Origin: a virus
Direction: 5' to 3' (one strand)
Virus record (IMG/VR): IMGVR_UViG_3300034407_001956
Location: 30,370 to 94,369 of that record
DNA length: 64,000 nucleotides
Shown: positions 1-64,000 of the stretch, in pieces
Numbering within the stretch: the first letter of the stretch is position 1
Layout: every line of letters starts with the position of its first letter
Translations under genes and position numbers: made by a program
The notes under the pieces: model-generated
Told to the model about the DNA's origin: nothing
Databases searched by the model: none
Seen by the model: the letters and a program-made list of their open reading frames with translations, nothing else

Positions 1-543
1 TCTGCTGTAATAATTGAAGATAAGATTGGTTCTAAAAGAAACTCTCTTTTTAAAGATACATCTAATCAGACACAAGATAATCCGAATGAGTTTGGAAACA
101 AAATATCAGAGGGTAAAAAGTCTTTAGTAACAAAAGAGTTTATGATTATAGCTAGGATAGAAAGTTTTATATTAGATAAGGGTATTGATGACGCTATCTA
201 TAGAGCAAGCATTTATATCAGTAATGGTGCTGATGGTATTATGATTCATAGTAAGAGTGAAAGTACCAATGAAATATTATCTTTCTGTAAACGTTATGAA
301 AAGTTTAAGAAAAAAGTTCCTTTGGTGGTTGTGCCATCTACTTATAATAGAGTGGTAGAAGAAGAATTAATTAATATTGGAGTAGATGTAGTTATTTATG
401 CTAATCATTTATTAAGAAGTTCTTATCCAGCGATGATTAATACTGCTAAATCTATTTTAGAAAATAAAAGGTCTTATGAGGCTAATAAAAGTTGTTTACC
501 AATAAAAGAAGTTTTGGAGTTAATACCAAATGATTATACTTAA
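1..543 (+). CDS. pepM: phosphoenolpyruvate mutase (5' truncated by window)
   Basis: Frame is open from base 1 (SAVIIEDKIGSKRNSLF) and carries the PepM-diagnostic EDK-X5-NS motif; also IIARIES, GADGIMIHS and VIYANHLLR; adjacent to ppd. Confidence 0.95.
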   Translation, partial: SAVIIEDKIGSKRNSLFKDTSNQTQDNPNEFGNKISEGKKSLVTKEFMIIARIESFILDKGIDDAIYRASIYISNGADGIMIHSKSESTNEILSFCKRYEKFKKKVPLVVVPSTYNRVVEEELINIGVDVVIYANHLLRSSYPAMINTAKSILENKRSYEANKSCLPIKEVLELIPNDYT

Positions 544-919
544 AGCAGTTACAGATGATGGTTATAATTTCTTCACAGGAGTACCTGATAGTGGATTAAA
601 ACCATTCATAAAAGAGATACAGAAATCAGAATTTGAACACATACCCGCAACCAATGAAGGACAAGCGATTGGAATCGCAGTTGGTGCAGAGTTGGCTGGT
701 ATGAAGAGTTGTGTTTATTTACAAAACTCAGGACTTGGCAATTGTATAAACGCTTTGACAAGTTTATGTATACCACACAATATACTTCCATTGTTAGTGA
801 TAGGACACAGACATACTTTGCCACAACATGCGATAATGGGTAGGGTGGATAAACAAATGTTAGATTTGATTGGTTATTGGAATTATATAATAGTAGAGGG
901 GGATAATAATGTCAAGTAG
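530..919 (+). CDS. ppd: phosphonopyruvate decarboxylase, alpha (N-terminal) subunit
   Basis: FFTGVPDS, NEGQAIGIAVG, YLQNSGLGN and PQH motifs of the ThDP-dependent Ppd/ComD family; follows pepM. Confidence 0.9.
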   Translation: MIILKAVTDDGYNFFTGVPDSGLKPFIKEIQKSEFEHIPATNEGQAIGIAVGAELAGMKSCVYLQNSGLGNCINALTSLCIPHNILPLLVIGHRHTLPQHAIMGRVDKQMLDLIGYWNYIIVEGDNNVK

Positions 920-1379
920 AAAAAAGGCTATAGAATTTATATTTGATAGACATCCTGATGCTATCTTTGTAACCAATACAGGTTATATATCTAGAGCAGT
1001 TTATGATATGTATCCAAAAAGTAAAAACATATTCTATATGCAAGGTAGTATGGGATTGGCTCCGTGTATCGGATTCGGTATGGCTTTGAATACAAACAAA
1101 GAGGTTGTAGTTTTGAGTGGAGATGCTGCTCTGTTAATGCACTTAGGAATAACTCACACCATAGCTGATAGAGAGTTGGGTAATCTTTTTGTATATGTTT
1201 TAGATAATGGATGCCACGAATCAGTTGGTGAGTTTTTTAGTTCTCAATTAGAAGATTCTTATTTAGGTATTGATGATATAATCCCAATTACCAAAGATGG
1301 TAAGAAGGGAAGAGTAGAATTAGATTGTGAAAAGAATACAAAACAAATAAAGGAGTTATTTAATAGTGAGAGGATTTAA
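909..1379 (+). CDS. ppd: phosphonopyruvate decarboxylase, beta (ThDP-binding) subunit
   Basis: FYMQGSMG, SGDAALLMHLG and LDNGCHESVG ThDP-binding motifs. Confidence 0.9.
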   Translation: MSSRKKAIEFIFDRHPDAIFVTNTGYISRAVYDMYPKSKNIFYMQGSMGLAPCIGFGMALNTNKEVVVLSGDAALLMHLGITHTIADRELGNLFVYVLDNGCHESVGEFFSSQLEDSYLGIDDIIPITKDGKKGRVELDCEKNTKQIKELFNSERI

Positions 1380-2151
1380 TGGTACATTATTAGTATGTTC
1401 AGAATCTACTAAAGATTTTATGGATGGATTTGATAAAGTTAGAGTTGTAAAAGGAGCTCCTGATGTTAGTATTTTAGATGAGCTTGGAACTTATGAAAAG
1501 GTTACAGCAATAGGTGGTGGTGCTGTAATAGATACAGCAAAAATACTAGCTAAGAATCCTATAATATCATATCCAACTACAGCAGCTGGTTCTACAGAAA
1601 CTTCTTGGTCTGTTTATTGGGATGGTAAAAAGAAGTGTAGTGTAAAAAGACATAAACCAAGAGATGTTATTATAAACTCAGAGTTCTTAAATTTACCATA
1701 TGGGATTGTAGCTGAGACTACGTTTGATGTTGTGAGTCATTGTTTGGATAGTATGAATTCAAAAAAGGCTACAAAAGAAAGCGTAGAATATTGTAATAGA
1801 GCTTTAAAGATATTAAGAAATAGTGGTAGAGGTAATGTCGATTTGATTAGGGCTGGTCGAGAAGCAGGAAAAGCTATAGAAATTGCTGGTACTAATTTAT
1901 TACACTCACTTTCTTATCCATTAACAGGACACTATGGTGTATCGCATGGATTAGCTTTAGGTTATTTCTTACCAAAGATTTCAGATTTTATGATGCATGA
2001 TGTGGATGGCATTATATCTCAATTCTCAAACTTCACAATTGATTTCGATATTGATTTAGAAATGGTAGTTGATGAAGCACTAAAATATGATAAGATTTAT
2101 GAGTGTAATATATTTATTGATAAATCAATTTTAATGGAGGTTTTAAAATGA
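1366..2151 (+). CDS. iron-containing alcohol dehydrogenase, likely phosphonoacetaldehyde reductase
   Basis: AIGGGAVIDTAK, PTTAAGSTET, DVVSHCLDS, HSLSYPLT and HGLA motifs; directly follows pepM-ppd. Confidence 0.85.
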   Translation: MRGFNGTLLVCSESTKDFMDGFDKVRVVKGAPDVSILDELGTYEKVTAIGGGAVIDTAKILAKNPIISYPTTAAGSTETSWSVYWDGKKKCSVKRHKPRDVIINSEFLNLPYGIVAETTFDVVSHCLDSMNSKKATKESVEYCNRALKILRNSGRGNVDLIRAGREAGKAIEIAGTNLLHSLSYPLTGHYGVSHGLALGYFLPKISDFMMHDVDGIISQFSNFTIDFDIDLEMVVDEALKYDKIYECNIFIDKSILMEVLK

Positions 2152-2867
2152 GTAGTTTGACAGAGATAGCTGCTAAGTATGATTGTGACAAATATGATTT
2201 AGGTTATTTACAACACTATGAAGATAAATTTGAACCTATAAGAAATGATGTTACTAAGATATTGGAGATAGGCTTAAATACAGGTGGCTCACATTTGATG
2301 TGGTTAGAATATTTTCCAAACGCTATGGTGTATGCTATCGACAGCAGAATACTTTATGAAGTGGTTGTTAAAAATAAACACACTGGTGGAAGAATAGAAA
2401 TGGTTGATGGATGGAATGAAAGAGATGAAGATAGGTTAGTTGTATTTGAGGGTGACCAATCCAGTGATGAGGATTTAAATAAATTCTGTAGTTTATATGG
2501 TGGAGAATTTGATATTATTATCGATGATGGTGGGCATTCAATGAGACAACAACAAATATCTCTAAGAGCTTTATATAATCAATTAAAGTCAAATGGAATT
2601 TATGTAATAGAAGATTTGCATACTGGCAGTAACCAATGGCCAAATCTATACGACAGTTCAGTTATTGAAGAAGGAGACACTATAACAATAGATTTGATGA
2701 AGGACTTTGAAAACAATGATGGTTCGATATTAGAAACTAAACATATATCAAATGAACAGATGGTTGGAATTAGACAGAAAATAACCGATTGTAAAGTTTT
2801 AGTTGGAATGGATAGATATAAAAATTATAAATGGGCAACAACATTAGCTTTTATGGATTTCAAATGA
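2148..2867 (+). CDS. SAM-dependent O-methyltransferase (sugar O-MTase-like)
   Basis: ILEIG motif I, FDIIIDDGGH, GIYVIEDLHT. Confidence 0.8.
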   Translation: MSSLTEIAAKYDCDKYDLGYLQHYEDKFEPIRNDVTKILEIGLNTGGSHLMWLEYFPNAMVYAIDSRILYEVVVKNKHTGGRIEMVDGWNERDEDRLVVFEGDQSSDEDLNKFCSLYGGEFDIIIDDGGHSMRQQQISLRALYNQLKSNGIYVIEDLHTGSNQWPNLYDSSVIEEGDTITIDLMKDFENNDGSILETKHISNEQMVGIRQKITDCKVLVGMDRYKNYKWATTLAFMDFK

Positions 2868-3598
2868 GTAAGGTTGCAGTCATAGTAGAAACCAGAGAAC
2901 ACGATGCTTTCCCATTTGTTATTAATAATGTTATGTCGATTTTGCCAGATGATTGGAGTCTGCAGGTATTTCACGGTACATCTAACTATGATTATGTTTA
3001 TGATTCTGTTGAAAATGATATGACGTTGCTTTGGAAAGAAGTTGAGTTTACAAATTTAGGAATAGATTCAATATCTGCTGATGACTCTAGCTTAGAGATT
3101 ATGCTAACGGAAGATTTTTGGAATAAGGTGGTTGGTGAAACTGTATTGTACTTTGAATGTGATTCGATGCTATGTCCTAATTCAGAACATAAAGTTGAGG
3201 ACTTTGAACACTTTGATTTCATAGGTGGTTATTGGGGAAATCAATTAGATATGTTAGACAATGATTACTCAAAGGTTATGAATGGTGGGTTGTCAATTAG
3301 AAAGAAGAGTTTTATGTTGGACATAATTAAAAACGAATTACAACCATATTTAGAGAGAGGTGGAAATCCTTGTGAGGATTACTTTGTGACAGACAGAATA
3401 AGAACTAAACCAAAGGTAAGAGATGTGTTGAACTTCTCAATAGACAATGGTTATATGTATCCATTGGATGACAAAGCACCATTTGGATTACACAAACCGT
3501 GGGGTGTTAATCCAGCAAAAGGTCACGGAAAGTATTATAATGAAATTAAAAAAGTATGTAAAGATGTAGAGAAATTGGAGATTTACAATGGCGTATAG
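2864..3598 (+). CDS. DUF5672-like glycosyltransferase-associated protein
   Basis: AVIVETREH, FDFIGGYW, MNGGLSIRKK, EDYF and FGLHKPW; start moved to ATG 2864, which overlaps the upstream stop. Confidence 0.65.
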   Translation: MSKVAVIVETREHDAFPFVINNVMSILPDDWSLQVFHGTSNYDYVYDSVENDMTLLWKEVEFTNLGIDSISADDSSLEIMLTEDFWNKVVGETVLYFECDSMLCPNSEHKVEDFEHFDFIGGYWGNQLDMLDNDYSKVMNGGLSIRKKSFMLDIIKNELQPYLERGGNPCEDYFVTDRIRTKPKVRDVLNFSIDNGYMYPLDDKAPFGLHKPWGVNPAKGHGKYYNEIKKVCKDVEKLEIYNGV

Positions 3599-4241
3599 AG
3601 CTGGAGAAACAATGAGATTAGAGGATGTTGATAAATTAGGAATCCATCCAAATGCTATCTTAGATATAGGTGCACATTCAGGTCAGTTTCATAGTTGGGC
3701 TAAAAGGGTTTGGGGTGATGCTGGCGTATTTATGATAGAAGCTAATCCATTACACGAAGGTGTTCTAAGAAACATAGCAAGTGCTAATGGTGATAATTAT
3801 TTGATTGCTGCTATGGGTGATGAGGAAAGAGATGTTACTTTTTACACTCGAAGTGATAAACCACATACTGAGGGTAATTCTTATTACAAAGAGAATAACT
3901 ATTGGGATATACCACAACTGGTACAGGAAAGTAAAGTAACCTTACAGAAGTTAGATAATCTATTTGAGGATGATGCTGTATTTGATATTATAAAAGTTGA
4001 TACGCAAGGTTCTGAAATAGATATATTGAAGGGTGGTAAAGATTTGGTTAGTAGAGCACAAGCGGTTATATTGGAAGTTTCTTTTATACCATATAATGAA
4101 GGAGCACCAACAGACCAAGAAACTATTGACTATATGAATGAGATTGGTTTTGAGGAAAGAATGAGTGTCGGTGAACATTATGATGGAGACACAATAGTTC
4201 AGAAAGATTTAATATTTACAAATAAGGAGTTAGTTAGATGA
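3588..4241 (+). CDS. FkbM-family methyltransferase
   Basis: LDIGAHSG, IEANP, IKVDTQGSEIDILKG. Confidence 0.85.
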   Translation: MAYRAGETMRLEDVDKLGIHPNAILDIGAHSGQFHSWAKRVWGDAGVFMIEANPLHEGVLRNIASANGDNYLIAAMGDEERDVTFYTRSDKPHTEGNSYYKENNYWDIPQLVQESKVTLQKLDNLFEDDAVFDIIKVDTQGSEIDILKGGKDLVSRAQAVILEVSFIPYNEGAPTDQETIDYMNEIGFEERMSVGEHYDGDTIVQKDLIFTNKELVR

Positions 4242-5425
4242 AGAGAGAGTTTTTAGACTTAGGTAGACAACCTATAGCAAATAAGTTTTTAAAGGAAGAA
4301 GAAATTAATGATGAGTTCTTCTTTGATTTAAAAGTAGTTTTTGATGAAGAGACTAAATTAGTTTCTATGAAGGACTTTGTAAAGCCAGAGTTGATGTTCA
4401 ATGAAGATTACAAATACAATACATCATTGTCTACACCAATGGTTAATCACTTCAGAGATACTGCACAAATGTTAGATGAAAGGTTTAAACCTAATAAAGT
4501 ATTGGAGATAGGTTCTAATGACGGTCCTTTCATAAGTAATTTTGAAAAAGAAAATTCTATTTGTGTAGAACCTTGTGATAATTTTGCAAAGGTTACGGCT
4601 GATATGGGATACAAAACAAGCACAGAGTTTTGGACAACAGAACTTTCTCAGAAGATTAAAGATTCCAATGGTGAGATGGATTTAATTTACTCTGCTAATT
4701 GTATATGTCATATACAGGACTTAGACGATTGTTTTAGTGCAGTAGCTAACTTACTTAGTGATAAAGGAGTGTTTGTATTTGAAGACCCATCTTTGCTTAG
4801 GATGTTAGAAAGAGGTTCATATGACCAAATATATGACGAACACGCGCATGTATTTTCAGTCACAGCACTCGATAATATTTTAAGAAAGAATGGTTTGATT
4901 ATATTTGATGTTGACAACTTATCAGTTCACGGTGGTTCTAATAGAATCTATGCTAAAAAACCAAATATTCCATCTAACAATACTATAAGTGAAAATGTTC
5001 ACAGAAATCTAAAAGAGGAAGAATCTTTTGGAGTTGGTAATTTTGAAACATATGAAATATTTGCCAAAAGAGTTAAAGACTCAAAGGATGAGTTGCTTAG
5101 GTGTTTGAAAAACCTAAGACATAATGGTAAATCGATAATCAGTATTGGTGCTACATCAAAGTCTACTACTGTATTTAATTATTGTGGTATTGATAGTTCT
5201 TTGATTGATTGTATTACCGACACAACACCTGATAAACAGAACTTACTTGCGCCAGGTAGTCACATACCTGTAGTAGATAGAGAGTCAGTAAACTTAAATG
5301 ATTACGACTATGCTTTCTTAGGCGCTTGGAACTTCAAAGATGTTATAGCAAATAAGGAAAGTGAATTTGTTGCTGGTGGTGGACAATTCATAACGCATGT
5401 ACCAAAAATAATGACATTTTCATAA
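4238..5425 (+). CDS. NDP-hexose C-methyltransferase
   Basis: FLDLGRQPIAN, LEIGSNDG, YDQIYDEH, HGGSNR, PGSHIPV, AWNF. Confidence 0.9.
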   Translation: MKREFLDLGRQPIANKFLKEEEINDEFFFDLKVVFDEETKLVSMKDFVKPELMFNEDYKYNTSLSTPMVNHFRDTAQMLDERFKPNKVLEIGSNDGPFISNFEKENSICVEPCDNFAKVTADMGYKTSTEFWTTELSQKIKDSNGEMDLIYSANCICHIQDLDDCFSAVANLLSDKGVFVFEDPSLLRMLERGSYDQIYDEHAHVFSVTALDNILRKNGLIIFDVDNLSVHGGSNRIYAKKPNIPSNNTISENVHRNLKEEESFGVGNFETYEIFAKRVKDSKDELLRCLKNLRHNGKSIISIGATSKSTTVFNYCGIDSSLIDCITDTTPDKQNLLAPGSHIPVVDRESVNLNDYDYAFLGAWNFKDVIANKESEFVAGGGQFITHVPKIMTFS

Positions 5426-5436
5426 AGGAGATTGAT

Positions 5437-5820
5437 ATGTATTACAATGAGGATGATAGAGCTCAAAGGTTATTAGATGTTTTTGAAGTTTTAGACGGAC
5501 AAATAAATGTTTCATACGTTAATAGTACAGAACACATTGTCGCTTGGCATAAACACGATATACAATCGGATTATTGGACTTGCATCAAAGGTTCTTTTAA
5601 GGTGGGAATGGCTACCGAAGAAGATGGTTGTGATTTTGTGTATCTATCAGACAAAGACCCGAGAGTCGTTGAAATGAAACCAGGAGTCTATCACGGATAT
5701 AAAGCATTAGAACCAGGTTCTATACTACTATATTACCTAACAGAGAAGTATAATCCCAACGATGAGTTCAGAGTACCAGTTGGACATTTCGGAGAGGAAT
5801 GGGGAAGGGCAAATAAATGA
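5437..5820 (+). CDS. RmlC-like dTDP-sugar 3,5-epimerase (cupin)
   Basis: AWHKH and PGVYHGYKAL cupin motifs in a sugar cluster. Confidence 0.75.
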   Translation: MYYNEDDRAQRLLDVFEVLDGQINVSYVNSTEHIVAWHKHDIQSDYWTCIKGSFKVGMATEEDGCDFVYLSDKDPRVVEMKPGVYHGYKALEPGSILLYYLTEKYNPNDEFRVPVGHFGEEWGRANK

Positions 5821-6725
5821 AAAACTACTTGGAAGAGTATATGGATTTTTATTCTGAAAAGAACAATTTAGATAGAGGTTCAGTTGGAAAGGTTTTTTAC
5901 AAATCTATGGGTGCTTTTAAAGATGGTAAAGGTTGGAATGGTGAGGGTTTGTTAGAGCTTGGAGACACTATGGCAGAGATTATGCAGTGGAAATACATTT
6001 CAAAAGAAAAAGAAAGTAGTTTCTACAATGATGACAGAATAGATTTTAGAAAAATGTATATTTATATGCAAGATTTAGATTTAATGAGAATGTTGTCTTA
6101 CGGTCCTTCACTAAATGAAGAACATTTGAAAGATATTACAAGAGATTTTGTTAATAATTTGCGTGATAAATATAATTATAGTCAAATGAATATCAGTTGG
6201 GTTGGTGGAAATCAAAATAATGAAGATTTAAAAGAAATATCAATAGTTGATTATGGTTGTGGTTTAGCTTATTGGACAATATCTATTTGTAAACAATTAA
6301 CCGAAATGGGAATCCCAAACAAATTAACATTGGTAGATATTAACAGAGAATCTTTTGTTGAATTTCTAGATTATCTCTGTAAAAAAAGAAATATTAATTA
6401 TGAGTTTATAGAAGTTACACATAGTAAATTAGTTCCCGAACTACCTAAATTTGATTACGCACATATTATGGCAGTTTTAGAACATACTTCAGAGCCTGAA
6501 GAAATTGTTGAAGAATTAGTTGAAAAGGCAAGACACAGTGCTCTTATATTTGGAACATTTTACGATGATCCTTTTGATGACTTTGAACATATATCATATG
6601 ATTTAAGTGGTTGTAGAGAAATATTGGAGAACAACAAAAAATGGGATATTACAAACATTGGTTCTCATTGGAATGATGAGACAACTGTTTATCAGATTTC
6701 AAAACCTAATGAGGCGTGGAATTAG
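5817..6725 (+). CDS. class I SAM-dependent methyltransferase
   Basis: IVDYGCG, VLEH. Confidence 0.7.
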   Translation: MKNYLEEYMDFYSEKNNLDRGSVGKVFYKSMGAFKDGKGWNGEGLLELGDTMAEIMQWKYISKEKESSFYNDDRIDFRKMYIYMQDLDLMRMLSYGPSLNEEHLKDITRDFVNNLRDKYNYSQMNISWVGGNQNNEDLKEISIVDYGCGLAYWTISICKQLTEMGIPNKLTLVDINRESFVEFLDYLCKKRNINYEFIEVTHSKLVPELPKFDYAHIMAVLEHTSEPEEIVEELVEKARHSALIFGTFYDDPFDDFEHISYDLSGCREILENNKKWDITNIGSHWNDETTVYQISKPNEAWN

Positions 6726-7139
6726 ATGACAACGATAGATGATGTTAAAAGAATCAATTTAAAGTATATTGAAGATTACGATGGAAAATTGGCACCAATT
6801 GAATTTCATAAAGATGTTCCATTTGAAGTTAAAAGAATGTTCTATGTATTTGGTGTACATAATCAGAACGACAGAGGAAAGCATAGTCACTATAAAACTA
6901 AACAATTACTAATTTCTATAGCTGGTAAGATTATTGTTAGATGTGATGATGGTTTAGGGTTTGTATCAAGTCATATATTAGATAAACCGTGGAAGGCTTT
7001 ATACATACCTGAAATGATTTGGGATGAACAAATTTATACTAGTAAGGATTCTGTGTTATTGGTATTGTCGAATACTTTATACGATCCTTCTGATTATATA
7101 GAGGACTTTAAAAAATTTGTGGAGATAAAAAATGGCTAG
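6726..7139 (+). CDS. FdtA/QdtA-family sugar 3,4-ketoisomerase
   Basis: VPFEVKRMFY, RGKHSH, LYIPEMIW, YDPSDYI. Confidence 0.85.
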   Translation: MTTIDDVKRINLKYIEDYDGKLAPIEFHKDVPFEVKRMFYVFGVHNQNDRGKHSHYKTKQLLISIAGKIIVRCDDGLGFVSSHILDKPWKALYIPEMIWDEQIYTSKDSVLLVLSNTLYDPSDYIEDFKKFVEIKNG

Positions 7140-7782
7140 AACTATAAGTTATAATCCATATCCTTGGATGACTATAGAAAACTTTCATCCATCAGAGGCT
7201 ATGGTAAGAGCAGCTGCTGAAAGCTTTGATGATGTAAAAGATTGGGTTAAATATGGTGGTGATGATGCTGGACAGATTCAGTATTGTTCTAAGTTAGGTC
7301 GTCAGAATGTACCAGCACCCGCCTTACTTTTATTAGACTATATAGCAACACATTGTAATCCCGATAATGAGATGGGATTCGATACTAAATGTTTTCCCGA
7401 TATGTCTCACTATGGTGGTGGTATGATGATTACACCTAATAAAAATGGTGAAGGTGGTTATTTAGGAGCGCATGTAGATGCTAGTCATCACGGAATACAT
7501 AACGATTGGAAAAGGGAGTTTAGTGCTATACTCTGTTTGTCAGAAGATTACGATTCTTCTTTTGATTTAAGAGTAAGTGATGGGAAAGAGCAAGGAACTA
7601 TACCATATAAATTTAATCAGTTAAATGTGTTCAAATGTTCTGATAATTCTTGGCATGGTTTACCTGAGATTACAAAGGGTATGGATAGAAAAACGTTAGG
7701 AGTTATGTTTTGGTCTAAGGATGAAGAGGGTAAACAAATAAAAGCTAAATTCAATAATGATTTGGAGTGGGATAATGAGTAA
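7132..7782 (+). CDS. 2OG-Fe(II) oxygenase
   Basis: HVD...SWHG...R facial-triad pattern. Confidence 0.75.
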   Translation: MARTISYNPYPWMTIENFHPSEAMVRAAAESFDDVKDWVKYGGDDAGQIQYCSKLGRQNVPAPALLLLDYIATHCNPDNEMGFDTKCFPDMSHYGGGMMITPNKNGEGGYLGAHVDASHHGIHNDWKREFSAILCLSEDYDSSFDLRVSDGKEQGTIPYKFNQLNVFKCSDNSWHGLPEITKGMDRKTLGVMFWSKDEEGKQIKAKFNNDLEWDNE

Positions 7783-8596
7783 AAAATATAAAGTACTTGA
7801 TTTAGAAACATATAAAGCAGGCATTGGTACTTCTACAAGACCAATGTGGAAAGATTTAGAGTTACAACCAAAAGAACTTTGGGATAAAGTATATGATGAA
7901 AATTATCTTAACTGGTGGCATACTGATTCTAAAAGTGGAGAGGGAACTGTAAAAGAAGCTGATAGAAGAATCAGAGTAATAAATAATATTTTAGAAGATT
8001 ATGAAATAGAGAACATTTTAGATATAGGTTGTGGTGATTTGTATTGGGCAAAAAAACTGAACTTAGATAAAATAAAAAGATATGCTGCAGTAGATATTTC
8101 AGAAAGATGCGTAGCAGAAAATCTTTATAAAGAAACAGATACTTTAGAAATTTACCAATGTGATATGACAAACCCAAATGAGAATTACAGATTTTACAGT
8201 CCAAGAACTCTGAAGTATCCAAAAAATGAATGGGATTTGGTTATGATGTTTGATGTATTGAACCATTGTATTCAAGAAGAGATTGATGAGATAATAAACT
8301 TTTTACTGAATGCTAATGTAAAATATGTTCTTACCAATAACTTCTCTTTAAAAAGAATGGAGTTTGAAAATAAAGAGTTTGAAAATACTCCCGAAGAGAC
8401 TGGCGTATGGTGGCCTGGACATTGGGATGGTAAAACAAAAGAGGTTAGAAATATGCCTGTCAATTTAGAAATACACCCAAAGTGGAGATGGAAAACTATA
8501 AAGTCTGATGAAGAGTTTCATCTAACGACATCAGAAAGTGGAACGCAATTGCCACAAGGAAATGAGTGTTTAGATTTATATAAAATAAATGAATAG
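7775..8596 (+). CDS. class I SAM-dependent methyltransferase
   Basis: SGEG, ILDIGCGD, DVLNH; ATG 7775 preferred as start. Confidence 0.75.
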   Translation: MSKKYKVLDLETYKAGIGTSTRPMWKDLELQPKELWDKVYDENYLNWWHTDSKSGEGTVKEADRRIRVINNILEDYEIENILDIGCGDLYWAKKLNLDKIKRYAAVDISERCVAENLYKETDTLEIYQCDMTNPNENYRFYSPRTLKYPKNEWDLVMMFDVLNHCIQEEIDEIINFLLNANVKYVLTNNFSLKRMEFENKEFENTPEETGVWWPGHWDGKTKEVRNMPVNLEIHPKWRWKTIKSDEEFHLTTSESGTQLPQGNECLDLYKINE

Positions 8597-9326
8597 AATA
8601 TTAGTTACGGGTGGGGATGGAGAATTTTGTAAAAACTTAGTCGAACAAGGAACAGATTGTCAATTTCTAACACCAACAAAAAAAGAAGCTGATGTAAAAG
8701 ACTATTGGAATTTAGATAGTTATTTTTATACACATCAAAAAGAATTTGATTATGTAATACACGCAGCTGCTATTACACGACCTATGGTTATACACGAAGA
8801 TAATCCACCACTAAGTATAAAGACAAATATAGTTGGTACTTCTAATGTGGTATTAATGTGTGAAAGGTATAATAAAAAAATAGTTTACATATCTACTGAT
8901 TACGTTTATGAGGGAACAGATGGTAATTACAAAGAGAAAGATGCTTTAAAACCATTCACTAAATATGGTTGGTCTAAGTTAGGTGGAGAATGTGCAGTGC
9001 AAATGTATGACAACCATTTAATATTAAGAATGGCTATGAATAAGAAACCATTTCCACATCCAAAAGCATTGATAGATATGAAAAAGAGTTTGATGTGGAT
9101 TGAAGATGCCGCTAAAACAACTTTAAAATTATTAGATGAAACTGGCATAGTAAATGTCGGTGGGAAGTCACAATCTGTTTATGACTTTGTGAAGGAAGAA
9201 AATCCTAAAATCAAACCAATCGTATTGGATGATATACCTGATGTTAATATGGCTACTGATTGTTCTATGGATACAACAAAGTTAAAGATGTTATTAAAAA
9301 TGAAGAGGCTTATAGATGAATCTTAA
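8589..9326 (+). CDS. RmlD-like NDP-sugar reductase
   Basis: ILVTGGDG, YISTDYVY, YGWSKLGGE. Confidence 0.85.
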   Translation: MNRILVTGGDGEFCKNLVEQGTDCQFLTPTKKEADVKDYWNLDSYFYTHQKEFDYVIHAAAITRPMVIHEDNPPLSIKTNIVGTSNVVLMCERYNKKIVYISTDYVYEGTDGNYKEKDALKPFTKYGWSKLGGECAVQMYDNHLILRMAMNKKPFPHPKALIDMKKSLMWIEDAAKTTLKLLDETGIVNVGGKSQSVYDFVKEENPKIKPIVLDDIPDVNMATDCSMDTTKLKMLLKMKRLIDES

Positions 9327-10332
9327 AGCTTATGGAGGACACAAACGTGTATGTATAATTGGACATAAAGGTTATATTGGTTCTACTCTTTACAATGTAT
9401 TAAAGAGTAGTGATGTACACACAACAATATTTGATGATTTAAATATAAACTCTTGTCGTGATGTTGAAGAAGCTTTTCTTCCCTCATTTGCAGGCGGCCG
9501 CCATAAAAAGTTTGATGTTATATTTTGGTTAGCATCAGCTGATTTATCTTCCATACCAAGCAATATGAAAGAAAAGGATATAGATGCTTTAATCAGAGAA
9601 AGAGGTGTAAATTGTGATTCTCTTTTATACTTATACAAAGCTCTTGAAGGACAAACACCAACAATTGTATTTACAAGCTCTACAAATGTTTATGGTGATA
9701 TTCCACATCAAATTGTTTCTGAAGATACAATTGAAAATCCACAAACTTTATGGCAAGCACACAAAATCTTATCTGAAAATTATATAAACACTCTGTTTCC
9801 AAATTCTATTTGTTTAAGAATACCTAACATTTATGGTATTATGCCATATCGTAATAAAGAGGTGTATGGTGCAAACTCACACGATACAAGTATGCCTAAA
9901 GAACAACTTCTTAATACAAATACATACTTTAGACCTGTAGTAAATAAAATTATTCGTTTGGGTATTGAAGATGAAAAATTAACCTTATATAAAAATAAAT
10001 TGTGTTTCAGAGATTATCTACATATTTATGATCTAATAAACGCTTTGGTATTAGCTGGTTTACAGAAATCAACTGAAAAAAGATACTACACGTTGGGTTG
10101 TGGAAGTCGTTCAACAATTGAGGATGTTTGGAACATTATCGCTGAGTATCTCGGTAGTATACCTATAGAATATAATGACAAAGCATTAAGCGATATGGAG
10201 ACTCGTAGTTTTACTTCAGATTACACTCGGTTTAAAGATTTAACGGGGTGGAATCCTAAGTATACATTACGTTTTGGCATAAAGGAGAGTATAGAACAAA
10301 TCAAAAAGGTTTTAAATGATTCAACTTTTTAA
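9316..10332 (+). CDS. NAD-dependent epimerase/dehydratase (catalytic YxxxK replaced by WxxxK)
   Basis: GHKGYIG, FTSSTNVYG, RDYLHIYD. Confidence 0.75.
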   Translation: MNLKAYGGHKRVCIIGHKGYIGSTLYNVLKSSDVHTTIFDDLNINSCRDVEEAFLPSFAGGRHKKFDVIFWLASADLSSIPSNMKEKDIDALIRERGVNCDSLLYLYKALEGQTPTIVFTSSTNVYGDIPHQIVSEDTIENPQTLWQAHKILSENYINTLFPNSICLRIPNIYGIMPYRNKEVYGANSHDTSMPKEQLLNTNTYFRPVVNKIIRLGIEDEKLTLYKNKLCFRDYLHIYDLINALVLAGLQKSTEKRYYTLGCGSRSTIEDVWNIIAEYLGSIPIEYNDKALSDMETRSFTSDYTRFKDLTGWNPKYTLRFGIKESIEQIKKVLNDSTF

Positions 10333-11248
10333 TGTAAATAATCACATAGTAGATACATCTGAATTTTCTAATATGTTACACGATGATATAGTGATTCAGT
10401 ATGAAAAAGAGATTGCAAATTATGTTGGTGCTAAATATGCTTGTGCTGTAAATAGTGCGACCAATGCTATATTTTTAACGATGGTGATGGAAAAATATAT
10501 GAATCCACGAGTCATCAAAATACCGAGCATAATACCACCTGTAGTTGCTAACGCAATAATAACAAGCGGAAATAAAGTAGAGTTTACTGATAATGTTGAG
10601 TGGGTTGGTGATTCTTATGTACTACATAAATTCAGAACATATAAGGTGGTTGATTCTGCACAGAAATTAGAAAGAAATCAGTTTACAAAAGAATGTAATC
10701 CAAATGATTTGATGATGTTTAGTCACTATCCAACAAAACCTTTAGGTGGTGCTGATGGTGGAGTTATTGTTACAGATGATTATAAGAAGTATAAATGGTT
10801 TAAACAAGCAGTTTTAAATGGAACTACATTCTCTAATAATAATTGGGAAAGGGGTATATCTTTTCCTGGTTACAAATCTTATATGAGTTCTATACAAGCA
10901 AAAATAATTATGAATAACTTCGTAAACTTTGATAAAAAAATGAGAAGTTTGGGTAGTTTAGTTGATATGTATAATAAAGAATTAGGTTATGAAAACACTA
11001 GTAAACATCTTTATAGGATTGAGGTTGTGAATCAAGAAAAGTTCATTAATAATATGAAAAGAGCTGGAATAGTTTGTGGTATACATTACCCAGCATTACA
11101 TCTTAATTCCATTTACAATAATGGTAAGAAATTCGATTTACCAAAATCTGAAAAGGTAGCTAAACATACTGTTTCAATACCAATGAATGAAACCTTATCT
11201 TTTAATGATATGGAATATCTTTTAGAAAAAATAAAGGAGAATATGTAG
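10316..11248 (+). CDS. DegT/DnrJ/EryC1/StrS sugar aminotransferase
   Basis: AVNSATNA, DSAQ, FSHYPTKPLGGADGG, GIHYP. Confidence 0.9.
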   Translation: MIQLFNVNNHIVDTSEFSNMLHDDIVIQYEKEIANYVGAKYACAVNSATNAIFLTMVMEKYMNPRVIKIPSIIPPVVANAIITSGNKVEFTDNVEWVGDSYVLHKFRTYKVVDSAQKLERNQFTKECNPNDLMMFSHYPTKPLGGADGGVIVTDDYKKYKWFKQAVLNGTTFSNNNWERGISFPGYKSYMSSIQAKIIMNNFVNFDKKMRSLGSLVDMYNKELGYENTSKHLYRIEVVNQEKFINNMKRAGIVCGIHYPALHLNSIYNNGKKFDLPKSEKVAKHTVSIPMNETLSFNDMEYLLEKIKENM

Positions 11249-11856
11249 TGGCTGTATCTTTTTATGATGGCACATCGGACTTTTATCTCAATGATTCTGA
11301 GTTTAACGGTCCTCGTGATAAGGGTAAATTAGAGCCAGTTTATACTAAATTGTATGAGTTGGTTAAGAATGCCAAACCTAATAATATAGTGGAGTTAGGA
11401 GTTGGTTCAGGTGCTTGTACTGTCGCTATGGCTAGAGGTTTGGAAGAAGTAAATGCTGATGGTAGGATGATTGGTTTCGATACTTTTGATGCTTGGGGTG
11501 GAATCAGAACTGTTTATAAGAAGTTAAAATCACGGAACCTACATAATTTCATACATAGTATGAAAGAGGGTAATGTCTTTGATTTATGGGTAAATAATCC
11601 AACTGATTTTGATTTTTTGTGGATAGACATTGACAACACTTGGAGAAGTACATATGATGTTGTTTTTGGTAATGAAAAGATACTAAACCAAATAAAAGAA
11701 GGTAGTCCTGTTTACATAGAAGGTGGTGCTGATGCACATCCGAGAATGAATAAAAATACTCTCAATGATTTCCATAATAGTTTGGGTAAAGAAGTTTTTA
11801 AGTACACACTTCTATCAGGTTTGAGAGTTAGTATCTCAAAATTAGAATTAATATAA
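11248..11856 (+). CDS. class I SAM-dependent methyltransferase (Methyltransf_24-like)
   Basis: IVELGVGSG, DFLWIDID. Confidence 0.7.
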   Translation: MAVSFYDGTSDFYLNDSEFNGPRDKGKLEPVYTKLYELVKNAKPNNIVELGVGSGACTVAMARGLEEVNADGRMIGFDTFDAWGGIRTVYKKLKSRNLHNFIHSMKEGNVFDLWVNNPTDFDFLWIDIDNTWRSTYDVVFGNEKILNQIKEGSPVYIEGGADAHPRMNKNTLNDFHNSLGKEVFKYTLLSGLRVSISKLELI

Positions 11857-11864
11857 GGAATAGT

Positions 11865-12788
11865 ATGAAAAAAATATTGGTATTAGCAACTGGTTGGCAT
11901 TTCAGTTCTCATTTTTATGAGGAGATGGTTAAACAAAAAGTACCTGATGGTTGGGAAGTTGATTATTTTTGTATTGCACATAGAGCACCTGAAGATGAGA
12001 ATACTATAGCTGAGAAACAAAACATCAGAGATTCGGAGCCTGAAAACTTCTTAGTTGAGATGGATAAACAAATGTATGAGTATCCAATAACTGAAGAAGA
12101 TTTAACCAATTTAGGGTGGATTTATTTGTTGGAAGATAATACCTGTTGTGATGGTGAAATATTTAATCAATGGGCAGATAATGAAAACCATAACTACGAA
12201 GATTACGACATTATATGTTTAACGCACGATGACAATTACATACTATCAGATAATCTGTTTATGGATATGTTAGAGAATAATATTAAGGTACACAAACCAA
12301 TAATTCATAGTAGATATGGTGTAGCTAACCATCAATTTAAAACTGAAGAGGTTGCTATAAATGATATAGATTGGATGTTCTTAGAAAATGGTTATAGTGA
12401 ACACGTTCCAAAGGCTTTCACACCAAGATCTTCCTTTTGTTTCTTTAAAAAAGAATTAGTTGATTTACTACCTGATAATAGATTTGACATAACTGAAACA
12501 GTGACTGGTAATAAACTGATGAGTAGAGTTGGTGAGACAAAAAGTTTTGATGAACATATGGATTTAAATGATTGGAATAGTCCTGTTGGAACATTGAGAG
12601 AATGGTTATACAATGTAAAGCCGGATTTAGGAATGTTAAATCATTGTGGATGGTTCTCAGTATCAGCTCAAAGGGTTAGTCGTTATTGTATAGAAGGAGA
12701 AAGAGGACTTGTCAGTAAACATCAAAGTGATTGTGGTAAATATGTTCCATCACTTCTAAAACAATTAGAAGAAATAGGGATGGTGTGA
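11865..12788 (+). CDS. putative GT-A glycosyltransferase
   Basis: YDIICLTHDDN (DxD-like) in a glycan cluster. Confidence 0.45.
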   Translation: MKKILVLATGWHFSSHFYEEMVKQKVPDGWEVDYFCIAHRAPEDENTIAEKQNIRDSEPENFLVEMDKQMYEYPITEEDLTNLGWIYLLEDNTCCDGEIFNQWADNENHNYEDYDIICLTHDDNYILSDNLFMDMLENNIKVHKPIIHSRYGVANHQFKTEEVAINDIDWMFLENGYSEHVPKAFTPRSSFCFFKKELVDLLPDNRFDITETVTGNKLMSRVGETKSFDEHMDLNDWNSPVGTLREWLYNVKPDLGMLNHCGWFSVSAQRVSRYCIEGERGLVSKHQSDCGKYVPSLLKQLEEIGMV

Positions 12789-12789
12789 T

Positions 12790-13527
12790 ATGAATATAAC
12801 TACGCCAGTAATTCACGATAGACATTTAGTTAGAGAAGCCTTTGAACTTCTGAAGAGTCAAACAGAACCAGGTATATTTACACATCCAAAAGACTTAACA
12901 ATATTGACTTGTAGAAATGAGGGTTCGTTAGAGGATAGAATTATAGATAGTTTGGTTGGTTATGATGAGACTTCGATATTAGAAGCTAATACAGAATATT
13001 TAGGTTTGGATTTAGTTGTACTGAAAGATGCTAGATTACCTTGGAGAAACACATTTAAATTTGAATTGATAAACAACTATCTTCAATCGGGCAAATGTAC
13101 TACAGAATATTTTATGTTTTGTGATGCTGTCGATGTTATTTTTGTAGACCATCCAACTAAAGTTATTGATATATTTAAATCTTTTCAATGTCAAGCTTTA
13201 TTTATGTCTACCTCATCGTTAGATGGATACAATTGTATGCCAGAGGTATTAGATTGGGTTCATAATACAAATGGGGGTATACCTCGTTATTTAAATAGTG
13301 GTGTCTATATTGGAAAAACATCTTTCATAAAAGAATTATTTGAAATGTCTATGGAATATGCTCTACCACACGGAGTCATTATGGATGAATACAGAGATTA
13401 TTTAGCTAAAGAACCTAAAGATTATCCGCATGGTTCACAAGACCAAGATATTATTAGATATTTAGAACCAAAACTTTATCCACAATTAAGGGTGGATTAT
13501 CAAAACAAAATGGCATTTAGGGGTTGA
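12790..13527 (+). CDS. PLOD-type glycosyltransferase domain protein
   Basis: FCDAVDV, YLNSGVYIG, DQD. Confidence 0.7.
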   Translation: MNITTPVIHDRHLVREAFELLKSQTEPGIFTHPKDLTILTCRNEGSLEDRIIDSLVGYDETSILEANTEYLGLDLVVLKDARLPWRNTFKFELINNYLQSGKCTTEYFMFCDAVDVIFVDHPTKVIDIFKSFQCQALFMSTSSLDGYNCMPEVLDWVHNTNGGIPRYLNSGVYIGKTSFIKELFEMSMEYALPHGVIMDEYRDYLAKEPKDYPHGSQDQDIIRYLEPKLYPQLRVDYQNKMAFRG

Positions 13528-13528
13528 T

Positions 13529-14437
13529 ATGAAAATATTAATAACAGGAGGAACTGGAACTGTAGGTAAATCTCTCATAAAACAAAATGATAATGAGTAT
13601 ATCAGCATAAGTAGGAATGAAGAGAACATAACTAATTTAAAAAGAGAATATCCAAATGTTAAATGTTATGTTGGTAATATAGAAGATAAGTCTTTACTGC
13701 TCAGAGTATTTAAAGATGTAAAGCCAGATGCTGTAGTACACGCAGCTGCTATGAAACACATTGATTTGATGGAAGAGAATCCAATAGCTGGTTGTAATGT
13801 AAATGTTGTGGGAAGTCTGAATGTGGTAGAGGCTAGTATTATAAATGATGTTCCAATAACCATTGGTGTCAGTACAGACAAAGCTTGCTTATCAGAAAGT
13901 GTTTATGGTGCTTCAAAGTATCTGATGGAAAGAGTCTTTATGAATAGCAACAATGATAATGGTAGTAGATTTGCTTTGACTAGATTTGCTAATGTGGCTC
14001 ATAGTAATGGTTCAGTATTACCATTTTGGTTGAAGTTAAAATCAGAACGTAAACCACTCAAACTTACAGATCCAAAGATGAACAGATTAATATTCTCAAA
14101 AGATGACGCTGCTAGTTTGATTAATAGAACCATTGACTTTACCCAAAAATATGGTGGTGGATTTGTAAAGTCGTATAAGATGAAATGTGTGAATATGCTA
14201 GATTTAGCTAAAGTAATATCTGATAATATAGAGATAGTCGGTACGAGACCTGGTGAAAAAAGAGATGAGGATTTAATATCTGAAAGAGAAATAGCTCGTA
14301 CTTTTATTTATGATGACGACATACATATAAAAGCTGAAAAGAATACTGAAGTAAATAGGTTATTTGAACCATATAATTCAGCTAGTGCTGAGAAGATGAG
14401 TTGGGAAGAGATGTTAGAGTTGGTCAATAGATGTTAA
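13529..14437 (+). CDS. UDP-GlcNAc 4,6-dehydratase (PseB/CapD-like)
   Basis: ITGGTGTVG, HAAAMKH, STDKA, YGASK, RPGEK. Confidence 0.9.
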   Translation: MKILITGGTGTVGKSLIKQNDNEYISISRNEENITNLKREYPNVKCYVGNIEDKSLLLRVFKDVKPDAVVHAAAMKHIDLMEENPIAGCNVNVVGSLNVVEASIINDVPITIGVSTDKACLSESVYGASKYLMERVFMNSNNDNGSRFALTRFANVAHSNGSVLPFWLKLKSERKPLKLTDPKMNRLIFSKDDAASLINRTIDFTQKYGGGFVKSYKMKCVNMLDLAKVISDNIEIVGTRPGEKRDEDLISEREIARTFIYDDDIHIKAEKNTEVNRLFEPYNSASAEKMSWEEMLELVNRC

Positions 14438-15450
14438 AAGATTATAAAATAGCTTGGTTCACAGAAGGTGGATGGACAGGTAAAGTTGGATTAGATAATC
14501 CTAATATGAGAAATGATGTATCTACGATGTATACATTAGGAGCTGAACACTTTCCTATATTTCAAATATCACAAGTCTTACAACATTTTGGTGAGAATCA
14601 CTTTGATTTTGGTATTGTAACTTTACCAAAAACAAAGACAGAAGAACTAATGAAGTTTGATATGGTTGGTGATTTAAAGAAGTTATGTAAGAAAACTATA
14701 TCAATGCAAGAAGGTCCTCATTGGTTGTTTCAAGACTACACAATGGAACAACAGATTTGGTGGTTTAATGCCCTTACAGAATTTGATTTACTATTTGCTC
14801 ATAATAAAAAAGATGTAAACTATTATAAAGGGGTTACAGATAAACCTGTACATAAAATGCCAACACTAATGTTAGCGGAGAGGCTTGGAGTAGTTCCTAA
14901 AATTGATTCTTTGGTAGATGAGTATGGAGATTTACCCAGCCCAAAAGCTTATGAACAACACAAAGTAATTATCGGCGGTAATATGGTAAGATGGTATGGT
15001 GGGTTTGATTCTTATGTGATTGCTAGAGAATTTGATATGCCAATTGTTGCTCCATCTATGGGTAGAAGAATAGAAAGAGAAGAAGAAATGGGTATAAATC
15101 ATCTTCCTTATATGGGCTGGACAGAATGGATGAATAATTTGAGTTCAATGTACATCGGTGTTCATCTGATGCCAACACATGCGGCTGGTACATTTGCATT
15201 GAATTGTGCATACCACGGAATACCTTGTATTGGTTACAGAGGATTAGATACTCAACAGGAACTACATCCTTTATTATCGGTGGATGATGGGGATTTAAAT
15301 GCTGCTATAAACTTAGCACAGAGATTAAAAGAACCAAATCATTATAATCAATATAGTATTAGTTGTAGAGAGAATTATAAAAACTCTCTTTATAACGAAG
15401 AGAACTTTGTACCTTACATAACAGAAATATTGGAGTCTTTAAATGGATAA
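14431..15450 (+). CDS. putative GT-B glycosyltransferase
   Basis: C-terminal AGTFALNCAYHGIPCIG resembles the GT-B nucleotide-binding signature; cluster context. Confidence 0.5.
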   Translation: MLKDYKIAWFTEGGWTGKVGLDNPNMRNDVSTMYTLGAEHFPIFQISQVLQHFGENHFDFGIVTLPKTKTEELMKFDMVGDLKKLCKKTISMQEGPHWLFQDYTMEQQIWWFNALTEFDLLFAHNKKDVNYYKGVTDKPVHKMPTLMLAERLGVVPKIDSLVDEYGDLPSPKAYEQHKVIIGGNMVRWYGGFDSYVIAREFDMPIVAPSMGRRIEREEEMGINHLPYMGWTEWMNNLSSMYIGVHLMPTHAAGTFALNCAYHGIPCIGYRGLDTQQELHPLLSVDDGDLNAAINLAQRLKEPNHYNQYSISCRENYKNSLYNEENFVPYITEILESLNG

Positions 15451-15691
15451 TAAATTACAAGAGCTATTAACAATCACAATGGAAGAATGTGGTGAGTTGA
15501 TTCAAGCATGCAGTAAAGCAATTCGTTGTGATACATACTATGATAATGATAAGCTATTGGAGGAGGTTGGTGATGTCCAACAGATGATAGAGCTGATGCA
15601 CGATTACGATTTAATTAGTTGGGAAGATGTTCAAGTCCGTATGAAGTTAAAAGAAGAAAAATTAAAGAAATGGAGTAAGTTATATGATTGA
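15443..15691 (+). CDS. MazG-like NTP pyrophosphohydrolase
   Basis: EECGEL...EEVGDV motif. Confidence 0.8.
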   Translation: MDNKLQELLTITMEECGELIQACSKAIRCDTYYDNDKLLEEVGDVQQMIELMHDYDLISWEDVQVRMKLKEEKLKKWSKLYD

Positions 15692-16916
15692 TGATAGAAT
15701 AATAAGTTTTATCCAACCTAGCAGAAATAATTTAAAGTATTTAAAATGGAGCTATAATAGTATCCGTAAGAACTTAGGATACAGACACGAGATATGTTGG
15801 GCTGATGATTTCTCTGATGATGGAACTTGGGAGTGGATGCAGGAGATTGCAGACAAAGATAAGAATGTAAAGATATATAGAAACGAAGGACCTGAAAGAT
15901 TAGGACATACTATATTATATGATACATTAGTCAAAATAGCAACAAGTGATATTGTAATGATATATCATGCAGATATGTATGCTTGTCCTGGTATGGATGA
16001 TGCAGTTCTACGACATTTAGAACGTGGGAAGGTGGTTAGTGCTACTAGAATAGAACCACCACTACATCCAGACGGGCCTGAGAAAATATTAGTAGATTTC
16101 GGAATAGAACCTGAAGAGTTTGAAGAACAAAAACTGATGGAATGGTTAGAGGGTGATATGAAAGTCTCAACAAATGTGGGTAGAACTACTGAAGGAATAT
16201 TTGCTCCGTGGGCTATATACAAAGATGATTTTTTGGCAATCGGTGGGCACGATCCTTTGTACGCTCCACAATCAAAAGAGGACTCTGATATATTCAATAG
16301 GTTTGTATTAGCTGGATACGAAACAATACAGACTTGGCAGGGCTTTGTATACCATATGACTTGTAGAGGTAGTAGATTCAAAGATGGTGCTATGAGGAAT
16401 CCTGCTGGTCAGGTCTTTATGAAAGGTAGAGAATCGTCAGAGTGGTTGGCTCAAAATCTAAGGAGTACTCGTAACTTCATTCGTAAATGGGGGCATATGG
16501 TAAATCACGACCAATTTCTTAAACCTATTGTACCACCCAAATATGACATAGGGTTTGTGGTAAAAAATTGTGATAGCAATATGTTGAAAGAATTAGAACC
16601 TTGGTGTTCTGATATGTATGGTGATTGGGTTGGACATAAAGGTTTTGGTGTGAATCAGTATATCGAAGAAGAACAACCAAATACAAAGTTTAAATTGAGT
16701 AATAAATTACACTCACATCATACAAAACCAACCAATGATATAGTAGTTAGTTTCGATGCTCAAAAGCTAACACCACAGAACTTTCAGGTCATTGTCAATA
16801 TGTCTGAACTAATAACAGATAGTGGTGAGGTGGGTGAGATGGAATATGATATATTTAAATTTAAAATCAACTCTATAAAAACATATGAAAAGGAGTTAAT
16901 AATATGCGAGTCTTAG
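15684..16916 (+). CDS. GT2-family glycosyltransferase
   Basis: ADDFSDDGT, HADM, IGGHD, EDSD. Confidence 0.85.
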   Translation: MIDDRIISFIQPSRNNLKYLKWSYNSIRKNLGYRHEICWADDFSDDGTWEWMQEIADKDKNVKIYRNEGPERLGHTILYDTLVKIATSDIVMIYHADMYACPGMDDAVLRHLERGKVVSATRIEPPLHPDGPEKILVDFGIEPEEFEEQKLMEWLEGDMKVSTNVGRTTEGIFAPWAIYKDDFLAIGGHDPLYAPQSKEDSDIFNRFVLAGYETIQTWQGFVYHMTCRGSRFKDGAMRNPAGQVFMKGRESSEWLAQNLRSTRNFIRKWGHMVNHDQFLKPIVPPKYDIGFVVKNCDSNMLKELEPWCSDMYGDWVGHKGFGVNQYIEEEQPNTKFKLSNKLHSHHTKPTNDIVVSFDAQKLTPQNFQVIVNMSELITDSGEVGEMEYDIFKFKINSIKTYEKELIICES

Positions 16917-17824
16917 TAACAGGTGGTGCCGGATTTGTTGGAACTAATCTAATAAAGAGATTATTAAAAGATGGTCACGAAGTAGTATCGGTAGACAATT
17001 ATTCAACAGGTAAAAAAGAAAATGAACAAAAAGGTTGTGAATATCATCACAGAGATTTGTCAAATAGTGATTGGTGGGCATTATGGGATAATTGTGAGTG
17101 CCAGTTTAGCTGTGACTGTCAGATAGAACCTGTCGATATAATATATCATTTAGCTGCTCTACCAAGAATTGTACCATCATTTGAAAAGCCGGTTGATACA
17201 TTTAAATCAGGTCCTATGGCAACTATTAATGTATTAGATTGGGCTAAACATTCAGAGACACCAGTCATATATGCTGGTTCATCATCAGTTACAGGCGATG
17301 TGTATGCTAATCCATATACCTTTACTAAGTGGCAGAATGAACATCTAATGGATTTGTATAATAAGCTATTTAGTGTTCCAACTGCTATTTGTAGGTTCTA
17401 CAATGTGTATGGTGAACACCAGGCAAGCGAAGGTAGTTATTGTAATGTATTGGGTATATTCCAAAGACAGTTCAGTAATGGAGAACCACTAACCATTACA
17501 GGCGATGGAGAACAACGAAGGGATTTTACATATGTTGGCGATATTGTAGATGGTTTAGTTAAATGTGGTACATCTTTGTTGATTCCAAATGCATATCACG
17601 CTAAAATCAATGGTGAATCATTTGAATTGGGTAATGGTGATAATCGTTCTATCAACGAATTGGCTGAAGCATTCGGAGACTATCCTACAGAGTATATTGA
17701 CGCTAGGCCAGGTGAAATGAGAGAGACTCTAAATACGGATACAAAAGCTCAAGAAAAGTTAGGTTGGAAACCAAATGGTGACATAATAAGATTTATTAAA
17801 GAAAATTATGTTTTAGATAAATGA
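16904..17824 (+). CDS. NAD-dependent epimerase/dehydratase
   Basis: VTGGAGFVG, YTFTK, RFYNVYG, GDGEQRRDFTYV. Confidence 0.9.
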   Translation: MRVLVTGGAGFVGTNLIKRLLKDGHEVVSVDNYSTGKKENEQKGCEYHHRDLSNSDWWALWDNCECQFSCDCQIEPVDIIYHLAALPRIVPSFEKPVDTFKSGPMATINVLDWAKHSETPVIYAGSSSVTGDVYANPYTFTKWQNEHLMDLYNKLFSVPTAICRFYNVYGEHQASEGSYCNVLGIFQRQFSNGEPLTITGDGEQRRDFTYVGDIVDGLVKCGTSLLIPNAYHAKINGESFELGNGDNRSINELAEAFGDYPTEYIDARPGEMRETLNTDTKAQEKLGWKPNGDIIRFIKENYVLDK

Positions 17825-18057
17825 CATACTATATATTATTAGGTAATGATTCCGTAGAAGATATATGGGATGAAAACATTTTAGGAGAAGAATCTTTTGA
17901 AACGTTTTATACAGGTAATGGTTTTAAAGCTTTAAATAATATAGTTATAAGACAACCTGATTTATTAGAGACTGTAACTATTATAGATGAACAAAAAAGG
18001 ACATACGAAGTGTCAGAATTTTTGGATTTAATTACAAAATGGAAAATAATGTCTTGA
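17821..18057 (+). CDS. hypothetical protein
   Basis: ORF translationally coupled to the upstream gene. Confidence 0.6.
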   Translation: MTYYILLGNDSVEDIWDENILGEESFETFYTGNGFKALNNIVIRQPDLLETVTIIDEQKRTYEVSEFLDLITKWKIMS

Positions 18058-18083
18058 CTTTTAGTGTAAAAGTTGAGTATATT
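18054..18083 (+). promoter_or_regulatory. sigma70-type promoter
   Basis: TTGACT-18nt-TATATT. Confidence 0.6.
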
Positions 18084-18212
18084 TAGGAGAAGATAAGATG
18101 AATTTAGACTACAGGGATTGGGAAGAGCTTGAAGATGAAGCATTGGAAGAATCTCAACAGACTAAGAAAAAACCAAAAAAGAAAAAGAAAACTTGGAAGG
18201 AATTAAACACAA

Positions 18213-18761
18213 ATGAACAGACTAAAAGGAATAAAAAGACTGGCAAACTATGGTCTAATCACCCTAATAGGATTTAACTTATTTATAGGTTGTGAAGATA
18301 GCAACCACATAGAGCCGATAGAATTTGTATTAGAATCTAATTTAACTGAAGATTCTAATGGCTTTTACCACTTAGAGATAGATACTTCGGTATGGCAAAC
18401 TCTACATAGAATAAGTGGTGGTGTTTACAGAAATGGCGAATCTGTAGATGTAATAAAATTTGGATGGTACAGTTCTCATCATTGGATAATAGGAGATGAG
18501 TTCGGTTACGTTATAGCTAACAATGGATTAACCGATGATATGACATACGTTGGTTATGACACGACATATATTACTTGGTTTACTGGTTGGGAAGTTCCAA
18601 TCGTAAATGGTGCATCTTATAGTAATTCGGATGGAGAAGTGAATACTATGATGGCGCCTATAAAAACTATGGTAGGAGATACTGCTGCTATTCAATACTC
18701 TTTCTACGATGACTGGAGAGGGGAAGAAACCAATGGGGTATTTTATGTAATATTTGATTAG
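18213..18761 (+). CDS. putative lipoprotein
   Basis: Hydrophobic leader ending FIGC (lipobox-like). Confidence 0.55.
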   Translation: MNRLKGIKRLANYGLITLIGFNLFIGCEDSNHIEPIEFVLESNLTEDSNGFYHLEIDTSVWQTLHRISGGVYRNGESVDVIKFGWYSSHHWIIGDEFGYVIANNGLTDDMTYVGYDTTYITWFTGWEVPIVNGASYSNSDGEVNTMMAPIKTMVGDTAAIQYSFYDDWRGEETNGVFYVIFD

Positions 18762-18774
18762 TAGGAGATGAGCT

Positions 18775-19023
18775 ATGAAGTTTGTGTTGGTAGATAAATT
18801 AGACAACATAACTGATAAGAGAGATTTTAGCAATATAGAAGAAGCTAATAGGTATTTTATCAGCAGGAAGCAAATAGAAGAGAATGAATTTAATAACTTG
18901 TGGAAAGTAATGTTACAGAGTGATTATGACACTCAAAGGCAGATTTCACAAAGGCAAGGAAGTACAATACAATATGAGTGGTGGAGAGAAGAGGATACAT
19001 ATTTGGATGGGGAGAAGTCGTAA
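18775..19023 (+). CDS. hypothetical protein
   Basis: ORF with AGGAG RBS. Confidence 0.6.
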   Translation: MKFVLVDKLDNITDKRDFSNIEEANRYFISRKQIEENEFNNLWKVMLQSDYDTQRQISQRQGSTIQYEWWREEDTYLDGEKS

Positions 19024-19272
19024 TGAATTGGAATAAATTTATAAGAGATGAAATGGTACACATTTATATTGGTATGTTTATATTAATTATTTTAATCGTG
19101 TTGAATAAATGAAAGAATTAACTAAAGAACAACAAAAAGAATTGGAAATGCTGGCTACTGAAATAGAAGCAGAAGCTATCCAAATGAAAATAGACTATGA
19201 GAACAATCCATCAGAAATGAGCGGAAGTATTGTAGTTGTACACGAAGAATCAGAATACTTAGATGAGGAAGA

Positions 19273-20037
19273 GTGACTAAAAAATATGTAGATACATCTA
19301 AACTATCTGTTAGAGAAATAGATAGAAAGATTGCTAAGAAATTAATAGTTGAGAATCATTATTCACATCAATGGACAAAATGTACTCACGCATTGGGTTT
19401 GTTTACCACAACGGGTAGAGAACACTCATTTTTTGATGAACCTGAAGAGAAGTTAATTGGTGCTATATGTTATGGAGATCCAATAGGTAGAAACTCTGGC
19501 GCTTCAATATCATTAGCAGTACCGAGAACAGCAGTATTTGAGTTGGTAAGATTATTTGTATTTGATGGTTATGGTGGCAATATAGAATCATATCTAATAG
19601 GTGAGAGTTTTAGGTGGTTGAAGAAGAATAGGCCGGATATAAAAGCTCTCATATCATATTCAGACCCAATGCAAGGTCATGTTGGAACTGTGTATCAGGC
19701 AACCAATTGGATATACCAAGGTAATAATATAAGGTGGTCTGATAGTTGGTTGTTTAGATTTGAAGAGGATGGTAAGTGGCAACACGGAAGAACTATATTT
19801 CCTTATTATGGCACAAATGATATAAAGAAGATGAAAGGCTTAGTTAAGAATGACTTTTGGGTAAAGAAAGAGGTGAAGAAACATAGATATGTTTATCTAT
19901 TAGGAACTAAGGGAGACAGAAAGAAAGCTTTAAGAAAAATAAAACATCCGATTCTACCATATCCGAAAACAGGTGATATAATGGAATCAGAAATAGTAAA
20001 AATAAAAGTACACAAATTTGGGAGGATTGATGGCTAA
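19273..20037 (+). CDS. mom: Mu Mom-like adenine-modification enzyme (GNAT fold)
   Basis: IVENHYSH, FELVRLF, NIESYLI, ISYSDPMQGHVGTVYQATNWIYQG and KHRYVY match Mom-family motifs. Confidence 0.85.
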   Translation: MTKKYVDTSKLSVREIDRKIAKKLIVENHYSHQWTKCTHALGLFTTTGREHSFFDEPEEKLIGAICYGDPIGRNSGASISLAVPRTAVFELVRLFVFDGYGGNIESYLIGESFRWLKKNRPDIKALISYSDPMQGHVGTVYQATNWIYQGNNIRWSDSWLFRFEEDGKWQHGRTIFPYYGTNDIKKMKGLVKNDFWVKKEVKKHRYVYLLGTKGDRKKALRKIKHPILPYPKTGDIMESEIVKIKVHKFGRIDG

Positions 20038-20578
20038 TCACGTATGGACAAGAACAGTAATAAATTCGGATAAAGAAGAGGTTCATTCTAAATTATTGGA
20101 GTGGTATGGTGAAATAAAACAACACCACGATGTAAAAGGAGTTGTTGAACCAATATTCGGAAAAGATTGGGATTATGATATAAACTTAATAGGTAGCAAA
20201 TGGATTGTGATAGAAGATTGTACATTAGGTGATGCTCCAGATACAGAGATTAACTTCTGTTCAGCCTGGTCTCCGCCAATAGAGTTTATGGAAGAATTTA
20301 CGGCAACTTTAGTAGCTATAGATGATACAGTTACGGTAGAGTTTACAGGCGATGAAGAATCAGATGACTTTTTGTTTGCTGGTTATGGTAGTAAGAATGG
20401 ATTTCATTGTGAAGAAGATTCTGATGTTCCTGAAAGACCATTTGAAGAAGAATGTGAAGAGGATGGTACAGATTATGATGAATTGGTAGATGAGTTTTAC
20501 GATGAGTGTTGGTCGATACAAAATAATATGTTAAGTATGTGTAAAAAGAAGGTAGAAGAAAATGATAAAGATAATTAG
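20030..20578 (+). CDS. DUF1281/YubB-like ferredoxin-fold protein
   Basis: MANH start and FCSAWSPP motif. Confidence 0.55.
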   Translation: MANHVWTRTVINSDKEEVHSKLLEWYGEIKQHHDVKGVVEPIFGKDWDYDINLIGSKWIVIEDCTLGDAPDTEINFCSAWSPPIEFMEEFTATLVAIDDTVTVEFTGDEESDDFLFAGYGSKNGFHCEEDSDVPERPFEEECEEDGTDYDELVDEFYDECWSIQNNMLSMCKKKVEENDKDN

Positions 20579-20719
20579 TATAACGCTAGCATTGTTACTT
20601 TTCAATAGTTGCGCTTGGTTGTCTGCACCTTACGAATCAGACAATGATAGGCAGACAGAAAAAAAGAAGAAACAAAAACGAAACAAAGGTGAAAAGCCTG
20701 ATTTAGATAGGATGTAAAT

Positions 20720-20959
20720 ATGATACAAATAGAAATAATAGGTTGGGTGTGGTTAGGAATAATCGTAGGTATGCTAATAGGCATAGTTTTAAGTTCTTTA
20801 ATGGGTGCTAGTAAGTTTGGTGATTTACAGGCAGACAATGTAAAGCTTAAATTTATAGCAGACTCACTCAAAGAGGAAATATTCAGATTAGAAAACCAAG
20901 TCAAGCCAAAACCAAGAAAGAAAAGAATTCAAGCTAAATCAATAAAAATTGGTGAATAA
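20720..20959 (+). CDS. hypothetical membrane protein
   Basis: N-terminal TM segment, coiled coil, basic tail. Confidence 0.55.
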   Translation: MIQIEIIGWVWLGIIVGMLIGIVLSSLMGASKFGDLQADNVKLKFIADSLKEEIFRLENQVKPKPRKKRIQAKSIKIGE

Positions 20960-21026
20960 ATAATATCTTTGATATTTATTTATAAGTTAAAAAACTGCAG
21001 AATATAACTTAAATGGAGATCGAATA

Positions 21027-21308
21027 GTGAATCAAAATGACCGGAAGGAATTTGAGATTGTTCATTTAAAGATAGATGAACTCAAAAATAATATAGAGAA
21101 AATGCAAGCAGATATGGAAAAGGCTCATCTTAAAACGGATGACAATCTAAGTTTCATTAAGGAAAATCTATTCAATCCCCAAGAAGGCCTATGGGCTGAG
21201 ACAAAACAAAATAGTCAATTCAGAGAATCCGCTGGTAAGTGGAGAAGTATGATTGGCGCTGGTTTTATTGGGCTGTTCTTCAAGCAGCTATATGACGTTT
21301 TCGGATAA
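21027..21308 (+). CDS. hypothetical coiled-coil protein with C-terminal TM
   Basis: GGAG RBS, GTG start. Confidence 0.55.
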   Translation: MNQNDRKEFEIVHLKIDELKNNIEKMQADMEKAHLKTDDNLSFIKENLFNPQEGLWAETKQNSQFRESAGKWRSMIGAGFIGLFFKQLYDVFG

Positions 21309-21783
21309 AATATCACCAATAAACTTAGAATCGTTTCTCAATATGACTGTCGTTACAGGTCATGGTGGGAAAGAAGTCGTTAATTTAGATGGAAAGCTAA
21401 AGACTGTCAGAGAATTAGTTGATTATTGGAATCCTCAAAGAATACAACAAACTATAGATAAACTATCAATGGGTAAAAATAAAGAGACAATGGAGAAAAC
21501 TGGTTCATTTGATTTTTGCCGTAATCCACAATATTTAAATTGTATGGTGGCTGGCTTCAGACATAATGTAGCAAACCACCACGAAATTGGTTGGGATAAG
21601 ATGACTAAAGAATATTATGATTCATTAGAACCAATGAGTGATGAAGAGATAGAGATATACCTAAGAGAGAATCCAGTAGAGTTTGATAAAGGACATATAC
21701 ATAGCTCGTATCACAGAGCTTGTGCTATGGTTGGTAGATTAATAAAAGGTCAAAAATATATAACATTTTATGTACGAGAATAA
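21292..21783 (+). CDS. hypothetical protein
   Basis: ORF; ATG 21292 preferred as start. Confidence 0.55.
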   Translation: MTFSDKISPINLESFLNMTVVTGHGGKEVVNLDGKLKTVRELVDYWNPQRIQQTIDKLSMGKNKETMEKTGSFDFCRNPQYLNCMVAGFRHNVANHHEIGWDKMTKEYYDSLEPMSDEEIEIYLRENPVEFDKGHIHSSYHRACAMVGRLIKGQKYITFYVRE

Positions 21784-22291
21784 GGATTGGATTTGGATGA
21801 TGCCCCACGGAGACATAACACGAGTAAAGTATTTAGATGAGGTGGATATGCCAAAGGATGAGTTTGCTATATGCCAGTCTAGCATATTAGCTCTGATGGG
21901 TATAAGAGATAATGAAGATTTAGATATAATAACAACCAATGAACCAACTAAACGAACTGAACCACACAATGAACATTCTTTATCTGCTTGGGGGCGTGGT
22001 AGTACAAATGGTCACGTTGAGTCGGTTCATCCATATGAATATGGTATAGATAATATAGAAGATAGTAGTTTCAAATTCAAAGGTTATAATTTCCTATATC
22101 CTAAGTACTATTTCAGATATAAGAAAGTGCCACCAATGGGTGACCAAAACGATTGGGAAAGGGATATATCAGATTGGAAAGGTATAGTACAATTCTTTGA
22201 TATTAGTAGTCACTTAGACTATCCATTTAATCAGCTAACAGAAGAACAATTAGGAGTCGAATATCTTAAAAGATATACAGAAACTATTTGA
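21770..22291 (+). CDS. hypothetical protein (nucleotidyltransferase-like DLDI motif)
   Basis: SSILALMGIRDNEDLDII resembles the GS...DxD motif. Confidence 0.45.
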   Translation: MYENKDWIWMMPHGDITRVKYLDEVDMPKDEFAICQSSILALMGIRDNEDLDIITTNEPTKRTEPHNEHSLSAWGRGSTNGHVESVHPYEYGIDNIEDSSFKFKGYNFLYPKYYFRYKKVPPMGDQNDWERDISDWKGIVQFFDISSHLDYPFNQLTEEQLGVEYLKRYTETI

Positions 22292-22784
22292 GTGGGTAGG
22301 CGATAGAGAAGTCGTAGATTTAGGTAGGAATGGTGGATTCGCTCATAAGGGTATGTATAAGATAGAAAACAAATGGATAATGAAAGTTACTAATCTAAGA
22401 GAGTATACTATTACTCATCATTTACAAGGGCACGACAATATAGTATCTATGATGCCAATGTCTCAAAGGAGTGGTAAATACGCTTCGGTAGTTATGGAGT
22501 ATTGTGATAAAGGTAATCTATCCAACTGTGATATTACAGAGATTGGTAAACAAAATATAATAGAGGATATAACTAAAGGCATAGGATATATGCTGAGTAA
22601 GGGATATATTCAGAATGACTTATGGAGAGAAAGAGGAGAACACCTTAGTAATTTCTTCGTAAGAAAGAACGGAACTGTGGTATTGGGTGACTTCGGTAAT
22701 GTGAGTAAGGTTACTAATAAAAATCTAACAGAATTAATGAAACAACTTGATAATATTATTGAATATATTAATATATATTGTTGA
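22263..22784 (+). CDS. minimal protein-kinase-like protein
   Basis: VMEYCDKGNL, QNDL...SNFFV and LGDFG; the Gly-rich loop LGRNGGF lies in frame upstream of the first ATG (22353), so the start is uncertain. Confidence 0.6.
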   Translation: MLKDIQKLFEWVGDREVVDLGRNGGFAHKGMYKIENKWIMKVTNLREYTITHHLQGHDNIVSMMPMSQRSGKYASVVMEYCDKGNLSNCDITEIGKQNIIEDITKGIGYMLSKGYIQNDLWRERGEHLSNFFVRKNGTVVLGDFGNVSKVTNKNLTELMKQLDNIIEYINIYC

Positions 22785-22786
22785 GG

Positions 22787-22935
22787 GGTGTCAATGGCGG
22801 AGACACCGAAAACGCGTGTGAATACGTGTATCGCTTAATTTCTTTGACACCATTGGTAAAATCTACTAATCGTAGATTTCACCTATAATTGTACTTAATG
22901 GTAAATCATAAGGCTTTCCCAATTGAGGGAAATGC
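22787..22935 (+). ncRNA. candidate structured RNA or cis element
   Basis: Non-coding; stems GGTGTCAA/TTGACACC, ACGCGT/ACGTGT, AAATCTAC/GTAGATTT, TTTCCC/GGGAAA. Confidence 0.35.
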
Positions 22936-22953
22936 TCGGTCGGGAGATTAGTT

Positions 22954-23127
22954 ATGAAAAGGGATATATTAAAAAGGTTTTTGGAATTGGTTCAATCAAA
23001 GAATAGGCTCGGTGAGTTAGAAGAATCACTACTCAGAGCAAAAACACTCATCAGCTTAGACATAAAGCTTGATAGTATAGAGGATGATTACTTTATGAAC
23101 CGTGAACATAGAAGGGTAAAGAAATGA
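22954..23127 (+). CDS. hypothetical 57-aa protein (not in ORF track)
   Basis: GGGAG RBS, MKRDILKRFLEL...; stop overlaps the next ATG. Confidence 0.5.
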   Translation: MKRDILKRFLELVQSKNRLGELEESLLRAKTLISLDIKLDSIEDDYFMNREHRRVKK

Positions 23128-23459
23128 AAATGAGATGGCAAGATTTATATCTGCTTCCGAAGTGGTGGAGCATAGCGGTATGGTCAATAACAATAATCCT
23201 ATACCTAACCCTAATCGGTTGTAAGGAGGATATGTATATAATGGGCTACGGATTGGTGCCGGGTGATAAGGAAGAAGCAACCCTAAACTTTCCCCTAATT
23301 GATAAGAACAATGTAACGCACAACTTTCTTAAAGAATATAACATCGGTATATACGATGAGGATGTAATGTATTGTGCTAGTCATCATACTTGGGAAAGCA
23401 TACGTGGTGTATACGATATGGAATCCGATATGAAGGTATACGAGGTAAGGGATAAATAA
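23124..23459 (+). CDS. putative lipoprotein
   Basis: Hydrophobic segment ending LIGC. Confidence 0.45.
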   Translation: MKMRWQDLYLLPKWWSIAVWSITIILYLTLIGCKEDMYIMGYGLVPGDKEEATLNFPLIDKNNVTHNFLKEYNIGIYDEDVMYCASHHTWESIRGVYDMESDMKVYEVRDK

Positions 23460-23552
23460 TAATATAATGGAGAAATATAATGAAAGAATATAAATGTCCA
23501 AATTGCACCTGCAGTGATGATGATTTGTGTGCTTGTTGTATAAATAAATAAT

Positions 23553-23969
23553 ATGGTAAATAAAAATGATATGAGATGGCCTAAGGTTTGTGAGGGTGAA
23601 TGTGTACCGAAGGGATGGGGAGAAGAAATAATAATAGCTAATAACAAAGACTATTGTGGTAAGGTATTGGTATTCAAAGAAAGCGGTAAGTTCTCAATGC
23701 ACTTCCATATGATAAAGGACGAGACGTGGTATGTAGAGAAGGGAAGGTTTGTGTATAGGTGGATAGATATATTAACAGCGGAGATAAAAGAAAACCTATT
23801 AAAGCCAGGCGACGTGGTAAGACAAAGGCCAGGCCAACCTCACCAATTGGAGTGTCTAAACGGTGGCGGTAGGATATTTGAGGTGAGTACAGAACATAAG
23901 GATTCAGACTCATATAGGGTAATGCCAGGTGACTCTCAATCTAAGAAGGACATCAACCCATTTAAGTAA
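23553..23969 (+). CDS. cupin (mannose-6-phosphate isomerase-like)
   Basis: KGWGEE, SMHFHMIKDETW, PHQL, EVST. Confidence 0.85.
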   Translation: MVNKNDMRWPKVCEGECVPKGWGEEIIIANNKDYCGKVLVFKESGKFSMHFHMIKDETWYVEKGRFVYRWIDILTAEIKENLLKPGDVVRQRPGQPHQLECLNGGGRIFEVSTEHKDSDSYRVMPGDSQSKKDINPFK

Positions 23970-23999
23970 AATAAATTTCAGCGTCATATACTTATATGT

Positions 24000-24275
24000 A
24001 TGACAGACAACTTCAAAAAGCTAGATAAGATTCCAACAATCAAATCATTGGATACTAAGGTAAGAAGGCTTACCAATGTAATAAAGGATCCTGATGGTTA
24101 TAATAGTGGAATAGCCTCATCGAAGAGGATTGAAAAAGTAGAGGAGAGAGTGGATGAATTAACCGCTATTTCCCACCCACCTGTTGATTTCTCCCATAAG
24201 TTAGATTCATTACACCATAAGATAGATAGGATGATTGAGATGCTTGAGCGTCTTACAGACGAGCAATCAAATTAA
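24000..24275 (+). CDS. hypothetical coiled-coil protein
   Basis: ORF only. Confidence 0.55.
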   Translation: MTDNFKKLDKIPTIKSLDTKVRRLTNVIKDPDGYNSGIASSKRIEKVEERVDELTAISHPPVDFSHKLDSLHHKIDRMIEMLERLTDEQSN

Positions 24276-24513
24276 TTGGTTAGAGATTCTCTCTAGCCTT
24301 TACTATCTATTACTATTCATCCTCATATGTAAACTATGGTGGGATGAGACTTAACCCACTTTAACCCTTTTTGACACACTTCACTACTTATTAGATATAA
24401 ATCAGTATGTCAGGGAGCGCAGAGTATATCGCTCGTATGTCATACTGTCAGAGTATTTTTTATAGTAGCTTTGATATTATCGGTATGTCAAAGTGACAGA
24501 AATGGAGGGTTTT

Positions 24514-25029
24514 ATGGCTAAAGTAAGCAAATCTAAGGTAGTATGGGCGATTAATGAGACTCAGAGTATGCGTCAAGCCTCTCAATTGTTAGGCTTAGCG
24601 TATAATACGTTTAAGAAGTACGCAAAGTTGTATGAGGTGTGGGCTCCGTTAGAGACAAACGCAGGTATACCACAGCGTAGTAGCGGAGGACTTAAACCAG
24701 CTGAGTTGGAAGATATATTCGCTGGAAAGAATCCATCGTATAGTTCTACTAAGTTATTACACCGCTGTTTTAGGGAAGGATACTTAGCAGAGGAGTGTAG
24801 TAACTGTGGATATGATGAGTACCGCCCCTCTGATATGACTAAACCGCTAATGTTGGATTACTTAGATGATGACCAGACCAATAAGGAGCTAGCCAATCTC
24901 AGGGTATTGTGTTATTGTTGTTATTATATACTCAAAATGGACAGATTAGAGGTAGAAGTACCAGCAAATGTCAAATCCTTTCAGAAAGCCATATACACCG
25001 CTTTTAATCAGAGTAACGAATCCAAGTAG
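24514..25029 (+). CDS. HTH plus degenerate HNH zinc-finger protein
   Basis: SMRQASQLLGLAYNTFKKY (HTH-like); CSNCG...LDYLDDDQTNKELANLRVLCYCC, with the HNH His replaced by Tyr. Confidence 0.65.
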   Translation: MAKVSKSKVVWAINETQSMRQASQLLGLAYNTFKKYAKLYEVWAPLETNAGIPQRSSGGLKPAELEDIFAGKNPSYSSTKLLHRCFREGYLAEECSNCGYDEYRPSDMTKPLMLDYLDDDQTNKELANLRVLCYCCYYILKMDRLEVEVPANVKSFQKAIYTAFNQSNESK

Positions 25030-25159
25030 TTTGTTATATCTTTCAGGGCCAACCCTGAATTTACACAATTCTGACGTAAAAGTCAAGCCATAATATAACT
25101 TTTTTTAATAGAAGCGCTGTCATGATGCCGTGCGCAGAGTCGCCAATCCAAAATAAATG

Positions 25160-25320
25160 AAAATAAGGCTTGACATTGTGGTTTATTCTGTGTATATTAA
25201 GGTGTTGAATGAGGGGATTAAACGATGGATTCAACGCTCTTTGAAAATTAGTTAAAAAAAGTTAAAATAAGGCTTGACTTTCTCATTTATTCTCTGTATA
25301 TTAAGGGGTTGGATGAGGTG
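25160..25320 (+). promoter_or_regulatory. tandem duplicated sigma70-type promoters
   Basis: AAATAAGGCTTGAC..TTTATTCT.TGTATATTAAGG.GTTG.ATGAGG repeated 104 bp apart (-35 at 25170 and 25274, 17-nt spacers). Confidence 0.8.
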
Positions 25321-25345
25321 AGTTTTTTGAAAAGTTAAAGAATTA

Positions 25346-25744
25346 GGAACTAAGGTTAAGAGCCACTGCTAGTCGTCATTCGACTTCTGGAGTTCCGAAA
25401 GACATCGCACCGAAAGGGGCTGAAACGCTGGGTTTGGAAACCTAACTGAGTAAGGTGCGGACATAGAAGGCCTGTGATAGAGTTCTAATCAAACTCTTAG
25501 GTAAGAGGTTGTCTGAGGACAAAAGGGAGTGATTGCCTGAGTAGTCCGTTAGTAAGGCTGTGGGGTTCGAATCCCCACCTTTGTTTTCGGTTGTTGGTCC
25601 GATATAAAACCAACAAAGATTTTAGTTGAGCTGAGGAGCCAAAAACCGACCCGATTAAATACGAGCTTGATGATGGGTGTTAATAGACAGTTTAAAGCCT
25701 GATGGACAGACAACTAAGTATGGAGGCTGGAGACTAGCGATGTC
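25346..25744 (+). ncRNA. large structured ncRNA with embedded tRNA-like domain
   Basis: No + strand ORF and more GC-rich than the flanks; long-range helices GACATCGC(25401)/GCGATGTC(25737), GTTGTCTG(25508)/CAGACAAC(25707), GGAACT/AGTTCC; T-arm TGGGG-TTCGAAT-CCCCA at 25561. Confidence 0.65.
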
Positions 25745-25866
25745 AATAAGACTCTCTCCCCTCCGCCGGTTTTGTGACAGAATGACAGAGTAATATAATA
25801 TCAGCGGTACGCTGAAAAATAAGTAGCTCATAACTATTTATTACCATATAACGGAGAACACTATAT

Positions 25867-26058
25867 ATGAAGCAAACTAAGAAAGCAACAGATTTCGACA
25901 TAATAGAGATAATAGAGCAGGAGATGATAAGCATGTGGAATACAGGTGAGATTCCCTATCTGCTGAAGAAGGATCCGGAATTCGTACAGGTGATAATGGA
26001 AGGGCTGATGTTGGAACGCAGCTTTTGGAGTCAGAATATGGTGGTGGGAGAGGCTTGA
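25867..26058 (+). CDS. hypothetical protein
   Basis: GGAG RBS. Confidence 0.5.
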   Translation: MKQTKKATDFDIIEIIEQEMISMWNTGEIPYLLKKDPEFVQVIMEGLMLERSFWSQNMVVGEA

Positions 26059-26220
26059 CAATATGACATACCCCCGGCATTAAGTCGTTAATCGCCAAAC
26101 TATGACAAAGTGACAGGCGCTCCATATTGGTTCCTGAATCGGACCAGGTTTTGAGTTCCTATAGAAATTGATATATTATGTGTATCGTAAACGATAAAAA
26201 ATAAACAGCTAGGAGTTATA

Positions 26221-26559
26221 ATGAAAAGAATATTAGGAAGTATAATACATATACTTTTGGTATTAGGTACTTTACTATTATGTACATCTAAACTAAATGG
26301 GATGCAGAGTAATGTAGAGATGATTCCATATAGATTAGTTCCATCGATGGATATAGAGTGTCCTATACAGATAGAAATAATCCATCCTATATCTATATTG
26401 GGTGTTCCAATAATATATGAGGATGAGTTCATAGAGGTTATAAAAGAAAGGGTTATATTTGAAACCACCAATCCATTCGCTCAGAATGAGATATTCAGTA
26501 TAGATGGTAAACAATACTATTTACTCAGAGTTCCCTACACAGGAGTTAGTTGGAAATAA
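26221..26559 (+). CDS. hypothetical secreted or membrane protein
   Basis: AGGAG RBS, hydrophobic leader. Confidence 0.55.
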   Translation: MKRILGSIIHILLVLGTLLLCTSKLNGMQSNVEMIPYRLVPSMDIECPIQIEIIHPISILGVPIIYEDEFIEVIKERVIFETTNPFAQNEIFSIDGKQYYLLRVPYTGVSWK

Positions 26560-26572
26560 TTAAAGAAAAGGC

Positions 26573-26602
26573 TTGACTCGTATAGGTATTTCTTCGTATG
26601 AT
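26573..26602 (+). promoter_or_regulatory. phage early-type promoter
   Basis: TTGACTCGTAT...TATGAT, 18-nt spacer. Confidence 0.7.
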
Positions 26603-26648
26603 CTGGTATGAGAAAAGAGAGATTAACTAACTTTACAAAAGGAAAAAG

Positions 26649-26883
26649 AATGAAGAATTTAAAAGTAAACGCTTTCGGTGATGTAGTGGAAAGAGGATTG
26701 TATGACTATGGTAATCACAAAGCCCAACTAAGTTTTAACTTTGAAAAAAAGTACGAAGTAGTAATGCATCAAATAAACATTCAGAAGATGGGAGAGTTCA
26801 AATTAAAGATGAATGAATTACAGAATGAGATGGATGACTGGTTTAAACAAATGGATGCTGAATTAAAAAAAGGAAATAACTAA
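26649..26883 (+). CDS. hypothetical protein
   Basis: ORF after promoter; start approximate. Confidence 0.5.
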
Positions 26884-27215
26884 TGAACTTAAACGAAACT
26901 ATATTTCATAAGAATCACATAATCGGTGTCGAAGAGTTAGACCCACCATTCAGAGAGGTTCGCTTCCAACATCTAATGAAAGAGTTCTGTGAGGACTACA
27001 ATCATTATGAGGCTGATGAATTTGCCGTAGTATGGTATGAGAAAGATGAAGATTTATATATCGAACAAATATACAATCACGATACAGGTGAGGTATATTG
27101 GGAAGATAGGAGTAAACAACTTCCAAACCCAAATTGGACAGACAACGATGAGATACTTTATTGTAGTCTTTTAATGTGGGGTAATTTAGAACAAACTATA
27201 GGAATGAATATATAA
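26883..27215 (+). CDS. hypothetical acidic protein
   Basis: Coupled TAATG junction. Confidence 0.6.
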   Translation: MNLNETIFHKNHIIGVEELDPPFREVRFQHLMKEFCEDYNHYEADEFAVVWYEKDEDLYIEQIYNHDTGEVYWEDRSKQLPNPNWTDNDEILYCSLLMWGNLEQTIGMNI

Positions 27216-27457
27216 TGGCCATATTAAAATCAGCGCCCTACAACAAACCAATGATTGACTTATCAGGTCCGAAAGGTAATGCTTTCTATCTGCTTAATTT
27301 AGCACAGAAGTATGGTAAACAATTCGGTTGGGGAGTTATGGAGATTAATGCTATGCTTGATAATCTAAAGAGCGGAGACTATAAACATTTGGTAGAAGCA
27401 TTCGATGGGTACTTTGGTGAGGTTGTTGATTTAAATCTAGCGGGCATAGAACTATAA
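27215..27457 (+). CDS. conserved phage hypothetical protein
   Basis: IDLSGPKGNAFYLL...SGDYKHLVEAFD, a motif recurrent in large phages. Confidence 0.65.
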   Translation: MAILKSAPYNKPMIDLSGPKGNAFYLLNLAQKYGKQFGWGVMEINAMLDNLKSGDYKHLVEAFDGYFGEVVDLNLAGIEL

Positions 27458-27693
27458 TGTGGGAAGAGAAGGCTGAAAGAGAACTAAAATATCGTCAGCG
27501 ATTTAAAAGGTTACAGAGTACTATGATGAGATGGGCTGATAAGAATAAACGAGCTCATCTATATGGGGATTATGAACTAACCGATAGATGGAAACAGGAC
27601 CTAAAGGTTGTATTGGTGTATGAGCGACAGAAGCACCTAACGGCTGAGGCTATGAGGATATTGAATGACTTATATAATAAATATAGGTCTTGA
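27457..27693 (+). CDS. hypothetical protein
   Basis: Coupled TAATG junction. Confidence 0.55.
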   Translation: MWEEKAERELKYRQRFKRLQSTMMRWADKNKRAHLYGDYELTDRWKQDLKVVLVYERQKHLTAEAMRILNDLYNKYRS

Positions 27694-27708
27694 CTCGTAT
27701 AACATATT

Positions 27709-27921
27709 ATGAGTAAGTTCTTTGATTATGGAGATGTCGATTCCGAAGATTCCCAATGGTTTCATATTAAGGCTAGGGATATGGATATATTCCAACCTGA
27801 TGGTAAGGTTATTACCTTTTGGCTATGGGGAGTATCGGAAACAGACATACGACATATACTCTCTAAAAAAAATATAAAGGATATAGAATGGATAAAGAAA
27901 AAGACACCACCCTTTGCGTAG
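27709..27921 (+). CDS. hypothetical protein
   Basis: ORF; start uncertain because it overlaps the promoter at 27690. Confidence 0.45.
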   Translation: MSKFFDYGDVDSEDSQWFHIKARDMDIFQPDGKVITFWLWGVSETDIRHILSKKNIKDIEWIKKKTPPFA

Positions 27922-28430
27922 GTTGTGAGACCACCCTATCCGATGAGCGTATACACTTAGGCTTTACCGATTGTGTGGAGTGTAGTAAGGTAGATAAGTA
28001 TTCTTCTCATACCATATACCCACATAAGACAGGTGGCTTTATACAACCTGTGTCAGCTGAACAAGCGGACAATATGAAAAGGCTAGACCGCCGAAGTGTA
28101 GGCGGTGAGCGTAGAGCCAAAGGAATCGTAGCGGATAATAGTTGGGATAGGTGGTTGAAGGATTACCTATCTAAGAAAGACTCTCCCCCAAGTGAGCCTA
28201 AGACTAATCCATTACCTACACCATTACCAATTTTCATCCCTTACCAAAAAGCAATCGATGAGGCGTTAGCCAAGTTTGAAGATAGGGGTTACGAAGCAGC
28301 GGCGGAACTTACACAATCGATGTATACGAGCGACAAGATTTCGTTAGCACACAAAGCGAAGATTATGAACGAGCTTTCCTCACTAGCCCTACTCACGACC
28401 AAGCAACGAAGATGGATGAAAAAATTATGA
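27888..28430 (+). CDS. zinc-finger (CxxC..CxxC) protein
   Basis: CVGC...CVEC. Confidence 0.55.
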   Translation: MDKEKDTTLCVGCETTLSDERIHLGFTDCVECSKVDKYSSHTIYPHKTGGFIQPVSAEQADNMKRLDRRSVGGERRAKGIVADNSWDRWLKDYLSKKDSPPSEPKTNPLPTPLPIFIPYQKAIDEALAKFEDRGYEAAAELTQSMYTSDKISLAHKAKIMNELSSLALLTTKQRRWMKKL

Positions 28431-28687
28431 TGTTTAACAAATTGGGGCACTATTTATTTAAGAGAATGAGCAAAGACCAAATAGCGTTAAGGAAAACTAG
28501 ACCACAAAATATGGTGGGTTTATACATCAATTCAAAAGACATTCAACAGTACATAAATGATTATTATAATTATGGTATAGATTATATGGGTGACGATAAT
28601 ATGTCATCAGAAGATTTTGTAGAATCACAAATAAACGAACCAGGCGAAGAACTTTATTGGGATGACGCTGATGGGGAGGAAAGTTAA
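28412..28687 (+). CDS. hypothetical protein
   Basis: ORF, acidic tail. Confidence 0.5.
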   Translation: MDEKIMMFNKLGHYLFKRMSKDQIALRKTRPQNMVGLYINSKDIQQYINDYYNYGIDYMGDDNMSSEDFVESQINEPGEELYWDDADGEES

Positions 28688-28799
28688 TGAGGGCAAAAAT
28701 GTTAGATGAGGTAATGAAGAGTAGGAGTAACATACCAATGTTACTATTCGTTGCGGTAGTTTGTTTTTTAATAGGATTAACAATAGGAGTTATGTCAGT

Positions 28800-29711
28800 A
28801 TGAACATAGGTTACGCTTGTATCAATATGCAATTATCATCACAGAAACCAAAGGTGTATACCGGCAGAAGTATGATTAAACGAACCTTTAAAGCTAGGGG
28901 CATTGAGTATGCATCTGAGCTAGGTTTACAGAATTGTAAAGACTTATTTGAAATAGTTAAATGGAATAATGAGAATGGGTTTCCTTTCTTTCGTATTACA
29001 TCTAATTTATTTCCTTGGTCATCTGAATACAAACTTGAGGATATGCCAGACTATTTTGAGATAGGTAGTACACTAGCAAATGTGGGTAAGTATGTAGCTG
29101 ACAATAATATGAGGATTACTTCTCATCCTGGTCCATTCAATGTTCTTACTTCACCACACCCACACGTTGTAGATAATTGTATCAATGACTTATCCACACA
29201 CGGAGAAGTATTTGATATGATGGGATTGAGTAGAACACCTTACAACAAAATCAATATTCATATTGGTGGTGCTTATGGAGATAAGGAATCAGCTATGGCT
29301 AGATTCTGTACCAACTTTGTTAGATTGCCAGATTCGGTTAAGAGTAGACTCACTGTTGAGAATGATGATAAGGCTACTATGTATTCTGTTAGAGATTTAT
29401 ATGATGGAGTTTACAAAGTAATTGGTATTCCTATTGTATTTGATTACCACCACCATCAGTTCTGTACAGGTGATTTGACAGAACAAAAAGCATTGGAGTT
29501 GGCTATTAAAACGTGGGGTGATATTAAACCTGTTGTTCATTATTCAGAGAGCAGACGTGACGAAAAGAAAGATGATACTATCAGAGTACAGGCTCATTCA
29601 GATTATGTTTATGAGAAGATTGAGACATATGGTCACGACATTGATATTATGATTGAGGCTAAACATAAAGAGCTAGCAGTTCAGAGATATAGGGAACTAC
29701 ATATTGACTAA
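28800..29711 (+). CDS. uvsE: UV damage endonuclease
   Basis: IGYACIN, HPGPF, NIHIGG, LTVENDD, FDYHHH, HYSE, AHSDY, MIEAKHKE. Confidence 0.95.
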   Translation: MNIGYACINMQLSSQKPKVYTGRSMIKRTFKARGIEYASELGLQNCKDLFEIVKWNNENGFPFFRITSNLFPWSSEYKLEDMPDYFEIGSTLANVGKYVADNNMRITSHPGPFNVLTSPHPHVVDNCINDLSTHGEVFDMMGLSRTPYNKINIHIGGAYGDKESAMARFCTNFVRLPDSVKSRLTVENDDKATMYSVRDLYDGVYKVIGIPIVFDYHHHQFCTGDLTEQKALELAIKTWGDIKPVVHYSESRRDEKKDDTIRVQAHSDYVYEKIETYGHDIDIMIEAKHKELAVQRYRELHID

Positions 29712-30477
29712 TCTAAATATGACAGTATACCACATACCGAGATGTGCTGGTACAACCTTTCAATACTATCTATTAAGTCTGTATGGTGTAGGAGTAGAAG
29801 TAGAAAAATATGATACTTCAGATAGTAATCCACACCTACAGATAAACGAATTGGAATTTACAGGTGATTTGGTTAGAGACTACTCATCTATAAATTGGGA
29901 TTCTAAAACATTTGGCTATAAGATATTATTGGATAATGAAAGCACTGTAAATGAAGATGTTGGAGAAAACATATACAGATACGGAGATGTAGACTTTGAT
30001 TTGATGTATGGACATTTTGGTATAGATAAGTATCCATCAGAAAATCGTAATAAAGTAGTTTGGTTAAGAGAACCATTAGAAAGAGCATTATCACAAGCTA
30101 AGTATCTGGCATACGCTCAAAGATACTACGCTTCAGATTTAGATTGGCCGTTTGAGAATATGGATATAAATGATTACATAAACTCTGATGATGTTGTGAA
30201 TACTATGACAAAATATGTTGGTAAAGATTTATCTGATTTTAAGTTTGTTGGTATAGTTGAACATATGGATAGAGATATTGCAAGGTTTCAAGATATGTTT
30301 GGATTAGAAAAAACTAAGCTACCTAAAACAAATCAGTATGATTCTATGGTTAGAGTAGCTCCAATACATTGTGATGAGTGCTCCAAAAGATTTGATTTCA
30401 TATCAGCTGATATAGATAGACAAAGATTTTTTGAAAATAATAAAGAGGACTATGAACTATACAATACTTATATATAA
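29704..30477 (+). CDS. sulfotransferase-family protein
   Basis: HIPRCAGTT (5'-PSB) and LREPLERALS (3'-PB) motifs. Confidence 0.75.
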   Translation: MTNLNMTVYHIPRCAGTTFQYYLLSLYGVGVEVEKYDTSDSNPHLQINELEFTGDLVRDYSSINWDSKTFGYKILLDNESTVNEDVGENIYRYGDVDFDLMYGHFGIDKYPSENRNKVVWLREPLERALSQAKYLAYAQRYYASDLDWPFENMDINDYINSDDVVNTMTKYVGKDLSDFKFVGIVEHMDRDIARFQDMFGLEKTKLPKTNQYDSMVRVAPIHCDECSKRFDFISADIDRQRFFENNKEDYELYNTYI

Positions 30478-30489
30478 ACGGAGAATATT

Positions 30490-30795
30490 ATGTACTTAGA
30501 TGATAATAAATCTTACCTTTTATTTGGAAAGGATTTAAATTCAATTATAGCAATTTTACAATCGGTAAGCGATCGTAATCCTGATATAGATAAGTTAAAT
30601 GAACTTATACAGAAGCTAAAAGATATGAGGTCTTATGAAGATATGTTAAATGATTTTATATTTGGTGACCAAAAAACTTATCCGAGAGATAAAAAAGAAA
30701 TTGGTAAAAAGGATAATATGACATTAGAAGAAATGATGAAAGATTTGGAATTGAGATTTATGGATGAGAGGGATAAAGATAATGGAAAGAATTGA
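30490..30795 (+). CDS. hypothetical protein
   Basis: GGAG RBS. Confidence 0.55.
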   Translation: MYLDDNKSYLLFGKDLNSIIAILQSVSDRNPDIDKLNELIQKLKDMRSYEDMLNDFIFGDQKTYPRDKKEIGKKDNMTLEEMMKDLELRFMDERDKDNGKN

Positions 30796-31066
30796 CCATA
30801 TAGCTATAGTAGTTACAAACATATCACAGGCGGTTAGATGGTATACCAATAAATTTGATTGTAAAGTAAACTACGAAGATAAGAGTTGGGCAGAATTACA
30901 ATTTGATAATATTAAGTTAGCTTTGGTATTACCACAAGACCATCCACCACACATAGCATTTGAATCAGATGATTTAACTAACCCAACCAAACACAGAGAT
31001 GGTTCTGAATCTGTTTACGATCACGATTCGTTTGGTAATATAATAGAGTATATAAAGTATGAGTAG
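30782..31066 (+). CDS. VOC/glyoxalase-family protein
   Basis: IDHIAIVV, HIAF, DSFGNIIE. Confidence 0.85.
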   Translation: MERIDHIAIVVTNISQAVRWYTNKFDCKVNYEDKSWAELQFDNIKLALVLPQDHPPHIAFESDDLTNPTKHRDGSESVYDHDSFGNIIEYIKYE

Positions 31067-31236
31067 TAAAGAACAAATAGAATATATCTACATCGGCATA
31101 GCTATTGGTTTTATGATTGGATTTGCCGTAGGTTTTTATTTAGAAAGCTATTTAGCGGTAGAGAATTTAGTTATGGAAATGTCTTGACATATATAGTATT
31201 TATTTAGTATATTCATATATGACAAAAGGGGTAAAA

Positions 31237-31770
31237 ATGAAAAAGACAATAATTTTTGATTTAGATGGAACACTAGCAGACATCGAAGCTAGGAGGCAGT
31301 TGGCTATGATTCCAGGTAAAAGAGTCAATGAGAATGGATTCAATGTTCCTAAATTGGATTGGGATATATTCTTTGATGCTGAAAGCATTAAGTTAGATAA
31401 ACCAAATGCTCCTGTTATTAAGATGGCTCAGATGTTTAAAGCTGATGGTTTTAAGATTGTCATCTTTAGTGGTAGGAATGATAGGTCTTTCTTTACTACT
31501 AAAAAATGGTTATTAGATAATGATGTACCATTTGATTTATTGGTGTTAAGGCCTGATAAGTTTCAAGCTGATTCTTGGCCGATTGCTGATGGTAATCCAG
31601 CTACTAAAGAAATGAGGTTTATGCCTGATGAAATCCTAAAGAAGAAGATGTTAGATACTTTTGTAGACATTGACGATGTATTCTTAGTTGTCGATGACAG
31701 ACAGAAAGTTGTGGATATGTGGAGAGCTTTAGGACTTAATACATTTCAGGTAGCACCAGGAAATTTCTAA
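31237..31770 (+). CDS. HAD phosphatase (polynucleotide-kinase 3'-phosphatase-like)
   Basis: FDLDGTLAD, SGR, VDDRQKVVDMWR, FQVAPGNF; promoter at 31184. Confidence 0.85.
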   Translation: MKKTIIFDLDGTLADIEARRQLAMIPGKRVNENGFNVPKLDWDIFFDAESIKLDKPNAPVIKMAQMFKADGFKIVIFSGRNDRSFFTTKKWLLDNDVPFDLLVLRPDKFQADSWPIADGNPATKEMRFMPDEILKKKMLDTFVDIDDVFLVVDDRQKVVDMWRALGLNTFQVAPGNF

Positions 31771-31778
31771 AAAAAGTC

Positions 31779-31808
31779 TTGACTTGTATTGCAATTATAT
31801 ATTATATT
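31779..31808 (+). promoter_or_regulatory. phage early-type promoter
   Basis: TTGACTTGTATTGCA...TATATT. Confidence 0.75.
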
Positions 31809-31835
31809 TACATATAACAAAAAAGGAAAAAATAA

Positions 31836-32171
31836 ATGACTTACACTTTTGAAAAAACATTTGGAAAATTTGACTCTTCCACTAACTTTGAAGGAAACAA
31901 ACTCATTGTAGAGTATGTTTACTCTTCTGTTAGTGATTGTATCAAAGTAGTTGAGATGAGTAGGGTTGATTCTGAGGGTACTCACTTCCATAGGCTTAAT
32001 TGGATGAGTAAAGAAGGTCAAGCTTCTTTGATGGAAGATTTAGAAAATGATATGACAGATAGAATGTGTGGTACTGGTAATTATAGTAATAGTATAGAGA
32101 ATGATTTAGAGATTGCCAATATGGAAGCGGATTGGTTGATACAAAAAGCAGAAATACATTATGGTATATAG
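31836..32171 (+). CDS. hypothetical protein
   Basis: ORF after promoter. Confidence 0.6.
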   Translation: MTYTFEKTFGKFDSSTNFEGNKLIVEYVYSSVSDCIKVVEMSRVDSEGTHFHRLNWMSKEGQASLMEDLENDMTDRMCGTGNYSNSIENDLEIANMEADWLIQKAEIHYGI

Positions 32172-32379
32172 GTTAAATAGTATTAAAGCTGAGTTGGATG
32201 GAGACACCATACAATATGATAATGGAGAGAGTATATGGTTAGTTACTTATCTATCTCAATATGATTGGGATAATCCAGCTCCACATAGTACTGAAGATGC
32301 GTTTAAGATTGGTAAGGTGGTTAAAGAATATAATATCACTTGGCAAGAAATAGAAGAAGAAGCGAGGATGTATGTATAA
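32161..32379 (+). CDS. hypothetical protein
   Basis: Coupled ORF. Confidence 0.55.
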   Translation: MVYRLNSIKAELDGDTIQYDNGESIWLVTYLSQYDWDNPAPHSTEDAFKIGKVVKEYNITWQEIEEEARMYV

Positions 32380-32596
32380 AGAAATATTAGAAAAGTTAGA
32401 GGCTATAGGTGTTGCTATAGATGATGGTTATAATACTGCAGTGGATACAGAAGAGAACAGCGATTCAATGTACTATACTAATCACGCTAGTGATTTACTT
32501 AACGAACTGATGGTTAGTGTTGAGAAGCAAATTCAAAGTGAGAGAGAAGAAATACCTGGCTTTGAGGGAACTATGGGAGCATTGGAAAACTTATGA
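32372..32596 (+). CDS. hypothetical acidic protein
   Basis: Coupled ORF. Confidence 0.55.
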   Translation: MYKEILEKLEAIGVAIDDGYNTAVDTEENSDSMYYTNHASDLLNELMVSVEKQIQSEREEIPGFEGTMGALENL

Positions 32597-32808
32597 ATCT
32601 ATTAGACAAACTAATTGAAACATTTGATGGCGAAATTATGGTAGACAATCAATGGCGTGTAAATGGTTCTAATGGTGTTCACTATACAGTAGAATGGGAT
32701 CCTTATCACAGACATTATAGTTGTGGTTGTAAAGGTTATAAGTTTAGAAGAAAATGTAGACACATTACAGAATTGAGCGAATCATTTAGGAAAAGAATAC
32801 AAAACTAA
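32593..32808 (+). CDS. SWIM zinc-finger protein
   Basis: YTV...SCGCKGYKFRRKCRHI (CxC-Xn-CxH). Confidence 0.85.
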   Translation: MNLLDKLIETFDGEIMVDNQWRVNGSNGVHYTVEWDPYHRHYSCGCKGYKFRRKCRHITELSESFRKRIQN

Positions 32809-32813
32809 AAACT

Positions 32814-32885
32814 GCGAGTATCGTATAATGGTTATTACCTTAGCCTTCCAAGCTAATGATGTTGGTTCGATTCCAACTACTCGCT
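32814..32885 (+). tRNA. tRNA-Gly(TCC), canonical; CCA not encoded
   Basis: Acceptor GCGAGTA/TACTCGC, anticodon arm TTAGC-CTTCCAA-GCTAA, T arm GTTGG-TTCGATT-CCAAC, U73. Confidence 0.95.
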
Positions 32886-32914
32886 CAAAAATTTATAAAA
32901 ACTAAGGAGTAAAA

Positions 32915-33127
32915 ATGGTTGAAATACAAAAAAATAGCCGTGAGGTTATTCGTATATCTGAATCTGAATACGAAGGTCATAAGTTTGTAGACCTACGAAT
33001 TTGGTATACTGATGGTGGAGATTATAAACCTACAAAAAAAGGTATATCATTCCATCCATCTAAAACTAAAGAAATAGTTGAAGGGATATTAAAGATAGCT
33101 GAATCAGGTGATTGGGATAATTTTTAG
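32915..33127 (+). CDS. PC4/YdbC-like ssDNA-binding protein
   Basis: EYEGHKFVDLRIWY...PTKKGISF. Confidence 0.85.
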   Translation: MVEIQKNSREVIRISESEYEGHKFVDLRIWYTDGGDYKPTKKGISFHPSKTKEIVEGILKIAESGDWDNF

Positions 33128-33474
33128 TGAGTAAATTGTGGTGGGCTGTAGGAGCTCAAGCACTTGGTTCTATAATTGCTTTCTATCAGTTACAAGGACA
33201 CTACGCATTTCCTCAATATAAAAAGTTTTTTGGTAGCATGTGGTTTGTGTACTTAACGAGTATACCAATAGCACCACTATTCTTTTATGCTACTAAATGG
33301 TCTTATGAACACTTTGGTGCATTTTGGAATTTTAGATTGGCTGGATTTGGTATTGGTACAATTGTATTTGGTATGATGGCTTGGTATATATTTGGAGAAG
33401 TACCAACCTTAAAAACTATTATCAGTTTGCTGTTGGCTATGGCAATAATATTAATACAGGTTTCTAATTTATAG
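33127..33474 (+). CDS. small multi-TM membrane protein (DMT/SMR-like)
   Basis: Four hydrophobic segments; FGEVPT near the C-terminus; start approximate. Confidence 0.55.
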   Translation: MSKLWWAVGAQALGSIIAFYQLQGHYAFPQYKKFFGSMWFVYLTSIPIAPLFFYATKWSYEHFGAFWNFRLAGFGIGTIVFGMMAWYIFGEVPTLKTIISLLLAMAIILIQVSNL

Positions 33475-33545
33475 AAGTAATACTAAAAACTTAATTTTTA
33501 TATATTTATTTACATAACAATAACGCGTTAATTGAGGACTGTATT

Positions 33546-33740
33546 ATGAAAACAATACTAACAACAATACTTTCTTTGTTTATCTTCTTTGGTGCTGTTC
33601 CAAATTTGAATGCTTCAGATATGAAGATGGATAATATGGAAGAAATCAAAAAGAAGAAAAAGAAGAAAAAGAAACTTGGTGGAAAAAAGGGTAAGAAATC
33701 TAAGAAAGGTTTTTTCTCTAAGATTTTCGGAAGTAAGTAA
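33546..33740 (+). CDS. signal-peptide-bearing poly-lysine peptide
   Basis: MKTILTTILSLFIFFGAVPNLNA followed by a K9 run and KKGFFSKIFGSK; Lys codons are mixed AAA/AAG. Confidence 0.6.
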   Translation: MKTILTTILSLFIFFGAVPNLNASDMKMDNMEEIKKKKKKKKKLGGKKGKKSKKGFFSKIFGSK

Positions 33741-33744
33741 TAAG

Positions 33745-34302
33745 GTGATTAAGTTACAAGAAATATTAGAAGGTACTTGTGGCTATGGCGTTGATGGTCA
33801 GCTAGGTGATGAGCCAGCTGGCCCGCACCTTTTGAAGAAGAAAAAATTTGATTTAGACGAAACTTGTCAAAAAGGATATATGACACATCCTACTCGTAAG
33901 ACAAAGATTATGTTTGGTAAGAGATATAGGAATTGTGTAAAGAAAGAAGGAGTCGATACTACAGTTACATTAGAACAAGCTGGTATGATAGCTGACAACA
34001 TATGTGAGAATTGTGGTGACTTTGCAAATGAAAATTTAAGAAAGTGGTTTAAAGACCGATGGGTTAATATTGGTAAAAAGAAAAAGGGCGGTGGTCACCC
34101 ACCGTGTGGATCAAGTGGAAAAAAAAGAGGGTATGCTAAGTGTGTTCCAGCATCAAAGGCTGCTGGGATGTCAAAAAAACAAAAAGCGTCAGCGACACGT
34201 AGGAAGAGGTCGGCTCAAAATAAAGCAGGTAGAGGTGGTACATCATCATTAAGCGGTGGTGGTAAGAAACCAATAAGAGTATCAACCAAACCAAAGAAGT
34301 AG
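33745..34302 (+). CDS. basic phage protein with MIKLQEILE leader (putative head-internal protein)
   Basis: GTG start at 33745; CQKGY...NCV module; LRKWFKDRWVNI...HPPCG...KCVP module. Confidence 0.7.
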   Translation: MIKLQEILEGTCGYGVDGQLGDEPAGPHLLKKKKFDLDETCQKGYMTHPTRKTKIMFGKRYRNCVKKEGVDTTVTLEQAGMIADNICENCGDFANENLRKWFKDRWVNIGKKKKGGGHPPCGSSGKKRGYAKCVPASKAAGMSKKQKASATRRKRSAQNKAGRGGTSSLSGGGKKPIRVSTKPKK

Positions 34303-34311
34303 GAGAGTATA

Positions 34312-35361
34312 ATGAAGTTAGAAGAGATGGTAGGAAAAATGATGACAGAGGCTCAGTTCGATGAAGCAGCTGGTAAGAAAGATGCTTGCTATCGTAAGGT
34401 GAAAGCTAGATATGATGTCTGGCCGTCAGCTTATGCAAGTGGTGCTCTCGTAAAATGTCGTAAGGTTGGCGCTGCTAATTGGGGAAACTCTAAAAAAGAA
34501 TCCGTAAATGAAGTGGACACACCCATGTTTAAAATAACATATCAAGATTCTGCTGGTAGAAAGAAAACTGATATTATGAGGGCAAAAAATAATAATTTAG
34601 CAAAAAGAGATTTTAATGCTTCAAATAAAGGTCGAGGTTTTAAAATTTTAAGTGTAGTAAAAGAAGGTACAACAAAAATGTTCGCATCAGCAAAGGTTGA
34701 TGCCGCAGTTAAGTTAGCTAAGAGAATGGGTGGTAATATGACTAATGCTGTAAAGAAGATTGAGAAAATGGCAAAAGGATTATCTAAGAATGGTAGAGTA
34801 CAATATGCTCTTCAACAGGCCAATGAAGGTTTAGGTGATAAGTTCTCTAAAAAATTATCTAAGTTTAATAAGAAGAATCAGAAGAGCAGAGATGCTATGA
34901 AGAAGTATGCTAAACTAAAGAAGAAAGAATCTGTAGATGAAGCTAGAGGAACTTGTTGGGTAGGCTATCAACAAAAAGGTATGAAAGATAAAGGTGGTAA
35001 GATGGTGCCTAACTGTGTTAGGGAAATCACAGAAATATATTATGAGGTAGATGGTAAAGGTTACGGATATACATTTGAGCATATAAATGATGGTAAGTTA
35101 AACGAAGCAGAATACCAAGGTAGGAAAGTTAAGTTAGGTAAACCGACACAGGGAGATGCAAAGAAATTTAAAGTATATGTTAAGAATCCTAAAGGTAATG
35201 TAGTTAAGGTAAACTTCGGACAAGGTGGTAAAGCTAAAGGTGGAACTATGAAGATTCGTAAATCTAATCCTAAAGCTAGAGCTAACTTTAGAGCTAGACA
35301 TAATTGTGATAATCCAGGGCCAAGACATAAGGCTCGTTACTGGAGCTGCAGAAAATGGTAA
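34312..35361 (+). CDS. modular basic phage protein (putative head-internal polyprotein)
   Basis: Modules KKDACY..WPSAYASG, CWVGY..VPNCV and KKFKVYV..FRARHNCD, separated by ..ESVNE, ..ESVDE and LNE linkers. Confidence 0.7.
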   Translation: MKLEEMVGKMMTEAQFDEAAGKKDACYRKVKARYDVWPSAYASGALVKCRKVGAANWGNSKKESVNEVDTPMFKITYQDSAGRKKTDIMRAKNNNLAKRDFNASNKGRGFKILSVVKEGTTKMFASAKVDAAVKLAKRMGGNMTNAVKKIEKMAKGLSKNGRVQYALQQANEGLGDKFSKKLSKFNKKNQKSRDAMKKYAKLKKKESVDEARGTCWVGYQQKGMKDKGGKMVPNCVREITEIYYEVDGKGYGYTFEHINDGKLNEAEYQGRKVKLGKPTQGDAKKFKVYVKNPKGNVVKVNFGQGGKAKGGTMKIRKSNPKARANFRARHNCDNPGPRHKARYWSCRKW

Positions 35362-35603
35362 AGTTAAAAGAATTATTAAACGAATCAACTTATGTGAAAG
35401 GCAAGAGGGATGTTATAGTAAAAGGTTCATTTCGTCAAGTACACAAAAGTTTGACTATGAATGTAACAGAAGCACCAATGTCTGATAAATTATCTTCAAT
35501 AAAAAGTGTCTTTAAGAAAGCTATGAAAAAAGCTCATGATGATTATGTTAAGGCAGTTGCTAAAGCATCAAAACCTTTTGACAATGAAATAACAGGCGTA
35601 TAG
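35355..35603 (+). CDS. protein with MVKLKELLNE leader
   Basis: Shared leader motif. Confidence 0.65.
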   Translation: MVKLKELLNESTYVKGKRDVIVKGSFRQVHKSLTMNVTEAPMSDKLSSIKSVFKKAMKKAHDDYVKAVAKASKPFDNEITGV

Positions 35604-35605
35604 TT

Positions 35606-36442
35606 GTGAATTTAAAAGATATAATAGAAGATCTACAATTAGGTAAAGTCTATACGGATAAAGACAGGCCACCTTTCAAAGTAGAATCCAAAGAAGAACC
35701 TATATCTGAAAATAAAATGGAAATCAAGAAGATATATCAACTTCTTATCAAATATGGAAATAGCGCAAAAGATGTTGCTCAGATGCTCAAAAAGAATTAC
35801 AAGTATGTGGCTAAGACATATGCTAACTCATCAGCAAGAGATAAGGCTATGGCTCTTTCAGGACTTCATTCTTTAGGTGAGAGTAAAATGATTAAATTAA
35901 AAAGTTTATTAACTGAAATAGTATTTCACGATGACTTTATGAAAGAAATAAAGAGAGCTGAAAAGGAAACTGGTAAAAAATTTAAAATACCATCAAGTAC
36001 AAAAAAACTTTGTATGATGGCTAAGAAAGATGGGTTTCATAAATTAGATTATCTTGGTAAAAAATCAGGTAAAGCAAGAGAACCAAATAAGTTAATGTAC
36101 CAAGCGTATGCATTTGTGCAGGGTTGGGGTCATTCTAAGTATAAAAATAATTGGGATTGGAGAAGTGACAAAAGCCAACCAGTTTTACAGAACATTCAAA
36201 ACTCAAGTATTTATACAAGCTTATTTGATTATGATTATTTAAGAGGACACGTCACTACAGATTTACAAGCATCTCAAATAGTTGCAAATATTATGCCTGG
36301 TTCAAAAGATGAAGAGCCAGCTTACTATTTGGTAAAAGATTACTTAAACTCTTTTGGTAGTCAAAGGGGCGGTGACAGAGAAAGTATGTTAGTCAATAAA
36401 GTTGAATGGTGGTTAAAGAAGAACAAGGTACAAACAAGATGA
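35606..36442 (+). CDS. protein with MNLKDIIE leader and internal MIKLKSLLTE motif (35888)
   Basis: Two leader copies in one frame. Confidence 0.65.
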   Translation: MNLKDIIEDLQLGKVYTDKDRPPFKVESKEEPISENKMEIKKIYQLLIKYGNSAKDVAQMLKKNYKYVAKTYANSSARDKAMALSGLHSLGESKMIKLKSLLTEIVFHDDFMKEIKRAEKETGKKFKIPSSTKKLCMMAKKDGFHKLDYLGKKSGKAREPNKLMYQAYAFVQGWGHSKYKNNWDWRSDKSQPVLQNIQNSSIYTSLFDYDYLRGHVTTDLQASQIVANIMPGSKDEEPAYYLVKDYLNSFGSQRGGDRESMLVNKVEWWLKKNKVQTR

Positions 36443-36654
36443 TTAAGTTAAAAAAAATACTAACAGAAAAGTCTGAGAAAATTCAGGTGCGTGGTGTTGG
36501 TATTTATGATTTAAACTCACTAACAAATAAAGTTATTAAGATGGCTAAAGACTTAGAAAAGAATGCAAAGAAAGGTGATTGGCACAAATCATCTCGTAAT
36601 AGTATAAGAGCTTTTGCTGAAATGTGGGATGCTCTATCAGAATATGACAGATGA
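36439..36654 (+). CDS. protein with MIKLKKILTE leader
   Basis: ATG 36439 overlaps the upstream TGA. Confidence 0.65.
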   Translation: MIKLKKILTEKSEKIQVRGVGIYDLNSLTNKVIKMAKDLEKNAKKGDWHKSSRNSIRAFAEMWDALSEYDR

Positions 36655-37034
36655 TTAAATTAAAAAATTTACTCTTAGAAGATGTATCTCAATCCCAATT
36701 GAACCAAGTAGAAAAATACTTAGATAAGTTATGGGCTAAAGTTGGTATTGATGTAGAGTTTACTCGACACTTTATGGATAGAGTAAATGACGCAAGAAAT
36801 GGTAAACCAATATCACCAGCAGAACTAATTAAGATTTACAGAGAAATTTATAAGAAGTATGGTAAACCAATATCACAATTAAAAAGTGGTGTTGAGATAT
36901 TATTAAAAGATATGGAAACTGATATTAATGTACCAGTTGTATTACGATGGGATGGTAAAGAATTTGATATGATTGCCAAAACTGTAATGAGGAAGAAGAA
37001 TTTTAAATCAAGCACAAAGAAGTATTCAGTATGA
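36651..37034 (+). CDS. protein with MIKLKNLLLE leader, possible RelE/BECR-like fold
   Basis: VEFTRHFMDRV and C-terminal AKTVMRK; the fold is a guess. Confidence 0.6.
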   Translation: MIKLKNLLLEDVSQSQLNQVEKYLDKLWAKVGIDVEFTRHFMDRVNDARNGKPISPAELIKIYREIYKKYGKPISQLKSGVEILLKDMETDINVPVVLRWDGKEFDMIAKTVMRKKNFKSSTKKYSV

Positions 37035-37648
37035 TTAAATTAAAAGATTTATTAGAACTAAATGAGATGACTTATAATAAAGGTCCGAATGAAAAACATC
37101 AGAGTAGGATTAATTATCCTGTAACTTTGTTTAATGAAATCACAATGGAGAAAGTTCCTTTTCCTGAAAATAACAGTAAGGAAACTTTAGCGGAATTAAA
37201 ATATTTATCAAAAGTAAAATTAGATAAAAAATTTGTAAAAGTACACGATGATGTAGAAAAAGTGTTTAGTAAAAAACATAAAGAATTAGGATTAGAGTTT
37301 AATAAAGAAGAAGCTAAAGATTTACTTAAACAATCTGCTAAGTATATTATGGAACTAAAATATCAATATCAGAGACCAAGACCATATCAGATAGCTGAGT
37401 TTTATGGTATTGATTTAAATGGTGCTGAGTTAAGTAGTATGAAAACACCATCCTATCCAAGTGGACATGCGGTACAAGGTTATTTAATGGGTAAGATTTA
37501 TTCTGAAAGACATCCTAAGTATACAAGACACTTTACTGATTTAGGTGAAGATGTTGCTGAATCAAGAATAGTTGGTAAAGCACACTATCCATCTGATAAA
37601 GAGTTTGGTAGAAAATTAGCAGAAAAACTATTTGATAATTTAACATAG
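37031..37648 (+). CDS. PAP2/vanadium-haloperoxidase-family phosphatase with MIKLKDLLE leader
   Basis: K-X6-RP (KYQYQRPRP), PSYPSGH, SR-X5-H-X2-SD. Confidence 0.85.
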   Translation: MIKLKDLLELNEMTYNKGPNEKHQSRINYPVTLFNEITMEKVPFPENNSKETLAELKYLSKVKLDKKFVKVHDDVEKVFSKKHKELGLEFNKEEAKDLLKQSAKYIMELKYQYQRPRPYQIAEFYGIDLNGAELSSMKTPSYPSGHAVQGYLMGKIYSERHPKYTRHFTDLGEDVAESRIVGKAHYPSDKEFGRKLAEKLFDNLT

Positions 37649-37655
37649 AGGTTGT

Positions 37656-37925
37656 ATGAAAATATTACATCTTAATCTGTATCGTAAGTACTTCGATGCA
37701 ATTCTTAAAGGTGAAAAGACAATAGAGTATAGAGACATCACACCATATTGGTCTAAAAGATTAGAGGGTAGATATTATGATGTGATTAAATTTAAAAACG
37801 GCTATCGTAAAGATGCGCCAGAAATGGTTGTTGAATATAAAGGTATGGACACAGTAAATTATAAAAATGAACTTACTTATGCGATTGGGCTCGGCAAAAT
37901 ATTGAAAACTAAAAATGTCGCCTGA
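37656..37925 (+). CDS. ASCH-domain protein
   Basis: YFDAILKGEKTIEYR. Confidence 0.85.
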   Translation: MKILHLNLYRKYFDAILKGEKTIEYRDITPYWSKRLEGRYYDVIKFKNGYRKDAPEMVVEYKGMDTVNYKNELTYAIGLGKILKTKNVA

Positions 37926-38163
37926 AGATAAAAAGAGTTTAGAAAGATTAAAAACTCTTAAAATAAAAGATGGTTTGCCTGAAGATTTAGAGATAGCAAT
38001 ACAAACATTTTTAGAACAAGCTTATATAATTGGTGAATATGATTTGCCACATATGCCTCCAGAATATATGGAAAATCTATTAAAAACTCTTGCTAAATAT
38101 CCCGAGCACAATATGATGACATTATCTTTAATTGAAATATTAAAAAGAGAAGATTTATTGTAA
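37915..38163 (+). CDS. hypothetical protein
   Basis: ORF only. Confidence 0.5.
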   Translation: MSPEDKKSLERLKTLKIKDGLPEDLEIAIQTFLEQAYIIGEYDLPHMPPEYMENLLKTLAKYPEHNMMTLSLIEILKREDLL

Positions 38164-38236
38164 TAGTAATTAGTATATATTATATTTATTACCAGAAAGG
38201 AATAATTTCCTAACTCAAAAATAAAGGAGAATCCTT

Positions 38237-39067
38237 ATGTCTGATAAGAAGATAAGAACTGTTACACAAGTTAAATCAAATCAACCATGCGAAAATAAAA
38301 GACAAGCCCTCTCTCAAATCAAAAGAATTGATTGGACTGCTTTAGAGTTTAGAACACCAAATCAAAAAACATTCTATCGAACTATTGGTAGAAACGATGT
38401 CACATTTTCAGTAGGACCTGCTGGGTGTGGTAAAACATTTTTAGCTACACATTATGCACTAAAGAATTTAGCTAAAGGTAAATATGATAAAATGATAATC
38501 ACAAAACCATTAGTTGAGGTGGATGGTGAGAAGATGGGATATTTGCCAGGAGATATAGATGAAAAGACTGCTCCGTATATGATGTCTATATATTACAATA
38601 TGGAACAGATAATTGGAAAGGAAAGATTAGAAGTATTAAAAAGAGCCGGAGTCGTACAAGTTATACCTTTAGCTTATATGAGAGGACTAACTCTAACGGA
38701 TAGTGTAGTTGTATTAGATGAGGCACAGAATGCCACACCATCACAGATAAAAACTTTCGTAACACGCATAGGACAAGGAAGTAAGTATATCATAAATGGT
38801 GATTTGATGCAATCTGATTTAAGAAAAGCAAATGGATTAGATGATGCTATAAAAAGATTCACTGGAATTAGAAGAGTGGGATTTAGTCAATTTGATTTAT
38901 CAGATGTGGTTAGACATCCTATCGTAGCTGAACTATTAGAACGCTATCAAGATGAATATGAGTTAGGTACATTGTCAGCTGAAGAAACTTTATCTATGTG
39001 GATAGAAAAGCAAGAGTATGATGAACCAATTACAACTAACAGATATTTTTATAAAATACGCAATTAA
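38237..39067 (+). CDS. phoH: PhoH-family ATPase
   Basis: GPAGCGKT, GYLPGD, YMRG, LDEAQN, TRIG, GDLMQSD, VVRHP. Confidence 0.95.
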   Translation: MSDKKIRTVTQVKSNQPCENKRQALSQIKRIDWTALEFRTPNQKTFYRTIGRNDVTFSVGPAGCGKTFLATHYALKNLAKGKYDKMIITKPLVEVDGEKMGYLPGDIDEKTAPYMMSIYYNMEQIIGKERLEVLKRAGVVQVIPLAYMRGLTLTDSVVVLDEAQNATPSQIKTFVTRIGQGSKYIINGDLMQSDLRKANGLDDAIKRFTGIRRVGFSQFDLSDVVRHPIVAELLERYQDEYELGTLSAEETLSMWIEKQEYDEPITTNRYFYKIRN

Positions 39068-39081
39068 CTATATATATTAGT

Positions 39082-39306
39082 ATGAAAGTTACATATGCTA
39101 AAAGACTGCCACCTGGTGATAGGTGGCAGATTGGAAACGAAGTATTCGATACATTAACTGAATGTCTTAATCAGATATTCTTACGAGAAAGCGCAACTTA
39201 CTTTGAAGTGGATGCGGGTGTTGGTGAGATATACATTGATGATGGTCAGGAGGCGCCTAAAGCACCACCTAAGATGTGGGATTTATATGGTGAAAAAAGT
39301 GAGTAA
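39082..39306 (+). CDS. hypothetical protein
   Basis: ORF with AKRLPPGDRW. Confidence 0.55.
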   Translation: MKVTYAKRLPPGDRWQIGNEVFDTLTECLNQIFLRESATYFEVDAGVGEIYIDDGQEAPKAPPKMWDLYGEKSE

Positions 39307-39307
39307 T

Positions 39308-39544
39308 ATGAAATCGGATGCTGTTTACAATCAATGGGATAATATGGTATATGTTAGATCTAATGGAGATACTATTCACATAATCTGCAATAAAGAAGAA
39401 CAGATGGATGCGGTAAATGAAAGGTTCTATGAAAGTGGTAATGAATTAATTGGCTACGAAGAATGGGATGAGGGAGAGGATAAGAAATGGATTATGACTT
39501 GGAAAATCCCAAAGGAATACGACAAACTATTGGAGTATAATTAA
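39308..39544 (+). CDS. hypothetical protein
   Basis: ATG 39308 preferred as start. Confidence 0.55.
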   Translation: MKSDAVYNQWDNMVYVRSNGDTIHIICNKEEQMDAVNERFYESGNELIGYEEWDEGEDKKWIMTWKIPKEYDKLLEYN

Positions 39545-39592
39545 TATTAGTTGATATTTATTGCTGTATTAGTATATTAGTAGGAGATTATT

Positions 39593-39886
39593 ATGAAAAA
39601 TCCTTTAGCAACATTTTATAGTTGGCAAGTAAGTAGTGGAGCATTAGATGGTTGGACATCATATCATCTGGCCGCTGGTTTGTTTATTGCTAAAATAGCT
39701 CAATGGTTAGGTAGTTCTGATTTTTGGGCAGTAATGTGGGTAGTTATTATCGGTGTAGCTTGGGAAATATTTGAATATTTCGTAGAGGGTACTGAAGAAA
39801 CTTACGGAACTAAACAGAAGTGGGCTTGGAATACAGGTACAGATTTATTTGTTGAGATAGCCGCTGCTTGGTGGATGGTATTATAG
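39593..39886 (+). CDS. membrane protein (H...WE..E...D pattern, DUF2238/VanZ-like)
   Basis: WTSYH, VAWEIFEY, NTGTDL. Confidence 0.55.
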   Translation: MKNPLATFYSWQVSSGALDGWTSYHLAAGLFIAKIAQWLGSSDFWAVMWVVIIGVAWEIFEYFVEGTEETYGTKQKWAWNTGTDLFVEIAAAWWMVL

Positions 39887-39895
39887 GAGAATACA

Positions 39896-41182
39896 ATGTT
39901 AAAGAAAATTATAATAGGTTTGTTATTAACCTCATCTTTGTTTGGAGAAACCGAACTTTGGAAATTTTTTAAATATTCAACTGCTTATGCTAGCTTTAGT
40001 TTGAATGCTCCAAGATACCAGGATGATAAGTTTGCTATTGTAGGTGGATTATCTACTGGTGATTTAGAGGTAGAAAGAACTGAAGGTGAGTTAAAACCTG
40101 ATTTTCAAAAATCATTTGGTTTGAGAAAAGTTGCTAGGTTTAAGTATGAACCAAAGCGTGGAGTAAAGTCAGCTGGTAAGGGTGGAACTTGGTATGATGG
40201 TTCAGAACATAATCCTAGTGAAAGCGCCACATTTGGTCCTGTGTCAGCTTGGGAATATCTAATCAAATGGTCAGAGGGTAGACAATGGGGTAATGAATAT
40301 CTTAATCAAGAGTATTGGGTACGATATACTGGCGATTGGTTGATGGCTAAAGTTGGTTGGACAGAATTAGGATTGGAAGATATTAATTATGGTCAAGGTG
40401 ATTTAAGATTAAAGTGGTCACCGGAAATATCAAATAGTCAAATTCATATAAGCGTTGGATTGAAACACAGACAACATCCTGTGTATGGATTTGATGCTAT
40501 GATATTAGACACTACTTGGTACAGAGGACAATGGTGGGCATTTGCAGAAGATGCTTTTAATGTCGATGATAATGAATGGCGCGATCCCGCACACTTTGAT
40601 GAAGATGGAAATTGGATAGAAACTGAACTATTAGAATATAGAGATGGTGAATGGGTTCCTGTTGAAGGACCAGGTCCGTTTTGGAATGGTGATGCTGGAG
40701 CTAGAGGATATGATTGGTTGTGGAGAGATGAGAATGGTAAAATCTTTGCATACACAGATAGAGAGTATTTTCTATATCATTTTCCAGGTATGTTAGAAGA
40801 ATACATCGATGCTAAGAAACGTAATATTGGATTTCAAAGAGAAACATCTTTGGTGTTTGGATTAGATTGGTATTACTATGCTGAAAATTGGTGGGTACAC
40901 GGTTGGGGTAATTACTTACCTTTCCATTATGGTCACGATAAATATTCTTATCATAATGCTAATGCTTACAAAGATCATTTAGACGCTAATAAAGATCCAG
41001 AAGATTTTATGTATATGGCGCCAATGTGGATGGGTTGGAATGATTATGATTTTGGTGGAATATTCGGAGTAAAGATTAAAGATAATCTTGGCGTATTTGC
41101 TGAAGGTAAATATTTATTCTATTGGGAAAGGCCAGCTTATGATATTAAGTTAGGTGTTAATTATCAATTTGTAGGATGGTAA
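39896..41182 (+). CDS. putative outer-membrane beta-barrel protein
   Basis: Signal peptide, aromatic-rich alternating strands, C-terminal YDIKLGVNYQF. Confidence 0.65.
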   Translation: MLKKIIIGLLLTSSLFGETELWKFFKYSTAYASFSLNAPRYQDDKFAIVGGLSTGDLEVERTEGELKPDFQKSFGLRKVARFKYEPKRGVKSAGKGGTWYDGSEHNPSESATFGPVSAWEYLIKWSEGRQWGNEYLNQEYWVRYTGDWLMAKVGWTELGLEDINYGQGDLRLKWSPEISNSQIHISVGLKHRQHPVYGFDAMILDTTWYRGQWWAFAEDAFNVDDNEWRDPAHFDEDGNWIETELLEYRDGEWVPVEGPGPFWNGDAGARGYDWLWRDENGKIFAYTDREYFLYHFPGMLEEYIDAKKRNIGFQRETSLVFGLDWYYYAENWWVHGWGNYLPFHYGHDKYSYHNANAYKDHLDANKDPEDFMYMAPMWMGWNDYDFGGIFGVKIKDNLGVFAEGKYLFYWERPAYDIKLGVNYQFVGW

Positions 41183-41183
41183 G

Positions 41184-41744
41184 ATGGAGATGGTAATGAA
41201 AAAATTATTTTTAATATTAGTTTTATTGCTCACATTTAGTTGTGAAGATTCTCGAATAGAAGAAGAGCCACAAGAAAATATTCAAATGTGGGTTAATGGT
41301 GACATAATACCTGTGTATGATTACTATGAAAGCATAACTACATATGGAATAAAAACTATTACAGATGGTGGTAATATTAAAAAAGTATTCGTAATCCATT
41401 TCCAAAAAGGTTTAGGCCGTATAAGTCCTGAGAAAGAACATTATGCATTAATCTTTTATGATATTGATGCGGATGATGATAATGACTTAATAGATTTAGG
41501 TGTTTATATAAATCCAGATTCAACTTCTTCAAAGGGTATTACATTAGAAATTACAGGTTTATCTGATTATACTACAAATGCACAAGGTGTTATAAATGTA
41601 AATAATAAAAATATAATTAGTGGTGTAGCTGAAGGCACTTTTTGGAATCCATATAGAGAAGAATTTCAAAATGGATTAATTGTATTTGATAATTTAGAAA
41701 TTGGAACAGATCCAGAAAATACATTTTACTCGGAGTATTATTAA
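41184..41744 (+). CDS. putative lipoprotein
   Basis: MKKLFLILVLLLTFSC lipobox. Confidence 0.7.
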   Translation: MEMVMKKLFLILVLLLTFSCEDSRIEEEPQENIQMWVNGDIIPVYDYYESITTYGIKTITDGGNIKKVFVIHFQKGLGRISPEKEHYALIFYDIDADDDNDLIDLGVYINPDSTSSKGITLEITGLSDYTTNAQGVINVNNKNIISGVAEGTFWNPYREEFQNGLIVFDNLEIGTDPENTFYSEYY

Positions 41745-42343
41745 TGAATGGTGATATTAAAATAGGAAAGTTACTTTGTGAAGAAGATATAATCACAAAG
41801 AGACAATTGAACCAAGCCTTACAATTACAGGTAAAGGGAGACAAACGTACTCTCGGTGAGATACTTGTGGACAAAGGTTTCTGTAGCTTAGATGACATAA
41901 CTGATATTTTAATGAAAACATCAGATGACCATAACCATATAGAAAAACAAGAAGAAATTTCGGAAAAGATAGAACCAACGAAAAAAGAACCAATCGAAAT
42001 AAGTGAAGATAAAGTATTGGATACTAAATTCACACTATCAGTACAAACAATGATAGGTGCTGGAACAGGTTTAGCGTCATTAATTGGAATGTGGTATACA
42101 CTACAAGGTGAAATTGAAGAAGCTAAACAATTACCATCTTTAGAAAGTTTGTATAAGCAAGAGTATCCATCAAGACCAGAAGGGTATAACTGGCCTCGTT
42201 CTTTTGAACAATACAAAGATAATGTTGGTACTCTTCAAGATGATATGGATGAAGCCTTTGGAATAGTTGAAGAATTGGAGGAGACAATAAAAGAATTACA
42301 GAAAGACATTAAAGACCTTGAAAGAAGAAAGAGGGATAAATAG
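41744..42343 (+). CDS. MshEN (c-di-GMP-binding) domain, TM and coiled-coil protein
   Basis: KIGKLLCEEDIITKRQLNQALQLQ...TLGEILVDKG matches tandem RLGxxLxxxG..LxxxLxxQ motifs. Confidence 0.75.
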   Translation: MNGDIKIGKLLCEEDIITKRQLNQALQLQVKGDKRTLGEILVDKGFCSLDDITDILMKTSDDHNHIEKQEEISEKIEPTKKEPIEISEDKVLDTKFTLSVQTMIGAGTGLASLIGMWYTLQGEIEEAKQLPSLESLYKQEYPSRPEGYNWPRSFEQYKDNVGTLQDDMDEAFGIVEELEETIKELQKDIKDLERRKRDK

Positions 42344-42353
42344 GAGTTTGTTT

Positions 42354-42728
42354 ATGAGATATTTAATTAGTTTGATATTTTTTTTGTCTGCATTAACCGC
42401 TCAAGTTACAGACAAAAATTTTAAAGAGAAGATAGGGAAAGGATTTTCGGTAGTAGTATTCACTTCCAACTATCAAGAAAAAGAATTGGATGAATCGGTT
42501 CTAAAAGGAGTTGGTGGATTTGATGATGCCAAAATAATTACAGTCAATTCTTCAGATGTTAAAAAGGTTATTAAAAAATTAAGAATTAGAAATTATCCAT
42601 CTATTGCTTTATTCCACAATGGAAGTAAAGAAGAAGTTTGGAAAGCCGATATGGATGGTGATTGTGGGTGTTCATCATCTGATATTAAAAAGGCTATAGA
42701 AGATGTCAATTCAGAAGATGTATTTTAG
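42354..42728 (+). CDS. exported thioredoxin-fold protein lacking CxxC
   Basis: Signal peptide, VTDKNFKE, IRNYPSI (cis-Pro loop). Confidence 0.65.
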   Translation: MRYLISLIFFLSALTAQVTDKNFKEKIGKGFSVVVFTSNYQEKELDESVLKGVGGFDDAKIITVNSSDVKKVIKKLRIRNYPSIALFHNGSKEEVWKADMDGDCGCSSSDIKKAIEDVNSEDVF

Positions 42729-42734
42729 GAATGC

Positions 42735-43385
42735 ATGAATATAGCAACTTTAGCTGGTCACTTAGCATTTGGTCTGATTGCCTTTTCTTTTCTTGTCAAG
42801 GACATTTTATGGTTACGGATAATATCTACACTAGCTAGTGTATTCTCTGTATTTTATAATTATGTAATACCAATAGAACCAATGTGGATTCCAATTTTTT
42901 GGAATATTGTATTTGCATTAGTCAATATATATCATATAGCAATTATAATTTATGAAAAGCGTCCTGTTGATATGTCGCCTAAACATAAAGAGCTATACGA
43001 AACAATGTTCAGAACTATGACACCAGTAGAGTTTTTAAAAATAACTAAGATAGCTGATTGGACACATTTTAAAAAAGATGAAGTAATAACACAAAAAGGA
43101 CATTCAGTACCTACTTTGAATTTAATATATAATGGAACAGTTGATGTTATGGTAGATAGTAAATCTGTAGCAGAATTAAAAGATGGACAATTTATAGGAG
43201 AGATGTCTTTTTTAACAGAGAAACCAGCAACTGCTACTTGTAAAGTAAAACACGATACAGAGTGTTTAGTTTGGGAACAGAAAACATTTAAGGAACTATT
43301 AAAAAGAAATCCATCATTATACTTTACGATTCAGTCTATTCTAAGTGCACAAGTATCTAGTGCTCTAGTTCACAGTAATAAATAA
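42735..43385 (+). CDS. membrane protein with cyclic-nucleotide-binding (Popeye-like) domain
   Basis: Three TMs (DILWLR) followed by GQFIGEMSFL...ATAT. Confidence 0.85.
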   Translation: MNIATLAGHLAFGLIAFSFLVKDILWLRIISTLASVFSVFYNYVIPIEPMWIPIFWNIVFALVNIYHIAIIIYEKRPVDMSPKHKELYETMFRTMTPVEFLKITKIADWTHFKKDEVITQKGHSVPTLNLIYNGTVDVMVDSKSVAELKDGQFIGEMSFLTEKPATATCKVKHDTECLVWEQKTFKELLKRNPSLYFTIQSILSAQVSSALVHSNK

Positions 43386-43459
43386 ATTTAATTTTTTACA
43401 CACTTTTAAACAATATATATTATATTTATTATGGACAACTAACCAACTAGGAAAATATT

Positions 43460-43801
43460 GTGGAATCTAAAGCAATAGAAAACCTTATCGGTGAGTATGG
43501 TTGGTTACTTCTATCGGGGATTTTAATCCTTTTATTTCAAAATACTATACAAGAAGCCGTAGACGGAATTATGATATTTTTGGGAAATGACTATAATGAA
43601 GATGATGTAGTTATGGTGGATGGTGCGCCCGGCCGTATCGTAAGAGTCGGTATGTGGAAAACTGTATTCTTTATATACCACGTAGTAAATGGTAAAATAG
43701 TAGGTGGCTCTAAGTTAGTAGTACAAAATTCTAAATTAAAAGATTTAAAAATAGAAAAACCATTACCTAATTTAGATCTGTCTAAATTTGATACAAAGTA
43801 A
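43460..43801 (+). CDS. MscS-like beta-domain small membrane protein
   Basis: TM followed by YNEDDVVMVDGAPGRIVRVGMWKT. Confidence 0.6.
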   Translation: MESKAIENLIGEYGWLLLSGILILLFQNTIQEAVDGIMIFLGNDYNEDDVVMVDGAPGRIVRVGMWKTVFFIYHVVNGKIVGGSKLVVQNSKLKDLKIEKPLPNLDLSKFDTK

Positions 43802-43852
43802 CATTTTGATACTAACATAATGATACACATTTGATATATTCTGTATAATAGA

Positions 43853-43879
43853 AAATCCTCACTTTTTGTGGGGTTTTTT
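43853..43879 (+). terminator. intrinsic terminator
   Basis: AAAATCCTCAC-TTTTT-GTGGGGTTTTTT. Confidence 0.6.
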
Positions 43880-43950
43880 GTGCGCTCCCTATCTTAAACA
43901 ATATTAACATTTAAAAATAATTTAATTTATTTTTTAAAAAATGGCTACTT

Positions 43951-43966
43951 TGGTACGCTTTTTGTA
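43951..43966 (+). promoter_or_regulatory. sigma54 (-24/-12) promoter upstream of pilin genes
   Basis: TGGTACG-CTTT-TTGTA versus consensus TGGCACG-N4-TTGCW; TGATAC repeats at 43789, 43807 and 43821 are possible activator sites. Confidence 0.55.
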
Positions 43967-44029
43967 GTATATAGGTGTAGATACAATCATTCGGAGAGTA
44001 TTAAACAAATAAGAAGAAGGAGAACTGAG

Positions 44030-44689
44030 ATGTTCGAGACAATCAAAAGATTTTTCAAAAAACTAAATAAGAAAATAAAGAGCAACACAGGTAATTCATT
44101 AGCTGAATTCGCTGTTACTACTGCTATGATGGCTACTTTAGCTACAACAGCCGCACCTAAGTTCGGTAATGTCGGAGCTGCTGCTAAAGAGAAGAAGTCT
44201 ATAGCTAACATTGATAAGATTTTAACAGTAGCTAACAACTACTACAACCAACAAGTATCTGAAGAAGGTAAGGGAAGATTTCCTGGACAATCAAAGTATG
44301 ACCAACCAGTAGGTGGGATTGACTTATCAGATGGAGCATATACTGATGAAACTCTTGAAGCATATATTGAAACTATACTTGAACAAAAGGATTCTTATGA
44401 ATCTGAATTGGGTGAGTTTGTTTATGTATTTTCAACATCAACTGATGATGACGATGCTTTACAAGGAGATTGGATGAACTTAGAAACATCAGTTGATTTT
44501 AATTCACAAGGAGCACTTGACTTTAAGAAAGACTTTGGTAATAAGGGTATTGAATCACCATTTCAGGATGGTTCATATGCTTACTTAGTAATACCAGGAA
44601 GTGGTAGTGGAACAGACGCTCAGGCACCTGCTCTTGTTGTAATCGACACAGAGAATCCAGGAAACTTATTTAAAACTTTAGTACCTTAA
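44030..44689 (+). CDS. type IV pilin-like protein
   Basis: Basic leader, G|NSLAEFAVTTAMMATLATTAAP (Gly-1, Glu+5, Pro+22). Confidence 0.75.
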   Translation: MFETIKRFFKKLNKKIKSNTGNSLAEFAVTTAMMATLATTAAPKFGNVGAAAKEKKSIANIDKILTVANNYYNQQVSEEGKGRFPGQSKYDQPVGGIDLSDGAYTDETLEAYIETILEQKDSYESELGEFVYVFSTSTDDDDALQGDWMNLETSVDFNSQGALDFKKDFGNKGIESPFQDGSYAYLVIPGSGSGTDAQAPALVVIDTENPGNLFKTLVP

Positions 44690-44722
44690 TTTAATAACAA
44701 AAAAAACCGGAAGGAAAAGAAA

Positions 44723-45166
44723 ATGAAGAACATACTCAAAAAAACAAATAAAGGTTTCACTCTGATTGAACTTGTAATGGTTACAATCATATTGGGAATC
44801 CTAGCGGCTGTAGCAATACCTCGCTATCAACAGACTGTAGATAATGCGGAAGCAACTGCAGAAAAGGCATTTGTCGATATGGTATGGGCTGGATGTGAAC
44901 AAGAAGCTTCTGAAAGACTAACTGAGTTTGGACTTGAGGCGTGGCCTTATAATCCACTAACAGTTATTGGTAGAAGTCGTAACATATCAGTTACATTGTT
45001 TGAAGGTGTACCCGATGAAGATAATGAATGGCAGTTTAGTGTGGATGCGGCTGGAACACCAGCAATATTCCATCACAGACGAAACGATGAAATCTATTAC
45101 TATAAGTACGATTCATTGTCATTTGAGTTAGACGAACTACCTACGCTTTATACAAACGAAGGATAA
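44723..45166 (+). CDS. type IV pilin
   Basis: KG|FTLIELVMVTIILGILAAVAIP prepilin motif. Confidence 0.92.
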   Translation: MKNILKKTNKGFTLIELVMVTIILGILAAVAIPRYQQTVDNAEATAEKAFVDMVWAGCEQEASERLTEFGLEAWPYNPLTVIGRSRNISVTLFEGVPDEDNEWQFSVDAAGTPAIFHHRRNDEIYYYKYDSLSFELDELPTLYTNEG

Positions 45167-45219
45167 TTAATGGGGGATTTGAATAATATTTCCCCTATTT
45201 ATTATAATAAAAGGGTATT

Positions 45220-45663
45220 ATGAAATTTAAACTCACAGACGATATTTTAGAACTTGTATTATTTGGATTAATAATGGTTACTTTGGGGTTCGTTTTTTTT
45301 AGAAGTGACGAACCCTCTAAAGTACAAAAAGAACCTACTATTGATGACTTTTATGAGTTTCCACTGCAAGCGTGGCAAACCACAGATTTGCAAGGCGGTG
45401 ATTGTATAAAGATTAGGTATATGGTTACTAAACCAAATACTCGTTTGATTATGAAAAGCGCTGATGGAGTAAGAGTACATATGCAACCAATATCTTTGAG
45501 CCCGAGAAAAGGTGAAGATAGAATAGAAACTTATGTGTGGAAACTATATCGTACAGAATGGACAGACAAAATATCTCCTGGCGAATATCTTATTATAGTA
45601 GGAACAGACCACGATAGGAGACCATCCAAAACAAACTTATCAGTAAAGGTAAATGTATTATGA
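45220..45663 (+). CDS. membrane-anchored Ig-like (FlgD-Ig-like) protein
   Basis: N-terminal TM; YVWK...ISPGEYLIIV. Confidence 0.5.
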   Translation: MKFKLTDDILELVLFGLIMVTLGFVFFRSDEPSKVQKEPTIDDFYEFPLQAWQTTDLQGGDCIKIRYMVTKPNTRLIMKSADGVRVHMQPISLSPRKGEDRIETYVWKLYRTEWTDKISPGEYLIIVGTDHDRRPSKTNLSVKVNVL

Positions 45664-46274
45664 AAAAAGTCTTGACTTTTGTATTAATGATGATAGTGAT
45701 AAGGGCGCAGGATGTCACTCGAGTATCTGAAATAAAATCATCTACATTCCTCGGTAAAGAATGTGATGATACTGAATACAGAAATTCCAATGGTTCACCC
45801 AATTGGAAAAATTATGGTGCTTGGTTAAGTGAATGTGACTCAATGCAGACAGTGCATTATGATGCTGTGTTTGCTTTAAGAGATAAAGAAAGACGAAAAG
45901 AAAAAGCAATACAAGATAGCCTTGAACAAATAGAAATAGCAAGTATGGATATAGACGCTGAATTAGATATGGATGCTATGTGGGATAATACGATATGGCA
46001 AGAGATAGAAGAAGTCGGTGAAACTATATATGGTGAAGTAGAACAAGTAACTTCAGTTGCTGGTGTTCGTGGTGCAGAAGCAGAAGATGAAGCATTGAAT
46101 CATCTATATTATAGAAGAAGTATGCGTGGTATTGCTATGATAGACTTACAGAAAGCATATGGTAAGTTAATGAATACAAAGGATAGGTTAGAGAAATCAA
46201 ATCCCAAACATCCAAAACTAAAGAAAATCAACGATTTACTTTCACAATTAAGAATTAAAATAAAAAACACTTAA
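45660..46274 (+). CDS. exported hypothetical protein
   Basis: Signal peptide; VAGVRGAEA motif. Confidence 0.55.
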   Translation: MKKVLTFVLMMIVIRAQDVTRVSEIKSSTFLGKECDDTEYRNSNGSPNWKNYGAWLSECDSMQTVHYDAVFALRDKERRKEKAIQDSLEQIEIASMDIDAELDMDAMWDNTIWQEIEEVGETIYGEVEQVTSVAGVRGAEAEDEALNHLYYRRSMRGIAMIDLQKAYGKLMNTKDRLEKSNPKHPKLKKINDLLSQLRIKIKNT

Positions 46275-46376
46275 ACTAATCAAATTCTAACAATATTTTC
46301 CTTAATATTTTTTATTTTCCAACTATATATTGTACGAGTTAGTACAATAAAGTTCTAGCGTTACAAGGAGATAAAA

Positions 46377-46700
46377 GTGAGATTACTGTGTTTAGTGTTA
46401 ATGGGCGTGTTGGCCGCCCAAGACTTACCAAATGGTGAGAGCCGTCAGCCCCAACCAATAATAGATTTTCAACTTAGTCAATACGATTTACCATATACTT
46501 CGAATAGTTCTGGTAATATAGTGGTAGAATTCGTAATAGATGAAAAGGGAAAAGTTATAGAACCTGAAATAACAGATACATTTAATGTTTCATTTAATGA
46601 TATTGTTTTAGATAAAGTAAGGCGAATGAAGTTTACACCACCAATGCAAAATGGAATACCAATTAAAGTTAAATATAAATTACCAATTAAATTTAAATAA
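46377..46700 (+). CDS. TonB C-terminal domain protein
   Basis: GNIVVEFVIDEKGKV...KFTPPMQNGIPIKVKYKLPIKF; start approximate. Confidence 0.85.
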   Translation: MRLLCLVLMGVLAAQDLPNGESRQPQPIIDFQLSQYDLPYTSNSSGNIVVEFVIDEKGKVIEPEITDTFNVSFNDIVLDKVRRMKFTPPMQNGIPIKVKYKLPIKFK

Positions 46701-46779
46701 ATTAAAAAAAAATTGTATTTGAGAATATATACATATATATATTAATGTATCAAATACGATACAAATGTTTTTTGACAAT

Positions 46780-47196
46780 TTGAAAATTTGAAAAGTGCAG
46801 AGAGTAATTAACTCTGTATGGGATTGGTCGAATAATGAGTAGATGATGAAGCTCATAAGACAATCTAATGTGAGTTGTGGTGACTTGGAACTCTGCTAAA
46901 TGTAGTAGAGGTGTAACGGTCCTCATAGACATATGACACATAATGTACTTTCAGAAACTAAACGTTGATTCGTTGACCTTTTTATGGGTAAGGGTAAAAC
47001 CGAAATCCCATCTTGTGGCTGAATAATTTAGTCTCAGAGAGATAAGGCAATATCACAGACATTGTAGTCGCTCTAACGTAGAATTAACCATCTATTAGGA
47101 GAACCAGTATAACTTCTGGGTGATAGGTAAAGGGTAATAAAAATCTGAGCTGAAAGTTGTAGGTATTCAATAATCCTACATCCCCCTAATTTTCAA
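46780..47196 (+). ncRNA. large structured ncRNA (GOLLD/ROOL-size class; family unassigned)
   Basis: Closing helix TTGAAAATT/AATTTTCAA; nested ACTTTCAG(46947)/CTGAAAGT(47150) and CTCAGA(47033)/TCTGAG(47144); more than 6 local hairpins; no + strand ORF. Confidence 0.7.
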
Positions 47197-47204
47197 TATT
47201 ATAT

Positions 47205-47272
47205 AAAAAGGGTTCGACCGATTTTTAGTTTCCACTTTCTTAAAACTTTAAAAACTACAGAACCCTTTTTTA
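47205..47272 (+). terminator. terminator-like inverted repeat
   Basis: AAAAAGGGTTC...GAACCCTTTTTT. Confidence 0.55.
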
Positions 47273-47286
47273 TTTAAAGAAATCCC

Positions 47287-47680
47287 TTGACTCGTATTGC
47301 AATTCTTTTGTATATTTAAGTATAACAAAAGGAGTTAATATGATGTATTCGGAGTGCTGTGGGGCGATAGTCTATGATGACTATGACTTATGTAGTGAAT
47401 GTCTTGAACATTGTGATGTTTGGGAAGATGATGATGACGAGGATGAGCAGATGGAGAAGTTACTTGAAATGAATCCAGAATTCGATCCAAAAAATAAATA
47501 AAGAAAAGTCTTGACTCGTATTGCAATTATTTTGTATCTTCTTGTATGATGAAAGAGACTTTAAGAACCATTTTGTTACTATTCGTTTTAATAACAGACA
47601 ATGCTGGTGCTACTAATCTTAAAAAAAATAAAAAAAACTTAAAAAAAGGCTTGACTCATATTGCATTTTGTTTGTATGAT
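47287..47680 (+). promoter_or_regulatory. three tandem phage early-type promoters
   Basis: TTGACTC(G/A)TATTGCA at 47287, 47511 and 47651, each with an 18-nt spacer to TATATT, TATCTT or TATGAT. Confidence 0.8.
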
Positions 47681-47703
47681 CAGGTATGAGAAAAAGGGAA
47701 AAT

Positions 47704-49803
47704 ATGAAGAAGATAAAAAACTTTAATCCAATGGCTCTCAGAGAGAAATACTCTGTGGGTTCTTCTAATAAAAAAAATAACTACTCTTCTTTTTGGTTGG
47801 ATAATGATTGGGATAATAACTCTTCAATCTTTGATGACGAAACAGATAAAAAGAAAGGTGTTGATTTAGTTGCTTTGGCTTCTTATAGAAGAGCCATTAG
47901 TAACTTTGTTTCTATTGTGACTGGTGAATCAGACATCAAAGTGACTTTCAAATCTAGTGGAGATAGTTATACTGATGGTAAGGCTGTCACTATCTCATCT
48001 AAATTAGATGACAAATTATTTGATTCTACTGTTGGTTTGGCTCTTCACGAAGGTAGTCACATTAAACTATCAGACTTTGATTTTCTAAAACAACTCTCCA
48101 ATAACATTCCACAGGAATATATTAAGAGGGCTGAGGTTTTTGGTTGGGATGCTTATGATGTAAAAGAAAAACTTAAAAACTTATTGAACTATGTAGAAGA
48201 TAGAAGAATTGATTATTTTGTCTTTTCAAATTCACCTGGTTATAAAGGTTATTATCATTCAATGTATGATAAGTATTTTCATTCAAAGATTATTGATAAG
48301 GCTCTTCAAACTGATGAATATACAGATAAAGATTGGGATTCATACATTTTCAGAATTATCAATCTCACTAATAAGAATTCTAACTTAGATGCTTTACCAG
48401 GTCTCAGAGAAATCAAAAATCTTATCTTCAGAAATGTAAAAAGTTTAGAATCTACTTCAGATGCTTTTGGTGTCGCACTTAAAGTATTTCACATTCTATT
48501 AGATAATTTAGATGTACCGGCTTCTAATCAATCAGAAAATGGTGATGGTGAAGAGTCTGAAGATGGTGAAAATGTTGAAGGTGGTGAGGGTTCTGGTGGT
48601 GCTGGTGGTGATGAAGGTTCTGAAACAATCTCAGATGAAGAGTTTAATGAGTCTTTAGAAAATGGTGTTGGTTCAGGTGATGGAGATGATTCTAAATCTA
48701 AGGTTGAACTTTCAGATGCTCAGAAAAAACAACTTCAAAATGCCATCAAAAAGCAAGATAAGTTTATGAATGGAGATATTCAGAAAAAGCAATTGACTAA
48801 AAAAGATAAAGCTTCGATGGATTCAGTTGAGTCTGCCGGAATGAGTTATGTTGATGTTGCTGGTGCTACTAATCGTTGGACTGGTAAAAAAGTTCCTACT
48901 AAAGTTTTGATGGTAAAGAAATTTACTAAAGCTCTGGCTGAGTCTGATACAATTGGTATGATTGAAAATCCTAATTACAAATGGTCTAGAGAAGAGTACA
49001 AAGAAGCTATCGCTAAAGGTTTAGTGATGGGTACTATTTTAGGTAAGAAGCTTCAGGTTCGTGGAGAGTCTCGTGAGACTAAGTGGTCACGTTTGGATAG
49101 TGGTCGTATTGATAAGAGATTGGTTGCTGAGCTTGGGTTTGGTAATGAGAGAGTTTTCAAAACTACTTTTACTGAGTCTTACTCAGATGCTTTTCTTCAC
49201 ATTTCTATTGATGCTAGTGGTTCGATGGGTGGAGATAAGTGGACAAATACTCAGACTTCTGTTGCCGCCATCGCTAAGGCTTGTTCAATGATTAACAATG
49301 TTGATTTGGTTATTTCTTACAGAAGTACTCAAAGTGTCGGTAATGGTTACAGAAATAGAAATGAATCAAATCCATTGATGATGATTGCTTATGATTCCAG
49401 AGTTGATAAGATTTCAAAGATTAAGAATCTGTTTCCTCTACTTCGCCCATCAGGCACTACTCCTGAAGGATTGTGTTTTGAGGCTGTAATGAAAGAAATT
49501 GAAGTTGGTTCTAATGATAAAGATTCTTACTTCCTTAATTTTTCAGATGGAATGCCAATGTTTAGTAATAATGACATTGATTATTACCATGACACCGCTA
49601 TCGACCACACTTCTAAAATGATTAAAGAGATTCGTAGTCGTGGTGTTAAGGTTCTAAGTTACTTCATCGGAGATGGTTATGACAGAGAAAATTCTACTTC
49701 AACTTTCAAAAAAATGTATGGTAATGGTGCTGCTTTTGTCGATGTGACTTCGGTATTGGCTGTGGCTAAGACAATGAACAAATTGTTTTTGGAGAAAAAC
49801 TAA
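47704..49803 (+). CDS. VWA-domain protein with N-terminal HExxH domain (CobT-like)
   Basis: ALHEGSH, NYVEDRRID, acidic Gly-rich linker, IDASGSMG MIDAS, GTTPE, SDGMP. Confidence 0.85.
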   Translation: MKKIKNFNPMALREKYSVGSSNKKNNYSSFWLDNDWDNNSSIFDDETDKKKGVDLVALASYRRAISNFVSIVTGESDIKVTFKSSGDSYTDGKAVTISSKLDDKLFDSTVGLALHEGSHIKLSDFDFLKQLSNNIPQEYIKRAEVFGWDAYDVKEKLKNLLNYVEDRRIDYFVFSNSPGYKGYYHSMYDKYFHSKIIDKALQTDEYTDKDWDSYIFRIINLTNKNSNLDALPGLREIKNLIFRNVKSLESTSDAFGVALKVFHILLDNLDVPASNQSENGDGEESEDGENVEGGEGSGGAGGDEGSETISDEEFNESLENGVGSGDGDDSKSKVELSDAQKKQLQNAIKKQDKFMNGDIQKKQLTKKDKASMDSVESAGMSYVDVAGATNRWTGKKVPTKVLMVKKFTKALAESDTIGMIENPNYKWSREEYKEAIAKGLVMGTILGKKLQVRGESRETKWSRLDSGRIDKRLVAELGFGNERVFKTTFTESYSDAFLHISIDASGSMGGDKWTNTQTSVAAIAKACSMINNVDLVISYRSTQSVGNGYRNRNESNPLMMIAYDSRVDKISKIKNLFPLLRPSGTTPEGLCFEAVMKEIEVGSNDKDSYFLNFSDGMPMFSNNDIDYYHDTAIDHTSKMIKEIRSRGVKVLSYFIGDGYDRENSTSTFKKMYGNGAAFVDVTSVLAVAKTMNKLFLEKN

Positions 49804-49924
49804 TGGAAAGTAAAATCAAAAACCTAATAAGAGAGCATGTAAAAAATATGCGAAGAAGTTATTGGTGGTTAGGCGAAAACGAAGATGTGGTTAAAAAAAT
49901 AATGAAAATAATTAAAGAAAAGGC

Positions 49925-49954
49925 TTGACTCGTATTGCATTTTATGTGTATTAT
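49925..49954 (+). promoter_or_regulatory. phage early-type promoter
   Basis: TTGACTCGTATTGCA...TATTAT. Confidence 0.75.
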
Positions 49955-50013
49955 TAGGTGTAATGAGAGAGACAAAAATTAACAATTCAAATCAAATAAA
50001 AGGAAAAAAAGAT

Positions 50014-51171
50014 ATGAATAAATCTGTAATCGTAAAAGTAGAGATGTCGGGCAATCGTTATAATGCCTTCGACAAAGATGGTGTGAAATACACATCAGCT
50101 ATGGGAACAGGCACTCGTAAGAGAGCTTACCAACAGGGTATGGCTTTGGAACGTAGGGTTGATAAAAATGGTAGGAATTTTTGGTGGAAAGTTCCAATGT
50201 CAGAATTTGAGGCTACTTGTGCTCCTGTCATTGATGTTTCATCAGTTGATATTCCTACAGAACATGCTGAGGTTCTTAACTTCATTCACTCTTCTTATGG
50301 TTTAAAACCGCAAGGTTTGGTTATGAAAGAGCTGAAGTGGAAGTATCTGATTCGTTCAGCTGTTCGTGGTAAGAATATTTTGATGACAGGTCCTGCCGGA
50401 TGTGGAAAAACTATGGCGGCTAAGTCATTGGTTAATTCACTTGATAGGCCTGATTACTACTTCAATTTAGGTGCGACACAAGATCCTCGTGCCACTCTGA
50501 TTGGTAATACTCACTTTGATAAAAAGAAGGGTACTTACTTTTCTGAGGCTTTGTTTGTAAAAGCTATTCAAACTCCTAACGCTGTTATTTTGTTAGATGA
50601 GTTGAGTCGGGCTCATCCTGATGCTTGGAATATTTTGATGACTGTCTTAGATAGTGGTCAGAGATATTTGAGACTTGATGAGGGTGAAGGTCAAGAAACT
50701 ATCAATGTGGCTGAAGGTGTGACTTTCGTTGCCACCGCTAATGTGGGTAATGAATACACTTCTACCAGAGTTATGGATAAGGCTTTGATGGATAGATTCA
50801 TTATCGTAGAAATGGATGTTTTGACTTCTGATGAAGAACATGGCTTACTGAATTATATGTTTCCGCATGTTGATTCAGACTTACTAAAGTCTGTTGCTGA
50901 GATTGCTTCTTCAACTCGTAATGAGTCAAAGTCTGAAGCTGGTAGATTGTCGGGTGGTATTTCAACCAGAACTTCGGTTGAGATTGCTGGACTTCTCTTT
51001 GATGGTTTCGGATTAGATGAGGCGGCTGAAGTGACTGTCTATCCTCAGTTTTCTGATGATGGTGGGCTTGAGTCTGAAAGAACTTATGTGAAGCAGCTTG
51101 TTCAAAAGTATGTTTCTGATGGTTCTTCTGATGACTTGTTCAATGAAGATGAAGTTGAGAACGCTAACTAA
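50014..51171 (+). CDS. MoxR/CobS-like AAA+ ATPase
   Basis: GPAGCGKT, LLDELSRA, ATAN, ALMDRF, ISTR. Confidence 0.9.
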   Translation: MNKSVIVKVEMSGNRYNAFDKDGVKYTSAMGTGTRKRAYQQGMALERRVDKNGRNFWWKVPMSEFEATCAPVIDVSSVDIPTEHAEVLNFIHSSYGLKPQGLVMKELKWKYLIRSAVRGKNILMTGPAGCGKTMAAKSLVNSLDRPDYYFNLGATQDPRATLIGNTHFDKKKGTYFSEALFVKAIQTPNAVILLDELSRAHPDAWNILMTVLDSGQRYLRLDEGEGQETINVAEGVTFVATANVGNEYTSTRVMDKALMDRFIIVEMDVLTSDEEHGLLNYMFPHVDSDLLKSVAEIASSTRNESKSEAGRLSGGISTRTSVEIAGLLFDGFGLDEAAEVTVYPQFSDDGGLESERTYVKQLVQKYVSDGSSDDLFNEDEVENAN

Positions 51172-51186
51172 GTTTCTCTCTGTGAA

Positions 51187-51265
51187 TGTCTGCTCCTACT
51201 AAGAGGGGCGGACATCAAACGGGTGGCTGGTTTTAATTCCTTTCTCCGGCCACCCAATTTTTTTA
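51187..51265 (+). terminator. double hairpin / intrinsic terminator
   Basis: TGTCTGCTCCT/AGGGGCGGACA and GGGTGGCTGG/CCGGCCACCC followed by a T-run. Confidence 0.7.
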
Positions 51266-51311
51266 TCTGAAAGGTTTGAAGATTTTTAAATAAAAACAAA
51301 CAGGAGTAAAT

Positions 51312-51599
51312 ATGGAACAAAGTAAAATAGGTGATTTTGAAAACTTTATAATTATGGCAACTAAAACATCAGGACTATCCACAAGTTATAGTACATTTTT
51401 AGATTATAAAACAGTAAGAACATTTTTAAAGAAAATAGCGTCTACGCCAGATAATGATACTTTTTTATATGAGAAAACTATTTATAGTAAGAAGATTACA
51501 ACCGCAGATGCTAATAACATATTAACTAAATTAGATAGAAATGTTTATGATTCAAGAATGAGATTATTAGCTACGCAACTAAATATTAGATTACGATAG
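51312..51599 (+). CDS. hypothetical protein
   Basis: AGGAG RBS. Confidence 0.55.
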   Translation: MEQSKIGDFENFIIMATKTSGLSTSYSTFLDYKTVRTFLKKIASTPDNDTFLYEKTIYSKKITTADANNILTKLDRNVYDSRMRLLATQLNIRLR

Positions 51600-51609
51600 G
51601 AGAAAGCTA

Positions 51610-52107
51610 ATGGCTAAAAAACCAGCATCATTTGAGTACAATGGTACTTTAGATAGAGTTTTAGATGGAGACACAATCGATTGTTATATTGATTTAGGTT
51701 TTGATTTGAAGATTAAAAAAAGAATCAGATACATGGGTATTGATACTTGGGAATCAAGAACAAGAGATTTAGACGAGAAGAAGAAAGGTTTAGCTGCTAA
51801 AGCTAGAAACAAAGAATTATTAGAAGCTGGTGTGTTTAAGATTGTATCTCACGGAACTGGTAAATTTGGTAGGGTTCTCGGAGAGATTTTTGTATCACCT
51901 GATTCTGTAGGTCACGAAATTGCAGAAAATGTTGATAGGTCTGTAGATGGACTAGTTAGTATAAATGACATACTGATTAATGAAGGGCATGCTTATGAAT
52001 ATGATGGTGGAAAGAAAAAAGCATTTGTAGCTGAGATAGCTAAAGAGAAAGCAGCTAAGAAAGAAGATTTAGTTGATAAACCAGCTGAAGAAAATCAAGA
52101 AGAATAA
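51610..52107 (+). CDS. thermonuclease (SNase) family nuclease
   Basis: RVLDGDT, IRYMGIDTWE, GKFGRVLG, EGHA. Confidence 0.9.
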   Translation: MAKKPASFEYNGTLDRVLDGDTIDCYIDLGFDLKIKKRIRYMGIDTWESRTRDLDEKKKGLAAKARNKELLEAGVFKIVSHGTGKFGRVLGEIFVSPDSVGHEIAENVDRSVDGLVSINDILINEGHAYEYDGGKKKAFVAEIAKEKAAKKEDLVDKPAEENQEE

Positions 52108-52125
52108 AATAACTCAGGAGGTTAT

Positions 52126-52308
52126 ATGAGTAAAAAGAAAGATAGTGGTCAGTGGAATCACTATAAAAAGTGGACTACCAGTGAGGGTTACACATTTATG
52201 GCATTGAATGAATCAGATGCTATGGAGTATTTGAGTGTAATGCCAAAACATATGGGAGATGCTAAAAAGTTACAGGAGGTTAAAGATGAAAAGTCAAATG
52301 GCAAGTAG
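52126..52308 (+). CDS. hypothetical protein
   Basis: AGGAGG RBS. Confidence 0.55.
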   Translation: MSKKKDSGQWNHYKKWTTSEGYTFMALNESDAMEYLSVMPKHMGDAKKLQEVKDEKSNGK

Positions 52309-52486
52309 GCAGGCAGAATCTTTGACTATGGATTTAGCAAAGATAAAAACCGCTATATCAGAATTAACAAATGTTGTTAATGAGATTAAAACTCAATTAG
52401 GTGTTGTAAACAAAAACACAAATCAATTAGAGTTAAATCTACCCAATGTAACAACAACCTTAGATTACCACGAAGAAGAACAATGA
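52286..52486 (+). CDS. hypothetical coiled-coil protein
   Basis: AGGAGG RBS before ATG 52286. Confidence 0.5.
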   Translation: MKSQMASRQAESLTMDLAKIKTAISELTNVVNEIKTQLGVVNKNTNQLELNLPNVTTTLDYHEEEQ

Positions 52487-52696
52487 AAAAAGAACGTACA
52501 AGATACAAAGTTCTAAATACAGTAACTACTGTAAATGGAACTTTGTATGCTAAAGAGGCTGTTTTCGTTGAGAATGTAGAAGCGAATGGTGATTGGAGAG
52601 TTAAAGATACTATGGGCAGAATTTGGTTTGTTAAGAAAGAGAATTTAAAATAATATTTAGTTCTTCATATATTTATTGTTATATTGGAGAATTTTT

Positions 52697-53008
52697 ATGG
52701 AAAACAAAAAAGCCTTAGAAGCTTGTAATTGTAATTGCAAAGAAAAAAAAGTTGAAAAGAAACCAGACTTACCAACAGGTCCTGATTTATATTTGGGCGG
52801 AGATGGTTTGCCTGATTGGATGCAATTTACCATTACTGCTGGTATGTTTGCTATATTGTACTGGGTATTATATTTACTATTTCATCCTACCTTAGAATTG
52901 GATGAAACTCATAGAGATTTGTTGAACATTATATTAGGTACATTTATTGCTACTTTTGGTAAGACAATAGACTTTTGGTTTAGACACTCTAAGAAGAAGG
53001 AGAAATAA
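52697..53008 (+). CDS. putative holin (2 TM)
   Basis: Two TMs and a basic C-terminus, immediately upstream of the endolysin. Confidence 0.55.
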   Translation: MENKKALEACNCNCKEKKVEKKPDLPTGPDLYLGGDGLPDWMQFTITAGMFAILYWVLYLLFHPTLELDETHRDLLNIILGTFIATFGKTIDFWFRHSKKKEK

Positions 53009-53010
53009 TA

Positions 53011-53487
53011 ATGTTAGTTGAATTTGATGATATTATAGAAGTAGTATTACACCACGAAGGTGGATATGTAAACGATCCTGACGATCCGGGCGGAGAGACT
53101 AATTTTGGCATAGCTAAACGTAGTCATCCCGATGTGGATATTGCCAACTTAACAAAAGATGGTGCTAAAGAAATTTATAAAGAACATTATTGGGATAAGA
53201 ACAAAGTAGAATCCCTTTCAGAAGAATTAAGACATATATATTTTGATATGTGTGTAAACCAAGGTAGAGGCAGAGCCGTTAAGATTCTACAACGTGCTGC
53301 AAATGCAAAAGGAGCTGGACTTAAAGTAGATGGTGGAATGGGCCCGATGACTATAGCCGCTATGGATGGAGTAGAGTTAGATAGAGTTAGAGCTTACAGA
53401 ATTAAATACTATGCTGATTTAGTTACTCGTAAACCAGACTTAGAAAAGTTCTACTTTGGTTGGTTTAGAAGAGGTTTAGAGGTATAA
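53011..53487 (+). CDS. GH108 endolysin
   Basis: HEGGYVNDPDDPGGETNFGI, FDMCVNQG, DGGMGPMT, GWFRR. Confidence 0.92.
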   Translation: MLVEFDDIIEVVLHHEGGYVNDPDDPGGETNFGIAKRSHPDVDIANLTKDGAKEIYKEHYWDKNKVESLSEELRHIYFDMCVNQGRGRAVKILQRAANAKGAGLKVDGGMGPMTIAAMDGVELDRVRAYRIKYYADLVTRKPDLEKFYFGWFRRGLEV

Positions 53488-53612
53488 AAAAAGTTTAAAA
53501 TAAATTACGTTTTTATTAATTTTCTTTATATATATATTATAGAAGTTACTAATGTCGCTCAAAAGAGGACATTGGTGTTTGACTAAATAGTAAACAAAAT
53601 AGGAGAAACCTA

Positions 53613-54086
53613 ATGACTAAAGTAATAGTACGCAATCCATTTCCTGTAATCGACAGGGATTCTTTTTTAACACCATTTGATAAAATGTTCGACCAAATTG
53701 TCGAATCATCTTTTCCCGATGTAACAAAATCGGTTGGAGTTAAACCATTTCAAGGAACAGCATATCCAAAAGTAAATGTATATGAATACGATGATAAGAT
53801 TGGAATCATATCAGAGATTCCTGGTTTAGATAAGAAGCAGCTCAATGTAGAAGTTGAAGAGGGCATATTAACCATTAGTGGCGATAAGCACGGAATCGAT
53901 GGTGAAGATGGCGCTAAAGTACTTCGTAGAGAGTTAAAAGCATCTTCATTCAAACGTTCATTTGAACTTGGTGATTTATTAGATGGAGAAAACATTTCAG
54001 CTAATTTTAAAGATGGAATTCTCTCTGTTTCTATTCCTAAAATAGAACCAAAAAAGCCGACAAAGCACAGCGTCAAAATAAAATAG
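53613..54086 (+). CDS. small heat-shock protein Hsp20
   Basis: PKVNVYE, EIPG, ILTISG, FKRSF, ANFKDGILSVSIPK. Confidence 0.95.
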   Translation: MTKVIVRNPFPVIDRDSFLTPFDKMFDQIVESSFPDVTKSVGVKPFQGTAYPKVNVYEYDDKIGIISEIPGLDKKQLNVEVEEGILTISGDKHGIDGEDGAKVLRRELKASSFKRSFELGDLLDGENISANFKDGILSVSIPKIEPKKPTKHSVKIK

Positions 54087-54272
54087 ATGCAAAAACGCAT
54101 CAATGTAAATGATGACGTGTTCGTAGTTCTTGGAACAGTGTCGGTAAATAAAGGTTATTCGCCAGATAAACTCAAAAGTATGTGGAGATTAGCCGATGCT
54201 GTTCTCAGGAACAACAATGATTATTATATATGTATGAAGTGTTTAGAAGCCGAATTTGAAGATATAAATTAG
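54087..54272 (+). CDS. hypothetical protein
   Basis: ORF only. Confidence 0.5.
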   Translation: MQKRINVNDDVFVVLGTVSVNKGYSPDKLKSMWRLADAVLRNNNDYYICMKCLEAEFEDIN

Positions 54273-54309
54273 GTTTTGAATATTTATTATAAATAAATAG
54301 GAGAAACTC

Positions 54310-55290
54310 GTGTTTGAACAATCTAAATCGTTTAATAAGTTAGTGGGATTTTCAGCTCTATCAATAGCTGGGAGCGCTGCTTTCTTTTCAGTATTTGGTT
54401 TATCAAAGCTATTTGCTGGAGCACAATTTGCTGTTATTATAATGGCTGGTTCATTAGAGTTTGGTAAATTAGTAGCTGCTTCATTTCTATATAGATATTG
54501 GGATAAAATAAATCTAGCACATAGAACCTATATGACAATAGCAGTTGTTACTCTCGTATTAATCACATCCGCCGGTATATTTGGATTTCTATCCAACGCA
54601 TACCAAGGTGCTACAGTAGGTTTTGAGAAAGAATCTACTGCTTTAATTTATAAACAAGACAGGCTAGACCAGTTAGAAGAAGATAAAGTATACTTAAAAG
54701 AGGAGTTAGATGCTGCTGTAAAAGAACTACCTGAAAACTATCGTACTGCTCGTAGAAAACTTAGAGAAGAATATCAACCTAAGATAAATCAAATCAATAC
54801 TGATATGATGGATTTGAAGGCTGAAATTGGAGATTTGAAGATAGCATTAGTAGAGACAGGAGTTGAAGTAGGACCTGCTATTTATTTAGCTAGGGTATTC
54901 AATTCAGATGTCGATACAGTTGTGAAATTCTTTATTTTTGTTCTTATCTTTGTATTCGATCCAATGGCAGTTTTATTTGTAATAAGTTACAATGTAACTC
55001 TGTTAAATGATAAAGAAGAACCTACCAAAAAGAAAGAAAAAAATAAAAAGTGGTGGGAAGTATATGGAGAAAAAGCTGAAAGAAAAAAGAAAGAATGGAA
55101 AGACAACATAAAATCTACAGTTAGTAATGATGAAAGATTCAATGCAAAAGAAGAACCAATTGAATTAGAGGCTGACTCTGAGGATATTGCATCAATAGAA
55201 GGATCTAAAAAAGATTTAGAAGCTAACTTAGTTGATCCACCACCTACTCAGAGATTAGAAAAAGGTGGATTTAGTAGAAAAATGAGATAA
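54310..55290 (+). CDS. membrane coiled-coil phage protein
   Basis: AFFSVFGL...LEFGKLV...TSAGIFGFLS, coiled coil, FVFDPMAV. Confidence 0.7.
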   Translation: MFEQSKSFNKLVGFSALSIAGSAAFFSVFGLSKLFAGAQFAVIIMAGSLEFGKLVAASFLYRYWDKINLAHRTYMTIAVVTLVLITSAGIFGFLSNAYQGATVGFEKESTALIYKQDRLDQLEEDKVYLKEELDAAVKELPENYRTARRKLREEYQPKINQINTDMMDLKAEIGDLKIALVETGVEVGPAIYLARVFNSDVDTVVKFFIFVLIFVFDPMAVLFVISYNVTLLNDKEEPTKKKEKNKKWWEVYGEKAERKKKEWKDNIKSTVSNDERFNAKEEPIELEADSEDIASIEGSKKDLEANLVDPPPTQRLEKGGFSRKMR

Positions 55291-55297
55291 AAAAGTC

Positions 55298-55327
55298 TTG
55301 ACTTGTATTAGATTTTCTTATTATATT
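55298..55327 (+). promoter_or_regulatory. phage early-type promoter
   Basis: TTGACTTGTATT...TATATT. Confidence 0.7.
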
Positions 55328-55352
55328 TAGGTATAATACAGGGAAATAATAA

Positions 55353-55691
55353 ATGAATAATGAAAATAAAGTAATATATGATTCTTCGATAAGTAAATTA
55401 TTGGAAAACATTAAAGTGGATTACTCTAAATTTATGAGCAATCCAGAAATGGTTGAAAACTTTAACAATGGAGTTTCTGTTAAACCTGGTAGAAAGTTTG
55501 ACAAAGTTGTGCATGGTTCTTCAGTATGGGGATTCATCGCTAAAACAGATGGTGTACTAAAGGGTATTCCTTACTTTGTTGGAGATGTATTTAAAGCGGC
55601 TAGTTGGAGAGCTCCAGCTAAACACGTTAGAGGTACTATTTTTTCTTCTGAAACTAATTGGTTTAGTTGGACAGGACCAAGGTATTTATAG
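55353..55691 (+). CDS. conserved phage hypothetical protein
   Basis: GRKFDKV..SVWGFI..GDVFKAASWRAPAKHVRG..WTGPRYL. Confidence 0.7.
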   Translation: MNNENKVIYDSSISKLLENIKVDYSKFMSNPEMVENFNNGVSVKPGRKFDKVVHGSSVWGFIAKTDGVLKGIPYFVGDVFKAASWRAPAKHVRGTIFSSETNWFSWTGPRYL

Positions 55692-56134
55692 TGAATAAGT
55701 GGATTGAATTTAACAAAAAACAATTTGGAAGTAGAATTGTTGCTTTGGAAAATATAATCAAAACACAGGTAAGGGCTAGTGGTAAATCGGATCAATTTAC
55801 TTCCGATATGTTAGTGGCATTGAAGTCTGGTAGAAAGATTACTCATAAGATGGAAGCAGCCATAAATAGCATTGTAAAACGCAATTCGCCTGAGGAGATG
55901 AGTAAGAGAGTTAAATGGGTTGAATCGGTAGTTCCTAAAATGCTAATGGTTAATAATTTGATAGGAGATACTGATTGGTCTGATGGGTATAAACGTAGTA
56001 AAGAATATTTTTTAGGAAGTATTATGAAACAGGCTACAAATAATATGAGATTATCCAAAAAACAAATGGATGCTGTAAATGGAATTTACAAACAGGCTGT
56101 AAATAATATTAAAAAAAATAAAAATAAGTCTTGA
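55691..56134 (+). CDS. hypothetical protein
   Basis: GTG start overlapping the upstream stop. Confidence 0.55.
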   Translation: MNKWIEFNKKQFGSRIVALENIIKTQVRASGKSDQFTSDMLVALKSGRKITHKMEAAINSIVKRNSPEEMSKRVKWVESVVPKMLMVNNLIGDTDWSDGYKRSKEYFLGSIMKQATNNMRLSKKQMDAVNGIYKQAVNNIKKNKNKS

Positions 56135-56182
56135 CTTGTATTTATTTATTTCGTAACTTGTAATATCAATAAGGAGACAAAT

Positions 56183-56713
56183 ATGATTACTTTAGAAAAA
56201 GCTATAGCTGGAGTACTAGCGGTGACATTAGTAAATGGTTTTTTCTCAACCACTATGTTTAAAGAATATAAACAAATGTATTCAACTAAAATAGAGAGGT
56301 TGGAATCAGAAAATTCTTCATTAAGAGATGAACTATCTCATTATGATGAATATGGTATACAGGTAGATGTAACAATGTATCAACCTAATACTATTCAATG
56401 TGATGATACGCCAGATATTACTGCTGATGGAACTAAGATTCGTATCAGTAAAGCTTCAGATTATAAGTTTGTTGCTTTATCCCGTAACTTACTAAAAAGA
56501 TGGGGTGGGCCTTTTGACTATGGGGATTTTGTATTACTCAAAGGTACAAGCCACAAAGATGGTGTATATCAGGTAAGAGATACTATGAATCCTAAATGGG
56601 TAAATGTAGTAGATATTTTAGAATCAGAGCATGTAGAACCTTATAAGTATACGGATGCTCATATTTATAAATTGAATTGGTTAAACAAAGAAAAGGAAAT
56701 AACAAATGGCTAA
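56183..56713 (+). CDS. membrane-anchored 3D-domain (lytic-transglycosylase-like) protein
   Basis: VTMY..QCDDTPDITADG..VALSRNL..VRDTM..VDIL; promoter at 56131; start approximate. Confidence 0.8.
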   Translation: MITLEKAIAGVLAVTLVNGFFSTTMFKEYKQMYSTKIERLESENSSLRDELSHYDEYGIQVDVTMYQPNTIQCDDTPDITADGTKIRISKASDYKFVALSRNLLKRWGGPFDYGDFVLLKGTSHKDGVYQVRDTMNPKWVNVVDILESEHVEPYKYTDAHIYKLNWLNKEKEITNG

Positions 56714-57149
56714 AAATAAAAACACATTTGAAAAAAATGGTGGTTACTATATCGATGGTGTTGCCTATATGGACTGTAAAGTCACAGGTGAACCTGTTGC
56801 TAACGTAAGCACAGAAGCAGTATCCGTAATAGGCAGTAGGGCTGTGATGGGTAATATGCATAAATTGTTCCCCGATGTATCTAAACCGGCATACAAACCA
56901 ACAGGTCGTCCTGCTGGATGGCATTTTATGGCTGAGTTCGTAGATAAAGATGGTAATGTATTTCACAAAGGTAAAGAACAACCTAAGTTGAAAGGTACTC
57001 TTAAACCTACAAAAGTAGTGGCTAAGAAAAAAGCTAAACGAAGAACAAAAGAAGAGATACTTATTGCCAGAGACAGAGAGAAAAAAGCAGCTCTCAAAAA
57101 AGCAGTAAAGAAACAGAAGGATTTCATCAATCACAATTTCGGAGGTTAG
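56706..57149 (+). CDS. conserved basic phage protein
   Basis: GRPAGWHFMAEFVDKDGNVFHKGKEQPKLKG. Confidence 0.65.
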   Translation: MAKNKNTFEKNGGYYIDGVAYMDCKVTGEPVANVSTEAVSVIGSRAVMGNMHKLFPDVSKPAYKPTGRPAGWHFMAEFVDKDGNVFHKGKEQPKLKGTLKPTKVVAKKKAKRRTKEEILIARDREKKAALKKAVKKQKDFINHNFGG

Positions 57150-57446
57150 ATGGTAAAGATGACAAATATAGCGATGGATAGGGATTACTTTAAACAAAAA
57201 GGTAATCCCAACGCTAAGAAAGAAGCTCAGTATACTGAGTGTTGTGGAGAAGATGTAGATTACGATGGATTGAATATTAATGATAAGTCTGATTGGAAAT
57301 TAATTGAAAATCATATCGAAAGGCATTTGATTGAATATTCATCTGTCGAATCCGTAACTCCTGTGTCTTGTGAAGAGTGTGGTAGATTTTTAGAATACAA
57401 AGCAGTTATAAAAGATCCTAAAAGTAAAAAGGGCTGGTTTAAATAA
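57150..57446 (+). CDS. hypothetical zinc-binding protein
   Basis: ECC...CEECG. Confidence 0.5.
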   Translation: MVKMTNIAMDRDYFKQKGNPNAKKEAQYTECCGEDVDYDGLNINDKSDWKLIENHIERHLIEYSSVESVTPVSCEECGRFLEYKAVIKDPKSKKGWFK

Positions 57447-58144
57447 TGCATCAGACTTATACACCAGAGATTTCTAAGTCAGGCAATCCAAAAGGTAAAA
57501 TGCAAAAATTTCCATGGAAAAATAAAGTTATAAATTGTTTTAAAAATGATAATCCATTAATACAAAAGAAACTAAGAGAGGTGACAGTTGAAGAAGGATT
57601 GGAAATCGCAACAGAATTATTTCAGATACTTAACGAAAGAAAAGACGGCATTGGGTTGGCAGCTAATCAAGTGGGAATTGATGCACAAGTGGCCGTTGTC
57701 AATGTTCGTGAACCTTTGGTACTCATCAATCCGAAGATTGTATCGAAGGAAACTGAGATTCCTTTTTATGAGGGTTGTCTATCTTATCCAGGCAAAGGAG
57801 TACACACCAAACGATACGAAACAGTCCACATAGAAACTGCTCAATCTGAGAGTGGTTGGATTTTTAGTGGGGTTGATAGGGGAGAATCTGGCAAAGGTAG
57901 TTGGGAAGATGATGAAATTGAAGAGGATAGAGCAGTTAGAACTTTAGAGGCTGTTTGTATTCAACACGAAATAGACCACTTAAATGGTGTACGAATTATG
58001 GATAGAGTGAGAAATACTACTGTTAAATCTGAAAAGAAAATTGGTCGTAATCAATTGGTTACAATTAAAAAGGGTGATGCAGTTAAAGTATTAAAATACA
58101 AAAAAGCACAGAAGTTTTTAAATGATGGTTGGGATGTTACATAG
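57446..58144 (+). CDS. def: peptide deformylase
   Basis: GIGLAANQVG, EGCLS, QHEIDHLNG. Confidence 0.95.
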   Translation: MHQTYTPEISKSGNPKGKMQKFPWKNKVINCFKNDNPLIQKKLREVTVEEGLEIATELFQILNERKDGIGLAANQVGIDAQVAVVNVREPLVLINPKIVSKETEIPFYEGCLSYPGKGVHTKRYETVHIETAQSESGWIFSGVDRGESGKGSWEDDEIEEDRAVRTLEAVCIQHEIDHLNGVRIMDRVRNTTVKSEKKIGRNQLVTIKKGDAVKVLKYKKAQKFLNDGWDVT

Positions 58145-58532
58145 AAAAATAATAAGACCACTACTACAGGAGATTTATCAACCTGATGGTTGGAAGATGC
58201 TAACCTGTTGTATGTTATTAAACCTAACTAATAGAAAACAGGTGGATACAATCAGAGATGAGTTGTTTAGTAAATATCCAACACCAAAGGATATGATGAA
58301 TGCTAATCAATCAGAGTTAGCTGAGTTGTTGAAACCATTGGGATTGTATAATAGACGAGCCAAATCATTAAAGAAGATGAGTGAGGGTTATGTCAAAGGT
58401 TTTAAATCTGTTGATGAGCTATATGGCATAGGACAATATGCTAAAGACTCGTGGGAGATATTTCAGAACAATAATAAAAACGTAAACCCAACAGATAAAG
58501 TTTTGTTGGCATACTTAGATATGGAAATGTAA
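58134..58532 (+). CDS. HhH-GPD DNA glycosylase (MBD4-like)
   Basis: CMLLNLT, LLKPLGLYNRRA, LYGIGQYAKDSWEIF, PTDKVL. Confidence 0.85.
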   Translation: MLHRKIIRPLLQEIYQPDGWKMLTCCMLLNLTNRKQVDTIRDELFSKYPTPKDMMNANQSELAELLKPLGLYNRRAKSLKKMSEGYVKGFKSVDELYGIGQYAKDSWEIFQNNNKNVNPTDKVLLAYLDMEM

Positions 58533-58783
58533 TGAATAAATGGGATAGAGTAGAAAAGAAAAAACGAGTAACATCTCATCAAGACATACAGATGATATAT
58601 TTTAAAACAGCATTGTTTGTATTGATAGCGATAGCATACTTCTATTTTATAATAATGGGTTGGACATTATGAGTAAAAAATACTCTGAAGCAGGAAAGGG
58701 TGATAAGAGTAGGGTGACGGATAAAAAGAAATATGCCGATAATTGGGAAAAGATTTTTGATAAAAAGAAAAAGAGAAAAAAAG

Positions 58784-59107
58784 ATGAATAAAATAAAATC
58801 ATATTGGAGTTTGTTCTCTGAATATTTATATTTAGCAGGTTTAGGTATATTGGTATTTTTGTTTACAGGTTTGTTTTTAAGCATACCATTGTGGTTACTT
58901 TGGAATTGGTTAATGCCAGATATATTTGGTTTACCAACATTAAATATACTACAAACATTTGGATTGACAATACTTATTACACTATTGTCGCCTAAAGAAA
59001 TTAAACTTTCTAAGAAAAACCCTAAGATTATTACAGATACTAAAATGGATATTGATGGGAAATTAGAAGAAGTTTTAAAAGATATTACATCACAATTTAA
59101 AGCTTAG
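58784..59107 (+). CDS. hypothetical membrane protein
   Basis: LWNWLMPDIFGLP motif. Confidence 0.6.
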   Translation: MNKIKSYWSLFSEYLYLAGLGILVFLFTGLFLSIPLWLLWNWLMPDIFGLPTLNILQTFGLTILITLLSPKEIKLSKKNPKIITDTKMDIDGKLEEVLKDITSQFKA

Positions 59108-59295
59108 ACTCTATTTATATCCATAATAAGTGGAGATATGAATGTTAGATTTAGAATGGGTATTAGATTCTTTGAAAGAAGCTAGAGACAATGAAGATTG
59201 GGATTTAATAAAAGAAATAATATCTTATATAGAAAGTCGTGACGACTTTAATGATGACGATAGTTGGTCGGAACATTTAGAAAATATTTAAATAT

Positions 59296-59702
59296 GGGGC
59301 TGTCATTGGAAATCGACAGGTGTTTTTTGAAAATAGAGTGCAACGGAGATTGAGTAGGTCTCGCTAAAAAAAACTCACCAAACTGAAATGGCGATAATTC
59401 GCTTGACGGGTTGGACATTGATTGGCATTTAGCCGAGTATGATTACTCAGCTGCTCCAATCAGCCGTAAGGCAGATGTTCAGCAAACTTACGCTTACGCT
59501 TAAGTTACTGAGTTGTCTAACACTCGGTCATAAAATAAGTTAGACAAACAACTCTTACATATGAGTATAAAGATGTACGGAGCTATCCAATAAAATAGCT
59601 GGTGTGTTGCAGGTACTGTCTCAGAGGGTTGGAACCTGATAAGTTGTGAATGACTTTTTTGATAATACAGACTGGACAGGGGTTCGATTCCCCTCAGCTC
59701 CA
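59296..59702 (+). ncRNA. ssrA: tmRNA
   Basis: GGGGCTG/CAGCTCC-A acceptor with G3.U70, 5' TCGAC motif, 3' GACAGGGGTTCGATTCCCCT T arm, tag ORF 59390-59503. Confidence 0.95.
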
Positions 59703-59720
59703 CAAAATTAAGGAAATAAA

Positions 59721-60131
59721 ATGTCAAGTGTATTACTACCACCAGCAATAGCAGCTAAAGGTTTTATAGATGTATCTATACCAATATCCGCAGGTTCGGG
59801 CGTAGCAGCTGCTGGCTATCCTGGTGTAATTGCTCCTGTAACTGCTAACTTAATATCAGCTATAGCGAGCATAACCGCAATACAAACTGCTTTATTGCCT
59901 ACTGGTGCAATAGCACCACCATCAAAAATTGGAGTAAATATAACTGGCGCTGCGCTTGGACAGATTACAGCAATTCAAACTGCTATCGCAGCAAATGTTA
60001 CTGCCGCTGCTGTACCAGCAACTGTAGCAGCTGGTATTGTTATTCCAGCGGGCGCTACGGCAATAACTGGCGCTTTAACTGCTCTATCAGCATTTATACA
60101 AACAGGATTAATATTACCACAACAAATATAA
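59721..60131 (+). CDS. Ala/Ile/Thr-rich hydrophobic protein
   Basis: 136 aa with only 3 charged residues; ITAIQTA occurs twice. Confidence 0.65.
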   Translation: MSSVLLPPAIAAKGFIDVSIPISAGSGVAAAGYPGVIAPVTANLISAIASITAIQTALLPTGAIAPPSKIGVNITGAALGQITAIQTAIAANVTAAAVPATVAAGIVIPAGATAITGALTALSAFIQTGLILPQQI

Positions 60132-60246
60132 TCTTTTTGACAGTAACAGGTTTTTATATTATATATATTATTATTCCGGATAAGGATGTAGAATTTTTAA
60201 GAAAAAAATTCCCTTTAGGATGTAATTAAAAATAAGGAGTTATATA

Positions 60247-61077
60247 ATGAATGTAACTAGTAAAGTGAATCTACCAACACTTCAAATGGTAGCTTTAAAG
60301 AATTTAAAACCTTTAAAGGATATTAACAGAGCAGAACATAAACCACACACAATATCAATGGAACAAGCTATTAGAGATAATGGTTTTATGGATGTTATAA
60401 AAGTATTTTCTATGAATGAAGATGGAACATATGATATAGCAGAATCTACTCATAGATTTCGTGGATTGAAAAATATTCATATTGATAATCTTGATGTAGA
60501 AGTTCCTTGTGCTATTTTACATTGGAAAGATAAGGATGATAAAGACGAAATCCAAAGAACTATTATTGATTTAAATGTCAATAATAAAGATTGGGAGACT
60601 TTTGATTATGTATCGAGTCATGCAGCTGCTCATTGGAGAGATAAGGAAGTTCATAAGACTTTTGTAGAAATACGAGATAATATGAAAGACTTTGCAAAAA
60701 TAAGTATATCTAATGGAGTTATAGCTAGTGTCTATACTAAAGAACTCCGTAATCACGATGTTCTTAAAAAAGCCGACTTAGCTTGTGATTTTTCTGTAGA
60801 AAGTAAAGATAGAGAGTTTGTAAATACTCTTCTAAATACCCTGCGAAGTTTAAGATTAGAGTTTGGTAAAAAGCAAATGTCAGCTCCATTTCTTCGTAAG
60901 TATGTTTACCATTTATGGAACAAAGCGAAAGAACTTAAATATGATTATAACGAATGGTATTTGTTCGTAGATAAATCCATTGAGTGTATTGAGATGAAAT
61001 TAACTTCTGTTAAAAGTATGCCACAAGATGATATATCTTTTGATGATTGGTTCTCTACAATAAAAGTGAAAAAATAG
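60247..61077 (+). CDS. ParB/Srx-like N-terminal domain protein
   Basis: INR...AIRDNGF...IAESTHRFRGL...LNVNNKDW. Confidence 0.6.
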   Translation: MNVTSKVNLPTLQMVALKNLKPLKDINRAEHKPHTISMEQAIRDNGFMDVIKVFSMNEDGTYDIAESTHRFRGLKNIHIDNLDVEVPCAILHWKDKDDKDEIQRTIIDLNVNNKDWETFDYVSSHAAAHWRDKEVHKTFVEIRDNMKDFAKISISNGVIASVYTKELRNHDVLKKADLACDFSVESKDREFVNTLLNTLRSLRLEFGKKQMSAPFLRKYVYHLWNKAKELKYDYNEWYLFVDKSIECIEMKLTSVKSMPQDDISFDDWFSTIKVKK

Positions 61078-61121
61078 TAAAATAAATTTGTATTTGAACA
61101 TATAAATATATATATATTATT

Positions 61122-61193
61122 GCGGGTGAAGTGTTATAGGAAACACACTTCGATTCCATCGAAGAGATGTAGGTTCGACTCCCACCACCCGCT
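61122..61193 (+). tRNA. non-canonical tRNA-Gly(TCC)
   Basis: Acceptor GCGGGTG/CACCCGC, U73, D stem GTGT/ACAC, anticodon arm CTTCG-ATTCCAT-CGAAG, T arm GTAGG-TTCGACT-CCCAC; deviations A8/U14, A32-U38 and A51.C63. Confidence 0.85.
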
Positions 61194-61251
61194 CAAAATT
61201 TTGGCCAGCGTGGCTACTTAATAATTGAAAATTAAATAAAGAGAGTATAGT

Positions 61252-62445
61252 ATGGGATTCGGAGATTTCTTTGACGAACCAAAATTCGACTTTGATAAAG
61301 AAAAAAAGACATTTGTAGATAATCTAAATCTACTTAAAACAATGTCGGTTCAAGAACAAACATTATATAAAAAGTGGCAAGAATTTAATGCTGATGTATA
61401 TTCAATGACTCAGAAAGCATCTAAATTTAAGAGAATTAATAATTCCCTTTGGATGCCAAAAGACATCAACAATAAAGAACAAACCATAAAAGAGATAGAA
61501 GCATTAGAACCTTATGTTGAAATGTTAGAGCAGGGTAATGCTAAGGATAATGAGACGTGGACATTGGTTCGTAGGTTGATTCATAGTATGGAGTTTACTG
61601 CCAATCCAGGCAGAAATATTAAGTTCTTTGTTAAAGATAAAGTAACCAATAAACTATTGGGTGTTATATGCTTGGGTTCTGATGTAACTTCGTTAGGAGC
61701 TAGAGATAAGTTTATAGGTTGGTCTTTAGATAATAAATTTAAAGATGGTAAATTAAAACATACTGCTATTGGTACAACCATATGTTGTTCTCAACCATTA
61801 GGATTTAATTTCTTAGGTGGTAAGTTAGTAGCCGCTTTAGTTACATCATCTGTAATTAGAGATGCTTGGAAGAAGTTATATGGACAAACATTAGTTGGTT
61901 TATCTACCACAGCTTTATATGGAATTCATTCTATGTACAACTCAATTCCACATTGGAAAACTATGGGTAAGTCAGTAGGTAGAATATCATTGAAGCCAGA
62001 TGATTCCACTTATGATGTATGGCATGATTGGGTAAGGGATAATATGTCAGAAGAGTATACAAAAGCTACCACACAAAAAGAGGGTGTAGCAGGTCCTCCA
62101 ACTGGCGTAAAACAAAAAACAATTAATATGATATTCAAAGCAGTTGGTATTAAACCATCTGATTATCAACACGGATTCCAACGTGGTATTTATTATGCCG
62201 ATATGTATGAGAATGGTAATCAGTTTTTGCGTGGGGAGATAGAAGAGAGTGATTTGAAAATGAAACCTAAGTACAATGATGATAGTGACTACATAATGAA
62301 TTGGTGGAAACCTAAAGCTATCAGAAGATATAGTAAGTTATATGATGAGGGTAGGCTAAAGCCTGAGAAACTTTTTTATGGAGACATTGTAGGTAAAAGT
62401 TGGGAAGAAGTAAAAGAACAATATTTAGGAGAAATTGGAAGATAA
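61252..62445 (+). CDS. DUF4338/DruA-like protein (putative Mom-related GNAT-fold DNA-modifying enzyme)
   Basis: PGRNIKFFV..LLGVICLGSD..ARDKFIGW..QPLGFNFLGGKLVAAL..TTALYG..SMYN. Confidence 0.75.
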   Translation: MGFGDFFDEPKFDFDKEKKTFVDNLNLLKTMSVQEQTLYKKWQEFNADVYSMTQKASKFKRINNSLWMPKDINNKEQTIKEIEALEPYVEMLEQGNAKDNETWTLVRRLIHSMEFTANPGRNIKFFVKDKVTNKLLGVICLGSDVTSLGARDKFIGWSLDNKFKDGKLKHTAIGTTICCSQPLGFNFLGGKLVAALVTSSVIRDAWKKLYGQTLVGLSTTALYGIHSMYNSIPHWKTMGKSVGRISLKPDDSTYDVWHDWVRDNMSEEYTKATTQKEGVAGPPTGVKQKTINMIFKAVGIKPSDYQHGFQRGIYYADMYENGNQFLRGEIEESDLKMKPKYNDDSDYIMNWWKPKAIRRYSKLYDEGRLKPEKLFYGDIVGKSWEEVKEQYLGEIGR

Positions 62446-62448
62446 GTC

Positions 62449-62477
62449 TTGACTTGTATTAAAATATTGTGTATATT
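62449..62477 (+). promoter_or_regulatory. phage early-type promoter
   Basis: TTGACTTGTATT...TATATT. Confidence 0.7.
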
Positions 62478-62628
62478 AAGGTATGAATAAAACACCACAA
62501 AAACACTTTTGGAAAAACGCTATTGTTTTCGTAAATGGTAAACAAGGAAAGATTACCAACTGGGCAAAGAATAAGTTTTTCATTCAATTTTCTAAAACTT
62601 CTAATTGGGTAAATGCTGGACACATAGT

Positions 62629-63270
62629 ATGGAACTAAATAAAAACAATTTGATTAAAGAAAAAGATGTATTCAATATGGTTGATAATAAATTTATAGCT
62701 AATATGTCTCCTATCGATTGGGGTAAGACTATGGCTATCGCCAATGAATACATATGTAGAGATTTAATGACTTCTTTAGGTGGTAAGAAAGTTATACATA
62801 CCGATGAATGTGTTGAGGGTAGTGAAGGTGGTATGCTATTAGAGAGGTTAAACATAGATACTTCAAACAATGGTTCAGGCTTTGATACTATTGTTCTATC
62901 TAATGGTAAAAGAATTCAATGTAAACTCAGACAGGTAAAGGGTAAGACGCCTTATAGTACACAAACCCACTTTGATAATACTCGTAGAACTACAGGTCAG
63001 AATAAAGGTACTGCAGGTGGTGGTGCAAATGGTCATGTTAGATATGGTAGTGGTGAGTTTGATTATGTTTTAGTTTCATTAATAGAAAGTTATAAAGACA
63101 AATCTGTAAGAACAGATTTAAACAAATGGAATTTTTCTTTTATTCCGATTTCTGATTTAGTAGATCCTACGATGCCAGAGTTTTGTTTATCACATATACC
63201 AGCGTCTGTATTAGAAAAGAATAAATTAGAATCTGATAAAGATTGGAAAGATAGATTTAAGGAAGTCTAA
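62629..63270 (+). CDS. putative PD-(D/E)xK-like nuclease
   Basis: ANE...GFDTIV...RIQCKLR, FDYVLV; ATG 62629 preferred as start. Confidence 0.55.
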   Translation: MELNKNNLIKEKDVFNMVDNKFIANMSPIDWGKTMAIANEYICRDLMTSLGGKKVIHTDECVEGSEGGMLLERLNIDTSNNGSGFDTIVLSNGKRIQCKLRQVKGKTPYSTQTHFDNTRRTTGQNKGTAGGGANGHVRYGSGEFDYVLVSLIESYKDKSVRTDLNKWNFSFIPISDLVDPTMPEFCLSHIPASVLEKNKLESDKDWKDRFKEV

Positions 63271-64000
63271 TGAACATATTTGATTTTGCAAAAGAATCGG
63301 ATTCCGATAAGGAATATCCGTATAAAATATTAGTATATCCTAACATCACATATATGCGTGATTTAGAAAAGGATTCTTATGTTGTAGTTTTGCGTAATGT
63401 TATTAAAGAATTAAATAAAATTCGTAATGATATTCATTGGACAATTTTATCTCCTGGTGATATTAAGAGTTTGACATTTGAGAACACAACACAAATACCA
63501 ATCAATCTACCATCTTATCCAAATGCTATGAGATGTCATTTTAATTATAACGAAATCAAAGCTAACCTTAGATGGAAAGAAACTGATTTCGATGTGGTAT
63601 ATTCCCATCTGCCAGAACATACTTTGAATATGACTAACCTATTAGAAAATGATACTAATATCACACCTAAGTATGTTGGTTATTGTCATTGGTATGAGGT
63701 AAATGAAAACACTAACTATAGTAAGCGTATGCTTATGGACAACTATAATGGTATGCTTGAGATGGAAGAGTGTGGCGTAAATAGTATTTGGTTAAAAGAA
63801 TTAGTATTAGAAAAAGCTAAAGAGTGGTACAATAAAGAAACCATTTCTAAATTAGATGAGATTATACAACCACATTATTTAGGTATAGATAAAATAAATA
63901 ATGTAGAAGTTCCAACCAAAAAGAAAACCATCATCTTCAATCATAGAGACAATTACTATACAGGTTGGACTTGGTTTATAGATAGAATGGATGAACTTTA
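63270..64000 (+). CDS. GT-B glycosyltransferase (3' truncated; not in ORF track)
   Basis: Open frame MNIFDFAKE..KILVYPNIT..FDVVYSHLPEH..VGYCHW..TIIFNHR running to the window end. Confidence 0.7.
   Translation, partial: MNIFDFAKESDSDKEYPYKILVYPNITYMRDLEKDSYVVVLRNVIKELNKIRNDIHWTILSPGDIKSLTFENTTQIPINLPSYPNAMRCHFNYNEIKANLRWKETDFDVVYSHLPEHTLNMTNLLENDTNITPKYVGYCHWYEVNENTNYSKRMLMDNYNGMLEMEECGVNSIWLKELVLEKAKEWYNKETISKLDEIIQPHYLGIDKINNVEVPTKKKTIIFNHRDNYYTGWTWFIDRMDEL

What the first reader, a model, noticed from the sequence alone, without database searches (positions are those of the whole stretch)
39593..46700. Host-envelope remodelling island: pilins, MshEN, cNMP sensor, beta-barrel, TonB-C, MscS-like
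Seen: about 12 consecutive exported or membrane proteins, including two type IV pilins, an MshEN-TM-coiled-coil protein without an ATPase, a cNMP-binding membrane protein, a beta-barrel and a stand-alone TonB C-domain. No pilus assembly ATPase, secretin or prepilin peptidase is in the window. Known: pili and TonB-dependent receptors are common phage receptors, and MshEN binds c-di-GMP. Inference: the phage feeds its own pilins into the host machine and jams or retunes receptors under second-messenger control, for superinfection exclusion or altered adhesion of infected cells.
Basis: partly seen in the sequence, partly recalled or inferred. Interest (0 to 1): 0.75.

Follow-up and report, generated by a model that had tools for sequence, protein, structure and literature searches.

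The report
Phage envelope genes with host-derived pilins
An abundant uncultured ocean phage carries 12 adjacent genes for proteins sent to its host's cell envelope, including pilus subunits copied from its probable host (SAR406 bacteria) and a conserved outer-to-inner-membrane gene set of unknown function. This is a new example of phages re-fitting the host surface, not a new principle.

Summary
Window 39593-46700 encodes 12 consecutive + strand proteins, each with a signal peptide, lipobox, prepilin leader or membrane segment. Confirmed are a canonical type IV pilin, a divergent one (G|NSLAEF), an MshE-type c-di-GMP domain fused to a membrane segment and coiled coil, a Popeye-like cNMP-binding membrane protein, an outer-membrane beta-barrel and a secreted TonB C-domain. 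The 'MscS-like' label is sub-threshold.

It is not a host fragment. The genes recur, shuffled, in more than 70 independent viral contigs of a T4-like marine lineage.

It is several units, not one island:
- B-C-D-E is a tightly packed (translationally coupled) four-gene set. The barrel gave no match in 151 genomes of the host phylum.
- H-I-J-K is a pilin operon behind a terminator and a sigma-54-type promoter. H and I match the pilus locus of Marinimicrobia (SAR406), which has the peptidase, ATPase, sigma-54 activator and platform genes that the phage records searched lack.
- A, F, G and L are movable single genes.

Host assembly of phage pilins is well grounded. Second-messenger control of the pilins, and receptor jamming, are not shown.

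This scan already found the pilin operon and the barrel/coiled-coil/thioredoxin trio on other DNA. Phage pilins have published precedent (P-FimU).

The parts
39593..39886 (+). A: 97-aa small membrane protein, a mobile single gene
   Evidence: Hydrophobic segments. Found in 21 related loci at varying positions. A weak, sub-threshold heliorhodopsin-fragment similarity is probably chance.
39896..41182 (+). B: 428-aa outer-membrane beta-barrel (about 12-14 strands) with a large conserved insertion at residues ~196-312
   Evidence: Signal peptide and aromatic C-terminus. AlphaFold pLDDT 74.1. VIA-align: Tsx Z 15.2, EstA barrel 14.8, KdgM 14.7, NanC 13.7. All Foldseek top hits are outer-membrane barrels. 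Found in 89 viral loci at 64-84% identity. No Pfam family for it or for its distant relatives. No match in 151 genomes of the host phylum.
41184..41744 (+). C: 186-aa lipoprotein with a conserved acidic stretch (CEDxR-EE) after the lipid-anchored Cys
   Evidence: Lipobox LTFS|C. The motif is conserved in most of the 34 unique homologues. Weak Atlas leads to Bacteroidota lipoprotein families of unknown function, DUF6252 and DUF5025.
41744..42343 (+). D: 199-aa protein with a cytoplasmic MshE-type c-di-GMP-binding domain, a membrane segment and a periplasmic coiled coil
   Evidence: NF053729 at 9.2e-13, above the cut-off. Family consensus keeps both motif halves, the segment and the C-terminal coiled coil. 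Its start overlaps the stop of C. No match in 5 host genomes. Not a close copy of the host ATPase N-domain.
42354..42728 (+). E: secreted thioredoxin-fold protein without a CxxC active site (an alternative TTG start lies at 42318)
   Evidence: Pfam Thioredoxin 1e-4, just below the cut-off. No CxxC where the thioredoxin active site would align. Always follows D (60 D-E adjacencies).
42735..43385 (+). F: 216-aa membrane protein with three segments and a Popeye-like cyclic-nucleotide-binding domain; a mobile single gene
   Evidence: PF00027 4e-15 and PF04831 2.3e-14. 2038 metagenomic relatives; the identical protein lies on a 191.8-kb contig. Directly upstream of the endolysin in 4 related loci. 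In the host phylum only the cNMP domain is common.
43460..43801 (+). G: 113-aa single-pass membrane protein; 'MscS-like' not confirmed
   Evidence: MS_channel_2nd E 0.02, below the cut-off. 77-86% identical in 19 loci, often just upstream of B.
43857..43873 (+). Terminator-like hairpin followed by a T-run, separating G from the pilin operon
   Evidence: The only + strand terminator-like site in 39000-47800. Sequence read.
43951..43965 (+). Sigma-54-type promoter TGGTAC-N5-TTGT, 79 nt upstream of H
   Evidence: TGG-N8-TTGY, read as TGGYAY-N5-TTGY at the sites found, lies 30-82 nt upstream of 14 of 17 phage H genes and 57 of 64 host H genes. Background is 0.07 per 250 nt. Only 3 matches in the whole window.
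44030..44689 (+). H: 219-aa divergent type IV pilin (leader ...TG|NSLAEF)
   Evidence: Gly-1, Glu+5 and Pro+22 are invariant. In-register match to PilA-N and MshA. 38-49% identical to Marinimicrobia pilins that sit beside the pilus machinery genes. Nested among host sequences in the tree. The first 55 mature residues are up to 78% identical to the host's.
44723..45166 (+). I: 147-aa canonical type IV pilin or pseudopilin (KG|FTLIE)
   Evidence: N_methyl and TIGR02532 above their cut-offs. 38-48% identical to the I-type pilins that follow H in host loci. Family alignment.
45220..45663 (+). J: 147-aa N-terminally anchored protein with an invariant Glu at the start of the anchor; phage-specific
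   Evidence: Alignment A5. The pilin-like register is not significant (hhalign probability 5%). Not found beside the host pilin genes; seen only on L107, a 2.7-kb MAG-binned contig that looks phage-derived.
45660..46274 (+). K: 204-aa secreted protein with a conserved two-Cys motif (CDDTEYR...WLSECDS) and a helical C-terminus; phage-specific
   Evidence: Signal peptide. Conserved N-terminal motif across 10 homologues. No Pfam or PHROG hit. Overlaps the end of J.
46377..46700 (+). L: 107-aa secreted stand-alone TonB C-terminal domain
   Evidence: TonB_C 1.1e-11 and TIGR01352 3.4e-8. Has a signal peptide and lacks TonB's membrane anchor and Pro-rich spacer. Present in 3 of 5 larger relatives at 41-51% identity. 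25-39% identical to host TonB_C proteins.

Best explanation
The region is a real, conserved but mosaic block of accessory genes. With it, a T4-like marine phage places its own proteins in every layer of its host's envelope. The host is most probably Marinimicrobia (SAR406). The block has at least three independent parts.

(1) H-I-J-K pilin operon. H and I descend from the host's own pilus-subunit genes and keep a sigma-54-type promoter. The host's RpoN and its pilus-locus activator probably transcribe the operon. The host prepilin peptidase cleaves the products at Gly-1, and the host MshE-type ATPase and platform assemble them. Infected cells would then carry pili whose surface or tip is phage-specified. 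The most likely pay-off is blocking adsorption of competing pilus-binding phages, as shown for P-FimU.

(2) B-C-D-E. This tightly packed (translationally coupled), phage-specific set supplies an outer-membrane barrel, a lipoprotein, an inner-membrane protein and a redox-dead periplasmic thioredoxin-fold protein. The inner-membrane protein joins a cytoplasmic c-di-GMP-binding domain to a periplasmic coiled coil. Together they most likely form a trans-envelope complex whose state depends on host c-di-GMP.

(3) Movable single genes A, F, G and L. L is a secreted TonB C-domain. It cannot transduce energy, so it most likely competes for the TonB boxes of outer-membrane receptors.

Shown here: gene content, targeting signals, domain identities, conservation, host origin of H and I, promoter type, and absence of assembly genes in the records searched. 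Inferred: processing, assembly, exclusion, complex formation and TonB competition.
For: Real and viral:
- Uniform GC and strand.
- B in 89 loci and the other genes in 2-63 loci of independent IMG/VR contigs.
- Relatives encode a T4-type Gp23 capsid protein.
- RecA, DnaB, class II RNR and PolB lie upstream on the same record.

Envelope targeting of all 12 proteins.

Pilin module:
- 33 genome loci hold H relatives. Fourteen of the records name Marinimicrobia or Neomarinimicrobiota, single-cell genomes among them; most others are unnamed uncultured bacteria (one on a 583-kb contig), and two carry other names.
- Host locus order is A24 peptidase, T2SSE ATPase with MshEN, sigma-54 activator, T2SSF, H-type pilins, then I-type pilins.
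- Phage H sequences are nested inside host diversity, with at least 4 phage/host label changes on the tree.
- The sigma-54-type motif is shared by 14/17 phage and 57/64 host H genes.
- The N-terminal assembly helix is 75-78% identical to the host's, the head domain about 40%.
- H and I are the fastest-diverging genes of the block: 41-94% identity against 64-84% for B.
- No ATPase, peptidase or secretin in the phage records searched.
- Precedent: phage FimU and PilA copies enter the host pilus and block tip-binding phages (PMC12952977).

B-C-D-E:
- B-D and D-E are each adjacent in 60 loci, with overlapping or abutting reading frames.
- Barrel fold; MshE-type motif.
- No match in the host phylum with these queries.
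- A simpler trio (membrane coiled-coil protein, thioredoxin-like protein, barrel) sits in a distant viral contig.

L: TonB_C behind only a signal peptide.
Against: - No expression, processing or assembly data exist. The host is uncultured.
- The record is only about 51% complete, so assembly genes could lie in the missing half. The relatives searched are 59-71% complete.
- H has Asn or Gln at +1 and a weakly hydrophobic Ala/Thr-rich helix. That is also true of the host copies, so it does not argue against assembly.
- J and K have no recognisable relatives, so the operon's output is not fully understood.
- The MshEN motifs of D are partly degenerate (Lys for Arg, Asp for Gly in the first half), so c-di-GMP binding is not assured.
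- Nothing ties B-C-D-E to the pilins beyond proximity, and the order is shuffled among relatives.
- The same phage also encodes a full TonB-dependent receptor, which fits a cooperative as well as an inhibitory role for L.
Confidence: 0.5

Rival explanations
1. B-C-D-E, and perhaps F, form a lysis-stage device, not a remodelling device. An inner-membrane coiled-coil protein (D), an outer-membrane barrel (B) and a lipoprotein (C) would breach the outer membrane after the endolysin acts. That would be a functional analogue of two-component spanins in phages of FCB-group hosts, with the c-di-GMP domain as a timing input.
For: - D's core has spanin-like topology: a membrane segment followed by a periplasmic coiled coil. 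Its distant homologue in L149 has the segment at the N-terminus and no cytoplasmic domain.
- C is a lipoprotein directly upstream of D.
- o110 (52676-53008) is a two-segment membrane ORF that abuts the GH108 endolysin here. It sits next to E or B in 8 related loci, and F sits directly upstream of the endolysin in 4.
- No lipoprotein plus coiled-coil membrane pair lies beside the endolysin in 52.1-54.3 kb.
- An earlier follow-up on other DNA reached the same idea (e1-3862023).
Against: - In this window the set lies 10 kb from the endolysin.
- Known spanins need no beta-barrel, no thioredoxin-fold partner and no cytoplasmic sensor.
- C (186 aa) is far larger than known o-spanins.
- o110 has no holin family hit.
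- Adjacency in a region this shuffled is weak evidence.
Confidence: 0.25
2. The phage pilins preserve or boost pilus function instead of blocking rivals. Candidate functions are attachment to particles, aggregation and DNA or nutrient capture. Infected cells would stay in favourable micro-environments or gather nucleotides, like other auxiliary genes that keep a host function running during infection.
For: - The operon keeps the host promoter type and a highly host-like assembly helix, as expected for a working replacement.
- P-FimU proteins also support normal pilus function (PMC12952977).
- The phage carries many metabolic helper genes: class II RNR, PhoH, peptide deformylase, TonB-dependent receptor.
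Against: - The head domains are only about 40% identical to host copies and diverge fast among phages. That fits an arms race better than function maintenance.
- The two readings are not exclusive.
Confidence: 0.15
3. L works with the phage's own 909-aa TonB-dependent receptor, and perhaps barrel B, as a nutrient-uptake kit (for example cobalamin or iron for the B12-dependent RNR). It would not act as a receptor blocker.
For: - The receptor (CarboxypepD_reg plus Plug) lies next to nrdJ and is 81-85% conserved in 4 of 5 relatives. L is present in 3 of those 4.
- B's best structural match is the nucleoside channel Tsx.
Against: - L has no membrane anchor or spacer, so it cannot couple to ExbB/ExbD.
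- From my own recollection of E. coli work, not checked here: soluble periplasmic TonB C-domains inhibit transport.
- L and the receptor are about 70 kb apart.
- A shared barrel fold says nothing about the substrate.
Confidence: 0.08
4. The block is a misassembled or recently captured host fragment with no role for the phage.
For: H and I have clear host homologues.
Against: - The same genes recur in more than 70 independent viral contigs from many samples.
- Composition and strand match the flanks.
- B and D gave no match in host-phylum genomes: 151 searched with the B profile, 5 with D.
- B is conserved at 64-84% identity, close to PhoH (about 85% in most relatives).
Confidence: 0.01

Closest known systems
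P-FimU and P-PilA: pilus subunits encoded by Pseudomonas aeruginosa F10-like prophages, Xylella prophages and some virulent phages (Sztanko et al., Cell Rep 2026, PMC12952977)
   Same: A phage carries homologues of the host's type IV pilus subunits without any assembly machinery. The subunits diverge fast. The expected route is incorporation by the host machine.
   Different: Here there is a four-gene operon with two pilin types and two phage-only exported proteins. It keeps a sigma-54-type promoter, sits in a T4-like virulent-type phage of an uncultured phylum, and lies among other envelope genes. No function has been tested.
MshE / MSHA-type pilus ATPases and NfrB, which carry the MshEN c-di-GMP-binding domain
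   Same: D carries the paired MshEN motif (NCBIfam NF053729, above the cut-off). The probable host's pilus ATPase has an MshEN domain too.
   Different: In D the domain is fused to a membrane segment and a periplasmic coiled coil, with no ATPase or glycosyltransferase. It is not a close copy of the host ATPase's domain (about 28% identity over about 40 residues).
Two-component spanins (lambda Rz/Rz1)
   Same: An inner-membrane protein with a periplasmic coiled coil is encoded next to an outer-membrane lipoprotein. Relatives show links to the endolysin neighbourhood.
   Different: There are extra partners: a beta-barrel, a thioredoxin-fold protein and a cytoplasmic sensor domain. The lipoprotein is large. 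The set is not adjacent to the endolysin in this genome.
Phage-encoded outer-membrane proteins and receptor blockers (lambda Lom and Bor, T5 Llp, cyanophage Phage_OMP PF24653)
   Same: Phage-made proteins are inserted into the host outer membrane during infection or lysogeny.
   Different: B has no sequence relation to these families. It is larger (about 12-14 strands plus a 115-residue conserved insertion) and comes with inner-membrane and periplasmic partners.
Synthase-dependent exopolysaccharide exporters (AlgE/AlgK/Alg44, PelB/PelC/PelD)
   Same: The combination is the same: outer-membrane barrel, lipoprotein, and an inner-membrane c-di-GMP receptor with a periplasmic extension. BcsC and AlgE appear among the Foldseek hits. 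The phage has a large glycan gene region upstream.
   Different: No synthase is adjacent. The structural matches are generic barrel matches (TM-score 0.2-0.3). B looks like a 12-14-strand barrel, not the 16-18 strands of those exporters.

Membership tests
Type IV pilin (class III signal peptide proteins): protein I | Short basic leader ending in Gly, Phe at +1, Glu at +5, about 20 hydrophobic residues; N_methyl / TIGR02532 match | tested here: met
   KG|FTLIELVMV...; PF07963 1.4e-7 and TIGR02532 1.9e-7, both above their cut-offs. Gly and Glu are invariant in 12 homologues.
Type IV pilin: protein H | Leader ending in Gly, Glu at +5, N-terminal assembly helix with Pro near +22 | tested here: met
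   G|(N/Q/A)SLAEFAV...AAPxF is invariant and aligns in register with PilA-N and MshA (E 1.4e-3 to 1.1e-2). No Pfam or NCBIfam hit.
Type IV pilin: proteins H and I | Cellular homologues lie in a pilus locus with peptidase, ATPase and platform genes | tested here: met
   Locus L108 (single-cell genome): A24 peptidase, T2SSE+MshEN, sigma-54 activator, T2SSF, then H- and I-type genes. L128 (583-kb contig): a T2SSE+MshEN ATPase confirmed upstream of its H/I arrays.
Type IV pilin: proteins H and I | Alpha-beta head-domain fold; cleavage and N-methylation by prepilin peptidase; incorporation into a filament | not testable with these tools
MshEN c-di-GMP-binding domain: protein D | Paired 24-residue motif RLGxx(L/V/I)(L/V/I)xxG(L/V/I)(L/V/I)xxxxLxxxLxxQ | tested here: met
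   NF053729 at 47.8 bits against a cut-off of 38. By eye the first half has Lys for Arg and Asp for Gly, and the second half lacks the final Gln. Pfam MshEN itself did not hit.
MshEN c-di-GMP-binding domain: protein D | Binds c-di-GMP | not testable with these tools
   Needs a binding assay.
Popeye / cNMP-binding membrane proteins: protein F | Three N-terminal membrane segments followed by a cyclic-nucleotide-binding fold | tested here: met
   PF04831 at 54.1 bits (cut-off 28.1) over residues 6-192; PF00027 at 56 bits; three hydrophobic segments.
Popeye / cNMP-binding membrane proteins: protein F | Intact phosphate-binding cassette (Gly-Glu ... Arg-Ser/Thr-Ala, or Popeye DSPE/FQVT) | tested here: inconclusive
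   By eye, Gly-Glu is present but the position of the cassette Arg reads Ala-Thr-Ala. The ligand cannot be named.
TonB energy transducer: protein L | TonB C-terminal domain | tested here: met
   PF03544 1.1e-11; TIGR01352 3.4e-8.
TonB energy transducer: protein L | N-terminal membrane anchor that contacts ExbB/ExbD, and a Pro-rich periplasm-spanning spacer | tested here: not met
   107 aa in all: a cleavable-looking signal peptide, about 25 residues, then the domain. L works like a free TonB C-domain. It is not a TonB.
Outer-membrane beta-barrel proteins: protein B | Signal peptide, closed antiparallel barrel, aromatic C-terminal residue | tested here: met
   pLDDT 74.1, about 14 long strands; Tsx Z 15.2, rmsd 3.5 over 203 residues; KdgM, NanC, autotransporter barrels.
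MscS mechanosensitive channels: protein G | Pore-lining helix, beta domain and C-terminal alpha-beta domain; Pfam MS_channel families | tested here: not met
   Only MS_channel_2nd, at E 0.02 and 15.4 bits, below the cut-off of 20.2. The protein has 113 aa and one membrane segment.
Two-component spanins: proteins C and D | i-spanin with an N-terminal membrane segment and periplasmic coiled coil; small outer-membrane lipoprotein partner; position in the lysis cassette | tested here: inconclusive
   D has the segment and coiled coil but also a 90-residue cytoplasmic domain. C is a 186-aa lipoprotein. The endolysin is 10 kb away here, though relatives show links through o110 and F.
Phage-supplied pilus subunits (P-FimU / P-PilA type) | Phage gene homologous to a host pilus subunit, with no assembly genes in the phage | tested here: met
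   Caveat: the phage records are 51-71% complete.
Phage-supplied pilus subunits (P-FimU / P-PilA type) | Incorporated into the pilus; blocks adsorption of pilus-binding phages | not testable with these tools
   Host uncultured; needs experiments.

The most novel reading that the evidence does not exclude
B-C-D-E is a previously unrecognised trans-envelope machine of phages that infect FCB-group bacteria. It would be a beta-barrel-based, c-di-GMP-sensing counterpart of spanins that breaches or gates the outer membrane. Lysis or envelope opening would then be tied to the host's surface-attachment signal, while the sigma-54 pilin operon re-surfaces the c-di-GMP-controlled pilus of the same cell.
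Probability: 0.15. Interest if true: 0.8.

Novelty: new variant of a known kind. Interest (0 to 1): 0.55.

Why it matters
SAR406 (Marinimicrobia) is abundant in the ocean and has no cultured members, and few of its viruses are known. A host link built on a copied pilus operon, promoter type included, gives a concrete handle on who infects it.

The block shows that a virulent-type T4-like phage invests about 7 kb in proteins for every envelope layer. It extends the recently shown principle of phage-supplied pilus subunits to ocean phages and to whole operons.

The B-C-D-E set is conserved about as strongly as the phage's core genes, yet it has no known family or function. It is a well-defined target for learning how phages of FCB-group hosts handle the outer membrane.

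Tried and rejected
- Cultured phages: nucleotide and protein searches found nothing for the island or for B. The neighbouring VWA protein hit only a huge uncultured phage, a Microcystis phage and a Bacteroides phage.
- First AlphaFold run of B on a shallow alignment gave pLDDT 49.5. It improved only after distant relatives were added.
- Pfam on 33 B-family members found no family.
- D as a copy of the host ATPase's MshEN domain: rejected, only motif-level similarity.
- J as a degenerate pilin: its invariant Glu aligns with pilin Glu+5, but hhalign gives 5% probability, and the profile search of solved-structure (PDB) sequences found no significant match.
- A terminal repeat, and so a complete genome, for relative G160: rejected, no nucleotide match between the contig ends. 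The second B hit there is a diverged paralogue fragment.
- A sigma-54-type promoter upstream of Hsp20, as noted for a relative: not present here.
- PF00593 (TonB-dependent receptor barrel) did not hit the 909-aa receptor, but its Plug and CarboxypepD_reg domains did.
- A literature search for the inhibitory effect of periplasmic TonB fragments did not surface the paper I recall. That point rests on memory.

Full report
**Context.** The window is bases 30370-94369 of a 94,369-base IMG/VR viral record that CheckV rates 51% complete.
- All sizeable genes are on the + strand, GC is 0.30-0.39 and the GC skew is uniform.
- Upstream on the same record lie RecA, a 5'-3' exonuclease, a DnaB-type helicase, a class II (B12) ribonucleotide reductase, a 909-aa receptor with CarboxypepD_reg and Plug domains, and a family B DNA polymerase.
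- Downstream of the finding lie a CobT-like VWA protein, a MoxR/CbbQ-type AAA ATPase, a staphylococcal-type nuclease, a GH108 endolysin, Hsp20, peptide deformylase and a DruA-like protein.
- Two larger relatives encode a T4-type Gp23 capsid protein (E about 1e-76), so the lineage is T4-like.
- No cultured phage matches the island.
- A protein identical to F lies on a 191.8-kb contig, which suggests a genome near 190 kb.

**The observation.** Twelve consecutive ORFs (A to L, 39593-46700) each carry an export or membrane signal.
- A crude hydropathy screen flags 18 of 141 genes in the record, 8 of them inside this 12-gene run. The run is far beyond chance.
- Family searches confirm a canonical prepilin (I), an MshE-type c-di-GMP motif (D), a Popeye-like cNMP domain behind three membrane segments (F) and a TonB C-domain behind only a signal peptide (L).
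- H has no family hit. Its 12-member alignment has an invariant G|xSLAEFAV...AAPxF N-terminus that aligns in register with Geobacter PilA-N and Vibrio MshA.
- B was modelled twice. With distant relatives added from the 1.84-billion-protein search, the model reached pLDDT 74.1.
- B's matches are all outer-membrane barrels: Tsx Z 15.2, EstA barrel 14.8, KdgM 14.7, NanC 13.7. Foldseek probability is 1.0 but TM-scores are low.
- The 'MscS-like' label for G rests on a sub-threshold hit and is not confirmed.

**Not a host fragment.** B recurs in 89 loci of independent viral contigs at 64-84% identity. D and E recur in 62-63 loci, C in 53, F in 49, H, I and K in 17-22, and L in 2 of the fetched loci plus 3 of 5 larger relatives.
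- The order is shuffled. B-(C)-D-E stays together, with 60 B-D and 60 D-E adjacencies.
- H-I-(J)-K stays together. A, F, G and L move about.

**The pilin operon and the host.** A terminator-like hairpin (43857-43873) follows G, and TGGTAC-N5-TTGT lies 79 nt before H.
- Scanning one genome per prokaryote species with the H profile gave 33 loci. Fourteen records name Marinimicrobia or Neomarinimicrobiota, single-cell genomes among them; most others are unnamed uncultured bacteria (one on a 583-kb contig), and two carry other names, Balneolaceae and Methanobacteriota.
- In those loci, H-type genes stand in tandem arrays of two to five, followed by I-type pilins.
- In L108 the array is preceded by an A24 prepilin peptidase, a T2SSE ATPase with an MshEN domain, a sigma-54-dependent activator and a T2SSF platform protein; in L128 the T2SSE+MshEN ATPase was confirmed.
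- A maximum-likelihood tree places the phage H sequences inside the host clade formed by the last copy of each array. At least four phage/host label changes are needed, and the window's own clade sits on a long branch.
- A sigma-54-type motif lies 30-82 nt upstream of 57 of 64 host H genes and 14 of 17 phage H genes, against a background of 0.07 per 250 nt. The phage version has T where the host usually has C.
- The first 55 mature residues of H are up to 78% identical to host copies; the rest is about 40% identical.
- Among phages, H and I diverge more than any other gene of the block.
- No T2SSE ATPase was found above the family cut-off, and no A24 peptidase or secretin at all, in this record or in the relatives searched (five for T2SSE, four for the others; 109-132 kb, 59-71% complete).
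- J and K have no relatives beside the host pilin genes. They appear only on L107, a 2.7-kb MAG-binned contig that looks phage-derived. J's resemblance to a pilin N-terminus is not significant.
- These results independently reproduce what earlier follow-ups of this scan reported on other DNA.

**B-C-D-E.** The four reading frames abut or overlap.
- The B profile found nothing in 151 genomes of the host phylum, and D found nothing in five. The H profile, used as a positive control, did find matches there.
- B has 271 relatives at E below 1e-3 in the protein library, none with a Pfam family.
- A distant viral contig (L149) carries a 98-aa membrane plus coiled-coil protein that aligns with D's C-terminal half, a 113-aa secreted thioredoxin-like protein and a 362-aa B relative, in that order. 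The trio is therefore older than the MshEN fusion.
- C keeps a lipobox followed by an acidic stretch in most homologues. From general knowledge, this resembles the surface-export signal of Bacteroidota lipoproteins.
- D's domain is not a close copy of the host ATPase's MshEN domain.

**Links to lysis.** Here the endolysin (53011-53487) is preceded by o110, a two-segment membrane ORF and holin candidate by position only.
- In relatives, o110 sits next to E or B in eight loci, and F sits directly upstream of the endolysin in four.
- This partly reproduces an earlier follow-up's idea that the trio belongs with the lysis genes. In such a shuffled region it remains circumstantial.

**L and the receptor.** L has no anchor or spacer, so it cannot be an energy transducer.
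- Host genomes hold TonB_C proteins at 25-39% identity, including a 142-aa one.
- The phage's own receptor is 81-85% conserved in four of five relatives.
- From memory (not verified here), soluble periplasmic TonB C-domains inhibit TonB-dependent transport in E. coli, which makes competition the simplest reading.

**Verdict.** The block is a set of independently conserved envelope modules, not one regulated island.
- The best-supported mechanism is that host machinery transcribes (sigma-54), processes and assembles phage pilins. By analogy with P-FimU (PMC12952977), exclusion of rival phages is the most likely benefit.
- The role of B-C-D-E is open between envelope conditioning and lysis.
- The pilin part is a new variant of a known kind, already seen by this scan on other DNA. 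The B-C-D-E set is the more original part, but its function is unknown.

Noticed in passing
L105:5769-8498 (same viral record, upstream of the window): A 909-aa TonB-dependent receptor (CarboxypepD_reg plus Plug, an architecture typical of FCB-group bacteria) lies between the B12-dependent RNR and PolB. It is 81-85% conserved in 4 of 5 larger relatives.
   Followed up: partly
window 52676-54086: Probable lysis cassette: o110 (two membrane segments, Cys-rich N-terminus, no family hit) abuts a GH108 endolysin with a peptidoglycan-binding domain, followed by Hsp20. No canonical spanin pair lies beside it.
   Followed up: partly
window 47686-51171: A CobT-like VWA protein (705 aa) and a MoxR/CbbQ-type AAA ATPase (402 aa) directly follow the island. 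They are 70-90% conserved in most relatives (two show 45%) and often follow K.
   Followed up: partly
window 46330-46347: Perfect inverted repeat TTGTAC-N6-GTACAA just downstream of a sigma-70-like site and 30 nt before L. Operator-like.
   Followed up: no
L128:10001-20618 and L133:10001-17100 (host genomes): Marinimicrobia pilus loci hold very long tandem arrays of pilin genes (more than 15 I-type copies in L128). Nearly every H-type copy has its own sigma-54-type promoter.
   Followed up: partly
L107 (2.7-kb contig in a MAG), L110 (contig of a MAG labelled Methanobacteriota): L107 carries H, I, I, I, J, K in phage order at 65% identity and is probably a phage contig binned into a bacterial MAG. 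L110 carries a Marinimicrobia-type pilin array and is probably misbinned.
   Followed up: no
G160:C1:120071-120403 (related viral record): A second, diverged B-like fragment at the far contig end, with no nucleotide similarity to the first copy. Some relatives therefore carry two B paralogues.
   Followed up: partly
window 47340-47501: A 53-aa very acidic ORF with five Cys in CxxC-like spacing (zinc-ribbon-like), standing alone between L and the VWA gene.
   Followed up: no
window 39593-39886: Protein A gives weak, sub-threshold matches to the middle helices of heliorhodopsin (Pfam E 0.0018, NCBIfam E 2e-4). Probably chance similarity of membrane helices.
   Followed up: no
window 37031-37648 and 36651-37034: A PAP2-family phosphatase-like protein and neighbouring ORFs sharing an MIKLK N-terminus lie just upstream of PhoH.
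   Followed up: no

What the first reader, a model, noticed from the sequence alone, without database searches (positions are those of the whole stretch)
61122..62445. Non-canonical tRNA-Gly directly upstream of a DUF4338/DruA-like gene: candidate dedicated aminoacyl donor for DNA hypermodification
Seen: a cloverleaf that keeps GlyRS identity elements (G1-C72, C2-G71, U73, UCC anticodon) but breaks translation-related conservation. U8-A14 is swapped to A8/U14, 32-38 is an A-U pair, and the T stem has an A51.C63 mismatch. It ends 58 nt before a DUF4338-like ORF. The only other tRNA in 64 kb is a canonical tRNA-Gly with the same anticodon, so this copy is redundant for decoding. Known: pair 51-63 is a major EF-Tu affinity determinant, and staphylococcal non-proteinogenic tRNA-Gly species weaken it to supply Fem transferases. 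Mu Mom makes N6-carbamoylmethyladenine and is reported to use Gly-tRNA-Gly as donor. Inference: the phage encodes an EF-Tu-evading tRNA that channels glycine to a DNA-modifying GNAT-fold enzyme (this ORF and/or the Mom-like gene at 19273). The Mom relationship of DUF4338 is my recollection and needs confirming.
Basis: partly seen in the sequence, partly recalled or inferred. Interest (0 to 1): 0.9.

Follow-up and report, generated by a model that had tools for sequence, protein, structure and literature searches.

The report
Odd phage glycine tRNA beside Mom-like enzyme
A marine T4-like phage carries a conserved glycine tRNA with a swapped core base pair just upstream of a Mom-like enzyme gene; it may help supply glycine for DNA modification, but nothing shows it avoids protein synthesis.

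Summary
Window 61122-61193 is a real tRNA-Gly(UCC) with A8/U14, A32/U38, A51.C63 and U73, 58 nt before a DUF4338/DruA ORF. The only other tRNA in the 94-kb contig is a T4-type tRNA-Gly(UCC).

Comparison of 18 IMG/VR relatives separates the features:
- The cloverleaf is under selection: 98.7% of cells paired, 13 of 24 pairs with compensatory changes.
- A8/U14 is invariant.
- A51.C63 occurs in 3 of 16 distinct sequences. By published EF-Tu data it binds tighter than the A-U pair of most relatives.
- D and T loops are canonical.

So "EF-Tu-evading" is not supported.

The context still favours a glycine link. The DruA-like model's best PDB match by two methods is Mu Mom (Z 10.1). The contig has three true Mom paralogs, and Mom is now shown to use Gly-tRNAGly. 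A conserved promoter-like box, the tRNA, a covarying hairpin and the ORF look like one transcription unit.

Against a required link: a 97%-complete relative with two Moms and the DruA-like gene has no tRNA-Gly, and the region is a tRNA/tmRNA island.

Best reading (about 0.4): a working tRNA-Gly co-expressed with a Mom-like GNAT that raises Gly-tRNAGly supply. Plain decoding is nearly as likely (0.33); a dedicated donor is about 0.12.

The parts
61088..61116 (+). Conserved promoter-like element: TTGTAT, 17 nt, TATATA, preceded by an A-rich tract. Its geometry would place the transcription start at or next to tRNA position 1.
   Evidence: The TTGTAT(TTGAG) box lies at a fixed 34-nt distance from tRNA G1 in 17 of 18 relatives; L040 has 6 extra nt. 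Its function as a promoter is inferred, not shown. The consensus scan did not list it, because it matches only 3 of 6 positions in the -35 hexamer.
61122..61193 (+). tRNA-Gly(UCC) with swapped tertiary pair A8/U14, A15/U48, A32/U38, A51.C63 and U73. CCA is not encoded.
   Evidence: detection; family alignment and covariation; T-stem EF-Tu model.
61202..61216 (+). Small conserved hairpin (5-bp stem, 5-nt loop) in the spacer between tRNA and ORF. No U-run follows it, so it is not a typical terminator.
   Evidence: Present in all tRNA-bearing relatives, with compensatory changes in L005 and L020. Also appears in the RNA fold. Its role is unknown.
61239..61246 (+). Shine-Dalgarno-like AAGAGAG ahead of the ATG at 61252.
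   Evidence: Read from the sequence; conserved as AGAGAG or AGGA in relatives.
61252..62445 (+). DUF4338/DruA-family protein, 397 aa. GNAT core at about residues 81-328, with a helical insertion at about 251-298; best structural match is Mu Mom.
   Evidence: Pfam 6.2e-24; PADLOC 4.8e-23; AF2 model pLDDT 86.6; Foldseek top hit 8bv8; VIA-align Z 10.1.
32814..32885 (+). Second, canonical T4-type tRNA-Gly(UCC) with U8, A14 and C32.
   Evidence: It is 80-90% identical to tRNA-Gly genes of hundreds of deposited phages.
19273..20037 (+). Mom-family GNAT, one of three paralogs in the contig. It keeps the equivalents of Mu Mom R111, S124 and D149; R151 is Met.
   Evidence: Pfam PF25680 1.4e-45; PHROG 'Mom-like' 3.4e-52; alignment to PDB 8bv8. 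The other two paralogs lie at contig positions 11913-12584 and 15042-15641, outside the window.
59296..59705 (+). Phage-encoded tmRNA. It marks this region as the phage's small-RNA island, upstream of the tRNA.
   Evidence: Rfam RF00023 74.4 bits; ARAGORN tag peptide; conserved in relatives.

Best explanation
The element is a real, selected, glycine-accepting phage tRNA. It belongs to a family, seen only in uncultured marine T4-like myophages, in which the universal U8-A14 tertiary pair is swapped to A8-U14. It sits between a conserved promoter-like box and a Mom-like GNAT gene (DUF4338/DruA) and is most likely transcribed with that gene.

In a phage with three true Mom paralogs plus this Mom-like GNAT, its most likely job is to raise the infected cell's pool of Gly-tRNAGly. 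That pool serves both translation and Mom-type glycyl transfer to DNA.

Shown here: the tRNA, its conservation and covariation, the GlyRS identity set, the fold of the DruA-like protein, and the Mom paralogs.
Inferred: co-transcription, charging by GlyRS, use as a donor, and any preference of the enzymes for this tRNA.
Not supported: exclusion from EF-Tu or the ribosome.
For: (1) The cloverleaf is kept with 13 of 24 pairs showing two-sided changes, and A8/U14 is invariant.
(2) G1-C72, C2-G71, G3-C70, U73, C35 and C36 are invariant across relatives.
(3) The tRNA, hairpin and ORF are contiguous in all 18 members of one DruA clade (SH-aLRT 99). The same arrangement is found upstream of a distant DruA lineage, L040, at 61% amino-acid identity.
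(4) Relatives without the tRNA carry a strong sigma70-type promoter directly upstream of the gene. Here that place is taken by a conserved promoter-like box, then the tRNA and the hairpin.
(5) One metatranscriptome-library contig joins the tRNA to the ORF; this is a weak hint only.
(6) Mu Mom is the top solved-structure match of the DruA-like model by Foldseek (E 1.1e-3) and by VIA-align (Z 10.1, rmsd 3.5, 165 of 202 residues), above generic GNATs at Z 8.6 or less.
(7) The contig has three Mom paralogs, and Mom uses Gly-tRNAGly as co-substrate (PMC13219725).
(8) The only tRNAs in the 94-kb contig are two tRNA-Gly. In relative G001 (165 kb, 79% complete, three Moms) this tRNA is the only tRNA found.
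(9) No deposited phage and no cellular genome among 185,579 species carries this tRNA type. The single genome hit is a phage-like contig binned in a MAG. So it is not simply a copied host tRNA.
Against: - G007 is 97% complete and has two Moms and the DruA-like gene, but no tRNA-Gly. Pelagibacter phage Mosig has a DUF4338 gene and only Pro, Arg and Leu tRNAs. The enzymes therefore do not need a phage tRNA-Gly.
- Mu Mom accepts all E. coli tRNAGly isoacceptors, so no private donor is required in the one case tested.
- T4-like phages commonly carry tRNA-Gly(UCC).
- This locus is a tRNA/tmRNA island in relatives, with Ala, Cys, Glu, Tyr and tmRNA nearby, so adjacency could be plain synteny.
- The co-substrate of DUF4338 is unknown and could be an acyl-CoA.
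- Sequence-level homology between DruA and Mom is not significant (hhalign probability 1.8%; no Pfam Mom hit at E up to 10).
Confidence: 0.4

Rival explanations
1. Ordinary decoding tRNA with incidental adjacency. It is a second phage tRNA-Gly paralog used only in translation. It sits next to the DruA-like gene because the phage's tRNA/tmRNA island lies there, and the A8/U14 swap is a tolerated lineage quirk.
For: - The elbow is canonical (G18G19, UUCGACU T loop), as are U33, A37 and the 7-bp acceptor stem.
- The wobble base changed from U to A in L009, L013 and L038 while C35 and C36 stayed. This fits the phage's codon use, GGT 57% and GGA 30% of Gly codons.
- Other tRNAs and the tmRNA cluster in the same region in relatives.
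- The canonical tRNA is likewise wedged between ORFs.
- Relatives do without it.
Against: - A canonical tRNA-Gly(UCC) is already present in the same genome, and also in L010.
- The tRNA-Gly is the copy retained when all other tRNAs are absent (G000, G001).
- The invariant A8/U14 swap across covarying stems argues for selection on an unusual core.
- The promoter box, tRNA, hairpin and GNAT gene occur together upstream of two divergent DruA lineages.
Confidence: 0.33
2. One reading: a dedicated, non-proteinogenic glycine donor. The tRNA is kept away from EF-Tu and the ribosome and channels glycine to the DruA-like or Mom GNATs, as staphylococcal NP-tRNAGly does for the Fem transferases.
For: - Most family members have T stems predicted at -9.5 to -9.7 kcal/mol. 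This equals the staphylococcal NP tRNAs (-9.6) and is weaker than the bacterial Gly mean of -10.8.
- The core pair swap is invariant.
- A parallel exists in HTVC008M, which has two DUF4338 genes and no Mom. Its only tRNA is a tRNA-Gly(ACC) with a re-built elbow: no G18G19 and T loop AGCGUUA. That type is conserved in 51 viral contigs.
Against: - The window's own copy is predicted at -10.4, because A.C at 51-63 is a tight pair.
- The canonical copy is equally 'weak' at -9.6, so the T-stem measure does not separate the two tRNAs.
- None of the staphylococcal NP hallmarks is present: no loss of G18G19 and no UGC T loop.
- Mu Mom shows no isoacceptor preference.
- Whether A8/U14 affects EF-Tu or the ribosome is unknown.
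Confidence: 0.12
3. A defence-resistant or degradation-resistant replacement tRNA. The altered core or anticodon loop lets it escape a host tRNA-targeting defence, or phage-induced tRNA turnover, that hits host tRNA-Gly.
For: - The family has no counterpart in cellular genomes.
- Its variants lie at positions touched by tRNA-binding enzymes: position 8, which is s4U in bacteria, and 32/38.
- That phage tRNAs can serve this role is established knowledge recalled from memory, not checked here.
Against: No tRNA-Gly-specific nuclease or defence is identified in this context. The anticodon loop alternates between two ordinary forms. The tight linkage to the GNAT gene is not explained.
Confidence: 0.08
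4. Mainly a cis-acting RNA element. The tRNA fold serves as a processing or stability signal (RNase P/Z sites plus the hairpin) that defines the 5' end of the DruA-like mRNA.
For: The tRNA lies between the putative promoter and the ORF. A conserved hairpin follows it with no terminator.
Against: The full GlyRS identity set, the anticodon loop and C35/C36 are invariant, which a mere processing signal would not need. Relatives express the gene without it.
Confidence: 0.05

Closest known systems
Staphylococcal non-proteinogenic tRNAGly (NP1-3) feeding FmhB/FemA/FemB (PMC7826273)
   Same: An extra tRNA-Gly(UCC) paralog sits beside a canonical one. GlyRS identity is kept. A GNAT-fold aminoacyl-transferase is encoded in the same genome. 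Many family members have a predicted weak T stem.
   Different: G18G19 and the UUC T loop are retained here. The window's T stem is not weak. The canonical copy is just as weak as the relatives. The unusual feature here, the A8/U14 swap, is not an NP hallmark. No biochemical data exist for this tRNA.
Phage Mu Mom, a Gly-tRNAGly-dependent N6-adenine modification enzyme (PMC13219725, PDB 8bv8)
   Same: The contig encodes three true Mom-family proteins. The ORF next to the tRNA has a GNAT core whose best solved match is Mom, including a helical insertion late in the fold.
   Different: Mu has no tRNA of its own, and Mom accepts all host isoacceptors. The DruA-like protein is not a sequence-level member of the Mom family. 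It is about 170 residues longer, with added N- and C-terminal helices. Its donor and target are unknown.
DruA (DUF4338) of type I Druantia anti-phage systems
   Same: Clear Pfam and PADLOC family membership across the GNAT core.
   Different: It is encoded by a phage, stands alone without DruB-E, and is abundant in marine T4-like phages, including pelagiphages and cyanophages.
T4-type phage tRNA-Gly(UCC)
   Same: A T4-like phage carrying tRNA-Gly(UCC) is common. The window's other copy, at 32814, is of this type.
   Different: The tRNA at 61122 has no detectable blastn relative in 50,697 deposited phage records, and it carries A8/U14.

Membership tests
tRNA (Rfam RF00005) | Cloverleaf scoring above the gathering threshold | tested here: met
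   52.7 bits against a threshold of 29; ARAGORN call; covariation in 13 of 24 pairs.
Bacterial-type tRNA-Gly (GlyRS substrate) | U73, G1-C72, C2-G71, G3-C70, C35, C36 (identity set recalled from established knowledge) | tested here: met
   All are present and invariant in 18 relatives. Actual charging cannot be tested with these tools.
Non-proteinogenic tRNAGly (staphylococcal type) | Loss of G18G19 and of the UUC (T-Psi-C) triplet in the T loop | tested here: not met
   The D loop is UAUAGGAA and the T loop UUCGACU. Hallmarks as described in PMC7826273.
Non-proteinogenic tRNAGly (staphylococcal type) | Weak EF-Tu T stem (A49-U65, U50-A64, A51-U63; about -9.6 kcal/mol) | tested here: not met
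   The window has G-C, U-A and A.C, giving -10.4 by the three-pair model. Most relatives are -9.5 to -9.7, but so is the canonical copy.
DruA / DUF4338 (Pfam PF14236) | Profile match above the curated cut-off | tested here: met
   85.1 bits against a cut-off of 27, residues 53-328; PADLOC PDLC00002 4.8e-23.
Type I Druantia defence system | DruA together with DruB, DruC, DruD and the large helicase DruE in one locus | tested here: not met
   No ORF longer than 397 aa lies in 58000-64000, and the neighbours have no defence-family hits. The context is a phage.
Mom family (Pfam PF25680), for ORF 61252-62445 | Sequence-profile membership | tested here: not met
   No Mom hit at E up to 10 in any of 25 homologs. 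hhalign against the phage's own Moms gives probability 1.8%.
Mom-like GNAT fold, for ORF 61252-62445 | GNAT core with Mom as nearest solved structure | tested here: met
   Foldseek rank 1, 8bv8, E 1.1e-3. VIA-align rank 1, Z 10.1, rmsd 3.5, 165 of 202 residues, with the next hit at 8.6. A phage Mom is also among the BFVD hits. A shared fold does not show a shared co-substrate.
Mom family (Pfam PF25680), for ORF 19273-20037 | Profile match, plus the catalytic residues R111, S124, D149 and R151 of Mu Mom | tested here: met
   155.9 bits against a cut-off of 27.1. In the alignment to 8bv8, the R111, S124 and D149 equivalents are kept and R151 is Met. Activity was not tested.

The most novel reading that the evidence does not exclude
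Marine T4-like phages that carry DUF4338/Mom-type GNATs may have evolved, at least twice, structurally re-wired tRNA-Gly species. One is the A8-U14 swap described here. The other is the HTVC008M-type tRNA-Gly(ACC), with an A54/U58 swap, G55 and no G18. These would serve as private glycine donors, partitioned from translation, for aminoacyl-tRNA-dependent modification of DNA or another target. That would be a viral counterpart of the staphylococcal NP-tRNAGly/Fem system.
Probability: 0.15. Interest if true: 0.85.

Novelty: new variant of a known kind. Interest (0 to 1): 0.6.

Why it matters
Mom's use of Gly-tRNAGly to modify DNA was established only in 2026. No phage-encoded tRNA has yet been tied to such chemistry.

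This phage group combines several features in one genome: multiple Mom paralogs, an abundant but uncharacterised Mom-like GNAT (DUF4338, which is also the DruA component of Druantia), and tRNA-Gly as the only tRNA species found in this contig and in one large relative (G001).

If the tRNA is a supply line or a preferred donor, that would give phage tRNAs a new role beyond codon matching. It would also offer a way into the unknown biochemistry of DUF4338/DruA. If it is not, the family is still a natural experiment on swapping the near-universal U8-A14 pair.

Tried and rejected
- Sequence homology between DruA-like and Mom: hhalign of 25 DruA-like against 14 Mom sequences gave probability 1.8%. 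Pfam scans at E up to 10 showed no Mom or acetyltransferase hit. phmmer against PDB found nothing. Only the structure links them.
- blastn of the locus and of the odd tRNA against 50,697 phage records: no match.
- A loose IMG/VR pattern for A8/U14 tRNAs gave mostly chance hits in coding DNA. One 'tRNA' in L211 lies inside an ORF and was discarded. A stricter pattern gave 7 non-tRNA chance hits and otherwise only the known clade.
- A T4-late-type TATAAATA box upstream of the tRNA is present in the window but not conserved in relatives. The consensus promoter/terminator scan was no better than shuffles.
- The fold of tRNA plus spacer is not more stable than shuffles (z -1.06).
- RNA-library contigs cover the tmRNA, the tRNA and the ORF. 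Contigs cannot show ends, strand or level, and DNA carry-over cannot be excluded.
- A literature search for 'A8-U14' found nothing. A Druantia paper search gave no functional data on DruA.
- Earlier notes of this scan on the same genome did not bear on this locus.
- No complex prediction was attempted, because the tool cannot take a tRNA as partner.
- A genome-wide test of tRNA-Gly enrichment in Mom-bearing phages was not run: too few calls for a phylogenetically controlled sample.
Full report
**What is there**

The window is part of a 94,369-nt viral contig with 33.5% G+C. It comes from an uncultured marine T4-like myophage. The closest cultured relatives of the ORF in question are Pelagibacter phages Mosig (33% identity) and HTVC008M (29%), followed by cyanomyophages.

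ARAGORN and Rfam agree on a tRNA-Gly(UCC) at 61122-61193 (52.7 bits). They also find a second tRNA-Gly(UCC) at 32814-32885 (66.1 bits), a tmRNA at 59296-59705 and a manA RNA. No other tRNA exists in the whole contig.

- G1-C72, C2-G71, G3-C70 and U73
- A8 and U14
- A15/U48
- A32/U38
- A51.C63
- no encoded CCA

It ends 58 nt before ORF 61252-62445. That ORF is a clear DUF4338/DruA family member (Pfam 6.2e-24; PADLOC 4.8e-23).

**Is the tRNA real, and which oddities matter?**

A scan of IMG/VR with the ORF gave 80 related loci. In 21 of them the same tRNA lies 55-60 nt upstream of the gene.

An alignment of 18 copies (16 distinct) shows the following:
- 98.7% of cells are paired.
- 13 of 24 pairs carry changes on both sides.
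- 0 of 500 shuffles reach the observed covariation.

The cloverleaf is therefore under purifying selection. Within it:
- A8/U14 is invariant.
- 32/38 is A-U in half of the sequences and U-A in the other half.
- The 51-63 mismatch occurs only in the window, L004 and L013.
- The GlyRS identity positions, U33 and A37 never vary.
- G18G19 and the UUCG T loop are kept in 17 of the 18 copies (L010 deviates at both).
- The wobble base is A instead of U in three loci (L009, L013, L038).

**EF-Tu**

The published three-pair model gives, for position 51-63 and relative to G-C: A-C +0.2, A-U +1.1 and U-A +1.0 kcal/mol (PMC3239215, Table 2). I anchored the scale on the -9.6 kcal/mol quoted for the staphylococcal non-proteinogenic tRNAs (PMC7826273). 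The predictions are:

| tRNA | Predicted binding (kcal/mol) |
|---|---|
| Window tRNA at 61122 | -10.4 |
| Most relatives | -9.5 to -9.7 |
| Two relatives | -10.6 |
| Canonical copy at 32814 | -9.6 |
| Bacterial tRNA-Gly mean | -10.8 |

The T-stem measure also does not separate the odd copy from the canonical one. None of the other staphylococcal hallmarks is present, namely loss of G18G19 and a UGC T loop.

**The protein**

An AlphaFold2 model built on 25 homologs (pLDDT 86.6) has a GNAT core at about residues 81-328, with extra N- and C-terminal helices. Three structure searches point the same way:
- Foldseek against the PDB ranks Mu Mom (8bv8) first, E 1.1e-3.
- The independent VIA-align search of 48,161 chains also ranks it first: Z 10.1, rmsd 3.5, 165 of 202 residues. 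Generic GNATs follow at 8.6 or less, and FemA scores 7.6.
- In BFVD a phage Mom is among the hits. DUF4338-like proteins of giant viruses rank higher.

Sequence profiles do not connect the two families. The literature independently calls DUF4338 a GNAT domain (PMC10853773). The co-substrate of DUF4338 is unknown.

**The Mom context**

Silva et al. (PMC13219725) show that Mu Mom transfers glycine from Gly-tRNAGly to N6 of adenine in dsDNA. It accepts all three E. coli isoacceptors and depends on R111, S124 and R151.

ORF 19273-20037 is a true Mom: Pfam 1.4e-45, with the R111, S124 and D149 equivalents kept. The contig holds two more Mom paralogs upstream of the window. Eight of the ten related viral records searched also carry one to three Moms; the two without a match are about 40-51% complete fragments.

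**Linkage**

In relatives that lack the tRNA, the gene is preceded by a strong sigma70-type promoter, TTGACA-17-TATATT. In the tRNA clade that place is taken by four elements in series:
- an A-rich tract
- a conserved TTGTAT-17-TAnnTA box at a fixed distance from tRNA position 1
- the tRNA
- a small hairpin with compensatory changes

No terminator lies in the spacer. One metatranscriptome-library contig bridges the tRNA and the ORF, which is weak evidence.

On a tree of the DruA-like proteins, all 18 members of one well-supported clade carry the tRNA. L040, in a distant clade, carries it too. This means either that the module moved or that it was lost several times.

This tRNA type was found nowhere else:
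- Pattern scans of IMG/VR found it only directly upstream of this gene.
- It has no match in deposited phages.
- Among 185,579 species genomes the only hit is a phage-like contig binned in a MAG.

**Against an obligatory link**

- G007 is 97% complete and has two Moms and the DruA-like gene. It has tRNAs for Arg, Met, Leu, Ala and Glu, but none for Gly.
- G006 has a tRNA-Gly(GCC) among five tRNAs.
- Mosig has only Pro, Arg and Leu tRNAs.
- The region upstream of the gene is a tRNA/tmRNA island in several relatives.
- T4-type tRNA-Gly(UCC) is common in phages.

**For a glycine connection**

- Two tRNA-Gly genes are the only tRNAs in this contig.
- The odd tRNA is the only tRNA found in G001, which is 165 kb, 79% complete and has three Moms.
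- In an independent lineage, the complete HTVC008M genome has two DUF4338 genes, no Mom, and a single tRNA. That tRNA is a tRNA-Gly(ACC) with no G18G19 and T loop AGCGUUA. It belongs to a family of 51 viral contigs with covarying stems, and DUF4338 lies 4-7 kb upstream.

**Verdict**

The sequence observation is confirmed. The biochemical premise (Mom uses Gly-tRNAGly) and the fold relationship (DUF4338 is Mom-like) both hold. The EF-Tu-evasion reasoning does not hold.

My estimates are:
- 0.40: a working tRNA-Gly, co-expressed with a Mom-like GNAT, that boosts the Gly-tRNAGly pool in a phage heavily invested in Mom-type chemistry.
- 0.33: a purely translational tRNA with incidental adjacency.
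- 0.12: a dedicated, translation-excluded donor.

The question is now directly testable with in vitro charging, EF-Tu binding and glycyl-transfer assays.

Noticed in passing
L002:8917-8990 (Pelagibacter phage HTVC008M, record 91140-91210); IMG/VR loci L256-L306: The only tRNA of the complete HTVC008M genome is a tRNA-Gly(ACC) with a re-built elbow: D loop without G18G19 and T loop AGCGUUA (A54/U58 in place of T54/A58, and G55). It is a conserved family in 51 viral contigs, with compensatory stem changes. DUF4338 lies 4-7 kb upstream where the contig reaches that far. HTVC008M has two DUF4338 genes and no Mom.
   Followed up: partly
window 59296-59705: Phage-encoded one-piece tmRNA (Rfam 74.4 bits; tag ending ...QQTYAYA). 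It is conserved, with varying tags, in many related viral contigs and is also seen in RNA-library contigs.
   Followed up: partly
contig G000:C1:11913-12584 and 15042-15641 (locus L094:1381-2148 and 4531-5172), plus window 19273-20037: Three Mom-family paralogs occur in one phage contig. Two of them lie in the replication module, next to clamp and clamp-loader-like genes in relatives. Eight of ten related records searched carry one to three Moms, tandem in some. The paralogs may differ in sequence motif or aminoacyl specificity.
   Followed up: partly
window 46983-47184: manA RNA motif (Rfam RF01745, 64.7 bits; gathering score 55.2).
   Followed up: no
L310 (NHIV01000037.1, 'MAG: bacterium TMED198', 7552 nt): A contig binned in a bacterial MAG carries the phage arrangement tmRNA, tRNA-Ala, tRNA-Cys and the A8/U14 tRNA-Gly. 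It is probably a mis-binned phage fragment.
   Followed up: partly
window 57446-58532: A peptide deformylase gene (Pfam 1e-26) is followed by an HhH-GPD glycosylase-like ORF. In Mosig and HTVC008M the gene directly abutting the DUF4338 gene is the one Mosig's record annotates as putative peptide deformylase (hypothetical protein in HTVC008M). The block with the tmRNA, two ORFs and the tRNA therefore looks like an insertion in this lineage.
   Followed up: partly
BFVD hits to model m6c7ef1188d5d: DUF4338-like folds occur in giant viruses (Faunusvirus, Yasminevirus, Dasosvirus), some inside proteins of more than 1100 aa.
   Followed up: no
window 62449-62477: A strong sigma70-type promoter (TTGACT-17-TATATT, 10 of 12 matches) lies directly after the DruA-like stop codon. 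This suggests the tRNA-DruA unit ends there and a new early transcript begins.
   Followed up: no
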